Assembly (NCBI GenBank): GCA_002269645.1
Contig: NIVC01001462.1
Location: forward strand, 124,001 to 188,000
Length of the DNA: 64,000 bases
DNA from: Macrostomum lignano
Taxonomy: Eukaryota
Direction: 5' to 3'
Made by a program: the position numbers and the translations under genes. The notes under the pieces were generated by a model. It was given only the letters and a program-made list of their open reading frames with translations. It ran no database searches and was not told the DNA's origin. Each line of letters opens with the position of its first letter. Within the stretch, counting starts at the first letter, position 1. Of the stretch, positions 1-64,000 are shown piece by piece.

Positions 1-114
1 AAGTCTATCATAATAAACTGTCTTTACTTTAACAGGCCTGAGAGGCCACAAGAGAAACTGTAAGACATTCAACTTAAAAAAAATATTAATAACAAACTAT
101 TTTATTGTTCACCA

Positions 115-292
115 ATGCAGTCAATCAAGTGCGTGGTAGTTGGCGACGGAGCCGTGGGCAAGACCTGCCTGTTAATCTCGTACGCTACAAACCAGTTCCC
201 CGAAGAGTACATACCCACAGTGTTCGACACCTACAGTGCCAACGTGATGGTGCAGCAAAAGTCCATCAACCTGTGTCTGTGGGATACTGCCG
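115..292 (+). CDS. Rac: Rac-like Rho-family GTPase, exon 1 (aa 1-59 plus first base of G60)
   Basis: [23 protein letters not shown]...YIPTVFD...LWDTAG aligns ungapped to the Rac1 N-terminus (P-loop, switch I, W56). Donor G|GTAAGA at 292/293. Confidence 0.95.
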
Positions 293-362
293 GTAAGATA
301 GTCGTATATTTTTATGCATTAGTTACTCCCTAACTCAAATTATGAGGGCACCCTCTCTCTTG

Positions 363-1262
363 ATGACACATCTCTGTCTCAATTGAGGTCACATCTTTGT
401 CCGAGCTGAGGACACATCTCTGTCTAAGCTGAGGACACATCTCTGTCTAAGCTGAGGACACATCTCTGTCTGAGCTGAGGACACATCTCTGTCTGAGCTG
501 AGGACACATCTCTGTCTGATCTGAGGACACATCCCTGTCTAAGCTGAGGACACATCTCTGTCTCAATTGAGGTCACATCTTTGTCCGAGCTGAGGACACA
601 TCTCTGTCTAAGCTGAGAACACATCCCTGTCTAATTTGAGGACACATCTCTGTCTGAGCTGAGGACACATCTCTGTCTGAGCTGAGGACACATCTCTGTC
701 TGAGCTGAGGACACATCTCTGTCTGATCTGAGGACACATCCCTGTCTAAGCTGAGGACACATCTCTGTCTGAGCTGAGGACACATCTCTGTCTGAGCTGA
801 GGACACATCTCTGTCTGATCTGAGGATACATCCCTGTCTAAGCTGAGGACACATCTCTGTCTGAGCTGAGGACACATCTCTGTCTGAGCTGAGGACACAT
901 CTCTGTCTGATCTGAGGATACATCCCTGTCTAAGCTGAGGACACATCTCTGTCTGATCTGAGGACACATCTCTGTCTGAGCTGAGGACACATCTCTGTCT
1001 GATCTGAGGACACATCCCTGTCTAAGCTGAGGACACATCTCTGTCTGAGCTGAGGACACATCTCTGTCTGAGCTGAGGACACATCTCTGTCTGATATGAG
1101 AACACATCTCTGTCTGATCTGAGGATACATCCCTGTCTAAGCTGAGGACACATCTCTGTCTGATCTGAGGACACATCTCTGTCTGATCTGAGGACACATC
1201 TCTGTCTGAGCTGAAGACACTGTCTCCACTGAGGACACACTTTTGTCTTATCTGAGGACACC
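363..1262. repeat. 22-bp minisatellite (GCTGAGGACACATCTCTGTCTG/A) in Rac intron 1
   Basis: About 40 tandem copies with few substitutions. Confidence 0.95.
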
Positions 1263-2064
1263 CGTATCTCATTCATGCTCTCCATTTGAATCTTTAGAGG
1301 AAAATCACCTGTAATTATCTAGCCAACTTACTTTTTTATTCATCTCTTCCAGCCAGCCCAGCAAAAGTCTACCACCACAGCCTATAGCTAAAGCTCTGAG
1401 CAAATATGGCCAAAACACACAAAACAAACTGATGCTGTACTCCCAGTTGCTTCCAGGGGGAAAGCAGTTCCCTCCCCTCCTCTTTCATTCTTAATCCTAT
1501 GTCCATCTGTAAAGCCCCTCCCCCAGCTCTTGTTTCACATCCCTTCTTTATTTCTGGCAGCATGCCAAGCCATTTGCCATTGGCTGTCAGACCGAACTAT
1601 AGCAGCTCAGGCAAGGGAATTCCCTCAAGGCGATGAGGTTCGCTTCTTCTCAAATGTGTGCTTTGCCTCCGGCGTTTCAACCTGAACTTTGCATACCACC
1701 TCCCCGCCTCTGCATTGGCCCAGATGATATCGATGGCTTGCAGTGTTGGCAAGGTGCCAAAAACTGAACTGACCACTGAATAGCTGTCACAATATGGCCC
1801 GGTTTTTTCGATTTTTCTACTTTTAATCTCAGCCAAAACCGCTTCCAACCCTATCCCCAGCTGTATGAAATCCCACTATATATTATTATCCCTTGAGAAT
1901 AATCCGCTCCCATCTCACTACGTCTCTGAGTTAGTAGGGATAATCTGCTTATGAAGCATTCACTCAGGATATTGATAGCATCTGTGTAGCTTGAATTGAA
2001 GCGCCTTTCTGTCCTTGAAAATTGTATGCCAATATCAGCAATGTGCACGCATGTATTATGGCTT

Positions 2065-3235
2065 TTGGCGCCTTATGCTGTCTTGAATTGGGCGCCTTAT
2101 GCTGTCTTGAATTGGGCGCCTTATGCTGTCTTGAATTGGGCGCCTTATGCTGTCTTGAATTGGGCGCCGTATGCTGTCTTGAATTGGGCGCCTTATGCTG
2201 TCTTGAATTGGGCGCCTTATGCTGTCTTGAATTGGGCGCCGTATGCTGTCTTGAATTGGGCGCCGTATGCTGTCTTGAATTGGGCGCCGTATGCTGTCTT
2301 GAATTGGGCGCCGTATGCTGTCTTGAATTGGGCTCCGTATGCTGTCTTGAATTGGGCGCCTTATGCTGTCTTGAATTGGGCGCCGTATGCTGTCTTGAAT
2401 TGGGCGCCGTATGCTGTCTTGAATTGGGCGCCGTATACTGTCTTGAATTGGGCGCCGTATGCTGTCTTGAATTGGGCGCCGTATGCTGTCTTGAATTGGG
2501 CGCCGTATGCTGTCTTGAATTGGGCGCCGTATGCTGTCTTGAATTGGGCGCCGTATGCTGTCTTGAATTGGGCGCCGTATGCTGTCTTGAATTGGGCGCC
2601 TTATGCTGTCTTGAATTGGGCGCCGTATGCTGTCTTGAATTGGGCTCCGTATGCTGTCTTGAATTGGGCGCCTTATGCTGTCTTGAATTGGGCGCCTTAT
2701 GCTGTCTTGAATTGGGCGCCGTATGCTGTCTTGAATTGGGCGCCGTATGCTGTCTTGAATTGGGCGCCTTATGCTGTCTTGAATTGGGCGCCTTATGCTG
2801 TCTTGAATTGGGCGCCGTATGCTGTCTTGAATTGGGCACCGTATGCTGTCTTGAAATGGGCGCCCTATGCTGTCTTGAATTGGGCGCCTTATACTGTCTT
2901 GAATTGGGCGCCTTATGCTGTCTTGAATTGGGCGCCGTATGCTGTCTTGAATTGGGCGCCTTGTGCTGTCTTGAATTGGGCGCCTTATGCTGTCTTGAAT
3001 TGGGCGCCTTGTATGTCTTGATGTGGGCGCCTTCTGTCTTGAATCGAGCGCCTTTCTGTCTTGACTAGGGCGCCTTTCTGTCTTGACTAGGGCGCCTTTC
3101 TGTCTTGACTAGGGCGCCTTTCTGTCTTGACTAGGGCGCCTTTCTGTCTTGACTAGGGCGCCTTTCTGTCTTGAATATGGCGCCTTCTGTCTTGATTTGA
3201 GTGCCTTCTGTCTTGAATAAGATACCTTTCTGTCT
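2065..3235. repeat. 24-bp minisatellite (GGCGCCTTATGCTGTCTTGAATTG) in Rac intron 1, changing to a shorter variant at the 3' end
   Basis: More than 40 highly homogeneous tandem copies. Confidence 0.95.
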
Positions 3236-3335
3236 GTCTGCCAGTGAAAAATAGAGTTTAAGTAACCATGCAAATTTTCAGCTGTGCAGGCACTAATGGT
3301 TTATTACTCAACGCCCCAAATACACTCGCCCACAG

Positions 3336-3580
3336 GTCAAGAAGAGTACGACCAGCTCAGGATACTCAGCTATCCGCAGACAGACGTAATGATTGTATGC
3401 TTTGCATTGGACAATCCCATCAGTTGCGACAATGTCCGCTCAAAATGGGTGCCTGAAGTCAGGCACTATGCTCCAAATTCGCCAATATTACTTGTTGGCA
3501 CTAAGAAGGATCTAAGAGACGATCCGGAGACTATTGAACGGCTTAAGGCTAAGAATCGGGCTCCAGTGTCAACAATTAAG
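3336..3580 (+). CDS. Rac: Rac-like GTPase, exon 2
   Basis: Acceptor CACAG|GT restores G60[17 protein letters not shown]...[11 protein letters not shown]. Donor AAG|GTAAGG at 3580/3581. Phases are consistent with exons 1 and 3. Confidence 0.95.
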
Positions 3581-3629
3581 GTAAGGAGTCAAAATTTGTG
3601 AATTTACGCTCGTAGTGAGCTGTTTGGCA

Positions 3630-4245
3630 AAGTGAGGTGGCTGGCGGAGTGAGGTGGTTGCACTGGCGGAGTGAGGTGGTTGGCGGAGTGAGGTGGCTGG
3701 CGGAGTGAGGTGGCTGGCGGAGTGAGGTGGTTGGCGGAGTGAGGTTGTTGGCGGAGTGAGGTGTTTGGCGGAGTGAGGTGTTTGGCGGAGTGAGGTGTTT
3801 GGCGGAGTGAGGTGGTTGGCGGAGTGAGGTGGTTGGCGGAGTGAGGTGGCTGGCGGAGTGAGGTGGTTGGCGGAGTGAGGTTGTTGGCGGAGTGAGGTGT
3901 TTGGCGGAGTGAGGTGTTTGGCGGAGTGAGGTGTTTGGCGGAGTGAGGTGGTTGGCAGAGTGAGGTGGTTGGCGGAGTGAGGTGGTTGGCGGAGTGAGGT
4001 GGCTGGCGGAGTGAGGTGTTTAGCGGAGTGAGGTGGTTGGCGGAGTGAGGTGATTGGCGGAGTGAGGTGGCTGGTGGAGTGAGGTGGTTGGCGGAGTATA
4101 CGGTAAGGTGGCTGGAGTGAGAAGGGGGCCGGTATAGTGAGGTGGTTGCGTAGTGAGGTGGCTGGTGGAATGAGGTGGTTGGCGGAGTATACGGTAAGGT
4201 GGTTGGAGTGAGAAGAGGCCGTTTATAGTGAGGTGGTTGCGGAGT
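3630..4245. repeat. 17-bp G-rich minisatellite (GGCGGAGTGAGGTGGYT) filling Rac intron 2
   Basis: Tandem copies occupy most of the 704-nt intron. Confidence 0.95.
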
Positions 4246-4284
4246 TTTTTTAACAAAGATATTCTTAACTTTCCTCTCGCTCAG

Positions 4285-4449
4285 GGACAGGCCCTGGCCA
4301 AGGAGATACAGGCAGTGAGGTACTTAGAGTGCTCGTCCAAGCTGCAATCCGAGGTGAAGACGGTATTTGACGAGGCAATTCGGCTAGTGCTGAGCCCCAG
4401 GCCTACAACACTGAAGAAGCGTTCGAAACGGGAGTGTCTGATTCTTTAA
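4285..4449 (+). CDS. Rac: Rac-like GTPase, exon 3 (spliced protein 195 aa, polybasic tail and CAAX box CLIL)
   Basis: Pyrimidine-rich acceptor CTCAG|GGA; [19 protein letters not shown]...FDEAIRLVL...[11 protein letters not shown]. Confidence 0.95.
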
Positions 4450-4590
4450 TCAGCAAGCAGCTGGGGAAAGGGTGCCACTCATTCAGCTTGGCTTCTGAAG
4501 ACTGCAGCTCTTCAATAGAATAATGAATTGCATATATGGATGTTTTTATCAATTTATATCATTTAACTTCTCGTTATTGTACCGGTCTTT

Positions 4591-4596
4591 AATAAA
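4591..4596 (+). promoter_or_regulatory. Probable polyadenylation signal of the Rac-like gene
   Basis: AATAAA about 140 nt after the stop codon. Confidence 0.5.
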
Positions 4597-6192
4597 TATC
4601 ACACTTCAACTGTCTGCTTTCGCACATCACAACGGTTTCTTTGCCGCATATGGAGTAAATTATATAGCACAATATGCTACTTAATGTAAAAGATCTATCT
4701 ATTGTAAATAACTAGATGTATACGTAAAAATGGAAACATTTGTTTTATAGATATATACGTAGATTACATGTAAATATAGAGTGCACAAATGATTTTTCGA
4801 TTTTGAATAATTCTCCCAGTTATTAGAAATTCCCTACATTTATAGCCAGCTATAGCTCACGCGGCCTCACTCAGCATTGAAAGAATCAATATATTTGGCA
4901 AGATTTAGCTGTCCCTTGAGCCCTTGGTGCTCACAGGTTATTTGAAGATCGCCGATTATATTGCTGATTAACAATTCTGTGCCGTGTGACAGCGTCGAAA
5001 TCTAGCAACTAGTTATACAATATTATATAAAACGCGCATCAATCATATTCTTGTGCATGTCACAGTGTACATGTTATAAACTTCATTTAATCATCAGCGA
5101 TCGGATCGATTGTTAATTTGTTAGTACGTTTCTGTGGTTTTGATTTATTTACACATACAGAATATTAGTAAGCCTGGTTTACCTTGTACAGATTGTGGTA
5201 ACTATAGCTAGATGTATTTTTAATGACAGGATCTGAATTTATTTAATACGCTCGTAATGATAGCTGCATCTCAAAATGACGTTTATCCGCGTGTCATAAA
5301 TTTTTCCGTGTCATAGCTAGCTATTCTCATAACTATACTTAAAAGTAATTATATTTACATCGTTGTATTCCATTTAAATGGAATACTTATTATATCGTTA
5401 AATACTTTTCAACCGTGTCAGTGCAGTGTTTTACGTTCAAGTACATGTACAGCTATCAAAATCACAAAACATTAATAAATTTGAAGATTTTAGTCTAGCT
5501 ATGCTGCCGATTCATCTGATTCTAATACATGTAATATTTCTATATTCATATTTCTATGAATCTATATGCTCTTACGAGTCCGAATACTCGTAATAATACC
5601 ATAATTACACGGCATAATACAAACTTACTTTTCTTTGTATTACGTATATTATTATGTAACTAAAGGTTTCTTTATTTCTGGACCTCCGAATGTCCAAATT
5701 AACTAGGTATATAACCATTCCGTTAGTTTACAGTTGCATATGGAATTTTGTTAAACTAATTAGTATGATTGATTTTAGAGTATAGCTACATGTACATGGA
5801 ACGATATCTACGAGCTACATTGTATTAACTTTTAAATTATACATCTTTTAATTAGCTACTAGTCACGAATATTAGCTTGCAGATATATAGGATCAAGTGA
5901 TATGGCTATAAGCTTAATTCTGATTTCTTGCTTACAGCGTGAATGATGTTAGCTAAAGGTTTTTAAAAAAATACACATCAACCAACATCCGTGAAAACTT
6001 ACTTCTGCTGAAAGTTTAAACTCTTGAATGTTGACAGATTAAAGTTTTATTCAAGATTTAATAAATATGCGTAAATGTGCTACATTGGCTGTGTAGTACT
6101 TTTAAAACAACTTATATAATCTGAATAAAAAATACTAATTGAAATATATTAAAACCTTTGGAATAATATTGTAGCTATTCAATTATTACGAC

Positions 6193-7321
6193 CAGGGGTC
6201 AACAAACTCCCGCCCACGAAGCAGCTCTCGATCCGGTTCGATCGGGTACATGTACTCGTACTTTCACTAGGACGCTTTGATAAGACCTAAACTTCACAAC
6301 GCCTAAAATACCTGCACGCTCCCACATCGACTAAATTTTACAACGCCTACATCCTTGCTTCTCTCCTTCACATTCAGTTTTCGGTTTTGTGAAAGTTAGG
6401 CGATATGAAGTTTAGGCGATATGAAAGAGCAAGCAGATTTTTAGACGTAGTGAAACTTGGGCGATATTAAATTTATTCAATATGAAGTAGGATGCATTTT
6501 TGGTTTTAGGCGTTTTGAAATTTAAGCGTTATGAAATTTAGGTGATGTCAAGTCATGTGCCTTAGGCGTTGTGAAATTTAGGTTTTATGAAGCGCCCCCC
6601 TTTCACAAGTTTCAAAAACTTCACAATACAATCCAGCCCGCTTAAGGTTTGTGTCTCTTCTCCCTTCTGTCTGATCTCCTCTCTCCTCTCCTTTTTCTTC
6701 TCTTCTCTCACCTCTCCTTTCTCCCCTTTCTCTTCTCTCCTCTCTCCTCTCCTTTCTCTCTTCTCTTCTCTCTCTCCTCTCCTTTCTCTCCTCTCTCTTC
6801 TCTCCTCTCTCTTCTCTCCTCTCTCCTCTCCTTTCTCTCCTTTCTCTTCTCTCCTCTCTCCTGTCCTTTTTCTTCTCTTCTCTCACCTCTCCTTTCTCCC
6901 CTTTCTCTTCTCTCCTCTCTCCTCTCCTTTCTCTCTTCTCTTCTCTCTCTCCTCTCCTTTCTCTCCTCTCTCTTCTCTCCTCTCTCTTCTCTCCTCTCTC
7001 CTCTCCTTTCTCTCCTTTCTCTTCTCTCCTCTCTCCTCTCCTTTTTCTTCTCTTCTCTCACCTCTCCTTTCTCCCCTTTCTCTTCTCTCCTCTCTCCTCT
7101 CCTTTCTCTCTTCTCTTCTCTCTCTTCTCTCCTCTCTTCTCCTCTTCTTTCTCTCCTAAGCCGTTGTGGTTTCTCCTCTTCATTCTCTCCTCTCCTCTCC
7201 TATTTCGTATCTTCTCTCTTCTCTTTTATTCCTCTCCTCTCCTCTCTCCCCTTCTCTGGGCCGCAGTCATGCACTAGGTTTTCTACCTGGCCCTTGAGGT
7301 AAAAAAGTTTGCCGACCCCTG
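6193..7321. mobile_element. Non-autonomous hAT (Charlie-type) element
   Basis: TIRs CAGGGGTCAACAAACT / AGTTTGCCGACCCCTG (14/16 match). Degenerate 8-bp TSD ATTACGAC / ATTTAGAC, resembling the NTCTAGAN target. Confidence 0.8.
6655..7255. repeat. CT-rich polypyrimidine low-complexity repeat inside the hAT element
   Basis: Almost pure C/T tract with internal higher-order duplication. Confidence 0.95.
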
Positions 7322-7584
7322 ATTTAGACGAAAGTTGCCATCAAAGGATAAATTAATTAAAAATGGGGAAATAGTGGGCAAGCAGTATAATTTTTGGTAT
7401 TGGTTGAAAGATTACTGTTATCACTAAATAAACACGTCAAAAAGTACAAAATTAGCGATCAGATCTATCATGCATGAATATACGTTAGTATATACTCGTA
7501 CATGCATAAAAATTTAAATTACAATACGAGCTCATACTATAAATTATTAATCTGTAAAATAAAAAAACTGTAATCTAAAATATA

Positions 7585-8050
7585 CCCAGCAACATTGAAA
7601 AGTCGCCACTCTATGCGCCAGTGAGAAATTTCTCCCGGACTGTTCTGAAATAAAAGACACGAGAAAACTGATAGGGGCAGCTCCAATCCGTCCAACCCTC
7701 GCACACCGCTCCCCCCAATTCATTCCTCAACTCAGTCTGCCGCGGCGTAGCTAAATTGCACCACAACTCATGTTAGCATCGAAAATTCGCCATCACAAAA
7801 GATGCCGTCTGTGGTCGCCACTTTTGAGAGTGCAGGTAAAGTCTCTCAGTCTTTGAGAGTGACGTAACGATCAGCTACCCCGCGGCAGACTGAGCCGAGG
7901 AATGAAGTGGGGGGAGCGGTGTTCGAGGGTTGGACGGATTAAAGCTGCACCTCAGTTTTCTCGCTTCACCATCATCGTTTATTTTAGAACAGACCAATAA
8001 GAGAAATTGCTCACTGGCGCCTAGAGTGGCGACTTTTCAATGTTGCTGGG
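7585..8050. mobile_element. Foldback MITE with ~175-bp inverted arms (CCCAGC...GCTGGG termini)
   Basis: 7585-~7760 is the near-perfect reverse complement of ~7872-8050. Flanks are TA / CA. The CCCAG ends suggest the CMC/EnSpm class, which is an inference. Confidence 0.85.
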
Positions 8051-8184
8051 CATATAAAACAGTGTTCCGTCATTCTGTTTAAAACAAGATAAAATATAAA
8101 CAACAAGTTTTTCAGTCATTTAGAGGCATCTTATGGTATTACGCGAGTAAATAATTAATATTTAACTCAATGGCTACAAACATA

Positions 8185-8333
8185 CCCAGCTACACTGAAA
8201 ACTGCCAGCCTAGAGTATTGTCAGGGCCAGGGCGATTGACTTTAGTCCACATCACACTGCAAATGATGCAGAGTTATTCAACTCTCGCTCAGACGCATTT
8301 TGTTCCAAGGTGATGTTTTTCAATGTCGCTGAG
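8185..8333. mobile_element. Short MITE related to the 7585-8050 family
   Basis: CCCAGCTACACTGAAAA ... TTTTCAATGTCGCTGAG termini, flanked by TA on both sides. Confidence 0.6.
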
Positions 8334-9010
8334 TAGCTACTCGTATATCTAAGATATAATATCTTATTAGCTTGAGTTAATGTTTTCAATTTTGATGACA
8401 AGGATTACTACAGTAGAAGGACGCAACGCTCGAAATATATGAAAAATTGATATTCATAAAGCTTTTTGTTCACAAAATTAGGATTTCTATCTAATTTTTT
8501 TATCCTACGACATTTCATGCACCTAAAAACCATGTAAAAATGCATTACACAGCTCGAATATTTGGTTTAATGGATTTACTTTATCATCTCTGTTACACAT
8601 TTTGTTACACAGTCAGCTAAGAATGACAAAAAATCATAAAACCAATGATCAAAGCCGTGCCTTTTAATGGCTTTTAGGCACAGGACATGTACAATATTGT
8701 ACAATAAATACAAATTAACATAGAATCCCGATTTTCCAAACGAAAAGCTTTATGAATATAAATATCAATATAATAAAGGCACATCATATTAAAAGATGAA
8801 CATGGGGTCAGCCTCCTATCGAAAGCAATAGCAATTTTTTATTCTGAAAAAAGAAAACTTCACGTATCTCTGTAGTGTATTTCTCTGCGAAAAGAGGCCT
8901 TCAAAGCATTTTCCATATATCTCGAGTGTCGCGTCCTGTATGCTTTAGTTGTCCTTGGTTGCTTAGTAGTTGTACATCATAAGCTTGAGTTAACCCCAAA
9001 ACAGCGCAGA

Positions 9011-9313
9011 TCAGACTTCGAACTTCACCAGGTACCTGGGAGATGCCTGCTCAGGCCGGTATACAATGTACTCGTCGTTTAACACGCCTCCAGTTCTCCT
9101 CGAGTTCCGTTTGGCGAACACCGAGTCGAAACCGGCGGCAACAACAGTCTGCAAGTTCAGGTCGTTCCTGGGCGCGTCGCACACCATGTACTTGCCGAGC
9201 ACAACGTTGCACAGGAGCAGGGTCTTGACGCGGCTGTCAATAGCGTACTGTGCACTTTTAGTAGTGTCGGTTGCAAAGTAGATCCCTGCTCCGTACATGC
9301 CACCGGTACCAAC
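9011..9313 (-). CDS. Tankyrase-like ADP-ribosyltransferase (PARP catalytic domain) copy A, last exon
   Basis: VGTGGMYGAGIYFATDTTKSAQY...LLLCNVVLGK...LNDEYIVYRPEQASPRYLVKFEV* matches tankyrase GGMFGAGIYFA...EYVIYRGEQAYPEYL. Inferred acceptor TTAAG|GTT. AATAAA on the minus strand at 8838-8843. Confidence 0.85.
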   Translation of the reverse strand, partial: VGTGGMYGAGIYFATDTTKSAQYAIDSRVKTLLLCNVVLGKYMVCDAPRNDLNLQTVVAAGFDSVFAKRNSRRTGGVLNDEYIVYRPEQASPRYLVKFEV

Positions 9314-9967
9314 CTTAATTGTGTACAGCGGTTTCGAGGTTATAATTTAATATAGTTTAAGAGAAAATTAGTTTTGCTAATCGATAAAATTTATTAAAAG
9401 CAACTTGGAAAGGATCGAGGCACTAGCCATTTCCTCACCTATAAGTCTATTATTATTATTATTATTATTAAACAGACGCTGACGCAGGGTATAGTAAAGA
9501 AGGTAAGTCTATGGTAAAGAAGGATGAAAGTTTCGGAGTGCTATCCATGGATGGAGGGAAAAAATCTGAGCCTCGATTTTCACTTTTAGTATCCCTTCCC
9601 ACCGTTCCTTCCTATTGGCTCGTGACTGCCATTAGACAAACTCGTTTTTTGTTTTCGTCCCTCTCTAAAAGGTATGTCCCAGCATTGTACGAGCTTAGAT
9701 CGAAATACGCTTTTTCAGAGTTTTAGTTCTTTGTGTAGCTTAACTAAGCTGACATGCTCTTCGCTTCCAGAATCGCAGGCATTTAGTTTCACCAAGTTTG
9801 ATATAAGTTTATTGTACGTTCGTAGCTGTAATTTCGTTATGCCCAATGGTTCGTAGGTTTATATTGCGCTGCTCTTGATTGTGACTTAAAGTCTATTTTT
9901 TCCTCCATGGTGCTATCATGCTCACAAGCTGCAGAGCAGCCCTTTCATCAAGCAGACTTTTGCAAAG

Positions 9968-10560
9968 ATGGCCGCGTCAGCTTCGTTCACTCGGTCTGAC
10001 ATAAGAGCAGATGGAGGACCGGCTGTCCAGAGAGCACCTTCATCGATTTCATCGAGGAGGCAACGACTTTCTCAGCAGGATTTTGACAGGGGATGAGACT
10101 TGGATCTACGAATGGGATCCTGAGCTGAAGCGCCAGTCAGCACAGTGACTTCCAAGGAGATCAGCAAGCCAGGAGATAATGCAGCGCAAGCAGAGTTCAA
10201 CGAAGGGGATGCACATCGTCTTCTTCGACGGCCATGGCATTCTGGTGGACTGGCCTGTGCCAGTCGGTACAAAGGTAAACGCGGAATATCACAAATATAT
10301 TCTGGAAGAGAAACTGCGACCGGCAATCAAAAAGAAGCAACCTGGCTTGCTTAAAAGAGGGGTCATCTCCGTGCACCGCGCCAGAAGACTGGAAGAGCAC
10401 CTGGAGTCCTGGGACTGGAAAATTCTGTCTTAGCCCCGCTCTTCGCCGGACTTGGCTCCGGCGGGCTTCTACGTTTCCCTAAGGATGAGGAAGAGACTTC
10501 GTGGTCAACGTTTTGGCTCGGTGGAACAAATTAATAACAGCTAGTGCTTCATCAACTCTC
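9968..10560 (+). mobile_element. Internally deleted mariner (DD34D-type) transposase pseudogene in the ART-A intron
   Basis: ILTGDETWIYEWDPELKRQS, IVFFDGHG, VNAEY and a (H)PRSSPDLAP motif; in-frame stops; no TIRs found. Confidence 0.85.
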
Positions 10561-11205
10561 CGGCATCTGGTCATTGGCAGTTGCAGCCCGCATGCCTTTG
10601 AGGCGTAGGTGTCGCTTGCAGAAGTGCGTTGACCTCGGCGGCAAATTTGTAGAGTATCTATGAGTTCATTTTGTGGTTGCCAAGTTTTGTTGATTGTTGA
10701 TTCACTGCTGTGTTTTTTATAGTTCATCAAAACTTAGCTACTTTTTGGATAGCCCTCTTAGCATACTGTACATACACTGAAAGATTGCTTAGTGTGTAAC
10801 TGAGTTGAATAATGGCCAGAAACTTCACAGTGACTACCTTTCATAAAAATGACACTAGCTAATTTCTTTACGCGGCAAAATTTCTGGCGTAGTTGTAATC
10901 ATACTGTTTTAATAGGATATCGATGCGCAATCCCGCAAGAGTCGTGTATTGCAGTACTCGTAGTTTTCCTTAATTTTTTAGCTGACGCTAAACACCTGCT
11001 ATAACAGTTGCGTGTGCTCGACTGACTTGTGTGCTTGCTCATACTGTAATAGAAGAAAAAGACCACTAGGAGCACTTTGTTGTTGGCTAGTAGTGCTTGA
11101 TGGGAAAGCCATCGAATGGTCAGCGAAATCGCCACCCTGCCAAGGGCACCCGCAGTTCTGACATACACTGTATATTACGAGCTAGCAGGCGCCAACTTTA
11201 GATAC

Positions 11206-11654
11206 CTGAAAGCCTTCCTGAATGATCCTCTCGGCTTTGTCTCCAGTCGTGCCGTGGATGAGCAGGAGTGGCTCGCTGTTTTTCTTAACCAGCTGGTCGT
11301 ACACGTGATAGACCCGCCTGTCCAACACGGGGTTTTCGATCTTCTCGATGGTTAAAATTCTCACTTTGATATTGTGCTCCGGCTTGACATATCTGGTCAC
11401 CCTGTCCAGCACCTGAATGTATTCCAGAGAGTTTTCAGGGTCATTTTCCCACAGCATTGTGCGCTTGACCTGGTCGTCGTCTCTCGGCCGACTAAACAGG
11501 CCGTTCCGCTGCATCTGGGCGGTGACCGGCCAGCATTTGGAGCAGAACTCGTTGCTGACTAGCCGAGATGAGGCTTCACGATCCAGCTCCTCCCAGTGGC
11601 CGCAGTTGAAAAGCCGAAATTTCTGTTGCAGCTGGGATTGGGGAGGTGAGAAAG
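11206..11654 (-). CDS. ADP-ribosyltransferase copy A, upstream exon (Cys/His motif, RIEKIEN-like segment, HGT motif)
   Basis: Acceptor TTTTATACAG|C (phase 1) ...TIEKIENPVLDRR...LLLIHGTTGDKAERIIQEGFQ|GTATCT. Splicing to 9313 gives EGFQVGTGGMYG, collinear with intronless copy C (DGFKIGDGGMFG). The 5' exons were not identified. Confidence 0.75.
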
Positions 11655-11739
11655 CTGTATAAAACAAATAGTAGTGAAATAATGGTCCAGTTGCAGTTTA
11701 GAGAAACGGCGTTTTAGAATTGTCGCTGCAAAGATTTGA

Positions 11740-12230
11740 TGTGTCTCATGGAAGCCCGAATGTGTCTCATGGAAACCCGAATGTAACTCTTATGGAAGCT
11801 CGAATGTACCTCTCATGGAAGCCCGAATGTGTCTCTCATAGAAACTCGAATGTAACTCTCATGAAAGCCCGAATGCATCTCTCATGGAAGCCCGAATGCG
11901 TCTCTCATGGAAAGCCCGAATGTGTCTCTCATGGAAGCCCGAATGTAACTCTTATGGAAGCTCGAATGTACCTCTCATGGAAGCCCGAATGCGTCTCTCA
12001 TAGAAACTCGAATGTAACTCTCATAAAAGCCCTATTGCGTCTCTCATGGAAGCCCGAATGCGTCTCTCATGGAAGCCCGAATGCGTCTCTCATGGAAGCT
12101 TGAATGCGTCTCTCATGGAAGCCCGAATGTAACTCTCATGGAAGCCCGAATGTAACTCTCATGGAAGCCCGAATGTAACTCTCATGGAAGCCCGAATGTA
12201 ACTCTCATAGAAGACCGAAGTGTCTCATTG
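11740..12230. repeat. 22-23-bp minisatellite (CTCTCATGGAAGCCCGAATGTGT)
   Basis: Tandem copies with higher-order variants. Confidence 0.9.
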
Positions 12231-12505
12231 AAACCGATTATGATCGCAGTGCCGTTCCCATTTTGAATAAGGGTTTCGGCGATGGCGATTCTGGGGCAAA
12301 ATAAAGTTTCATCTGGTGTAGCTCTGGTAGTATGTAAATTCAAAACTGAATACTTGTCCTACAGTGAATAAAAGAACTACAGTAGGTACGAGCGTACTGC
12401 CACCCTATCCAGACCTTCAGTGAGTACTGCAACGCTCTGCATAACTTCAGTGAGAGTCACCGTCACCCTGATCTAGATTATCTAGACCTTCCTGATATTC
12501 AGTCG

Positions 12506-12774
12506 CTACTTTCTGCTCTCTAGAATGCAATTTGAACAATAAACAGCACTTAATTCGCCGTCCAATCGTCTCCTTTCGTCCTGGCCGCTATCAGCTGCGT
12601 AGACTTCCTTCTTTAGTCGCTCCAGCAAGCAGATCAGCATGGACCAGGACTGGGCAAGCTGAAGATGTTGACGATTAACTCGAAATGGACAGGTGCTTTG
12701 CTGCATCATTTGCTCAGCCGTTAAAGCAGCCGCTGACAGTAGATCTTCGCCTTCATGTACAGTGTCTCGAATGC
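12506..12774 (-). other. Possible exon or ORF of an unidentified protein upstream of ART-A
   Basis: Stop-free, protein-like frame after a pyrimidine-rich acceptor (CTCCCTTTTTAAAG|). No convincing donor and no recognisable domain. Confidence 0.25.
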
Positions 12775-13599
12775 CTTTAAAAAGGGAGTGTTTTAAAGCC
12801 ATTTCGGAAAAAATCAGAGGGAAGTCAGATAGTGATAGAATAATAGGAGATCATCTAGATAGCCATTAAAAGAAAATCACTGCAATTTTATTGAATCAAG
12901 AGGAAAGTTCGTGCGATTATAAAGAATTCATATGGTAATTCTGAAGCCAATTGTAACCACTTAGATGATCGTTGAATTGAAAATAATTCTACTTAGATAT
13001 TCATTGATCCAAAGATAAATCAGCCAAATGGGGATACGAGCGTTCAATCTAAAATAAATTTCTGTAGATGGTTGTAGAATAAAATACGAGTATATATCGA
13101 CGATACAAACCCGAAGCCGTCGAGGCTTCTCCGAATTCCCCCCCCCCTGTCAGTGTCCAAATCCATCAGCTCTACGTGCTTCTTCTTGATCCAATCGGTA
13201 GCGGACCGCCGTTGAGCATCGAATTCGTCCGTGTTGTCCAGTTTGACTCATGGTGGATCCTTAATATGAACTCAGTTTGTACTCAGTTTGAGACTGCGGT
13301 AGATGCCGACTCTGTCGTTGGTTTGGAAATACATGCTCCATAGAATGCGTTGTTAACTGTAATATGGTTATGTAAAAACAAGTCAAAAAGATACATTGTT
13401 TATTGCATTGCAGTTAGTATATATCGTAGCTACTTCACCATTTCCTCAGATTGTGATAGATATAGGTTCATAAAAAAATGCTTCTAAAGTCACAGAATCA
13501 CAGATAAATCAGTCAGATGATAGCAGAATCAGTTTAAAAAGATACAAACCGGAAGCCTGCGAATTAGGTAAGTATTTCAATAGGTAGGAGTGTAGTTAG

Positions 13600-13793
13600 T
13601 GTAAAATATTTGTCAAGATTTTTTAGCAATTTCTTAGCAACGATTCTGATCAAACAGTGCAAGTTCGAAAAAAATCGGTTGAGCCATTTTTGCTAAAATC
13701 GATCGCATACCTACCTACCTACCTACCTACCTACCTACCTACCTACCTACCTACCTAGATAGATAGATATTGACAGACCATTTTTAGTATGGA
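13600..13793 (-). mobile_element. 5' fragment of a non-autonomous Helitron-like family
   Basis: The reverse complement reads TC-CATACTAAAAATGG, a (TATC)/(GGTA) microsatellite, then GGCTCAACCGATTTT. This is the same head as the units in the 32.6-47.3 kb array. Confidence 0.75.
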
Positions 13794-16772
13794 CAAGAAT
13801 GCAAACAAACCTTAGAGATTTAAGTATATTTGGATTTTTGGTCTTAAAATATGCATTTCTACTCTTAGTAGAGTGTGCAAGAAGTATCAGAAAATATCTT
13901 TAAGTTCTTTACCGTTTATCTTGATGTCATTTTAGTCTGCGCACTTTAGTTTCATACCTTGTAACTGAGCATCTCATGATGCAAGTGCTAAATATAGAAT
14001 GCGCAGTTTTTCAAGTTTTTAGTGTCCTTAAAATAATAGCCATTCAATATTTAAAAACACTTATTGTTTACGCAAGGCAGTTTTGTGTAATACATAGTTT
14101 TGACTTCATCAGACGACGGAGGGATCTCAAGACAAGTCGAAACACGATTTCGCCGGAGTCACTATCGCAAGATCCGATAGTTATTTAAGGACCACTAGGG
14201 CTTCATATACCTAATAAATCTCTGAATCTTTTTACTTTCAATCATTTAATGATTTGTTTAGTTTCCTGTCATTGCAGACTGTTTCAGAAGCGTGAGGAAT
14301 ACCTGAAAAGTGGAATTTTTTGAAAACACTGACTGCAAAATTCTTTCCCAACTTGTGCCGCACTACGTATCGCTTTCCCGATCTACGTATTGCATTTCCT
14401 TAAATTGCTATTTGGGATGGCCCACCTTCTGAGCGAAGGTAATCTGTACTCTTTATTATCAGAGACTGAGTAGATATTTTCCGTGAAAGTTTTTAGGTCA
14501 AAATTCAAACTTACCTGAACCGTTTTCTGAAGCGCTTGACAACGATTTAATAATGATTCATGCTGTTCTCTGACGTCATTACCTCTGCATTGACGCGCTT
14601 CGACTTAGTTGCTCTGGTTTTGCCCTCATTTTATGACCATCTTCTTTTACGGCCTGAAAAATAGTACCTGATGCTGAATACTTTTGAACCAATCATTGAT
14701 GGTACAGCACGGAAGTTAAGAAAAAAGCTAGAAGAACAAGCCTTTCTAATTCTTGAAAATAAATTATCTTTTCTGACTCTTTCTAATTCAGCTTACCTTA
14801 AGCTCATTAACCTGTTAAATTTGCTCATTCAGAAGAAATTTCCTCAACCCATACAGATCATTGAAAAGCGTCTCCAAAACTTTCAGCCTGCTGTCGGCTT
14901 CCTGCAGTTGCTGTCGCACTTCAAGCGGCTTTCTAATCGAATCCTGAATCTCGTTCTGCACTCGAGCTAACTTTTACATAGTCTAGTGAGCACCACAGAC
15001 CCTTAACAGTTCAATTCCTGCTTGAGACCCAATTCAACAATTCAACGAAGAGAATTCCCCCAGACAATATTTTTGCGCCGCACTGCAGGCACACAAAATC
15101 CCCCTTTGGTCGTTCGATGGGCAAAAAATGATTTGGTACATGTATTGCTACTTCTAATCCCAGCAGGTTGGGCGGCTGCAAACATTGTCTGTAGGGTAAG
15201 ATTCAACCTGTCCCATATCAGGTATTAGATTCCAGGTAAAGAGGCTGTGGTGCTGTCGTTTGAAGGCAAAAGATAACCTGCGTTTACAATATTGCAAAAG
15301 CATGGCCTTATAAGGCTGACAGTCCTTGTACGTACGTACAAAATAACATTTTCCGCCCCAAATGGCTCGAAATTGAACGGATTATGGGTGACAAATCCTT
15401 TTACCCAGGAGGTGTAGCTCGTATACGGCGCTATCGACTGTCCCCATGATGACAAGATAAGACTTCTGCTCAGGGAAAATGGTATTGATTGACACGTCTC
15501 GAACTCGTACAGCGACAGATTTTGTGTGCAAAGATGCCCTCGATCGGCGAGACTGAATTCCGCGTAGCCAGCTTTTCTTCAATCTCCAAGATCAGTTGGG
15601 AGTTAGCTCTTACGCGACAAACATGTACGAGTAATTTAGCACTGTGAAGAACCAACTATGTATCGTCCAATTCGGCGCGATTCTCTAAAAAAAATCCCGA
15701 AATGTGAGAGTGAGCGGAACCACCATACCAGTGTACAGCGCAGCATACATCGTTAGTGACAAAAAGTCGAGATCAAGACAGGCCCTACAGGTGAAATGTT
15801 CAAGAACCGGCAGCCATCACCTTGCAAATTACAAAGCCGGGATTTCCAATCGCATCCTTAGCGTAGCCCATCATCCGCAGTTGGTTCGCCTTTGATCAGA
15901 CCCATAACTCAAGCATGTTTGAATGTATGCTTTGTAGGCGTTGTTGTTGCTGGACTCAATATGAGTACTATTTATGGAAAGAGACACGTTTTTTTATAAA
16001 AGAAACATTGAATTAAAAACATTCATTCACTTAAATGTCTTAAAATACACTTATCAGAAGCTAAATTATCTGATATACGAGCGTATCGTCGTATCCTTGA
16101 CATGCTTTTAAAGTTAAACTATTTTTTTTTCAAAACTAATTTATGTTTTAAAAAATAAAAAATAATTTATTAATAAATAAAATAATAGAATCTTAATAAT
16201 AATATTAATAATAACAAATAAATAAATAAATAATTTAATGATAAAAAATTATTTATGTTTTAAATCGTCACTGTCGGAAAATAAGTTATTTACTATGTCA
16301 CGGATACTGCCCAGAAAGGCAAATAATAGCTATATTTAGAGATGATGCATTAACTGTACTCTAAACTGCATTCAAGCCTACTCAACTCTTGCACAAAATG
16401 GATGTTAAATGGAAGAGCTAATGAAATTCTGTCGGACGAACAATGGGAAGGAATTACTCAGTCTAACGCAGAGCGGAGTACTCTCAGGATGCTGTGGAGT
16501 ACACCTCCTGTGGACAGAAAATATGCGAAGTGATGCATAAATGTAGCCTCTTCAAAGAAAAAGACATTTCTATTATAAAAAATTAGCCACAAAATTCACC
16601 GCCCACGAAATAGCCTAAAGAAGGCAGACTGCACTTCAATCTTCGCACCACGATTACGGGTAAATTACGAGCTATTTTTTTAAAAATACGTTTTCTAAAA
16701 TAAGCTAAGTTCTACATCTGGTAACACTATTACCTGATTCAATTCCTAAAGCAGGCCAGCGGTATAAGCGAA

Positions 16773-17345
16773 ATGAAGCGCATACCATTGAAAAAGAACG
16801 ACGACAACACTGCTCCAGAATACTTCAAAGTGCGGGACAGAGTAAGAAGATACACCCGAGACGAGCACAATGTTAGACTACAAATATTAAGAATTGAGAA
16901 GATTGAAAACCAGGTACTTGATAGACGCTTGCACGATGTTTCTAAGCGAATGCACCTCAGAAACTGTAAACCGGAGCTGCTCATTCACGGTACTCAAACC
17001 AGATACGTCGAACAAATGATCAGAGACGGTTTCAGCTATCAAAGAAAAGGCCTGTTTGGTCAGGGCTTCTACTTCTACACCGACAGCAGCAAAGCTGCTC
17101 GAGGCTGCGGTAGAGACACTACAAAGTGCCTCCTACTGTGTGATGTGCAGTTGGGCAACACCATGGCGATGAAATCTGCTGACAGGAGCCTCAATTTGAG
17201 CAGAATCAAGTCAGCCGGATTCGACTCGGTTTACGGCGTTCGGGGTACCAAGGAATCCGGGGGCGTCTTCAACGACGAGTACGTTGTGTTCCGGTCCGAA
17301 CAGATTGCACCAAGGTACCTCGTCTGGTTTACAAGTAAGCTGTGA
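16773..17345 (+). CDS. Tankyrase-like ADP-ribosyltransferase copy B (190 aa from this ATG; possible acceptor at 16754 would add upstream exons)
   Basis: Intact ORF: RIEKIENQVLDRR, LLIHGT, GLFGQGFYF, LLLCDVQLG, FNDEYVVF...APRYLV. AATAAA at about 17467. Confidence 0.9.
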   Translation: MKRIPLKKNDDNTAPEYFKVRDRVRRYTRDEHNVRLQILRIEKIENQVLDRRLHDVSKRMHLRNCKPELLIHGTQTRYVEQMIRDGFSYQRKGLFGQGFYFYTDSSKAARGCGRDTTKCLLLCDVQLGNTMAMKSADRSLNLSRIKSAGFDSVYGVRGTKESGGVFNDEYVVFRSEQIAPRYLVWFTSKL

Positions 17346-17395
17346 CGTTGTCAGTTTAAAGTGGTCCCACAAAAGGGCCGTTGGACTACAATTTG
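17341..17395. mobile_element. Short LTR-terminus fragment homologous to the solo LTR at 24679
   Basis: TGTGACGTTG..AGTTTAAAGTGGTCCCACAAAAGGGCCGTTGGACTA is nearly identical to 24679-24735. Confidence 0.7.
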
Positions 17396-17972
17396 GCCCA
17401 CAGCTCAATAGAGGCGTACTCGTATACAAGGCAAGCATCAAAGCAAAGTTGCTTACAATCGGTCTTAATAAATTCGACAGTGTTCAAACTATGCACCAAG
17501 TGACAATACGTATTTGAATCACCCGAGTCGGTACCAAAAGTTCAAAAGCACTAAATTGCAACTGACTCGTATTAAAACACTTAAATTTTACTGATTGTCT
17601 AATTAACTTGTGCGTTTGTTTTAGTGGTGTATCTAACCTAACTCGCTCCGATATCGCTCCGATTGGTACTTATGTTTGTAATAAATAAAACTACAACTGG
17701 GTGAATTCGTTTTCAAATAGCTACGTCTCAGTTACAATGAGCCTTCTTGATTTGCCCCGCTTTTTAAAAGTCTTTAAAAACTTGCTTTATCAACGAGCAG
17801 TGCGCTTAAGATAAGATCAGCTGATACACGTAGATCTGGCAACTTACGGCTTGTACCAGCGAAGCAAAATACGGAGTAGAGAGAATTGTGCGCTACTCGT
17901 ACAACTGCGTACAGTGCAGCTGTGTGTAAACTTGGTTGGAAAATGGAATTTTGACTGACTCCACTCTGAGCT

Positions 17973-18200
17973 TCCCTATACTAAAAAATGGTTCGTTGGT
18001 AGGTGTGTGAATGATCGATTTCAGAAAAAACGGCTCAACCGATGTTCTTCAAACTTGCACCCTTCGATCAGATTTTTTCCTGACGGTGCATGTGTCGTGG
18101 CTATGAAATTGCTCAATGCTAAAAGCATTAAATATTTGACAAACGTTTTTTGGCAAAGGTCAAGCAGAGCTGTTGACTCCGAGCTGTTTTAACTAAATTT
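17973..18200 (+). mobile_element. 5' fragment of the same non-autonomous Helitron-like family
   Basis: TC-CCTATACTAAAAAATGG ... AAAAACGGCTCAACCGATGTTCTTCAAACTTGCA. Confidence 0.75.
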
Positions 18201-18334
18201 ATTTTAGCTAAAGCACGGACCGTTCACTATTTCAACAATCATTTTTATACGAGCGTAATAGAAAACTAGCTATGGAAGTTCATGTATATCAATATTATAC
18301 ATGTAAATAATATTGATATACATGAACTAATAAA

Positions 18335-18376
18335 TAGATTCTATCTATAGAATCTATAGATAGATTCTATCTATCT

Positions 18377-18423
<47 letters not shown>

Positions 18424-18440
18424 TATAGATAGATAGATTA
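18335..18440. repeat. (ATAG)n microsatellite with adjacent AT-rich palindromes
   Basis: Direct reading. Confidence 0.9.
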
Positions 18441-18746
18441 AATATCTGCACGTTTTCTGCACGTCTGTGAATGGCCAACTCTAAAAGGCAGTTCAGCGTC
18501 ATCAGGTGCATCTTTACCATTGCAGATTGGTATTTAGCTATTCGATTTCAAAGTACCTAAGGTTACTTAGGTTCCAAGCATCTGCATTTTACGAGCCTGA
18601 ACACTTTATCAATAATATTGATAAATATATAGTAAATAACAGATCAATAATATATCTATAGACTATTATAGATAGTCTATAATAGACTATATCTATTAAT
18701 CTAGGCAGCTACAGAGAAAATTAAAATTCTTAGGAATATTTAGAAG

Positions 18747-20952
18747 TGATGTAACCGCCCTTGTCGCCTGTCCGCTCCGTAGAGAGACGAACGCATGACT
18801 AGAGGGGGCAATGACCGTAGGCTGCCTATGACCGGGCAATGACCTGACGGACCTCCAGCACCAGACTGTCCCGCCCACATGATTGATAGCTTTGGTAGCG
18901 CTTTGTGACCAGAGGGCCAAGGACCCGCATGGACCCCACCTGTAGCCAAGGTGCAATAGTTGGTCACTCGGTCATAGTATGACCGAGTGGCTGCCACCAC
19001 TCTATGTGACCTGGCGCACCTGGATCTTTCTACCAGACCTCTCGAGGCTAGAGCCCCGCCTGGGATGGTTACCAGGAGATTTAGGCTAACAGGGGAGACA
19101 CATGCAGCCGAGTACAGGGACTCTGCTTGGGGCATGATCGGGAACTCTGGGCTCAATCTGGAGGATTTCTCAGCAGGGGATCCTTTTGTGGCTGTGAGCG
19201 AGGCTGACTTGCGACTTTGATTACTAAGAGTAGTATGAGGCGAACATGTACTGTCTATAGTTTAGATTGCTCAGGGCGAAGGGACGCGTCAGCATGGGGT
19301 TGCAACCTTCCTACTGCCATTCTGTGCCAAGACTCGCTAATTCCCTCTACTGCACGCACACACGGCCCCGCAGCACGCACTCACAGGCGAGCTTTGCACG
19401 GGGAGAGGCCATTAGCTTACCCAAACTTCCTTATGCTTAGCCACCCCGGGAGAAAGGCTTAGCAAGCCATGAGTGAAATGATGGTGAAAGAGTGAATAAT
19501 GATGAGGTTAGTTAATAGTTAATAATTAGGCCCTTAGGCAAATAGTCAGGCAATTAGGCGGCTTCACTATTGAGTAAAATACAGCAAAAGTTACGGTATC
19601 ACAATTGGCTCAGCTCTCTAATTAAGCAATGGCAAATAGGCAAACCCCGGATAAGCAAGGCGATTAGAGCACAAATTAGAAATAGGAACTTACCGGCAGC
19701 TGCACAGAGAGAGAGAGACGGAGTGACCGAGGGCGGCTGTAGGCTGCAGTCAGGCGGACAGTGAAGCGGCGATGCGCTGAAGCGACGAGGCGCTGGTGTA
19801 GATCAGGCGATGCTGATGATGCTGGGCGGTATCAGACCGCTGGCCGATAGGCGAGCTCACTTGGGGAGCTGAAGATAACTTGGCGGTAACAGACCGCGGA
19901 CCGGCAGAGGTTCGTCCTATGGACAAATAGGTCAGAGTTACGGCTGACAGCAAGTCCAAAGAAAGACGAGGAGCCCGAAGGTTGAGGATTCTCATGCCGG
20001 AAACCGCTTCCTTATATAGCCTTTCCAGCCGCCGCTCCAAGGTCGTTTCCATGACTCCCTCTCTCTGATTGGCTGCCGGCAGAATGACGTCAGAATGAGT
20101 CATGATGAGAAGCATGAGACCGGCATAGCAACATGAGAAATGGGAGAATTGCGCAACCGGAGGTGAGGTGGGGGGATAATTGGCGCAGCGGGAGGTCGCA
20201 AAAGTGTTGCGCAAGCTAAACACTGAGAACAATGGGGCTGGGGTCGAGAACATAGGAATTGGAAAACGGGGATAATTGGGGAGAATTGAGAACAATAGAA
20301 AAGCAAACATTGGGAAAAAGGTGATAATTAGGTGCGAAAATGAGAACAATAGAAAGAGAAAATCGGAGAAAATATGATAATTGGTGGGGGTAAAGAGAAC
20401 AAAAGAATCAAAAACGAGAACAATAGAAGCGGAGGTGGGGTGGGTGTCGCATGAGAAATTTGGGGAGGAGAACAATGGCGTGAGAAAAGGTTGTGCAAGA
20501 GAGGGGGATGAGTCATCGATGAGTCATCGAGGGGAAGAAGGGGGTCACACGACTTGCGTCACCGTTTGGGAGTTTGAGAAGGGATGGGGTGACGGTGAGC
20601 GCACAAAATACTGTAAGTAGACGCAGAGAAAGGGAGGACGGCGCAGGAAAAAAGGGCGAAAAGGGGCAAAAAGAGGGGGGACAGGAAGAGTGCATAGAGA
20701 ATAGGGAGGCGCGCAGGGGAGATAAGGTAGAGGGGGGGTACAAAGAGGGAGGGGGAGCTCCAGAAAGGCCAGTGTGGCGGCAGGGGAGACGGAGCCAAGG
20801 CAGCAGGGGGGTTGCAGCAGAGCGGGAGTCTCCAGGCCTGGTCGAAGACCTGGCCGAGTCTCAACAGCTCTGTGCAGGGGGTGCACGGCGATAGGAGGCA
20901 CTTTCGAAAAAGTTCCCCTGCCCTATCCTGCCACCAGAGCGTGGTTACATCA
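18747..20952 (-). mobile_element. 2.2-kb solo LTR (TG...CA)
   Basis: Perfect 10-bp terminal inverted repeat TGATGTAACC / GGTTACATCA, 4-bp TSD GAAG on both sides, and an internal Pol II promoter on the minus strand. Confidence 0.75.
20011..20092 (-). promoter_or_regulatory. LTR promoter: CRE (TGACGTCA), CCAAT box and TATATAAG
   Basis: On the minus strand, TGACGTCA (20085-20092), CCAAT (20068-20072) and TATATAAG (20011-20018) occur in canonical order and spacing. Confidence 0.65.
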
Positions 20953-21735
20953 GAAGCCCAAAAATGCTTAGCTGTAGCAACGGCTCTCTTTTATGAGTGC
21001 AACATAGCTAGCTACTTATAATTAAGGGTCGCCAACAGATAGAACCTACACTATATATAGAGCGCCAATAGTGTAGTGCCCTTTTTGCTGGGCCTCCTAC
21101 AGACGGGCTGAGTTGAGACAATTGCAGCGAATTGTTGAGATAGAAAATATTGAGAGCCAGCAACACGGTTAGAATGAAACCAAACTTGAATAGATGTACC
21201 AGGTACATTCTTTATTGTACCAGGTAAAATGCACCTTCATGGAATTCTGCTCCCTCTCTCTCTCTCTCACTCTTCCTTCCCCTCTCCTTCCCCTCTCTCT
21301 CTATTTCTATTTATCTATCTAGGACTCCTACGACTTCAAGGCATACCTTATGCATAAAAGCTGCACGGAAGGTTCGACTCTGGCAACTTGTGATGCCAGA
21401 GTCTATACTCCATGATCCCCATAGACCAAGGCATTGCAGCGATCCAGGGATCCTTTAAACGATACCCGGATCTCATTAGATCGGAAGCTGAGATAATAAA
21501 GCTACTGGAACTGTGTTTATACAGGAATGACTTTGTGTTGTGCTTTTGGCTTTAGCCTTTAGCAATTGTCAGTCTAGCGGTCTGTTGATCTCTGACGCGT
21601 CTATCATTTATTTCATAACTCAATACTCGTAGCATGGTTCAATTCATCAACGCAGTCGCGTAACAAAAATGTCTATGACAAAGCCATCAACCCACAACAC
21701 CCTCCCTCTTCTATAGGTAGGTGTACAATTTTCAC

Positions 21736-24670
21736 TCAGGTGCGATAAAAAATTCTAGTTTTCTTGGCCAAGCGTTTGCTTCGCCTGGGTGACGGCTTGG
21801 ATTGAACTCCGGCCTCAGTCTGTTGCTGTTGTGCTCTCTCAGCTTGTTCTGTTCCTGGTAGTATCTCAGTGTCTGTCGATGACGGACGCGTCTGTTGGCC
21901 GTCGTCACTTGGACCGTTGCCACCGGGCTTGGAATCCCCCATTTCCATAGTTCCGTAAGCCTCAGGTACCTCACCGATTCGTAGTTGATCGAGGTGGGTC
22001 TTTAGATTTCGTCCAGTCTCTGGGGTGACGACTGCTGTGTTGCTGCCAAGCATTTTGGCGAATCTCACAGTTCGTGGCTCATGAGAACTCGATGCACGGT
22101 AGATGAGTGATTCTCCTGGGATCCACTTGGACTGAGTGCTGCTCTCCGAGATGGGGAGTCTTATTTGTCTGCCGTTCAACAACTCGGACGGTGATGCTTG
22201 CTGCTTCCCTTTGGCAGCTCTGTAGAACAGTAGAAATCTGTCAATGCTTCTTTGGGATCAACCATTGGTCTTGATTGTCTCTTTGACGGTTCGCACCATT
22301 CGCTCTGCAATGCCGTTGCTCTGTGGATGGTAGGCGGGCGTTGTGATGTGCGAACAGCCAATCTGGGTGAGCCAGCCGGTCACCGCTTCGCTCACAAAAC
22401 TAGGGCCGTTGTCTGACACGAGACACTTGGGCACCCCCCTGTTGTGAGAACAATCTTCTAAATCTGGAAATGACTGTGTTGGCCTTCATGTCGCTCGTGA
22501 TGAAGACTTCCGGGTAGCTCGAGTGCGCATCCACAATGATGAGTAGGTACTTGCCCTCTATCGGACCGGCAAAATCAATGTGCACTCGCTCCCAGGGGTT
22601 GTCAGGTTCTGGCCACGAGTGCCGAAAGTTCTTATTTCTGGACTTGTACGCGTTGCACACGTTGCATCGTCCAATGTAGTCAGCAATGTCACGGTCCATC
22701 TGTGGCCACCAAAACTGTTCCCTCAAAATCGACTTTGACTTTTCCACCCCAAGGTGCGTTGAGTGTACAGCTGCCAGGGCAGTTTCTCTCAGGACACGAG
22801 GCAATACAATTCTGTTCATTCTGTAAATAATTCCATCATTGACAGTTAGCTCATCTTGAACCTTTGAGTAGCTGAGTAGGTGTGGCTCGTCAAATAGATT
22901 ATTGTTAATTATGGCTGCGCCCAGGCATCTGAACTCCGGGTCCTCTCTGGTTGCGTGTGCAATGCGATCCAGCTGAATTACTCCCGGGTTGTCAGCTTCG
23001 AGGAGTCCGATCGATGCTGTCTGTGCATTCGGCTTAGCGGGCACCAGTCGAGATAGCGCATCCGACAGCATTAGCTTTGATGGTCGATACTGTATGTCAC
23101 AGTCATAAGCAGCTAGTATGATTGCCCATCGTTGTAGTCGAGCTGAAACTCTGGTGGGCAGCTGTTTGTCTGGCGCGAATATGTATGTGAGGGGCCGGTG
23201 ATCAGTTATCAGTGTGAACCTCCGGCCATACAAGAACCGATGGCATCTTTGAATGCACCAAACCAGTGCCAGGCCTTCACGCTCTATTTGCGAATATTTT
23301 GTTTCGGCGTCAGACAGAGTCTTGCTCATGTACACCACGACTTGACCGCTTTGTGTCAACACTCCGCCCAGAGCTCGCTGAGAACTGTCGCATTCCAGTT
23401 CAATGGGCTTCTCCGGATCAAATATTTGAAGACTCGATTGATCAGAGAGAGTGACCTTGATTTCGTCAAATGCTATTTGACACTCCTTTGTCCACACGAA
23501 GTCCTCATTTTTCTTTCTTAGTCGATTGAGAGGCTTGGTCAGTGCAGCTAGGTTTCTGATGAACTTGCCGCTAAAATTTACGAGACCCAGGAAGGATTCA
23601 AGCTCGCCAACGTTCTGCGGTGGTGTCATGTCCTGGATTGCCTTCACTTTGGCTGGGTCCGGCTTGAGCTGATCTCCTTCCAATAAGTAGCCTAGAAACT
23701 TGATCGAAGTCTTGCGGAATTCACTTTTCACCGTGTTGATCTTCAATCCTTGCTGGTTTACTCGATGCAATACTTCCGTCTCACGAACTGCCAATTGTTT
23801 TACTCCTTTGCCGCATATCAATATGTCGTCTACGTAGGCAATGACGCCAGGAATTCCTTGTAGGACTTGGCTAATGTACCGCTGGAAGATCGCAGGTGCT
23901 GTTTTCACTCCGAACGGAAGCTTGTTGAAAGCGAACACCCAAATGGTGTTGACATTTACTGTCAGCTCTTTGGAAGCTTCATCTAGTGGGATCTGGTGAT
24001 AAGCTTTCTCTAGGTCCAGACGAGTGTATATCCGGCTGCCAGCAGCAGTTGCAATCACTTCGTCAGGTGCAGGCATCGGATATGAATCGTTGATAAGATG
24101 AGAATTGATTGTCACCTTGTAGTCGACGCAAAGTCTGAGCTTTCCAGAAGGTTTCTTGACCACGACAATTGGTGAGGCCCATTCACTGAACTTGACGGGC
24201 TTGATGGTGTCTTCTTCAAGCAACCGATCAATTTCATCCTTGACTCCCTGTCTGAGTGCGAAGGGTGGCGGCCTGGGTTTGCAATGAATTGGAGTGGTTC
24301 CTTCCTTGATCTTAAGAGTTACTGGTGGAAATTCGCATGACTGGGTTGCCGATGTGCAGCTGTTGTCTACAGCGTTTAGCGTGAAATTGAGCTTGTCTCG
24401 GCCAACCAGAACAAAGTTCCTCTGCGATTCCACAATGAAGAATGTGATTGGAATGAACTCGTCATTGTACTCCAACTCAGTGTCGTGTGTTCCAAAGACC
24501 TTCATCTGCGTATCAGCGTATGTTGTCAGAACAGTGTCTGTAGGTGTCAGCTTTGGACAACCGAATCGTTTCCAGATCGTTTTTGACATTACCGAAACTC
24601 CTTCCCCAGTATCGATTTGTGCGTTCACGCTAAGCATCGACCCACTCGTGTGTCTGAGCCTAACAGGCAC
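21736..24670 (-). pseudogene. pol: Gypsy pol (protease DTG, RT YVDD, RNase H, HHCC, integrase DFAG/SDNG/AER), frameshifted in the integrase
   Basis: 756-aa ORF 22400-24670 plus a frameshifted continuation. Confidence 0.9.
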
Positions 24671-24678
24671 GGTGTAGC

Positions 24679-25498
24679 TGTGACGTTGCTAGTTTAAGTG
24701 GTCCCGCAAAAGGGCCGTTGGACTATAGTTTCCCTCGCAATTTCTCATATTAATTTCTCCAATAGTTTATTTTAACGTTTACTTGTAGTAGCGTGCAAAT
24801 AATCTGTATCAACTGCTAATTCACTGTGTATTTGGTAGGCCTTGCGCTCGCCTGTGAATTTTGGCACGATCGATAATTTCAAGTCCTCTCGCCAGCCAAT
24901 GAAAAATCTTCGCGTGTATTTTGCTAGCCCTCTGCGCTCTTTATTAACCCCCGCCTGGCGGCGGGCTCCTCACTTCTCCGGCCTTCTGTTTGCCTCCCCT
25001 CTCCTCTAGCTTCGGGCGTCTGGCTCTCGTTTTCCTTCTCTCTCTCTTGGCTGCCTCGAGCCTCCTTATCTCTCGCCACGGCTCCCCTGTCTGGGCCAGC
25101 CTGTTTACACTGCCTGCCACTGTCTGCCACGGCTAACGCCAATCTCACCACTACGCATCTGCCTCTTCTGTGCTCATCGCCGTTACTCACCACGTTGCAT
25201 CGCCTTGCATCACTCGCCTGCCACTCGACTGCAATTTCTAACTCACCTTCAATTCAAAACCATTGTTGCAGCCGCCAGTGTCCCAAAGCGCAATAAGTTC
25301 TGTATTGACATTAACCAATTTGAATATTGATCTCAACAATAAATCAACTACGGCAGTTCCCTGCCTTGTACGCCAAGTGCTCCGCTACACAATCCGCTTC
25401 TCAAGACTTGACTCGATTCATTTTGGGACTACGACTTACGACAACTCTCGTAAAACGGCCCTTCTAAGGGTCATAGCCTCTACGCCAATAACGTGACA
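24679..25498. mobile_element. 820-bp solo LTR of another family, inserted at the Gypsy gag/pol junction
   Basis: TGTGACGTT...AACGTGACA termini and 5-bp TSD GTAGC. Removal restores EDSY|TVPVRL. Confidence 0.85.
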
Positions 25499-26400
25499 GT
25501 AGCTATCCTCCTGTTCAGCTTCGCTTGCATCTACAAAGCTTGTGGTCCTTGGCCACACTGCAGCTCGCCTAAATTGACCAGATGCTGACGGGCTTTTGAA
25601 CGAATTTCGGCCTTTGCCAAAACCAGTTGATTTCGTTTTGCAAACTGTTGCGAAGTGGTTTTGCATGCCACATTTGTTGCACGTTTTTCCTTTCGCAGGG
25701 CACCCTACATTGGAGCCATGCATTGTGCCACATCTGCCACACTTGGAGCTTGTAGAGTGGGAGCCTCTGGCCACCGATGCTGAAATTTTCATTACTTCAG
25801 AAGACTGCGGCTGACTGGTGCAACCCTTTAGTATTTGCGTTTGTGATAGGTTCTGGTGCGCCTCAGCGATGTTGATAGCTGTCTCAAACGTGAGAGTGCT
25901 GAAGTCCTGTTCCAATAACAATTGCTGATGGCCACCTTGTCATTCAAACCGAATACGAGCTGATCTCTCAGTCTCTCATCTCTGGATAGGCCAAACTGAC
26001 ACTTGTCTGCCTGCATGCAGAGTTGCTGTGCATACTCACGAATGCTCATTGATGCCGTGCGAGTGATATGCTGGAAATTGAATCTCTCAGCCATGACGAA
26101 CGTCTTTGGTTCCAGGATGCTGGCCAGTAGTTTGGTCAGTTCATCGAAGCTCTTTTCTCCCGGCTTCTTGGGAGCGGCTGATCGCCAATGCGTCGTACAG
26201 CTTGGTGCTGAGCTTCATCAGCAGCAGCTTGTTTTTCGTGTCGTCCTGCCAGCCGTTGAGTTCGCTGCACAGTGTGAATCGGTCCAACCACCTCTGGAAG
26301 TTCGAACTTTCATCGAGTTTTTCGATGTCAACTTGCTGTCCTCTCGATACTTGTGCGCTTGGGTTCTGCGCTGTCGCTGTTGCCGACTTTGTCGCTTGGA
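25499..26400 (-). pseudogene. gag: Gypsy gag with two Cys/His knuckles, frameshifted
   Basis: WLDRF..., AERFNF, RLRDQLVFGL and CGRCG..H..CPAKGKTCNKCG..NHFATVC, spread over three frames. Confidence 0.85.
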
Positions 26401-26620
26401 CTGATTTCGACGAGATTGCAAGCGGTGGTGCTTTGTCGCTTGGACTGATTTTGACGAGATCGCAAGCGGTGGTGCTTTGTCGCTTGGACTGATTTCGACG
26501 AGATCGCAAGCGGTGGTGCTTTGTCGCTCGGACTGATTTCGACGAGATCGCAAGCGGTGGTGCTTTGTCGCTTGGACTGATTTCGACGAGATCGCAAGCG
26601 GTGGTGCTTTGTCGCTCGAA
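26390..26620. repeat. 44-bp tandem repeat (about 5 copies) in the Gypsy 5' leader
   Basis: GATTTCGACGAGATCGCAAGCGGTGGTGCTTTGTCGCTTGGACT repeated. Confidence 0.9.
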
Positions 26621-27408
26621 ACCGTTTTACCAACTCCTTTAGTTAGCGATGCTGGCGTACTTCCAAGCATTTTCGTAGCCTATGCTTGCCGACGCCACTG
26701 TTGTGCTTTTGGCTTTAGCCATTAGCAATTGTCAGTCTAGCGGTCTGTTGACCTCTGACGCATCTATCATTTATTTCATAACTCAATAGCATGGTTCAAT
26801 TCATCAACGCAGTCGCGTAACAAAAATGTCTATGGCAAAGCCATCAACCCACAACACTTTGAATTTGACAATATGATTTTCCTACAACTTAGAGGTACAG
26901 CCATGGGGCGCATATTTGCGCCCAGCTAAGCCTGTCTCTTCATGAGCCTCTGGGAGGAAACTGCCCAGAGAACTGCGCTTTATAAGCCGAACATCTATTA
27001 TATATCAACACCTGAATTCAATCAACCCCAAAATTAAACTCACCATCAGCTCCTCATCAACTGAGGTCAATTTCCTTGACATGACCACCAAGAAAGCTGA
27101 TAACCGCTTCACAACACAACTGTTTTCAAAGAAAGACACTCATACGAGCTAGATTGTTGCACCGACAGTCCTTCCATCCGTCACACCCATTCAAGGGGGT
27201 AGTAAAATCTCAAGTCCTTCGATACGTTCGAATCTGTGATGACTACAAGTCTGAATGGTGGAAAGCCTCTGGGACAAGATAGAGTTAGACTGACTGAACA
27301 GGCTTTTAAATGTACATCCCTCATATGTACAGCTACTCATCAATTTTATCTGACTAAGAAAAAGAATACTTAAAAGACCCACTTGCATTGCATGGCACAC
27401 TGATTTTT

Positions 27409-27446
27409 GGCCTGACGAAGAGCCCAGAGGCTCGAAACCAGTAGCC
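27409..27446 (+). ncRNA. Minimal type I hammerhead ribozyme motif at the PLE 3' end
   Basis: GGC-CUGACGA-A-GAGC(CCAGAG)GCUC-GAAAC-CA-GUA-GCC: conserved core, stem II, short stem III, GUA triplet and stem I GGC/GCC. Confidence 0.65.
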
Positions 27447-27527
27447 TATTTTCAAAAAGAATTTTAACACGCTGTGACCTCTCTTCTCTCTCTTCTCTCT
27501 CTCTACCTCTCTCCCTATGTCTGTCAG

Positions 27528-28683
<1,156 letters not shown>

Positions 28684-29239
28684 CTCTTTGACTCGTCAAA
28701 GGGGCTTCGAGTTCAAAATCTGTGAGAGGAGAAATGCTATTAAAATATAAGCTTTATACTCTAATCAGCAGAGCTGAAGCTGAAAAACTGATCAAATTTA
28801 CAAAAACTGTGTAATCACTAAGCAACTACTCCTCAATATAAAAAAATTGCACACTAGCATTGTTAGTTTTGCTGTACAGTCGCGGTATCTGGAGAAATGC
28901 ATCGTGCGCGTGAGTGTACTTGTATCTCGTCGGGCGGCGTGAGATGGTTAACTTTTTAATTGTTCTTTTTTAGACGCGTATTTTACGAGTAAAACAGCTT
29001 TTTTCTTGAGGTATGACACCCTCGCTGATAAAGCAGCTCTTTTTGCGTGATAAAGAAGCTCGTATCAACTTTGTTTGCAGCGACATTTGAACATTAGCAA
29101 ACCAAGAATGGGACTCTTTCATAGCAAGCGGCATTTGGTGGTAAAAACCAACTTTTAACTGCTTTCTTTTCTTTGAAGTTCTCTTCTGTAATTCTGATAT
29201 TATCAATTTATCATTTTTTTCTGTGTCTACTCACTTCAG

Positions 29240-29998
29240 CCGAGGTCACGTTACGTTCCGGACGCCTACTTTCCTCAGCCGCGTTTTCACGCTCCGGACG
29301 CCTACTTTCCTCAGCCGCGTTTTCACGCTCCGGACGCCTACTTTCCTCAGCCGCGTTTTCACGCTCCGGACGCCTACTTTCCTCAGCCGTGTTTTCAGCA
29401 CCCAAGACGTGCCAGATCAACGACACGAGTCAGGCGCGTCCCTATCACAGCGGAAAACAATAGAACTATCGCTGAGTACCACCGCATTTGCGACAGAGTT
29501 CTTCGCTACACCAGACCTGAGCACGAAATTGTCATCAAGATCTGCAGCATCGAGCGCATCAAAAATCGTGTGCTGGACAGGAGGATGCGGAAATGTCGCC
29601 GCGAGCTTTTCCACCCCAACTGTTCAACGGAGCGGCTATTCCATGGAACGACGCGGAGCAATGCTGAGAATATCATTACCGATGGCTTCAAAATAGGCGA
29701 CGGTGGAATGTTCGGCGACGGGATCTACTTCGCCACGGACAGCACCAAGAGCGTCCAGTACTGCACAAACACCAGCGTCAAGTCGTTGCTGCTGTGCGAT
29801 GTGCTTCTTGGAAAGCAGAAAGTGTGTCGAACTGCTCGAAAATATCTCGATTTTGAAACGCTATCAGAGGAAGGCTATGATTCGGTGTTCGCCCAAAGAG
29901 CATCCAGGAAGACGAGAGGCGTGCTCTACGACGAGTTTGTGGTGTACGACCCGAGACAGGCGGCCCCAAGGTACCTCATCAAGTTCAGGACAGCTTGA
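29240..29998 (+). CDS. Tankyrase-like ADP-ribosyltransferase copy C, terminal exon (N-terminal 12-aa repeats plus ART domain)
   Basis: Strong acceptor TTTTTTTTCTGTGTCTACTCACTTCAG|CCG opens a stop-free frame: (PDAYFPQPRFHA)x~4, VRRVP...EY..I.DRV.RY..PEH, IERIKNRVLDRR, LFHGT, GMFGDGIYFATDSTKSVQY, LYDEFVVY...APRYLIKF*. The start exon was not found. Confidence 0.85.
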   Translation, partial: PRSRYVPDAYFPQPRFHAPDAYFPQPRFHAPDAYFPQPRFHAPDAYFPQPCFQHPRRARSTTRVRRVPITAENNRTIAEYHRICDRVLRYTRPEHEIVIKICSIERIKNRVLDRRMRKCRRELFHPNCSTERLFHGTTRSNAENIITDGFKIGDGGMFGDGIYFATDSTKSVQYCTNTSVKSLLLCDVLLGKQKVCRTARKYLDFETLSEEGYDSVFAQRASRKTRGVLYDEFVVYDPRQAAPRYLIKFRTA

Positions 29999-30579
29999 CT
30001 GGCTAATTTCGGCTCAGAGTTTTATAAACCTTAAAAATGATATTATTCTATTTGTTGTTATCAATTATCAAAACATTTTTAAGTTAACTGGGAAATTTGA
30101 AAATGATTTATTTAAAATATATGCGCCTGCGATCATATTTCTAGCTTTTACATTAAAAAGTTCTTTACGACTCTTACTAAGAAGATTTCATCATCACAAT
30201 AAGGTACTGACGTATGGTCTGATGTCACGCTTTTCTCATCCCCTAAAATAGCTCACTAAAGAATGTCCCTTCTAATTGTACTGCTGACTTCACTCTAACA
30301 TCATGGATTCTGTCAGTTATATAGTTTCTTGCTTTTGAATAAATAGTTCTTTTTTAAGATTTTAAATAAATTTATTCTAAAAAAATTCATCCATTCAATA
30401 ATTAAATAATACTCGTACACTTCACTACGGCTTGTGGAAGTGGCTTAAAGTTTACGATCTGAGTGAATGACTTCAGTAACTACTCGTAGCCATGGTCAAG
30501 ACTAGAAAACAACATGAAGCAAGTAGATGTGATCAATTTGCTAAATGCAATACAATGAATGATATTCATATTTTTATCC

Positions 30580-30912
30580 GCTCAGCTGAAGCTGCAAAAG
30601 TGATCAAATCGAAAAAACAGCAAAATGAGCAAGTACCTAAATATAGATAATTTAGCCCTCTAGCCATTGTTCGCTTCACTGTACAGTCCCGGAATGTGAA
30701 AGAAAGCATAGAAGACACAGTGAGTGTACTTGTAACTCGGAGAGCGGGGTGAGATGAGTTGCTTTCCGACTCTGATTTTATAATTTTGAAATTGCCTATT
30801 TTCTCGAGGCATGACGCACAGTGCTGTGGAAGCAGCTCTAATTGCATGAGAAAAGATCAACGGTGTTTTGCAGCAGCGTCTTTTGAACCTTAGCAAACCA
30901 AGAATGGGAAAC
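30580..30912. repeat. Diverged duplicate of 28770-29130 (the region upstream of ART-C)
   Basis: Shared blocks GCTGAAGCTG, CTGTACAGTC, GTGAGTGTACTTGTA, AAGCAGCTCT and TTAGCAAACCAAGAATGGGA in the same order. Confidence 0.75.
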
Positions 30913-33900
30913 ACTACTGAGGACGTATAGAGCTGGGTTTTCAAATGTTTTGACTCAAAAAACGCAATTTATACTACTATCTGGAAATGAAGTAAGTAGT
31001 GTTTGAAAACGCTATCCTACGCGTGATTTTTTTGTGTTTACATGGCATACTTCTATATGTACCTTGCATATGTACATTAATCCCCAATCTACTTCTACAC
31101 GACAGTCCGCTGTATTAGAATCTCTATACAGCTACAGCTACCCCAAAAAAACAAGTTGCACATTCCAACTCTCGAAAGAGACGAAAATTTCCTACTCGAA
31201 ACACTTTTTGTATACTGCAGTATATGCAGAGGCGCGCACGCGGGCTGTACAATATCCAAGCAATGAGGCTGTTGCATTAACGTAAGTCTGTCCCCCAAGT
31301 CGGCCTCAAGACTCGGCTCCAAGTTGACCTCAACAATGCTTTTTATTTTATTTATGCTTTTTATTTTATTTTTGTATGTCCCCCATTCTATTGACAGTGT
31401 GGATGATAAATTTCACGCTTCAATTGGTTATTATACAGGCTGATGCTGCTGTACACTTTATTCTGTTCCCCTCGAAGCTCCTATACTGAATTTTAAATCA
31501 CCCATCAATTCGGACCAAATCAAAATTCAAACCAGACTGTTCGAAAGCAGCCACCCCTCCAATGGTCAACAGATTCATCTTCACAGCGCGAAACCCTATA
31601 TAGCAAATCAAATAGAACCACTCGCCCTCTGACCTCACCATTTCTAATTGCTGTTAAGGAATACCGACCCTCTCTTCACTTTCAGTGTACAAACATATCT
31701 TTTCACAGCACGGACCCTATATTAAACCTCCTTCCTTCAGTAAAAACCCTTCTTCTCCGATTACGTCATTCGATCATACCACCCTATAGAAGCAGCTAGC
31801 AAGAAACTAACTTTTTTTCACTGTTCCAGGGGACTTCTATTAATTTATAAATTCCACCGCTATCACCAAGTTGTGCGCGGGCTACTCTTCTATCGTTTTA
31901 AATTCCTACAATGCCACCAAGGTGTACCAGGGGTGATTTGCTGTTGCTACACTATCCCACCGATGTTACCAAGTTGTTGTAGATGTATTAATACTCGTAC
32001 TATGAGCTGCTATCTTAATGCTGACACCGAATTGTTACAGGGAAAGTTTGTTATAATTTAAAATTAGCTATTAGATTTGTCATAAACTACTGATAGTACG
32101 ATATTGAGAAGATGGGCTTTTACGTAAGTACGGATCGCCCTGGTAGCGCGCAGTGCCCGAGCGGCAAGACACTGTTTAGCTAGAAAAGGGGGGGAGACTA
32201 AGTCCTAAAACGGCGCCCTCCAATGGATCGAGGTTGCACGGTGAATTTCAATTTCCTCTTAAGGATTTGCTCTTGTCACATACAACTTCCATTGGCTGTA
32301 AGATTTGAACAATCCTGTTGTTGGGGTATTTCTCCCTTGTCAATTGGCTGATTTATGCCTCTGCTATTTGCGAGTCCGCTATTTGCTGTTAGACTGTTCG
32401 TCTTGCGCTTTTGGTAATTTCTACCTGTCCAATGAGAATTCGCTCTTAATTTCAGCAAATAAGGGAAGACTTTGAACAACTCTTCAGTTTGTTAGGCAAA
32501 TCGCCTCTGAACCAAAAGGTTGCCTCTCTGGGCACGAATTATACTTCTGTATATACGAAAACCAAGAAGGGGGAAGGGGGATGACGGGCGCATTTAAGCA
32601 ATTTTTTAGCATAATCTTCTTCTTCTTCTCCATCTTCTCCACCACCTATACTAAATTTCTAAGATCTGTTTGTTTGTTTGACTGTCTGTAACGCTCTAGA
32701 GATTGCAATTCTTGACCAATTTTGATCGCCTTTTCGCCAAAAGATTTAAAATTTTCTGGAAAGAAGACAGTTAAAATCTCTTTAATCTGCTTCAATGCTG
32801 AAGGGATTAAATATTCGAAAAACGGTTTTAAATAGGCGTTTTCAGTGTATTTTTTATCAACCTGCTTGCAGCGAGACAATTCACAGCCAATTTTAATGAT
32901 TGCGGCAGAGCCAACTGATAAGAAAACTCACTGGGCCCCACTGCCGAAATAATTACTCTATTTAAATTGCGCAACCATACCAGGGGTAAAAAAAATTACT
33001 TTATATGCTGGCAGACAGCTCTTATACGTCTAAGATTTGTTTTTCTGTAACGCTCTACAGACTGCAATTCTAGACCAATTTTGATCGCTTTTTTGCCAAA
33101 AGATTCGTAATTATCTGAAAAGAAGACAGTTAAAATTTCTTGTATCTGCTTCAATGTTAAAAGTATTAAATATTTGAAAATCAAGTCTTCCCTATGCTTC
33201 CCTAAGGCCAAGCAAGGTTGAATTCTTGACTGGCTGAATTTCAATTCTAAATGATTGCGCCACAACTGCGTACTACATATTCTTGCTATAAACTGACTCT
33301 GAGCTTTTTAGGTGGAGGCAGTGTGCCAAGCATTGCGCAGGCACTCTGTAGGGAGAGAGAAATCAACCAGTTCATTTTAAAAGTATTGAAATTAAAATAA
33401 TGCTCAGTGTGTGTACATTCTTTTGACCCTGGCTGAATGGCGGACTGCATAGACAATGCTATTTATAGATTTCTCTTAACTGTGCATTGGCTCTGCCAGC
33501 ACGAAACATGTGCACACTGGGCAGCCTATCACTGCTGTGTATTTGACTGCAGTGCCGAAGCATATATGGCTGATTTTTGCGCCCTCCCATCAGTAGGCGG
33601 AATAGCCGCAGTGTAGGCACTAGGACTAGGCGTAAGGTCCAAGGTTCGAGTCTGCCTCCCCGGCGGATAATTAAAATGAAATAAGTTAATTCATTTAAAG
33701 CTTGTGCCTCGACTAATCGGGACACTTTTTGGTTAATTAGCAAGCCACATTTAATGATTTATTTTTGCTATTCGGCACAAGCTGCTAAGCAAATTTGATT
33801 TTTTTAAAAACTACTTCGTGTATTACTGATCCCAAATTGCAGACGATGCTACTAAACAGCTAAACTGCTGAAGGTATTGCTAAATGCTGAGCTGCGCAGA

Positions 33901-34669
33901 AGACTACCGATATGTATCGAAAACTGATTAGTGAGCCGTACTAAATGCTGAGCAAATTTTTAGATTATTGGAAGGATCATCGCTGAGAAGATTGAGGAGC
34001 CGGCCAAGAGGAGAACTGCAGATTGTCGAATGGATCATTCATCCAGACTGCAAAGGGGAAAATTAAAAAAAAACTGCTGAGGCAGTTTCTCAAGACTTAT
34101 GAGCGTATAGCTGCAAACTGCTGAGTGGATAACTGCGGACTAATTGGGGGGCAGACTTCTGAGAATAATAACTATCTACAGAGTTTTGAGCGGATAATAA
34201 CTTTTGAGGATTAGTTGCAAGTTGTTTGAGGAATTACTGCGGACTGCTGAGTGAATTATTTTTGCTAGCTGAGGGGACAATTCTAGCCCTAATTTTAATG
34301 CTGAGGTTATAAATGCTTAAGTTGATAAAAGTTGTATTGACTGCAAAGTGGATAAAAGCAGGCTGCTAAGAGATAACTGCAGTCTGTGTTTGCGGGATTA
34401 GATGAAGGGATCATTTCAGGTTTTTGTGGTGATAACTGCCGATTTCTGAGAGTTAACTTCAAACTGCTGAACTTACTAAACCTCTTGAAATGCTAAACAT
34501 CTTAAATAGCATATGGTTTAATTCGAGCATCTGTCAATAGGCACAACAACCGCAGTAGGCAGACAGTAACAGGCATAGACTGAAGGTTGGCAGTTCGAGT
34601 CTGCATTGGCGCAAAGAATTTATCTTTGTGACCTGTGACAATAATGATTGTCACAGGTCAGTAGTGAAC

Positions 34670-34935
34670 CATAGCTAAACTGCTGGTGAAGTATTGCTAA
34701 ACTGCTGGTGAAGCATTTCTAAACTGCTGGTGAAGCATTGCTAAACTGCTGGTAAACCATTGCTAAACTGCTGGTGAACCATAGCTAAACTGCTGGTGAA
34801 GCATTGCTAAACTGCTGGTGAAGCATTGCTAAACTGCTGGTGAACCATTGCTAAACTGCTGGTGAACCATTGCTAAACTGCTGGTGAACCATTAACTAAA
34901 ATGCTGGTAAACCATTGCTAAACTGCTGGTAAACA
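34670..34935. repeat. 22-bp satellite (CTAAACTGCTGGTGAAGCATTG)
   Basis: About 12 tandem copies. Confidence 0.9.
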
Positions 34936-35049
34936 AATTGCTAAAGTGGTGATGAACCATTCCATTGTTTAAGAAAGGCTCTTCTTTAAAGAGAAGAAAA
35001 CTCGGCGAAAAAATAGCGAAAAAAGAATCACCATGTTAACCATAACAGA

Positions 35050-36650
35050 AGCGCTCTGTCGAACATAAAAGACTCATTGGGAATTGCTAAGATGTCAAGG
35101 CTCATGATAGACATTCTGAGATGTCGTGTCAAGGCTCAGGGGGAATTGCTATAATGATGTGATTCTGGGGAGAATTGCTATGATTTCAAGGTTCATTTGG
35201 GAAATTGCTGAGGTATCAAGGCTCAATAAAAATGCTTTGCTGTCAAGGCTCATGGAGATAACTACAAGTACTGGAATGCTGCGACTGTTGGAGGAATTGC
35301 CGACATTGTTAGGGAAAGAGTAAGACGTAAACCATAAATGAATTGGCTTGTCAAACAGAAAATACTCATTGGGGAGTTGCTAGGATGTCAAGGCTCATGG
35401 GGGATATCTGAATTATAATGTGGCTCAATGCTCAGGGGGAATTGTTTTGATTGCAACACATGGGGATATTTCCGAAATTTTGTGGCTCAAATAGGAGTTG
35501 CTGAGATATCAAGGCTCATAATGGAATCGCTGAGATTTCAAAGCTCACGGGGGATTCCTGTAATGCTGTAGGCTGTGACTCTTGGGTATTGCTGAGATGC
35601 CAAGGTTCACAGGGGAATGGCTGAAATTTCAAAGGCTCCTAAAGGGAATAGCTGAAATTCACGAAATTTCAAGGTTAATTAGGTATTTTTTAAATGTTGT
35701 GGTTCATGGTGAGAATTGCTGAAATGCTGTGACTTAGCAGGGTTAGGGTTCAAGCATAAGACACGCGTGAAAGTGCGAAGATATCAAAAGGTTAGTCCCT
35801 CAATTTTCTGGCTCATAGGAAATTGCTAAGATTTCAAAAGCTCATTGGAGAATTTCTGAAATTCTTGGGCTCAGAGGGAGTTGCTGAAATGCTGTGACTC
35901 GGCTGCAGGTTAAGAATTAGGGTTTCTGTTTAATTATAGAGCGATCGTCGTGTCAATCATAAATGATTCATCAAGGAATTGCTAAGATTAAATGCTCTTG
36001 AAGCAAATTACTTAAATGCTTTGGCTCTTTTGAGAATTGCTGACAGGTTAAGGCTGTCAGTGAAATTTAGATTTCAAAGCTTACGAGGAAGTTACTTAAA
36101 TGCTTAGGCTCAAGGCTCACGGGGGAGATTGCTAACATGCCAAGACTCACTTATGGGTTAGGGTTAGGGGCTTAGGGTCAGTTTTGGTTCAATTTGACAA
36201 GTTGAAAAGTCTCATGAAGAAATTGCTGAGTTATCAAGGCTCATATGGAGATTGCTGAATTTTTGGGGAGAGGGGAGTTGGGTTGTTGGGATTTCAAGGC
36301 TTACTGATCTGGTAGAATTGAGTAGATGTCAATGATCGAGTTTAAGTGCTGCGATGTCAATGCTTACTGATGGAATTTCTGAGATGTCAAGGCTTACTGA
36401 GGGAATTATTGAGATTTTAAGGCTTACTGGGGGAATTGCTGAGATTTCAAGGCTTACTGAGAGAATTTCTGAGATTTCAAGGCTTATTAGGGGAATTACT
36501 GAGATTTCAAGGCTCGAGTTTAATTGCTGCGATGTCGATGCTTACTTAATAAGGGAATTTCTGAGATGTCAAGGCCTACTGGGGAAATTGTTGAGATATC
36601 AAGGCTCATGGGGGATGGCTGAATTGTTGGGGGAAGGGGGTTAGATTGTT
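35050..36650. repeat. Degenerate ~30-bp satellite (GCTGAGATTTCAAGGCTTACTGGGGGAATT)
   Basis: Recurrent GAGATxTCAAGGCT motif; it reappears at 40000-41050. Confidence 0.75.
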
Positions 36651-36807
36651 GAGCGATTGTCAGATAGTCAAGTAGTATGGCCCAAGTAGCTCATTTAATT
36701 CAGATAATGAAATATTACAAACAAGTGGTGTTGATTTCTGCTAATAGGAAATACCAGCGTATTTATTAAAGGTTTCGTTATTTGAGTTCGGCTAATAAAT
36801 ATGGGTC

Positions 36808-36962
36808 TAAGACCGTCAGGGATCGGCATATTGAGCTCCTGCTACGGACCAGAATATGCTCAGCCTAATGACGATATACACTAAGAGTTTGTGCTTGAAA
36901 GGATAAACACTATTTGCTGATTGAGAAAGGGTTTTGGGCTGATGAAGGAAACTTTCTTGGCT
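36808..36962. repeat. 155-bp direct repeat, left copy (putative TSD of the LINE)
   Basis: Identical by eye to 38175-38329. Confidence 0.9.
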
Positions 36963-38174
36963 TAAGATAAAACGTTAAATAACGCGCCCTCTGGCTTTAT
37001 GCCAATGAAAACATTAATCCCGCATATGGACTTTGTCCGCCGCGACCTTAACAACATCCACATGGACCTGGGCAATGTGGATAGTCGACCTCCCGCCCTC
37101 AACATCAGGAGGGGCTTCAAGACCGCCATCCCTGGCCGAGACAACATTCCGCTGGATGTCGGTGTGAACCGGCGCAGCCAGGGCATTCACTGCTTCACCG
37201 ACGGCTCGCTGTTCAACGGCCGCGCTGGAGCGGGTATTGCCATTTTCCACGAGGGTAAGATGCTTCTCCAGGAAAGTCTGCACCTCGGTGAGAACACCTC
37301 AGTTTTCCAAGCTGAAATTTGCGCCATTGAGCAGTGTGCCCAGCAACTGTTTCAGGCGAACATTAATAATTTTGACATTAATTTCTACACTGATAGCCAA
37401 GCTGCTATTAAGGCCTTAACCACTGAGAATATCTCCGCTGCTACAGTATCTCAATGCCACCGCAGTGTGCAATCTCTCTCAGTCCTTAACAGGATTAGAA
37501 TTATCTGGACACCTGGTCACAGCAACATCCTGGGCAACGAGCTCGCGGACTCTCTCGCCAAGGAGGGCAGCAACCCAGACGGCAACCACCGTCTGATGAG
37601 GCTACCCACCCCCAGGTCGCAAGTCACCCGCCATATCAACAGGTGGCTCCATCAGCAGCACCAGCTCCACTGGAACAGCTGCACCGAGTACAGGCAGAGC
37701 CGCTCTGCCATGCCTAACCTGAACAGGAAAGTCTCTGATTATCTGATTTCGCTTAACAGAACCGACCTCAGGGAGATGTGCATGGTCCTAACCGGCCACG
37801 GATTCTTCCAGAGACATATATCGTTGCAAACCGGTTGCCCTCCCACCTGTCCCTTCTGTGGCATAGGAGAGGAGACCGCGGAGCATCACGTCACCTTCTG
37901 CCCTTACTTCAACAAGGCGCGGCACAAATACCTCGGCCACCCCCAGCGGATGGACGAGCTGACCACCGCGGACAATATCCGAGACCTCCGCGCCTTCGTC
38001 CGGGACTCCGGCCGGATGAGGGTCGCCGATGCCTCCACTGCGGACCTGCCGACTACTGGCGGGGACTGGGCGCACCCCCAAGGCTAATCCTTGTGCTCTT
38101 TTACCTTGGGGTTGCGATAGGGGCCTCGCGGCCTATTCGCGGCGCCTGCGCCCCCCGTCAGTAGTAGTAGTAAG
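36963..38174 (+). mobile_element. 5'-truncated non-LTR retrotransposon (RNase H-bearing R1/Loa/I-group); intact RNase H + CCHC ORF 36999-38087; (GTA)n tail
   Basis: FTDGS, SVFQAE, TDSQAA and [19 protein letters not shown] (RNase H); LTGHG and CPFCG..EETAEH...CP (C-terminal knuckle). The tail GTAGTAGTAGTAAG precedes the downstream repeat. Confidence 0.9.
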
Positions 38175-38329
38175 TAAGACCGTCAGGGATCGGCATATTG
38201 AGCTCCTGCTACGGACCAGAATATGCTCAGCCTAATGACGATATACACTAAGAGTTTGTGCTTGAAAGGATAAACACTATTTGCTGATTGAGAAAGGGTT
38301 TTGGGCTGATGAAGGAAACTTTCTTGGCT
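38175..38329. repeat. 155-bp direct repeat, right copy
   Basis: Identical by eye to 36808-36962. Confidence 0.9.
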
Positions 38330-39109
38330 GATTCATGGCAATTTTTTTTGCCAAAAATGACAAAAGGCAACTTTTAAATAATTTAAATCAAACTTTTGGA
38401 TAATTAATAAAGTTATTATTACTCTTAGGCCAAAAAACACCACTTACGTTCATTTTTGAGGCCCCCCAGCGGGGGGCTAAATGGCTAGTCCATATACTAA
38501 AAATGGTCTGTCCGTATGTGTGTGTGTGTGTGTGTGTGTGATCGATTTTAGCAAAAACGGCTCAACCGATTTTCTTCGAACTTGCACTGTTCGATCAGAA
38601 ATTTTCCCGTGACAGTACATGCATCGTGGCTAAGAAATTGCTCGATGCTAAAGGGATTAAATATTCGAAAAACATGCTTTTTTGCAAAGTTCAAGCAGCT
38701 ATTCCGACTTGAAACGCACTGTAAAAATGCTAGAGAAAAAACTGACTGGTTGAATTCTGATTCTGAAATAGATTGCATCATAACTGAATTGTAACTCCAA
38801 CTTGAATTGCGTCACAGTATTGAAAATGCAGTGTGGAAGCGTAGCACCAGACTTGATTTAGATTGCGTAACCATATTGTTAACTGATACTGACTGACTGA
38901 GAAATTGATTATGTCATAACTGCCTCGTGTGATTTACTCTGTGCTTGGAGTTTTGAAACTGTTGAATTATATATATATATATAAGTGCTAAAATTCATGT
39001 TCAGCCTAAAGGTAAACAGACTAAACTGCTAAATGCAGGGACGATGGTTCGAATTTTTAGAGAGTAGAGTTTTTCTTAATTAAAGCTTTTTAACGCCAAG
39101 ACAACAAAA

Positions 39110-40010
39110 AAATTATGGAAGCGTCATGTAAAAAATCATAGAATCGTCATGTAAAAAATCATAGAAGCGTCATGCAAGCAATCATAGAAGCGTCATGTTA
39201 AAATCATAAAAGCGTCATGTAAACAATCATACAAGCGTCATGTAAACAATCATAGAAGCGTCATAAAAAAACCATAGAAGCGTCATGTAAAAAATCATAG
39301 AAGCGTCATGTAAAAATCATAGAAGCGTCATGTAAAAAATCATAGAAGCGTCATGTAAACAAGCATAAAAGCGTCATGTAAACAATCATAGAAGCGTCAT
39401 GTAAACAATCATAGAAGCGTCATGTAAACAATCATAGAAGCGTCATAAAAAAATCATAGAAGCGTCATGAAAAAATCATAGAAGCGTCATGTAAACAATC
39501 ATAGAAGCGTCATTTAAACAAGCATAGAAGCGTCAAGTAAAAATCAAAGAAGCGTCATGTAAACAATCATAGAAGCGTCATGTAAACAATCATAGAAGCG
39601 TCATAAAAAAACCATAGAAGCGTCATGTAAGCAAGCATAGAAGCGTCATGTAAACAATCATAGAAGCGTCATGTAAACAATCATAGAAGCATCATGTAAA
39701 AATCATAGAAGCGTCATGTAAACAATCATAGAAGCGTCATGTAAAAAATCATAGAAGCATCATGTAAAAATCATAGAAGCGTCATGTAAAAAATTATAGA
39801 AGCGTCATGTAAAATCATAAAAGCGTCATGAAAAAATCATAGAAGCGTCATGAAAAAATCATAGAAGCGTCATGTAAACAATCATGGAAGTATCATGAAA
39901 AATCCTAGAAGCCTCATAAAAACTAATGAAAGTGTCATTTAAAAAATTAAGAAGAATAAAAGAAGCGTAATTTAAAAATCAAAAGAAGCGTCATGTCAGA
40001 CATGAAAGGT
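39110..40010. repeat. 22-23-bp satellite (AGAAGCGTCATGTAAACAATCAT)
   Basis: About 40 tandem copies. Confidence 0.95.
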
Positions 40011-40540
40011 GTCATGTAAAAATTAAATGAAGCTATAGTGCTGTGCTGGGGAGAATTACTGAGACGTCAAGGCTCACAGACAATAACTGAGATTACAGGG
40101 GGGTTTCTGAGATGTCAAAGCAAAAGTCAGAAGCTACTTCAAAGTACATGTGCTTTACTTAATTTTTTATTGTATTCTTTGTTGGCTCGCCACGGTGGGG
40201 GCGCTGATAGAAGAAGAGTCATGTAAAAATAAAAGTAGCACTATGTATACATAAAATAATTCATGTCAAAGTTAAAAGATTCATTTGGGAATTGCTACGA
40301 TGTCAAAGCTTGGAGGGAATCGTTATAGTGCTGTTATTCTTAAAGAAGGAATCATTTAAATGCCAAGGCTTAGGGAAGAAGAATTGCTGAGATTTCAAGG
40401 CTTTAGGTTGGGTGAAAGTTAGGTTTAGGTCAGGTTTGGGTTGAGGGTTAGATTTTAGCGGGTTTCAAGGTTAACGGGGGGTTTTTTAGATTTCAAGGTT
40501 TATGGGGGGCATCGCTGACATGTCAAGGCTTACGAGGGGA

Positions 40541-40594
<54 letters not shown>

Positions 40595-40875
40595 AGCTGA
40601 GATGTCAAGGCTCACGGGGGAATAAATGAGATGTCAAGGCTAATGTCACAAGCTACATGTAGTTTATTGGAAAAAAGTTATTACATTATTTGTTGGCTCC
40701 TCACGGGAGGGATCGCTGATAGAAAAAGCGTAATGTAAATAGTAAAAGAAGCTTCATGTCGAAGTTAAGAGATTCATTTGGGAATCCCTACGATGTCGAG
40801 GCTCGCAGGGAATCGCTATAATGCTGTAGTAGTTCTATAATGACTCTTAGAGAGAATTACTGAAATTTCAATGCT

Positions 40876-40911
40876 TTAGGGTTAGGGTTAGGGTTAGGGT
40901 TAGGGTTAGGG
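40876..40911 (+). repeat. Interstitial telomeric repeat (TTAGGG)6
   Basis: Six perfect copies. Confidence 0.95.
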
Positions 40912-41849
40912 TTAGAAAGTAGACATATTTTTTAAGATTTCAAGGCTTATGGGAGCATCGCTGAGATGTCAAGGGGGAGTTGATATGTTAAGGCTTGTGG
41001 GGGGAATTGCTGACATGTCAAGGCTTACAAGGGTACTGGCAGCGTACTGAAGCATACTGGTAGAAGTAGCTCTGAAAGAAGGCAAGTATGGTTGAATTTC
41101 AATGTCTGTTATAAAATTCTGCACAAGCATGTTTTATTGGTACATAAGCCCAGAATTAAAATGAGAATTTGATTCCTAGCCCCCCTCCCTAAGAATTTTT
41201 TTTCATTTTAAAGGATTCGTCCCTTGCTTATTGGCCACCCCGAAGGGGGGCGCTAGATTGCTAGTCAAATATACTAAAAATGAAAAAATCCTATATACTA
41301 AAAATGAGTCGTCTGTATCTATCTATCTATCTAGCTATGCGATAGATTTCAGAAAAAACGGCTCAACCGATTTTCTTCAAACTTCTTTAATCTTGGCTAA
41401 GAAATTGCTCAATTTTAAAGGGATTAAAAATTCGAAAAACATGCTTTTTTTGCAAAGGTCAAGCAGCTCTTTCGACCTGAAATGAATTGTAAGAATGCTA
41501 GAGAAAAAACTGAATGACTGAATTCCAATTGTGATTAGGATTACATCACAACCAGTTGAAAACAGTGCCAAAGAAATGCACACAAAACTTGATTTAAATT
41601 GCGTAACAGTATTGCTAACTTAAATTGACACTGATACTGGCTGACTGAGAAATTGATTATGTCATAACTTTTTACTCTAACCAATTTGCTATAAGAATTT
41701 AATTATAAGGGCCACAATTCATGTTCTCCAATTGACAAGAGATAGCATAGATGCGAACAGACTGGACTGCTAATGCAGCGACCTGGGTTCGAATCTTAGT
41801 AGTGCAAAAAGATATTCGTGACTCCATGCCAAACATAAAAGCGCCACTA

Positions 41850-42440
41850 TGTCGAACATTAAAGAGCCACCATGTCCAACATATATGTGACTCCATGTCA
41901 AAAATTAAAGAGCCATCATGTCAAACATAAAAGAGCCACCATGTCAAACATAAAAGGACCACCATATCTAAAATAAAAGAGCCACCATGTCAAACATTAA
42001 AGAGCCACCATGTCAAACAGTAAGGATCCACCATGTCAAGCATAAAAGAGCCACCATGTCGAACAGAAAAGAACCACCATATCTAAAATAAAAGAGCCAT
42101 CATGTCAAACATTAAAGAGCCACCATGTCGAACATTAAAGAGCCACCATGTCAAACATTAAAGAGCCACCATGTCGAACATATATGTGACTTCATGTCAA
42201 ACATTAAAGAGCCACCATGTCAAACATTAAAGAGCCACCATGTCAAACATTAAAGAGCCACCATGTCGAACATTAAAGAGCCACCATGTCAAACATTAAA
42301 GAGCCACAATGTCGAACATATATGTGACTTCATGTGAAACATTAAAGAGCCACCATGTCAAACATTAAAGAGCCACCATGTCAAACATAAAGATACACAA
42401 TTTCAAACGTAAAAGTAAGCGTCATGCCAATTTTAAAGGA
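41850..42440. repeat. 23-bp satellite (AAAGAGCCACCATGTCAAACATT), short array
   Basis: Tandem copies inside Helitron unit 41265-42793. Confidence 0.95.
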
Positions 42441-43399
42441 GCCACTATAGAGCTAAGGAAATTGTTACACTAGCTACTTATTGTCTGGTAGATTGCTTGC
42501 TATCTGGGGGATGCTTCCTATCTGGGGGATGCTTCCTATCTGGGGGATGCTTGCTATCTGAGGGGATGCTTGCTATCTGGGGGATGCTTGCTATCTGGGG
42601 GATGCTTGCAATCTGGGGGATGCTTGCTATCTGGGGGATGCTTGCTGTCTTGGGATGATTTCCTTTTGCATTACACTTTATTTGAGCAGTTTGTCTGTTG
42701 TCTTTGTGAAGGCTTTATTTGGCTGTCTTTTTGTTACTTGTAGAGAACAGAGATTCTATCCAGATGTCCCCCAACGGGGGCGAAGATTGCTAGTCAGATA
42801 TACTAAAAATGAAAACTCCTATATACTAAAAATGAGTTGTCTGTATGTATGTATGTAGGTAGGTATGCGATAGATTTCAGAAAAAAATGCTCAACCGATT
42901 TTCTTCAAACTTGCAACATTCAATCAGAAATTTCCTGGGACGGTACATGCATCTTGGCTAAGAATTTACTCAATTTTAAAGGGATTAAATATTCGCATGC
43001 TTTTTGCAAAGGTCAAGCAGCTCTTTCTACCTTAAATGCATTGTAAGAATGCTAGAGAAAAAACTAACTGGCTGAATTTCAATTGTGATAAAGATTGCAT
43101 CACAACAAGTTGAAAACAGTGTCGAAGAAATGCACACATGACTTGAATGAAATTGCCTAACCAATATTGGTAACTTAAATTAAGACTGATACTGGCTGAC
43201 TGCGAAATACATTATGTCATAACTTTTTACTCTAACTGACTTGCTGCAAGAATTGAATTATAAGGGCAACAGTTCATGTTCTCCAATTGAAAAGAGATGG
43301 CCTGGATGCGAACAGACTGGACTGCTAATGTAGCGACCTGGGTTCGAAGCTTAGTAGTGCAATAATGATTTTTTTTATTAAAACACCTTAAAAAACACA

Positions 43400-45000
43400 A
43401 AATGCTAAACATTAAAAAGCCACCATGTCGAACATCAAAGAGCCACCATGTCAAACATAAAAGAGCCACCATGTCAAACATATAAGTGACTTTTTTTCAA
43501 ACATTAAAGAGCCACTGTATCGAACAATAATGAGCCACCATTTCAAATATTAATGAGCCACCATGTTAAACAGAAAAGAGCCACCATGCCTAACATATGG
43601 AGCCACCACGTCAATCATTAAAGAGCCACCATGTCAAACAAATACGTGACTCCAATGTAAAAATGTAAAACATATACGTGACTCCATGTTGAACATTAAA
43701 GAGCCACCATGTCGAACATTAAAGAGCCTCCATGTCAAACGTATACGTGACTCCATGTTGAACATTAAAGAGCCACCATGTCGAACATTAAAGAGCCTCC
43801 ATGTCAAACATATACGTGACTCCAATGTAAAAATGTAAAACATATTCGTGACTCCATGTCAAACATTCAGGAGCTACCATGTCAAACAAATACGTGACTC
43901 CAATGTAAAAATGTAAAACATATACGTGACTCCATGTTGAACATTAAAGAGCCACCATGTCGAACATTAAAGAGCCTCCATGTCAAACATATACGTGACT
44001 CCATGTTGAACATTAAAGAGCCACCATGTCGAACATTAAAGAGCCTCCATGTCAAACATATACGTGACTCCAATGTAAAAATGTAAAACATATTCGTGAC
44101 TCCATGTCAAACATTCAGGAGCTACCATGTCAAACATATACGTGACTCCATGTCGAACATTAAAGAGCCTCCATGTCGAACATTAAAGAGCCACCATGTC
44201 CAACATTTAAGATACACCATGTCAAACATTAAAGATACACCATGTCAAACATTAAAGATCCACCATGTCAAACATTTGCGTGACTGCATTTCAAACATTA
44301 AAGATACACCATGTCGAACATTAAAGAGCCACCATGTCAAACATTAAAGAGCCACCATGTCGAACATTAAAGAGCCACCATTTCAAACATTCAAGAGCCA
44401 CCATGTCAAACATTCAAGAGCCACTATGTCAAACATTCAAGAGCTACCATGTCAAACATATACGTGACTCCATGTCGAACATTAAAGAGTCACCATGTCG
44501 AAAATTAAAGAGCCACCATGTCAAACATTAAAAAGCCACCTTGTCCAACATTCAAGATACACCATGTCAAACAATAAAGAGCCACCATGTAAAATATAAA
44601 AGAGCCACTATGTCAAACATTAAAGATACACCATGTCAAGCATATGCGTGACTTCATGTCAAACATTAAAGATACACCATGTCGCACATTACAGAGCCAC
44701 TATGTCAAACATATAAGAGCCACCATGTCAAACATTAAAGAGCCACCATGCCAAACATTCAAGAGCCACAATTTCAAACACTAAAGTGCTACCGTGTCAA
44801 ACATAGAAGAGCCACTATGTGAAACATTAAAGAGCTATCATGTCAAACAAAAAAGGGCTACCATGTCAAACATAGAAGAGACACCATGTCAAACATTTAA
44901 GAGCCACCATGTCAAACCTAAAAGAGCCATCATTTCAAACATAAAAGAGACACTGTTTCAAACATAAAAAGAATTGTCATGCTAAACAAAATGGAGCCAC
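43400..45000. repeat. Same 23-bp satellite, expanded array
   Basis: Tandem copies inside unit 42794-45673. Confidence 0.95.
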
Positions 45001-45039
45001 TATAAAGCTAAGGAAATTGTTGCACTAGCTACTTGTTCT

Positions 45040-45540
45040 CTGGTGGATGCTTGCTATCAGGGGGATGCTTGCTATCTAAGGGATGCTTGCTATCTGGTGG
45101 ATGCTTGCTATTGGGGGGATGCTTGCTGTCGGAAGGATGCTTGCTACTGGGGTAACTTGCTTTTGGGAGATGCTTGCTTTTGGGGGGTGGAGGGTACTTG
45201 CTATCTAAGAGGGGGTTGCTAGATATCTATAAGGTCTCTTTGTATCCAGGTTATGCTTGCTATCTGGGGTTGCTTGCGGTCTGGGGGATGCTTGCTATCT
45301 GGGGGATGCTTGCTATCTGGTGGATGCTTTCTATTGGGGGGATGCTTGCTATCTGGTGGATGCTTGCTATCTGGGGTTGCTTGCTATCGGAGGGATGCTT
45401 GCTATTTGGGGTTGCTTGCCATCGGGGGGATGCTTGCTATCTGGTGGATGCTTGCTAACTGGGGTTGCTTGCTATCGGGGGGATGCTTGATATTTGGGGA
45501 TCGATGCTTGAATGCTGTCTGGGGATACTTGCTGTCTTGG
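45040..45540. repeat. 19-bp satellite (GATGCTTGCTATCTGGGGG); a shorter array lies at 42490-42650
   Basis: Tandem copies near the 3' end of two adjacent Helitron units. Confidence 0.9.
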
Positions 45541-47426
45541 GATGTTTTGTTTTTAGAGGGAATGTCTGTTGTTTTTTATGAAGGCTTTATTTCGCTGTCT
45601 ATTTGTTATTAGCAAAGAACAAGGATTCTATCCAGATGTCCCCCATCGGGGGGGGGGGGGCGAAGATTGCTATTCATCATCATCATCACAATATACTAAA
45701 TCTCTAAGATCTGACCGGTATTTCAGTCTACAGCTGAATGCCTGAACCGATTTTCTTCAAACTTGCTTTATTCAATTGCAAATTCTTGTGAGATTGTGTG
45801 GGTGTAATTGCATTGAAAAATTCGAATGAGAAGATGATTAAATATTCAAAAAACGAGTTTTTCCTATGCTTTTAATGGGAGGCTAGAAAAGGTAAAAATC
45901 TCACTAACTGAATTTCAATTCCAATTAAGATTGCGCTACAACTTTTCTCTGTTCACTGTGTACGCCTCAAGACTGGCTGCAATAAGGGAGAGGAAAATAA
46001 TGCTCAGTGGCTGCGTGTGTACATTCTGACCCTGGCTGACTGGCGGACTGCATAGACAATTGCTATTAATAGATTTTACTCAACTGTGCATTGGCCCTGC
46101 CTGCATACAACCTGTGCACACTGAGCAGCCTATCACTGCTATGTATTTGACTGCAGTGCCGAAGCATATATGGCTGATTTTTGCGCCCTCCGATCAGTAG
46201 GCGGAATAGCCGCAGTGTAGGCACTAGGACTAGGTTTAGGCTAGGCAATAAGGTCCATAGTTTGAGTCCACCTCCCAGCGGCTAAGTAAAATTAAATTCA
46301 TTCATTAGTAGCTTCTGCCTCGACTATTTAGAACAGTTTTTGATTAATTGTAATTAAATTTTTTTATTAATTACAATAATTTATTTTTGCTACTCGCACA
46401 AGCCACTAAGCAAATTTGATTTGATTTGTAAAATCCTAAGATCCCATTAATTGTTATTATTTAGGTCTATAGAAGTAGATATTACTAAACTGCAGGGGAT
46501 TAAATTACTAAAGTGCAGATGATGCTGCTAAACTGCTGAGGTATTGCGAAATGCTGAGTGGTGCAAAAAATTGCCGATATGTATCGAAAATCGATTAGTG
46601 AGCCATAAAATGCTGAGCTAATTTCTACATTGTTGAAAGGATCATTGCAGTAGACGATGCTGCTAAACTGCTGAGGTTTTGCTAAATGCTGAGTTGCGCA
46701 AGACTGCCAATATGTATCGAAAATTGATTAGTGCGCCGTAGTAAATGCTGAGCAAATTTTTAAATCATTGAAAAGATCATTGCAGTTTGCTGAGAATACT
46801 GAGGGGCCAGCTGAGAGAACTGCAGACTGCTGAGGGGATAAATGAGAATTATTAAGGAAACACTTGCTGACTGCAAATGAATTGACTGCAGACTACTGAG
46901 GGGAACTGCAGATTGTTGAAGGGATCATTGCAGACTGCAAAGGGGACAAACTGCAAACTGCTGACGTTGGTTAGTTTCTCGAGACTTATGAGCGTATAAG
47001 CTGCAAACTGCTGAGGGGATAGCTGCAGACTGCTAGGATAATAATGGCAGACTTCTGAGGAGGATATCTAACTGTGAATAGTTTTAGCTTGCTGTGGGGA
47101 CAATTCTGGGTCCTTGAGGGATAAATGAATAATAATAATAAAAGTTGTAGAGTGCAAATGAGTTGCATGACTGCATGTCTGTTTTGCGGAATTAGAAGGG
47201 ATAATTTCAGATTGTTTTGGGGATAACTGCCAATTTTTGGGGAGGGTTTAACTTTAAACTTCTGAGGTGACAATAGTAGTCACCTTTTAGCAGTTTGGGA
47301 GTGGTGCTAATCTGGGGAGCGGTGCTAATCTAAGGGAGTGGGGCTAATATAAAGGAGTGGGGGGGCTAATCTGGAGGAAGTTTCATTGTTTCCTTCACTT
47401 TTCAATCTATGTAACTTAGCTTTGTC

Positions 47427-50392
47427 ATGGACTGGGCATGCCATCGATGTGGTAAACAGTTCAGCACTAAATTCAATCTCAAGAAACATCAGCAGACAAA
47501 CAGGTGTTCGGTTTTAAAGCAAGCGACTTCCTTTGGCTCCTGAAAGTCATTCGCAGATGTGAGAGATGCGCTACAGCGTTCTCCAACCAAGATTAAAAAG
47601 TTTTTTTAACCCGAATCTTTTTCCTGAACTTTTGGCTGACAAGCGCTTTGAGGAAGTCGTCGGAATGTCTCGAGAGAACTTCGACAGCTTCAAAAGCCTC
47701 ATCTCTGGCTTAGTACGCACTAGATTTCTAAGTCAAGAGAACTGAGTATTTCTTTACCTGAAAAAACTCCGCCATGGCGTCAGCTTTGAAGCCATAGGAA
47801 ACGATTTCAACATTTCTGCGCGCCGCGCTTGTGAAGTCTTTTGGGAGGTGGCCAAGGATCACTACATCAACGAACCTTTTCAACCAAGGCTACTGTCATG
47901 TTCTCCGATTGAGACGATCCTGGAGACGAACGTTGTTGGGGACGAATTTTTTTCAGGTTCGTTCAGGTTCGTTTCGTTCGTTTACGAACGTTCGATACGT
48001 TCGGGATAAGCAGCTTGTTTTGTTTATCGGTGACCATACATACTTTCTCATCGGTAAAGGCGGCCAGCACCATCTGCAGAAACGCACATACTATGCTCCA
48101 AAGAGTAGCAACGTTTTAAAGAAACTGATCGTAGTGTATGCGACTGGCAAGGTAGTTTACGCAGCACCGCTCAGCGGATCCATATATCCTCCCCTCAGTG
48201 ATGGAAATCTGGCGGCCTACTAGATAGAGATGGAGCGAGAGCATCTCATTCCAGCTGCACTAACAAAACTACTCTGTGCCAATGTGCCAGGGTATCGAGT
48301 CGTGGCGATATTTGACCGCGGTTACAGTTCACCACGCTGCACTGATTCATCGGGCAAGAGTTTCCGCGATCTGATTGAATCAAACAGTCGAGGAAACACG
48401 CTGCTATTGTTTCCTCTCGGACCCGGCGATCCAATAATTAATGATCGATTTTGCTACGTAAAGAATCCAGTGTCGGCTGAGGATCGCCCCGTTCACGGAA
48501 AACTGACTGGTATTGAGTCAAATACCAGTAGGCTGGCCACGCTTTTCCGCTTTTCTGTTAAGAGCGCGTTCGCCGCAATCAAGCAGAACAGGTGTATTAA
48601 TGAGCGGCATGAGCCATACCAGTGGCAGCAGCCAGCTGAATTAAGTACATCTAGTCGGCTGGATGTCATTATCGACAACTGTATTGCCAAATACAACCGC
48701 TCGCACATTGGATTCCCACTGAATAAAACGCTGCCAAAGTCATGGAATGACAGCTCACTTTTTGAGTTTGGTCAGAATTTTACCAGGCGCATGTTTCTCA
48801 ACAACGAATTCGATCTGATTGAAGGTGTGAACTACCTGTGTGACGCGACCCGAACTCCTATCGAAGGGTCGAGGCGCTGGTCACCAGTCGATGTGCTAGA
48901 TCCTGAGTCCACAGGCTTTCCTTGAATTGAGATAGAAAACCTTCAGGGAGTAAGTGTGGGACCATTTCATGTACAGCAGTCTGAAAGCTATATCCAAAAC
49001 ATCCAGATGCAACACACGCTTGAGAATTTCGACGGTGATACGTGGTTAGAGCTTGAAGACCTTGCATCGCAGCTGCCTCAATCGATGCGCTGCTGGAAAT
49101 TCCGGCAAGAACAGCAGCCAAGGAACTGGCAAAAGAAATTCGGCAACTGGCAACCGTCGTGGATATTTATGTCCGTTGTGTTTTCGAGGCACACATCTCG
49201 AACATATCGAGTCCTTCTTCGCCTCAGCGATTTACCGAATGAAAACCCTTTTGGATTCCACGATGCCGGTCTAAGGAGGCTACATGCCTACTACTCCTCG
49301 TCCAAAGTGGGTAGCCGTACAGCTGGCTGTGACTGCCATGTAATGACAGTTCTTTTGGTCCTAGGTCATTATGCCTACGACCCAGATTCCTTTCGCCAAC
49401 GATATCCTGAGCGCCGCTTCGTTGATACACAGCTTCCTAAAAGCCTCAACGCTAATCTTTACACCTCTCTACCTGCTGAGGAAAATGTTAGAACAGAGCC
49501 TCGTCAAGAGCATCGTTCAGGAGCAAAGGCTGTCAAACAAACATCATCAAGAAGTTCAGAGCCGCAGCCTCTCTGTGGACTAAGAAATAGCGGAGCAGAC
49601 TGCTATGCCAATTCTGCCATTCAGCTTCTTTACTGGATGGAGCAGAAGGGCCCCATTAATAAGACGGGACATAGCTAGTGCCTTGCAAAGATCTCTACAG
49701 CTACTTTTTCATCAAATGCTAGCTCTAAAAAATACTTCTGCCCCAGAAGTACAAGGAATTATCAGGCGCATCTTGCCCGGCAGATTTGCTGCTGGTGAGC
49801 AACACTGCTTTCTGGAGTTCTTGGAAGCCCTGCTTTCGACTCTCTCTCGGTTGCTAATGGCGCCCTGGCAGATGTTACTACGCTCCGTAATTGTCAACGT
49901 TATGGCTACAGCGCAGCCTCGATTCAAACAGGAACAATCAGTGAACAAATTCTTTGCGTTCCTCTCTCAGAGTACAGCAGGGCTCCAATTAGCCTTTACG
50001 ATCTTTTGGAAGAGTGACTGCGACCACGCATTTCGCAGTGCGGCCAATTAGGATGCGAAGGCTTGATTGAAGAGCAGATTATTCTATCAGCGGCCAAGTT
50101 TGCAATTATTTACTTCAGCAGGATTCCAGAAAACTATAACGCCGAAAAAATCAACACCCAAATACGGTACTCACCAAGATCACCAAGATCTGAGAGTAAT
50201 TCCGACTGCGGCAGTCCTGTGATAGTGATATGCCACTATGGCAGATCTCTCCATCGCGGGCACTATACTACCAGTGTTTGGCATAACAATGTATGGTGGT
50301 TGATTGACGATTCCAGAATTGAGCCCAACTGCAATCCGATTCTCCGGGATGCACAAAATATCGTTGCTGTAGTTGTGCAAAAGAAAGACTGA
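47427..50392 (+). pseudogene. Decayed DDE transposase (PIF/Harbinger-ISL2EU, DDE_Tnp_4-like) with N-terminal zinc finger and HTH, fused to SWIM and USP/C19 deubiquitinase domains
   Basis: MDWACHRCGKQFSTKFNLKKHQQTNRC (zinc finger); LYLKKLRHGVSFEAIGNDFNIS (HTH); GDHTY, SDGN, IFDRGY and R.SVKSAFAAIK (DDE); KVGSRTAGCDCHV (SWIM); GLRNSGADCYANSAIQLL, EQHCFLEFL, CHYG...GHY and W..IDD (USP boxes). Several in-frame stops and about 4 frameshifts. Confidence 0.8.
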
Positions 50393-50899
50393 TCGTGCTT
50401 TCACCAGATCGTAGACCCGAGCTAGACAAGTTTTAGTTTTCCTTGCGATGCACTCCAACATTCGAAAGACTTATACCTACCTATGAACTTTTGCTTGCTC
50501 TGTTACATGTACTTTTGCTTGTTAATATTTGCTCATGTACTTCTGCTTGATAATATTTGCTCATGCACTTTTGGTTCCCATTATTTGCAAATGCACTGTA
50601 TCATACAGTACTAAAATCGTGCATTTTAATATTTCATTAAACCTGTTCAAAAAAGTCTAATACAGATACTTAATAAGATATTTTAACTTTAAATGCAATT
50701 ACAGAAATCATTAAAACATTAATCAACATAAAGACTCAAGGCAGCTTTACCGGCCTGCTTCATCGGTCAGATTCTCATTGTCGGTCCAGTAGAGAGATCC
50801 GATAGAGAAACCGGCTCAATCGGCCACCGCTTCCATTTCAGAGCCTTAAGTTCACATGAAATCCCCATTTTCCCCATTTATCCCATGCGGAAGCGGCCG

Positions 50900-52053
50900 G
50901 GGTGGAAGAAAGATCAATTACGCTTTTCTTGTCTATTTTGGGTCTGAATAGTGAGAATTTCGCAGCGGTTTGGTTGCTGGACTCACGGCTTCCAAATCGC
51001 GCTCAAGTTCATATCCTCTTTCAATAAGTCATTAGAAATGAAACGTGCAGTTTTCAAAGTGGCAGTTCTCGAAAAAGCGAAACACCCGTTTCGGATCTAT
51101 TCGATCTGCAATAAAGATGTTCGATGCGTAAAAACGTCTTTTATCATTTTTCGAACATTGTAGTCTTAAAACCAACTTACCACTCTTCACACGCGTTTCC
51201 TGCGTCATTTGATCCCGAGTAGTCTTCGGTAGCGATTGAATTTCAACGGCATCCAGATCCATTGCATCTTCGTCGATAGGAAGCTCAGGCAGTTCTCGAG
51301 ACTCAGCCGCAAGATCATTTATGCGAAGTTCCAAGCCCCACTTGGTTCAAGTCCGTATATTTTCTTATAGTCTATGGTCAAATCAACTCTTTCCATTTCC
51401 CTTCAGTTAGGCTGAAATAATGACCGCCCCCGCTAGCCTGAAATAATGACAGCGCGAATTCCAATAGGCTGAAATAATGGTAGATTGCCTAGGTATGTAA
51501 CTGAGTTGAATAATGGCCGAATAATTACGCTCGCGTTCTTGCCATTATTCAGCGAAGGTACATACTAGGTAAGCCCATTGTATATACACTTATGACCGGC
51601 ACTGATGTCATTTTTCCACACTTTTTGCTGTCATTATTCCACACTTTTTAATCACGCTTCAATTGGCTGTTTTAAGAGTTATTTTACCCATAGACAACCC
51701 TGATGTGTGTCTTAGTTTGACCATAGACAACACTCTGATGAGTGCTGAATTTGACTGCGTCTTGCAAGAAGTCAGGAAAGCGAGTAAGTACAAGTAAAAG
51801 CTATTGTCTTGTCAAACAACTATGGCTGGTGCATCTCGTGAAACAGCCGCGCTTATCAACTAAAAAAATCTTCTTGTCGACAACTGAACGAACCGTGCGG
51901 CGCTACCTAGGAAGAAAACGCAATTATGCAGTCTTCAACGCCTCGACGGCTATAAGCGATGCCTCAAAGCGGCCAATCGATTCAGTCGAGCAGCCGAGAG
52001 TCTCAAAGAATCCCAGCTTGGATACTGCGGTACCAAAGAAGCTACGCTCGTAA
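50900..52053. mobile_element. Crypton-derived remnant: divergent short ORFs around a hairpin
   Basis: Minus ORF 51032-51334 has LPKTT and ends FENCHFENCTFHF, like the Crypton/DUF3504 C-terminus. Hairpin at ~51488-51570, three GCTGAAATAATG copies, and a plus-strand remnant with TERTVRRY. Confidence 0.55.
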
Positions 52054-52149
52054 TTAGGCTTAGCTTAGCTCTTTTCTGTACTGCAGCCATCCTTCTCGTA
52101 TGCTGTCCTTGATCGATGACAGTTCAGATCAGCAGAAGTGTGCTCTTGT

Positions 52150-52552
52150 ATCTCTCTTAAGAGGTATTCAGGTAGACAAACTTTTTTAACACATAGGACT
52201 TAATTCATGAGATCTTCGTCAATGTCGCTAGCTGAATGTATGGATTTTAAGTATGCGCGACTTAGTGAGTTTGCAAGGTGTAGGTCCTTACCTGGCTTGT
52301 ACTGTGCGTCTGGATCGAATTCCTGTATCTTCAGTCTCGGACGTTGAATTCTGGCAGATAGCTCGCTAATTGGTTTCTTCATGATGTATTGAAGTGGCTT
52401 GTGGTCTGACTCAATGAGTACTTTTCAACCCCACAAGTACTCTTTGAATCGTCTGCACCCGAATATAATGGCCAACAGTTCTTTTCAATCTGTGCATACT
52501 TGCGCTGCGCTTGGGTCAGAGCTGAGGAGGCATATTCATCCATCTTGCATCA
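52150..52552 (-). pseudogene. Gypsy RNase H fragment (left part of the element continuing at 56214-57450)
   Basis: ALTQAQRKYAQIEK, SDHKPL and YKPGKDLHLANSLSR. Confidence 0.8.
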
Positions 52553-53020
52553 TTTTATGTGCTCAGTTGGCTCAGAATGGCTCAGTTTATGAGCCATTTT
52601 ATTTGCAGAGCCATTTTATTTGCAGAGCCATTTTATTTGCAGAGCCATTTTATTTGCAGAGCCATTGTCGGCTGATTTTCCATGCAGGAATGGCATTCTT
52701 GCACTCTTTTGCGTGCAGGAATGGATGTCTATGGTAAAATCTCACTGAAAAAGCATTAGGCGCAGAAATGCATTCCTGCACGGTTTTGTGCATTCCTGCA
52801 CGATGAATCATCCGACAATGGAATTCCTTCACGTTCACTCGTGCGTGAAGGACATCGTGCACTCGTGCGCTAGCGCGCACTCGTGCATATGTCATTCCCG
52901 CACTCGTGACCGTGCAGGAATATATCATTTTCTTTGCAGAGCCATTTTCTTTGCAGAGCCATTGTATTTGCACAGTCATTTTATTTGCACACCCGTGCAA
53001 AAAGTGCTGAAACCTCCTGG
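52553..53020. mobile_element. Crypton-type non-autonomous piece embedded in 17-bp (TTTTATTTGCAGAGCCA) repeats
   Basis: CACTCGTGCGCTAGCGCGCACTCGTG matches the Crypton hairpin at ~63797-63822; it also carries TGTCTATGGTAA. Confidence 0.55.
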
Positions 53021-56000
53021 CATCGCGGCCAGATCATCAGTCCGCGGATGACCTCGGTTGGCTCGGACGGCCGCACTTCGGCTGTGGCAGCAAAGCTCAG
53101 CACAGCAGGGACTCGCAGAGGTCAACGCAGCGCGCAACGCCGCACTGAGCGGCAGTGCGAGCGCAACCGGCGAGGGCGACTCCGTGGCGCGGCCAGGCGC
53201 CCGTTGTCCCCAGTCCCTGCTACTTCAACTATGGATCCGCCGGGTGGCGCCGGGGACCACGAGGCCAACCTCCATCTGGCCCCAGCTGTACCAGGTGGCC
53301 GCCTCAGGCTCGGCACGATGAACTGCCGAACTCTGAAGGCCCCCTGGCGTCGCACCATCCTTGTCCAGCTGGCCCACGACCTACGGCTGAACCTCGTCTC
53401 GCTGCAGGAGGTCTCTATCGTGGATGAGCCGGGGCTTCACTCTGAGGACCTCGGAGCCGGCTGAAGCCTCCTGTACACGTCGGCAGACAACCGCGGCCGG
53501 GGCGGGGTCAGCGTGCTGATCGGACCGCGCCTCCAGCAGAGCGTGCACTGCATCTCGCTGTCCCCGCGACTGATGCGGGTCGACCTGCGACTGCGTGCCC
53601 GCTGCATCCGGCTGTTCTGCGCGTATGCACCCACCGCTGCTCACCCCGAGGAGGCTCGTGCCTTCTTCGACTTCCTGGCTGAGCAGCTAGAAGAGGTGCC
53701 AAATCGCGACACGCTGGCAGTGCTCGGAGACCTGAACGCAGTCCCGCGGAGGTCCGAGCGCTCGCCCTTTGTCGCGGAACGCGAGAACGCCAACACTGAT
53801 GCGCTGGAGAACCTGCTTGACCGGCTGGATCTGGTGTCCGCGAACACCCAGTTCCGCAAGCCCCCTGCCCGTCTGGTCACCTTTGCGGGCTGCAAGAGAA
53901 GGCGGCGGAACGCACGCGGGCGGAATGCCACGAGGAGACTGGCGCAACTAGACCATGCGCTGGTTCGCACTCGCGAGCGCCGCCGCGTCACCAACTGCGA
54001 CACCATGGCTCCACTGGCTCTCCGGTCAGACCACCGACTCCTGATCTGCGACTTGCGGCTCCGCGACCAGCTCTACCGACCGCCAAAGCAGCGGCCACGG
54101 CGCTACTATCGCGCACTGTTGGACACCCGCGTGAAGCGTCAATTCGCGGATGCCTTCGTCGGCGCGCTTAGAGACCAGCGCAAGGCGGAGTATTTCGACA
54201 TCAGCACCGCCGTTAGAGCCGCTGCAGAGCTGACGGTCCCGCTGATGCGGCCAGTGCAGAAATCTCTGTCTGTCTGGCAGAGTGACCCCATCATTAGGCA
54301 GGCGCGGCTCAACATCGAGCGACTCCGCAGGAACCGGAGGCCCACAGACGACGCTGAAGACGCATTTGAGCGCCTTCTTGACGAGCGGCAGCAGGCCGCT
54401 GTCGACGACGCCATTAGGTCCATCACTGCAACCGGCCCCGACGTGAAGAGCCGCGCAGTGTGGACGGCCGTCCGGACTCTGACGGGTGCAAAAAGCGCGT
54501 GGCGCTGAACCTGGCCGGCGACACCCCGGAGGAGCGCAGGAATGAATTGCGCGACTTCTTCGCCGGCATCGTGAACGCGCCCGCGTCGCCGCTGCCCGCC
54601 AGCTTTGCGCTCCCACTGGACACGCCTCTCCCAGCTGAGGAGGACTTCTGCACCAGACCAGTCACCACGGAGGACGTTGTGCTGTACGCTCGGAAAACAT
54701 CAGGCGGCAAGGCGCTCGGCCCCGACGAAGTCCCGGTCGAAGCGCTTCGGCTCCGCTGTGTGGCCTCCCAGGTCACAGGCGTCATGAACCGCGTGCTCGC
54801 CGGCGCTCCTGCGCCTACCGAGTAGACCGTCGCGCACATCGTGCCGATCCCGAAGAAGGCAGGGACAACGCGGAAGGAAGACCACCGCGGGATCTCGCTG
54901 ATGTCCTGCACCGCAAAGCTCTTCAACCGGCTGCTGCTCGATCGTCTGCAGTCGGTGCTGGACCCGTACCTGCGGTACGAGCAGAACGGATTCCGGCCGC
55001 AACGCGGTACAGTGAAACAGATCCTCGCACTCCGCCGTGTCATTGAGGAGGCGCGAATCCGCTAGTCTACGCTGATCATTGTCTTCGTTGACTTTCGAGA
55101 GGCGTTTGACTCGGTGTTGAGAGCCGCGCTTCCCTTTGTCCTTCGAGCCTACCGAGTACCCCAGCAGCTAATCGACGCTGTCATGGCGCTGTATTGCGAT
55201 ACTCGAGCTGCTGTGGTGACGGCGGACGGCCTGTCTGACCTGTTCGATACTTCATCAGGAGTTCTGCAGGGCGACACGCTAGCGCCGTTCCTCTTCGTAC
55301 TGCTGCTGGACTGGGTGCTTCGGACCGCACTCCCCTCGGCTAATGACGGCTTCCTGCTGCGCAGGCGCATCGGTCACCGCCACGGCGAAATGCGCCTAAG
55401 CGTGCTTGGCTACGCCGACGACCTCGCCCTCCTGTCCTCGTCCGTTAAAGGCGCCCAGCGCCAGATCGACAGGCTGGTCGAGGTGGCATCGAGCGTCGGT
55501 CTGATCGTCAACACGCTCAAGACTGTGCTGACTGTGCCGGCCGACATCCCAGCGGACCTGACATGTCGCGGCGCAGACGGGCAGACCACCAGGCTCGCAC
55601 GCTGCCAGCGGTTCACCTAACTCGGCGGTCTGGTGCCCCACGTGGAAGAGGACCTCCGGCGGCGCAGAGGACTTGCCTGGGCGGCCTTTCGTTCGATCCG
55701 AGCCGTCCTCCAGTCCGAAGCGCTGCCCGACCGCCAGAGGGCTCGGCTGTGGCAGGCGGTGGTCGAAACCGTCCTGCCATACAACGCCGAGACATGACGC
55801 TGACGGCTATGCTAGAGCGGCAGCTGGACTCGGCGCACTGAGGGCTGCTCCGTGCGGCCTTTCAAGCTGACGAGAGCGTCGGGACCGAGGCCCTGTACGA
55901 TCGGGCCAAGCTGCAGCGCCCGTCCATCATTCTGCGCCGGCGACGACCTCAACTGGCGGGTCACGTGATCCGGGCCGAGGGCTACTGCCCCCAACCTGTT

Positions 56001-56213
56001 CAGGACGTCCTGCTGCTCACCTTGCAGGGTCCGTTCAGGCGGGGTCAGGCCCGAACCCGTCGATACGTGGACTGCCTGCTGTGCGACGCTGGGGCGCCCG
56101 ACACTACCAACGGAGCGGACTTTGTTCGCTCCCAGGCTCTGCGGCGCTATCTGACGCGCCCTGCTCTAACTGTGACTGTGCATGCGGGGTCGCGTATTTT
56201 GTTGTTGTTGTTG
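53020..56213 (+). mobile_element. Near full-length RTE-like LINE (AP endonuclease + RT), inactivated; (TTG)n tail
   Basis: LGTMNCRTL, SLQEV, LGDLN, LDH and SDH (endonuclease); IVPIPKK, RGISL, EQNGFR, GVLQGDTLAPFLF and YADD (RT). Multiple stops and frameshifts. Confidence 0.9.
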
Positions 56214-57450
56214 TTGCATCAGTGCTGCTCCCAATCCGTCCTTGCCGGCGTCAACTGACAGAATAATTATCTTATTAGGGTCGTATTGCGTGAGAACTGG
56301 CGCTTCACACAGAGATTTTTCTTGATATTCTGATATGCGTCTTCCTGATTTTCGCTCCAGGACCACCCAGAATCCTCTTTCATGAGTGCTCGTAGAGGAC
56401 TTGTGAGTGTAGAAAAATTCGGAATAAATCGAAATAAGTTTTACTGGGGTTATAGGGGCGCATGCCACTCAAATAATCTCCGTTGTCTGTCTGACGATAT
56501 TTTCATTTTGCTTAATCGCTCGACTTTATTTAACCGTGTGAACTTAATTATCATAAAGCTATTAAATAAGTTTGCGCTTTCGATAAATCTTTGTAGTTGA
56601 GCATATTCTTTTCGTTTACTTCGTCGAAGCTTTTTGGATGTGGAATTTCTTTCACGCTTTGAACTTTCTCTGGATCGATTTTCACCCTTTTTTTCGTCAG
56701 TATGTGTCCCAAAAGGCGTAACTCGGTCTTGCCAATAGCTATCTTCTGTCTGTTTAGGGTCAGCTTCTTCTTTCTGCATTGTTCTGACAGGCTATTTACA
56801 GCGAAGTCGTGCTCCTCTCGAGTCTTTCCCCAGACGATGATGTCATCGATGTAGTTGGAAGAATGGACAACTTGACTGGTTACTTCCTCTCGAATCCGTC
56901 TCTGATAAGCTTCTGGCGCATCTTTCAGACCGAATGCTAGTCTGTTCCACTTGTAGTCACTGTCACTGGATTTCTCTCCAGTCATCTGATGAGCTTGAAT
57001 CTTGGAAGCTTCAGAAGCACGGAATAACATAATAGCTTTATCTAAAGTAAGCTTTTCCTCTTCTAGTAGGCGCTCTAGCAGTGCCGAATTGTGCACGCCG
57101 AACACGATTTGATCGCGCAGAATAGCATCATCGATGCCAGCTGTGAATTTTTCGGCACTGAGTAGCTCCATCGCTTAATGAGCAGTCATATATCGCTCAA
57201 AAATATAAAAATCTTCGAATTGTTCCTGCTAGCGCATTTGGAACTTATAGCGATCGCGTGTTTCGTGTTTCGCTGATCGCGTGGCATGCAGAAAGCTTCA
57301 AATCTGACGGCAACGTCCTTGAATTGGGCATCCTTCGCAGAGCTGAATGTTTCGAATATGTCTCGACCTTCCTCACAAGACTCCTTACTCATTTCTGGCT
57401 GAAGTGTTGCTTCCCGACTGCCTGATAAATGACATTGGATTGAGACAAGT
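56214..57450 (-). pseudogene. Internally deleted Gypsy gag/RT/RNase H remnant
   Basis: LRDQIVFGV, LTLDKAI, RLAFGLKDAPEAYQR, YIDDIIVWG and EAPVLTQYD...VDAGKDGLGAALMQ. Confidence 0.8.
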
Positions 57451-58020
57451 AAGTGTGTGATTCCATGTGGCGGTAAGTTTTATGCCAATATGTATGCAGG
57501 TTTCTGCGTAGGTTTTTTCGATTCGCAAGCTTTTTTTCCATATTTATTCCCACTACAGTCCGAATACATTATCGAGTAGCATCCAACATTTTTTACTTTT
57601 TTTCAGTATGTGCTAATACGTGCAACTACAAAAAGAGTTACACGAAAAGAACTGTTTTTTAACGCCTATCCATCATTGCAACTCTTCCCGAACTGCTTTT
57701 ATTTCTTTTCTTCTTGCTTTAATGTTAATTCAACCAGTATTCACTGACGCTTATTATGTTGAGGAAAGTGTCAGTTTAAGATGAACCCACAAAATGTCTC
57801 ACCAGGTTTCTAGCCGCCTCTGCTTTCAGAGAGTCGTACCGGATGGCTAACGACGTCACTTCAATGTGAGCATCTTACGTAAATTACTTTTAATTGTTAT
57901 TAATTATTAATTGTTGTGTTTCCGTTCTATTTTTAGTCAGGTTTTTAAAAGTGCTTTTTGATAGTTAGAATTCATGATTGCAAAACAAATCAAAACAACT
58001 AGACGTATTTCCAAACCAGT

Positions 58021-59700
58021 GTGACTCAGAGGAGGGTCGAAAACTTGGCAATGTACCCCGGGTTTGCGCGGCCAGCTAATCACGATCGGCCTGAACCCCT
58101 GGCACGCGGCAAACTAACTCTACCCGGCCTGAGAGCGCGCCGCGGATTCAGTGCAATTTGGATTATCGAGCGGCCAGCCAGACACCCACCACCCGGCTTG
58201 AGGGAGGGTTTGGAGTGACTATATATGAAAGTATGTTTTTGGCGGTCGGATCTCACTTCTGGCTTCGGCCTGGCTTCGTTCTCATCTCCCGGCCGTTTTG
58301 CCATCTGCCGCGCTTTGAGGCGCTTATATCGAGTCGAGCCCCAGCCCATATTTTGTTTCCGCTGCCCGATCGCAGTAGTCTTGCCGGCGTAACAATCGCG
58401 ACAACCTTGTTCAGAGTTTGTCGCCGGCAAGCGCGGTCTAGATAGGAACTGTCTGTTTGACGTAGTACGCGACCTCGATCTGAGGGCCCCAGTGTCTCAC
58501 TAAAAGGCATAGCTAGTAGAATTTGGCCAGGGATTCGCTGAACTGTCGGCCGCCAGTGTCCTCGTTTGAGAGTAGAACGGCCACACCGGAGCGCTGGAGG
58601 ACTTCCTAGAGAGGCAGGACATGTTGTCGGCCAACATCCGCTTCCGTAAGCCGCTGGGCAGGCTCGCAACTTTTGTGGGCTGCCCGCGCAGGCGGCGGAA
58701 CGCGCGTGGCTGGAACGCAACACGGAGGCAGACACAACTCGATCATGTGCTGGTGCATTTCCACGAGCGCCGCTGCGTCATCACGCCGCTGGCTCTGCGG
58801 TCCGATCATCGACTCCTCGTCTGCGACCTTCATCTTCACGATCCGCTCTACCGTCCGCCGAAGCGGCCACTGCGGCGCTAATACCGCTCGCTTAGAGACA
58901 CCAACACGCACAGCCGCTTTGCTGGCGCTTTCATCACTGGGCTCGGCTGCAAGCGTGGAGGTGCGAGTACGCGGAGGTGTGCGCTGCAGTTCGAGCCGCC
59001 GCGGAACAAGCAGTCCCGCTGATGCGACCGGCCCAGCGGGAGCAGCGGGTATGGCAAGACGACCCCGCGATTCGGCAAGCGAGGGAAGAGCTGGAGAGAC
59101 TCCGTTTGAGCAGGCGAACAACCCGCGAGGCAGTGAAGGCCTTGGAGGTTGTCTATATACAGCGCCAGCAGGCTGCTGTTAATGACACCATTCGAGCCGT
59201 CTCTGCCGCTGGGCCCGATGCCAGAGGCCACGTGCCCTGGTCGGCTATCAATGCTTTGACGGGGCGAAAGCGGCGCTGCGCATTCCTCTAAACCTGGCAG
59301 GCGACTCTGCGGACGAGCGCAGGAACGAGCTGCGTTAGCTCTTTGCCGCCATTGTCAACGCGCCGCCACCCCCGCTGCCAGACAGTCTGACGCTACCGCC
59401 GGAGATGCCGTTGCCGGTAGAGGAGAGCTTCAGCCTAGCACCAGTCAGCACAGCCGACTCCAGCTGGCAGGCCACATCATCCGCGCTGATTCGTAATGCC
59501 CAGAGCCGGCGCAGGAGGTGCTGCTGCAAACGCTGCAGGCACCCTACCGGCGGGGGCAGACCCGCACTCGGCGTTTTGTTGACTGCCTGCTGGCTGACGC
59601 CGGCGCCCCGGATTCGGCCGGCGGCGTGGCATTCATTCGCGATCTGGCCTTGAGGCGCGCCCTGTGACGCTGAACGCGTATTCTGTTGTTCAGTTGTTAT
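58021..59700 (+). mobile_element. Second RTE-like LINE copy with large internal deletions
   Basis: Colinear homology to the 53-56 kb element: late endonuclease, linker, then a jump at ~59455 to the extreme C-terminus (QLAGHIIRA...LQAPYRRG) and a TTG-type tail. Confidence 0.8.
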
Positions 59701-59814
59701 ACGAAGTAGGTATTACACCATGCTTCAGAAGTTAAAGAATCAAAGGTAAATTACTCAGATGTCTAATGAATAAAAAAGTAAATATTAGTCATGATATTCG
59801 GTATAAAATCCTAT

Positions 59815-61060
59815 GTTCTACTCTTAGTAGATTGTAGAGGCAGTAGCAGTAGAAATCTTTTTGCTTTTTGCTGGCTTTTTGACGTCATTATAGTCTACAC
59901 ACACTTTAGTCTGATACCTTGTAACTGAGCACTTCATGATGCAAGTGCTAAATATAGTATGCGCAGTTTTTTTATTTTTCTCCAGTATCCTTGAAGTACA
60001 GGCCATTCCATAATTAGAAACACGTAGTAGATACTCCGAGCGGTTTTGCGTCCATAATACTAATTGCATTAGACCGCTTTATCTCGAAGCAAGGACAAAA
60101 TTTGGCCAGAGTCACCATCGAAACATCATATTTGAAGAGTACCTGAGCCTCATTTCTAATCCATCTTTGAATTTTTTTTAGTTGCCATCATTTATAATTT
60201 TTTTTTTCATTCCTGCCTTTCCGGACTGCTTCAGAAGCTTGAGGACTACCTACCTGAAAAATAGAATCTTTTGAAACTTCTGACAGACGGAAGTGCCGCG
60301 CAGACGGAATTAGCTTCCTGAGTACGTATCGCATTTCTTGACATCGGGATGGGCTCCGTTCTGAGCACCAGTTACTCGTCCTCTTCGTTTGTTAAATACT
60401 TGAAAATTTGTGTTTCCGTAATTGTTTCAAACACAAAAATCAGTGACATACTCAAAAAGGGCCAGCTGACCACAGCCCCCCTAATTGCCCCCTCCCCGCA
60501 AAAATTGCTGTTCCAAAGCCTAAATGAAATTGGTGACCAAACTCGACGAATAACATGACTATCCACCAGCCCAAGAGACAGGTCAGGGGTGCCCACCAAG
60601 AGATAGGGATCACCAAGAGACAGGATCGTATACCAATGTGATAGAGACACTGCGAGTCAAAGATTTCTCAAATCAAACCACAGTTGATTCAGACCCAATG
60701 TAAAATGGATTAGAAACGATTAGAACATAACAAACCGGGCAGCCATTGACCCTGTGCAGCCCTGCCACGTTGACCGTTCATTCCATCTGACGTATCGTCG
60801 TCTCTCCGTCCCATATCCGTAGTCATTTGCTCGTTACGAATACCAAAAGTACGAGAATAAAGTTTACTAATTGGATGTATAATATGAACTCAGATTAGTT
60901 TAGGGATGTATGGGTTTTATCTCAGTTTGACACTGCGGTCAATGCCGACTCTGTCTTTGCTTTGACAGTGCATGCCCCATCAGATTGCCTGTTGATTATG
61001 TAAAATAATGACAGGCAGGTCGTTTTTACCACGGTTGCAGTTAGTACCGTAGCTATTACA
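59815..61060. repeat. Diverged paralogous segment of 13260-14430 with permuted block order
   Basis: Shared blocks, e.g. ATACCTTGTAACTGAGCA..CATGATGCAAGTGCTAAATATAG and CTCAGTTTGA.ACTGCGGT..ATGCCGACTCTGTC. Confidence 0.7.
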
Positions 61061-61731
61061 GGAATGCCTCAGGTTGCGCTACTCACACAATTGCTTCCTA
61101 AGTTCACCCCATCGTCTACCATATTAAAACGGCGTACACTCTGGGTATGATGTAGTGCTAGTTGTGCTAGAACTTCAATCTTATTGGCCAGGAGTGGCTT
61201 ATTTTGAGATATATTTCAACTTTGCAACAGTTTTGCTACCTTAAAAACAGTTGCTAACGTGAAAAGAGTAAAGCATATAGTTTTAATTTTACAAGTAGCT
61301 ATTAGTATGAATTTTCGGAAAAGTGTAATGCACCAGTAAAATTGTTAAAAACTATTATATTTAGCAGTCGATGCCATGCTGCAGACTAATTTTGCCGAAA
61401 ATGCCTACGAGGTACCGCAGAACACTTCTGTAAGTTTTCGGAGCTCCGTTCTATTTACATGTAATCATTAGTTAAAAGTATTTTCTGTCTAACGATGGTC
61501 ATTTCGTACTTCGTAAGGTAGAAGTGAGTGAAAATGGATCAGGTATACGTTTTCTGAGAAGTTGCTGATGTTTCTAAGTTAAATCGAAGAGATTAGTAAA
61601 TGACAGGTGAATCAGAGCACAGAGCGCACTATTTCGTGTTCGTGAAACCTTGAACAAGACGCAGAGCAAGACCAGAGAATATTAAGTATTCTTAATCCCG
61701 TTTGCCCGCTCGGTTAGTCTATGTTTTAATG

Positions 61732-63860
61732 CATTATCATGTAGACTAGCCAACAAGTGAGTCAAATAATGGAGATTTTACCATAGACAATTGACAATCA
61801 GGGTGAAATAATGCGCCAAAAATGCACGCTGGCGGCTTTCAGCGTGCAATAATGCAACAACACAAACTTTAAATTTTACGAAAAGCAAACGTAGCAAATA
61901 GTTAAACATTTTTAACGAGCTCTTTGTCTAGTAGTCAGTGCTCTAGTAGTAACTCGAAAACTCAGTAACTCACTCAGTACTCATCAGTACTCACTGATCA
62001 CCGAATTTGAAGTTGCAATTGCTGAAACTACCACTCAGATGAATATGTAGCTCCGGTCGAACAGTATCGGCCGAAGATGCTTGAACGTCAACCTTGACAT
62101 TTTGGACTGACGTCGTCATTCCAACACTTGCCACCCGCTTTGGGACCTCGGAGATAGACGTAGCATCCCCCGCCGAATCCATATCGCCAGAAGGTCCGAC
62201 GATAGCCACAGACTTATCGTTGGTCGCAGAAGACGAACTGGCTCCATACAGCGATGCTGACAACACGTCGGACATCTTGCCCAGTTCACTCGCCTTGCGC
62301 TTGCCATTTGTTAAGTAGCTAACGAAAGTGCGTACAAAAAATGTTTTTTTACTTTTAAGTACACAATGTACTACAAACAGGAGAATTTTATTGGCAGCCC
62401 GATGCTGACACTTACCGCTGAACAGTCTTCACGTCTTTATGGCCAGTTATTTTGCAGATCTGCTCCAAACGAAACCCGGCTTCGTGCAACTCAGAAATGA
62501 CGGTTGGACGAACGCTGTACCCAGTGTAGACTTTGGACAACTGTGCAGTCGCTGAAATCCGAGCCATCAGATTCTGAAGCGCATTCACGCCCATTGGCTT
62601 TGTTGTGTACCAGTGAACAGCCTTTTTGCCGATGCTAGGCATAAGAAACAGAGGCATGTTACTCTCGGCAGTCCCAGCCGAAAGGCTAGCCTAACGCTTT
62701 TCCAAGTACAACTTGATCGCAGCCACAGGGCAGTGCTCTCCGCCGGTCGACTTCACAATGGCTTCTCGATTGTCTTCCATTGCGCCCGGCGATATAGTCT
62801 AGTGCCGACGGTTTTCTCGAGTCCTCCATTAAGTCGCACAGTCTCCACTCCACTCCGCAACTCAAACACCAGACTGTTAACATTGAGCGATCGGAGCCAT
62901 TCACGACCTCGCTGACCGAAGTAATAGAGCAGAATGAAGTACACCTCGTGTAGAAGCTTCGTCCCATTTGAGCGGTCGAAGTACGTCCACAGTTTGTTCA
63001 GATCGTCCTTCTCCATCGCCTTGTAATGCCGAATGCGACCGCCATTTTTTAGGAACATTCGACAAACGGCCTGCAAGGCTAAATTCACAATATGAAACTT
63101 TTCACCTTCAACGATGTTAATGGCCCTGGTACGCCTGAAATACCGAAACAAGCCGGCTCGAAAGCAGATTAGACTAGACGGTGCGTAGAAGCTCCCATCC
63201 TGCTTTCTAAGAGTGGCATAGAAGAACTTCAGCTTTTCCGCAAGCTCGTCCTCAGTGCAGGATCCAGCTTCAAAGCTTTCGAATTTGTACTCTCGAAGAA
63301 ATACTTGGAAGCGGGCAATAGCCGATTCTTCTTGCTTTTCGGTAGAGATGACCTTGGTCTCCTCGTCCTGTCTGTCGACAATCGCTTGCAGTTCAGTTGT
63401 GGAACCTCCAACATCCGGAATTGATTCCGAGTCTTCACCATCCACCAAGGGAATCAGATTGAAAAGTTCTTCCAGAGTAGGTAGGAGCGGCTCATCATCG
63501 AACATCGTCCGCTCGATCAACGAATTTCTGTCCATGAGCTCTACATGCTTCTCGATTTCCGCCGTAGTCAAGCCGGTTATGCAATTGTCCGGGAATTGAG
63601 ACAGATGAATCATGTTTTCAAATGAACGCACACTGAGACGAACAAATATCGCGCTGTAGTGGAGAGAAAGATATTCCTTGCCTCCCTCAACCCTGTTCTT
63701 TGCAAATTGCCATAGACAAAAATGAATAGCCACTGTTGGCTAGTCTATATGATAATGTGATAGAAGCACGGCTTGCGCGTGCAACAACGCCATAGACACT
63801 CGTGCGCTACGCGCACTTGTGGTCCTAGGCGTTGTTGCACTTGCAAGCCGTGCACTATCT
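61732..63860 (-). mobile_element. Crypton DNA transposon (DUF3504-type tyrosine recombinase), disrupted, with a 97-nt intron
   Basis: FYATLRKQDGSFY..SSL..FRAGL, YFGQRGRE, CPV..IKLYLEKR, WY...PMGVN, YSVRPT, ITGHK and VQR|Y across intron 62319-62415 (GTAAGT...TTAG); C-terminal FSNCNFKF. Frameshift near 62810 and a premature stop. ~24-bp inverted repeat at 61732-61755 / 63734-63757 and hairpin at 63766-63853. Confidence 0.85.
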
Positions 63861-64000
63861 TTCCATTATATTTATCTTGCCCCGGGTGATAAACGCGTTT
63901 ATTTCCCGCTCGCCGGGGAGGGGGGCAAATAAAACTTTATATTTAATCATTGACAAAATCGAAAATTACTGCAAATTAAACAGATTAAACAAGGAAAAGT

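What the first reader, a model, noticed from the sequence alone, without database searches (positions are those of the whole stretch)
47427..50392. DNA transposase fused to a complete USP-family deubiquitinase (ZnF-HTH-DDE-SWIM-USP)
Seen: short ORFs in three frames join into one ~990-codon frame. It carries a C2HC zinc finger (47427), an HTH, DDE_Tnp_4-type motifs (D at 48032, D at 48314, and K at 48560 where the catalytic E is expected) and a SWIM-like motif (~49300). A USP domain follows with all boxes in order: Cys box (catalytic C at 49601), QHC/QQD-like box (~49800), degenerate fingers zinc ribbon, His box (H at 50261) and DD (50306). Established: Zisupton/KDZ, some MULEs, CACTA elements and Helitrons carry Ulp1 (C48) or OTU proteases, whereas ISL2EU elements typically carry a YqaJ nuclease. 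I do not recall a C19/USP protease as cargo of a PIF/Harbinger-group transposase. Inference: a transposon family that encodes its own deubiquitinase, perhaps to stabilise the transposase or to remove repressive ubiquitin marks such as H2AK119ub at target or donor chromatin. This copy is dead, but the protease triad is still readable.
Basis: partly seen in the sequence, partly recalled or inferred. Interest (0 to 1): 0.85.

Follow-up and report, generated by a model that had tools for sequence, protein, structure and literature searches.

The report
Spy-like DNA transposon carrying a deubiquitinase
The window holds a dead copy of a cut-and-paste DNA transposon whose single protein joins a Spy-type transposase to a complete USP deubiquitinase, and intact, recently mobile sister families in the same genome show the fusion is native, a combination I found described nowhere for this kind of transposon.

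Summary
Window 47427-50392 is one decayed reading frame, with 5 premature stops, 4 frameshifts and the catalytic E changed to K. It reads zinc finger, HTH_Tnp_4, DDE, degenerate SWIM, disordered linker, USP. It belongs to a 5'-truncated copy (47383-51018) of a multi-copy element. The majority consensus of the copies is a single 982-codon ORF. Two sister families in the same genome have the same architecture as intact ORFs of 978 and 988 aa. One of them has at least 12 copies about 99.5% identical.

Empty sites show insertion exactly between AAA and TTT with no target-site duplication. That is the hallmark of Spy elements (PHIS superfamily), not of Harbinger or ISL2EU. The transposase falls in a sister clade to canonical Spy, with spacing D(93)D(80)E and an N-terminal C2H2-type finger.

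The USP is supported by Pfam scores over threshold, by the predicted fold, and by a conserved Cys/His/Asp triad and zinc ribbon. These hold in at least six lineages, most of them from metagenomes. It is not a host pseudogene.

The function is inferred: probably an active deubiquitinase acting for the transposase. Deubiquitinases are known in Helitrons. I found no report of a USP in a DDE transposon. I class it as a new variant of a known kind.

The parts
47383..51018 (+). 5'-truncated, decayed copy of the transposon ('family 1'); the 5' TIR and about 1.1 kb of 5' subterminal sequence are missing from the window
   Evidence: BLAST of the window against 12 genomic copies and of full-length copy L011 against the whole window. 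Only one terminus motif is found in the window.
47427..50392 (+). Remains of the single ORF (982 codons in the family consensus). It has 5 premature stops, 4 frameshifting indels, one in-frame 9-bp insertion and 44 other amino-acid replacements.
47439..47507 (+). N-terminal C2H2-type (C-x2-C-x12-H-x5-C) zinc finger
   Evidence: Pfam zf-C2H2 27.7 bits against a cut-off of 25.2. Conserved in clade A relatives.
47728..47841 (+). HTH_Tnp_4 helix-turn-helix of PHIS-type transposases
   Evidence: Pfam PF13613 31.5 bits against a cut-off of 27 on the window's own translation; 30.8 bits on the consensus.
48032..48562 (+). DDE catalytic core: D at 48032, D at 48314, and E mutated to K at 48560. Spacing is D(93)D(81)E.
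   Evidence: Sequence, consensus, and an alignment with 56 relatives in which all three columns are D/D/E.
49280..49375 (+). Degenerate SWIM zinc-finger remnant (GCDCH at 49325-49339). The first two Cys of the CxC...CCxH motif are lost.
   Evidence: Alignment with relatives that keep an intact CxCxxGxRxxGCCxH
49376..49573 (+). Low-complexity linker between transposase and USP
   Evidence: The corresponding residues 652-713 of the intact sister protein have pLDDT below 50. USP-less relatives end here.
49574..50392 (+). USP (peptidase C19, Pfam UCH) domain: Cys box with C at 49601, QHC box around 49800, degenerate zinc ribbon, His box with H at 50261, DD at 50306
   Evidence: Pfam, PDB profile search, and fold of the intact sister protein
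50393..50772 (+). 3' untranslated / subterminal region of the element
   Evidence: Colinear with the other copies
50773..51018 (+). 3' terminal inverted repeat. It contains one copy of the 161-bp subterminal unit (other copies have arrays) and ends ...GCTCAAGTTCATATCCTC.
51019..51021 (+). Host TTT half of the AAA|TTT target site

Best explanation
Window 47383-51018 is a dead, 5'-truncated copy of a cut-and-paste DNA transposon of the PHIS superfamily. The element inserts the way Spy elements do: exactly between AAA and TTT, without a target-site duplication.

The element has long TIRs built from 161-bp tandem units and a single intron-less ORF of about 980 codons. The protein is a C2H2-type zinc finger, an HTH_Tnp_4 domain, a DDE core with spacing D(93)D(80)E, a SWIM-derived domain, a roughly 60-residue disordered linker and a C-terminal USP-family (C19) deubiquitinase domain. 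These points are shown.

The fusion is native to the element. It is old and kept by selection. It recurs in three families of this genome, one of them young enough to be presumed active. It also recurs in at least four further lineages recovered from metagenomes, always with the catalytic Cys, His and Asp and mostly with the zinc-ribbon cysteines.

The following is inferred. The USP is a working deubiquitinase delivered in cis with the transposase. It most likely strips ubiquitin from the transposase or its partners, which would protect them from proteasomal degradation. Alternatively it acts on ubiquitinated chromatin or repair factors at donor and target sites. This would parallel the Ulp1, OTU and VTD proteases of other transposons.
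For: Multi-copy family with colinear transposase and USP.

The majority consensus is one 982-aa ORF that restores E at the DDE position.

Pfam UCH scores 47.0, 37.5 and 42.5 bits (cut-off 23.9) on the consensus and on the two intact proteins.

Intact 978-aa and 988-aa ORFs exist, and at least 12 copies have an identical USP part. Copies are 99.4-99.5% identical.

Termini are conserved between families (G[A/G]GGATGT[G/C]AACTTAAGC) and always flanked by AAA/TTT.

Empty sites at 97-99% identity carry an uninterrupted AAATTT.

PHIS membership rests on three results. HTH_Tnp_4 scores over its cut-off. DDE_Tnp_4 scores over its cut-off in the close relatives P0008 (32.4 bits) and P0010 (27.4 bits). 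It scores 49-79 bits in sister clade B..

Among 1.84 billion representative proteins, further transposase+USP proteins are P0012, P0024, P0035 and P0048. P0001 and P0009 are pieces of one further family.

The catalytic C, H and D and two zinc-ribbon Cys are among about 10 invariant columns out of 277.

The AlphaFold2 model has pLDDT 72 with a disordered linker at 652-713. Foldseek gives USP12, USP15, USP35, USP14 and USP7 at probability 1.0, with TM-score up to 0.66 normalised by target length.

The profile against PDB sequences gives USP46/USP12 at E 1.7e-15.

Precedent for transposon-borne deubiquitinases, one class shown to be active: PMC9741609 and PMC11417382. A canonical Spy-clade protein with a C-terminal Ulp1 domain (P0129) shows a parallel fusion.
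Against: No enzymatic, expression or transposition data exist, so the role of the USP is inference only.

DDE_Tnp_4 itself is below Pfam's threshold on these proteins (13.9 bits).

The DDE spacing and the N-terminal zinc finger do not fit the published Spy definition. 'Spy-like sister clade' is therefore the most that can be said.

The USP tree is unresolved. One or several acquisitions cannot be told apart.

Some relatives in the same transposase clade lack a USP (P0005-P0008, P0162). The domain is therefore not indispensable for this kind of transposase.

The family-1 consensus has G rather than D at the first position of the DD pair.
Confidence: 0.8

Rival explanations
1. The USP domain is not a working deubiquitinase for ubiquitin removal. 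It would be either a ubiquitin-binding or targeting module that brings the transposase to ubiquitinated chromatin, or a cis-protease that cuts the transposase free of the fusion.
For: Papain-like and USP-like proteases of viruses often process polyproteins (discussed in PMC9741609). The linker is long and disordered. P0002 has an SGG in its linker.
Against: The full triad and oxyanion-type boxes are conserved in all lineages, which a pure binding module would not need. The GG in the linker is not conserved in the 988-aa family or in the family-1 consensus.
Confidence: 0.15
2. The USP part of the window copy is a host USP gene fragment or processed pseudogene that landed next to, or was captured by, one transposon copy, so the fusion is accidental.
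For: The host genome has many UCH-domain loci. Transposons do capture host fragments.
Against: The USP lies inside the TIRs in all full-length copies of three families that share only 45-56% protein identity. It is in one uninterrupted ORF with the transposase. It is also fused to related transposases in unrelated metagenome samples. There is no poly-A tail and no target duplication of its own. No host locus resembles it closely: every hit above about 50% identity that I could cross-check is a copy of these element families. The best solved USPs reach only E 1e-15.
Confidence: 0.01
3. The ~980-codon frame joins two separate genes of the element, a transposase and a USP, like the two-ORF Harbinger and ISL2EU elements.
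For: PHIS elements commonly have two ORFs (PMC4482050). One metagenome relative has a separate upstream zinc-finger ORF.
Against: In the intact families the frame runs without any stop from the ATG through the USP, in at least 12 copies. No other ORF of 100 aa or more lies between the TIRs.
Confidence: 0.03
4. These are domesticated host genes derived from a transposase rather than mobile elements.
For: Transposase-derived host genes with added domains exist. The intact ORFs are conserved.
Against: The loci have TIRs, internally deleted derivatives, dozens of copies, near-identical copies at unrelated loci, and precise empty sites.
Confidence: 0.01

Closest known systems
Spy transposons (PHIS superfamily; Han et al. 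2014, PMC4122938; cgSpy, PMC11304231)
   Same: Insertion exactly between AAA and TTT without target-site duplication. TIRs of very variable length that start with G-rich GGA-type termini. A single long ORF. HTH plus DDE_Tnp_4-type core of about 700 aa. A SWIM-type CxC...CCxH motif shared with the clade that shows the published Spy DDE spacing.
   Different: The transposase falls in a sister clade with D(92-96)D(74-102)E instead of D(79-80)D(44-62)E. It has an N-terminal C2H2-type zinc finger. Its TIRs are made of 161-bp tandem units; the Spy paper reports no subrepeats. It has about 280 extra C-terminal residues forming a USP domain. Hyvu-Spy-1 of Hydra is listed with a 963-aa ORF and may be of the same kind, but I could not check this.
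ISL2EU and PIF/Harbinger elements (PMC4482050)
   Same: Same superfamily: HTH_Tnp_4 and a DDE_Tnp_4-type catalytic core, with TIRs often starting with GG.
   Different: ISL2EU makes a 2-bp AT duplication at A|AT|T and has a THAP domain and a second ORF with a YqaJ nuclease. Harbinger makes a TWA duplication and has a Myb/SANT second ORF. None of these features is present here. No UCH, ubiquitin or peptidase entry occurs in the domain tables of 380 PHIS families.
Helitron-like elements carrying OTU, VTD or UCH domains (PMC9741609, PMC11417382)
   Same: A mobile element that encodes its own deubiquitinase, often in frame with the transposition protein. The Pfam UCH domain is reported as stable cargo of HLE2 elements. 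VTD domains were shown to cleave ubiquitin chains.
   Different: Those are rolling-circle RepHel elements, not DDE cut-and-paste transposons. The protease classes with tested activity (VTD) are unrelated to USP in sequence.
Ulp1 (C48) proteases of MULEs (Kaonashi/KI-MULE), CACTA and Zisupton/KDZ elements
   Same: A ubiquitin-like-modifier protease fused to, or encoded beside, a DDE transposase. A Spy-clade relative found here (P0129) carries exactly such a C-terminal Ulp1 domain.
   Different: A different protease clan (CE against CA/C19) and a different presumed substrate (SUMO against ubiquitin).

Membership tests
PHIS superfamily (PIF/Harbinger-ISL2EU-Spy) | DDE_Tnp_4-type catalytic core with a conserved D, D, E triad | tested here: met
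   The triad columns are D/D/E in 54 of 57 aligned relatives; two of the rest are N-terminally truncated and one has G at the second position. Pfam DDE_Tnp_4 is below its cut-off on these proteins themselves (13.9 bits). It is over the cut-off in the close relatives P0008 (32.4) and P0010 (27.4), and scores 49-79 bits in sister clade B. Membership therefore rests on transitive homology.
PHIS superfamily (PIF/Harbinger-ISL2EU-Spy) | HTH_Tnp_4 DNA-binding domain upstream of the DDE core | tested here: met
   31.5 bits on the window's own translation and 30.8 bits on the consensus, against a cut-off of 27.
Spy group | Insertion between AAA and TTT with no target-site duplication | tested here: met
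   Filled and empty sites were compared for 7 insertions. L030, L024, L031 and L021 show an uninterrupted AAATTT at the empty site. All 27 inspected termini are flanked by AAA or a decayed form of it.
Spy group | Single long ORF encoding the transposase | tested here: met
   Only one ORF of 100 aa or more lies between the TIRs of the intact element.
Spy group | D(79-80)D(44-62)E spacing | tested here: not met
   D(93)D(80-81)E in the three families here and D(92-96)D(74-102)E in nearly all full-length members of their clade (P0075 has 86 and P0048 has 201 for the first spacing). The sister clade has D(77-88)D(44-53)E apart from one outlier.
Spy group | Terminal 5'-GGANNNNG-3' TIR motif | tested here: inconclusive
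   Termini read GAGGATGTGAAC and GGGGATGTCAAC. They contain a GGA core, but it is offset by two bases from the published motif.
Spy group | Placement inside the Spy clade in a transposase tree | tested here: inconclusive
   The proteins form a well-supported sister clade (100/100) to the clade that has the Spy spacing. No named Spy reference sequences were available to anchor the tree.
ISL2EU | 2-bp AT duplication at A|AT|T, a THAP domain, and a second ORF with a YqaJ nuclease | tested here: not met
   There is no duplication. The finger is zf-C2H2, not THAP. There is a single ORF.
PIF/Harbinger sensu stricto | 3-bp TWA duplication and a second ORF with a Myb/SANT domain | tested here: not met
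USP / peptidase C19 (Pfam UCH, PF00443) | Match to the family model over its curated threshold across the whole domain | tested here: met
   47.0 bits (consensus, model positions 1-236 of 254), 37.5 and 42.5 bits (intact proteins), 27.8 bits (window piece), against a cut-off of 23.9.
USP / peptidase C19 (Pfam UCH, PF00443) | Cys box with the catalytic Cys, His box with the catalytic His, and a downstream Asp/Asn | tested here: met
   C723, H938 and D953 of P0002. In the window these are C at 49601, H at 50261 and DD at 50306. They are conserved in all USP-bearing lineages.
USP / peptidase C19 (Pfam UCH, PF00443) | USP fold (palm, thumb, fingers) | tested here: met
   Foldseek of the AF2 model finds USP12, USP15, USP35, USP14, USP1, USP8 and USP7 at probability 1.0, with TM-score 0.55-0.66 by target length. 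The model is only of medium confidence (pLDDT 72).
USP / peptidase C19 (Pfam UCH, PF00443) | Isopeptidase activity on ubiquitin | not testable with these tools
   Needs a biochemical assay.
SWIM zinc finger | CxCxnCxH metal-binding signature | tested here: not met
   The three families here keep only GC(D)(C/S)H; the first two Cys are replaced. The homologous position in relatives is an intact CxCxxGxRxxGCCxH. It is a degenerate remnant, homologous to SWIM but probably not binding zinc in the same way.

The most novel reading that the evidence does not exclude
A widespread and so far undescribed sister clade of Spy transposons has repeatedly or anciently fused a USP-class deubiquitinase to its DDE transposase. 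The enzyme is active and needed for efficient transposition, for example by self-deubiquitination that protects the transposase from the proteasome or by editing ubiquitin marks at the break. One family, with at least 12 near-identical intact copies, is still mobile in this genome. It would offer a natural system to study how ubiquitin signalling restrains DNA transposition, and a TSD-free transposase with a built-in stabiliser.
Probability: 0.35. Interest if true: 0.8.

Novelty: new variant of a known kind. Interest (0 to 1): 0.62.

Why it matters
Transposons that bring their own ubiquitin or SUMO protease keep turning up: Ulp1 in MULEs, CACTA and Zisupton elements, and OTU, VTD and UCH domains in Helitrons. 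What these enzymes do for the element is still unknown.

Here the protease is a classical USP welded to a DDE transposase of the Spy type. Spy is the only eukaryotic cut-and-paste group that leaves no target duplication, and it is already being developed as a gene-transfer tool. The genome supplies intact, apparently young copies with defined ends.

That makes the question testable with a simple pair of assays: deubiquitinase activity, and transposition with and without the catalytic cysteine.

The result also shows that the Spy-type insertion mechanism extends to a second, deeper clade with different DDE spacing. It further shows that related transposases independently carry Ulp1. Together these point to convergent pressure to counter ubiquitin-like modification.

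Tried and rejected
1. A word-indexed search of 5.8 billion proteins with the consensus found only one metagenome fragment, P0001. The exhaustive HMMER search was needed.

2. Single-sequence phmmer of the intact protein against PDB found nothing. The profile of seven USP domains was needed.

3. My first majority consensus was corrupted by internally deleted copies. I redid it treating long gaps as missing data. A 16-bp duplication artefact remained and was removed for codon mapping.

4. A search for TIRs and an AAA|TTT signature in the metagenome contigs L044 and L045 was inconclusive, because the contigs are too short or the ends unclear.

5. The USP-domain tree meant to test one against several acquisitions, and relation to free-standing USPs, is unresolved. 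Branches are long and only 3 of 17 inner branches are well supported.

6. No source name or accession was attached to any of the 20 relatives looked up. All come from metagenome or read-archive assemblies. The host organisms therefore remain unknown, and I did not identify the species of the window's genome.

Coordinates nevertheless show that C380 has its USP directly downstream of the transposase part, so it is not a USP-less copy.

8. dN/dS between families was not attempted, because synonymous sites are saturated at 39-56% protein identity.

Full report
WHAT IS IN THE WINDOW. Pieces in three frames follow one another without gaps. They read, in order:
- a C-x2-C-x12-H-x5-C finger,
- an HTH,
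- LFIGDHTYF, with D at 48032,
- AIFDRGY, with D at 48314,
- RFSVKSAFAAIKQ, with K at 48560,
- GCDCH, at 49325-49339,
- CGLRNSGADCYANSAIQ, with C at 49601,
- an EQHC box,
- GHYTTSVWHNNVWWLIDD, with H at 50261 and DD at 50306.

Pfam on the window's own pieces gives zf-C2H2 at 27.7 bits, HTH_Tnp_4 at 31.5 bits and UCH at 27.8 bits. Each is above its curated cut-off.

IT IS A REPEAT FAMILY, AND THE FUSION BELONGS TO THE FAMILY. The window lies in a 764-Mb eukaryotic assembly. The USP part alone has about 10 full matches at 92-95% identity and many partial ones. The transposase part has 47 matches. In 12 fetched copies the two parts are colinear. Many copies carry internal deletions, as the non-autonomous derivatives of DNA transposons do. 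A majority consensus that treats long gaps as missing data is a single 982-codon ORF, and it restores E in RFSVECAFAAIKQ. On that consensus UCH scores 47.0 bits (E 3e-12), covering model positions 1-236 of 254. HTH_Tnp_4 scores 30.8 bits. DDE_Tnp_4 scores only 13.9 bits.

Against the consensus, the window copy is 3.1% diverged. It has five premature stops, starting at 47541, 47743, 48221, 48923 and 50015. It has frameshifts of +1 at 47600, +4 at 47989, +1 at 49651 and +2 at 49840. It has an in-frame 9-bp insertion at 50171, and E377K. It is also truncated. Homology to the other copies starts at 47383, and the 5' TIR with about 1.1 kb of 5' sequence is nowhere in the window. The 3' TIR is 50773-51018 and is followed by TTT.

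INTACT SISTER FAMILIES. A six-frame search of the genome with the consensus protein found a second family at 45% identity that covers residues 2-977. It has open frames of 995 codons without stops in at least 12 places. A third family is at 47% identity. The ATG-to-stop ORFs are 978 aa (P0002, L024:3543-6476) and 988 aa (P0003, L027:3592-6555). Both score over threshold for UCH, at 37.5 and 42.5 bits. Family-2 copies are 99.4-99.5% identical over 5.4-7.1 kb, and their USP parts are identical in protein. No other ORF of 100 aa or more lies between the ends.

The ends are arrays of a 161-bp unit in inverted orientation. Unit number varies between copies, from about 2 to more than 13. Family 1 has the same unit length.

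A search with the family-2 USP found no full-length copy lacking the USP. C380 had looked USP-less, but it has the USP directly downstream. That search also found many older, decayed relatives at 27-48% identity.

ENDS AND TARGET SITE. The termini are conserved between families: GAGGATGTGAACTTAAGC in family 1 and GGGGATGTCAACTTAAGC in family 2. Every terminus is flanked by AAA on the outside, or by a decayed form of it. I joined the two flanks of eight insertions and searched the genome. Seven had matches at 94-99% identity that span the junction.

For L030, L024, L031 and L021 the empty site reads ...AAATTT... uninterrupted. The filled site reads ...AAA[element]TTT.... For L025 my script picked up a tandem-repeat unit and was uninformative. 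Two old family-1 copies (L017, L020) show small indels at the junction.

So AAA and TTT are host bases, nothing is duplicated, and the insertion is at AAA|TTT. This is the defining property of Spy elements (PMC4122938). It excludes ISL2EU (AT duplication at A|AT|T) and Harbinger (TWA duplication) (PMC4482050). At least one empty site lies on the same contig as the filled one, so some of them are paralogous rather than allelic.

PLACE AMONG TRANSPOSASES. An exhaustive HMMER search of 1.84 billion representative proteins with P0002 gave 131 hits. I cut out the transposase core from 57 of them and built a tree. It splits, with 100/100 support, into two clades.

Clade B has 33 proteins, mostly of 480-880 aa. 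It has strong DDE_Tnp_4 (49-79 bits) and HTH_Tnp_4, and no THAP domain. Its spacing is D(77-88)D(44-53)E apart from one outlier, which matches the published Spy signature D(79-80)D(44-62)E.

Clade A has 24 proteins and holds the three families of this genome and every USP-bearing protein. Its spacing is D(92-96)D(74-102)E in nearly all full-length members. Several members have an N-terminal C2H2-type finger. Two members, P0008 and P0010, reach the DDE_Tnp_4 threshold.

Both clades share a C-terminal CxCxxGxRxxGCCxH motif, which is a SWIM finger. The families here have lost the first two cysteines.

I conclude that the element is a PHIS transposon with the Spy insertion mechanism, but from a sister clade to canonical Spy. 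No named reference sequences were available, so equating clade B with Spy rests on the published signature and domain content only.

THE USP DOMAIN. Besides the Pfam scores, three results support it:
- A profile of seven element USP domains finds 96 solved USPs. The best are USP46 and USP12 at E 1.7e-15, followed by USP15, USP36, USP21, USP14, USP2 and USP7.
- An AlphaFold2 model of P0002 has mean pLDDT 72.3 and pTM 0.57, built from 11 sequences. Residues 652-713 are a disordered linker, followed by a compact C-terminal domain.
- Foldseek matches that domain to USP12, USP15, USP35, USP14, USP1, USP8, USP18 and USP7 at probability 1.0, with TM-score 0.55-0.66 by target length.

In the alignment of element USPs, pairwise identity to P0002 is 17-39%. 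The invariant columns include the catalytic His and Asp and two zinc-ribbon cysteines. The catalytic Cys is present in every sequence that covers the position. In P0002 the triad is C723, H938 and D953.

The resemblance to any one host USP is weak. No genomic locus outside these element families is close. This is therefore an old, diverged USP lineage, not a recent capture or a pseudogene.

THE FUSION ELSEWHERE. Transposase+USP proteins of the same clade occur in several metagenome and read-archive assemblies:
- P0012 (1048 aa; UCH 47.2 bits; a cluster of 20 near-identical members),
- P0024 (955 aa; UCH 46.9 bits),
- P0035 (1119 aa; UCH 38.9 bits; 20 members),
- P0048 (1639 aa).

P0001 and P0009 are two pieces of one family that is 65% identical to family 1. 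In P0019 and P0166 the USP appears to lie on the N-terminal side of the transposase.

Other clade A members (P0005-P0008, P0162) end right after the SWIM region and instead have about 370 extra N-terminal residues. A clade B protein, P0129, carries a C-terminal Ulp1 (Peptidase_C48) domain at 39.5 bits.

The USP-bearing proteins are scattered in the transposase tree, needing 5 changes. Several apparently USP-less neighbours may be truncated gene models. The USP tree is unresolved. One ancient gain with losses, or several gains, cannot be told apart. None of the 20 relatives looked up carries a name or accession.

HOW IT PROBABLY WORKS. The following is shown. One polypeptide carries DNA-binding modules, a DDE nuclease/transferase of the Spy type, and, on a flexible tether, a USP with all catalytic features. 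Selection has kept those features in lineages that share less than 25% identity. One family has moved recently.

The following is inferred. The USP is an active deubiquitinase working for the element. The most economical role is removal of ubiquitin from the transposase itself or from partners in the transpososome, which would prevent proteasomal loss. That is the role proposed for the experimentally active VTD deubiquitinases of Helitrons (PMC9741609). An alternative is removal of ubiquitin marks from chromatin or repair factors at the double-strand breaks the element makes.

A non-catalytic binding role or a self-processing role is less likely. The triad is conserved, and no conserved Gly-Gly site exists in the linker.

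WHAT IS KNOWN ALREADY. Two surveys of PHIS elements do not mention ubiquitin, UCH or peptidase in text or tables. One of them has domain tables for 380 families. [quoted passage not shown]

Full-text searches combining Spy, Harbinger, DDE_Tnp_4 or transposase with USP, UCH or deubiquitinase terms found nothing on DDE transposons. They did find two relevant precedents in rolling-circle elements. Pfam UCH is listed among 20 domains stably included in Helitron-like elements of the HLE2 group (PMC11417382). VTD and OTU deubiquitinases occur in Helitrons and Helentrons (PMC9741609).

One caution applies. Table S1 of the cgSpy paper lists a Hydra element, Hyvu-Spy-1, with a 963-aa ORF and AAA/TTT flanks. 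That length fits this architecture, so such elements may already sit in catalogues without the USP having been noticed. I could not check Repbase or Dfam.

VERDICT.

The window copy itself is an ordinary dead transposon. The family it reveals is a new variant of a known kind: a DDE transposase of a Spy-sister clade fused to a USP deubiquitinase, with intact young copies available for experiment. My confidence is high for anatomy and classification, and moderate to low for the proposed function.

Noticed in passing
G000 contigs outside the window, e.g. C2610:16884-18743, C2682:11514-13373, C490:5675-7534, C2681:35372-37231, C2395:104665-106407, C1481:266382-268124, C119:127887-128798, C1058:57756-58709: A search of the genome with Pfam UCH found full-length, intron-less UCH domains with very high scores (188-239 bits). 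They lie inside open frames of 620-1035 codons and are present in two to four near-identical copies each. They are unrelated in score to the Spy-type USP. They could be haplotig pairs of intron-less host genes or another USP-bearing repeat, such as Helitron-like elements.
   Followed up: no
Protein P0129 (930 aa, metagenome), not in the window: A transposase of the clade with canonical Spy DDE spacing carries a C-terminal Ulp1 / Peptidase_C48 domain (39.5 bits). This is a parallel fusion of a ubiquitin-like-modifier protease to a Spy-type transposase.
   Followed up: partly
Proteins P0019 (634 aa) and P0166 (924 aa), metagenome: In this lineage the USP-like domain lies on the N-terminal side of the transposase instead of the C-terminal side. 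This hints at an independent fusion or a domain rearrangement. The Pfam score is just below threshold (22.9 bits).
   Followed up: partly
L024 (G000:C749:14100-24099) 2153-3228 and 7164-9206, and the same regions of L025-L031; window 50773-50886: The TIRs of these elements are arrays of a 161-bp unit whose copy number differs between otherwise near-identical copies, from about 2 to more than 13 units. The original Spy paper states that long Spy TIRs show no subrepeat structure.
   Followed up: partly
L024 insertion site (G000:C749, flanks TTACAAGAAA|TTTATTGTAA): The target of this copy is a 20-bp near-palindrome centred on AAATTT. About half of the family-1 ends have G before AAA. There may be a target preference wider than the six bases.
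   Followed up: no
window 11182-11697 (-), 16725-17345 (+), 29198-29998 (+): Three single-exon ORFs have motifs that look to me like a PARP catalytic domain (LLIHGT..., GFYF..., YDEFVVY). The naming is from reading the translations only, with no family search. They may be members of an expanded gene family or part of a repeat.
   Followed up: no
window 22400-24688 (-), 36966-38087 (+), 53465-56258 (+): Other mobile-element remains are present, named from reading the translations only. There is a 762-aa LTR-retrotransposon pol frame (protease, RT, RNase H, integrase). There is a frame that looks like RNase H with a zinc-binding tail. There is a G+C-rich (55-64%) LINE-like endonuclease/RT frame.
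   Followed up: no
window 1964-3108, 3569-4323, 6575-7302, 27416-28750, 46517-47360: Several minisatellite or tandem arrays are present, including the 20-bp CTGCAGACTGCTGAGGGGA-like repeats that abut the truncated 5' end of the transposon copy.
   Followed up: no
L044 (ENA ERZ27294121 contig, 6922 bp) 202-1944: In one metagenome relative, a separate 580-aa ORF with two C2H2 fingers lies 64 bp upstream of the transposase+USP ORF. It may be the N-terminal extension seen fused in P0005-P0007, split by a frameshift, an intron or a true second ORF.
   Followed up: partly
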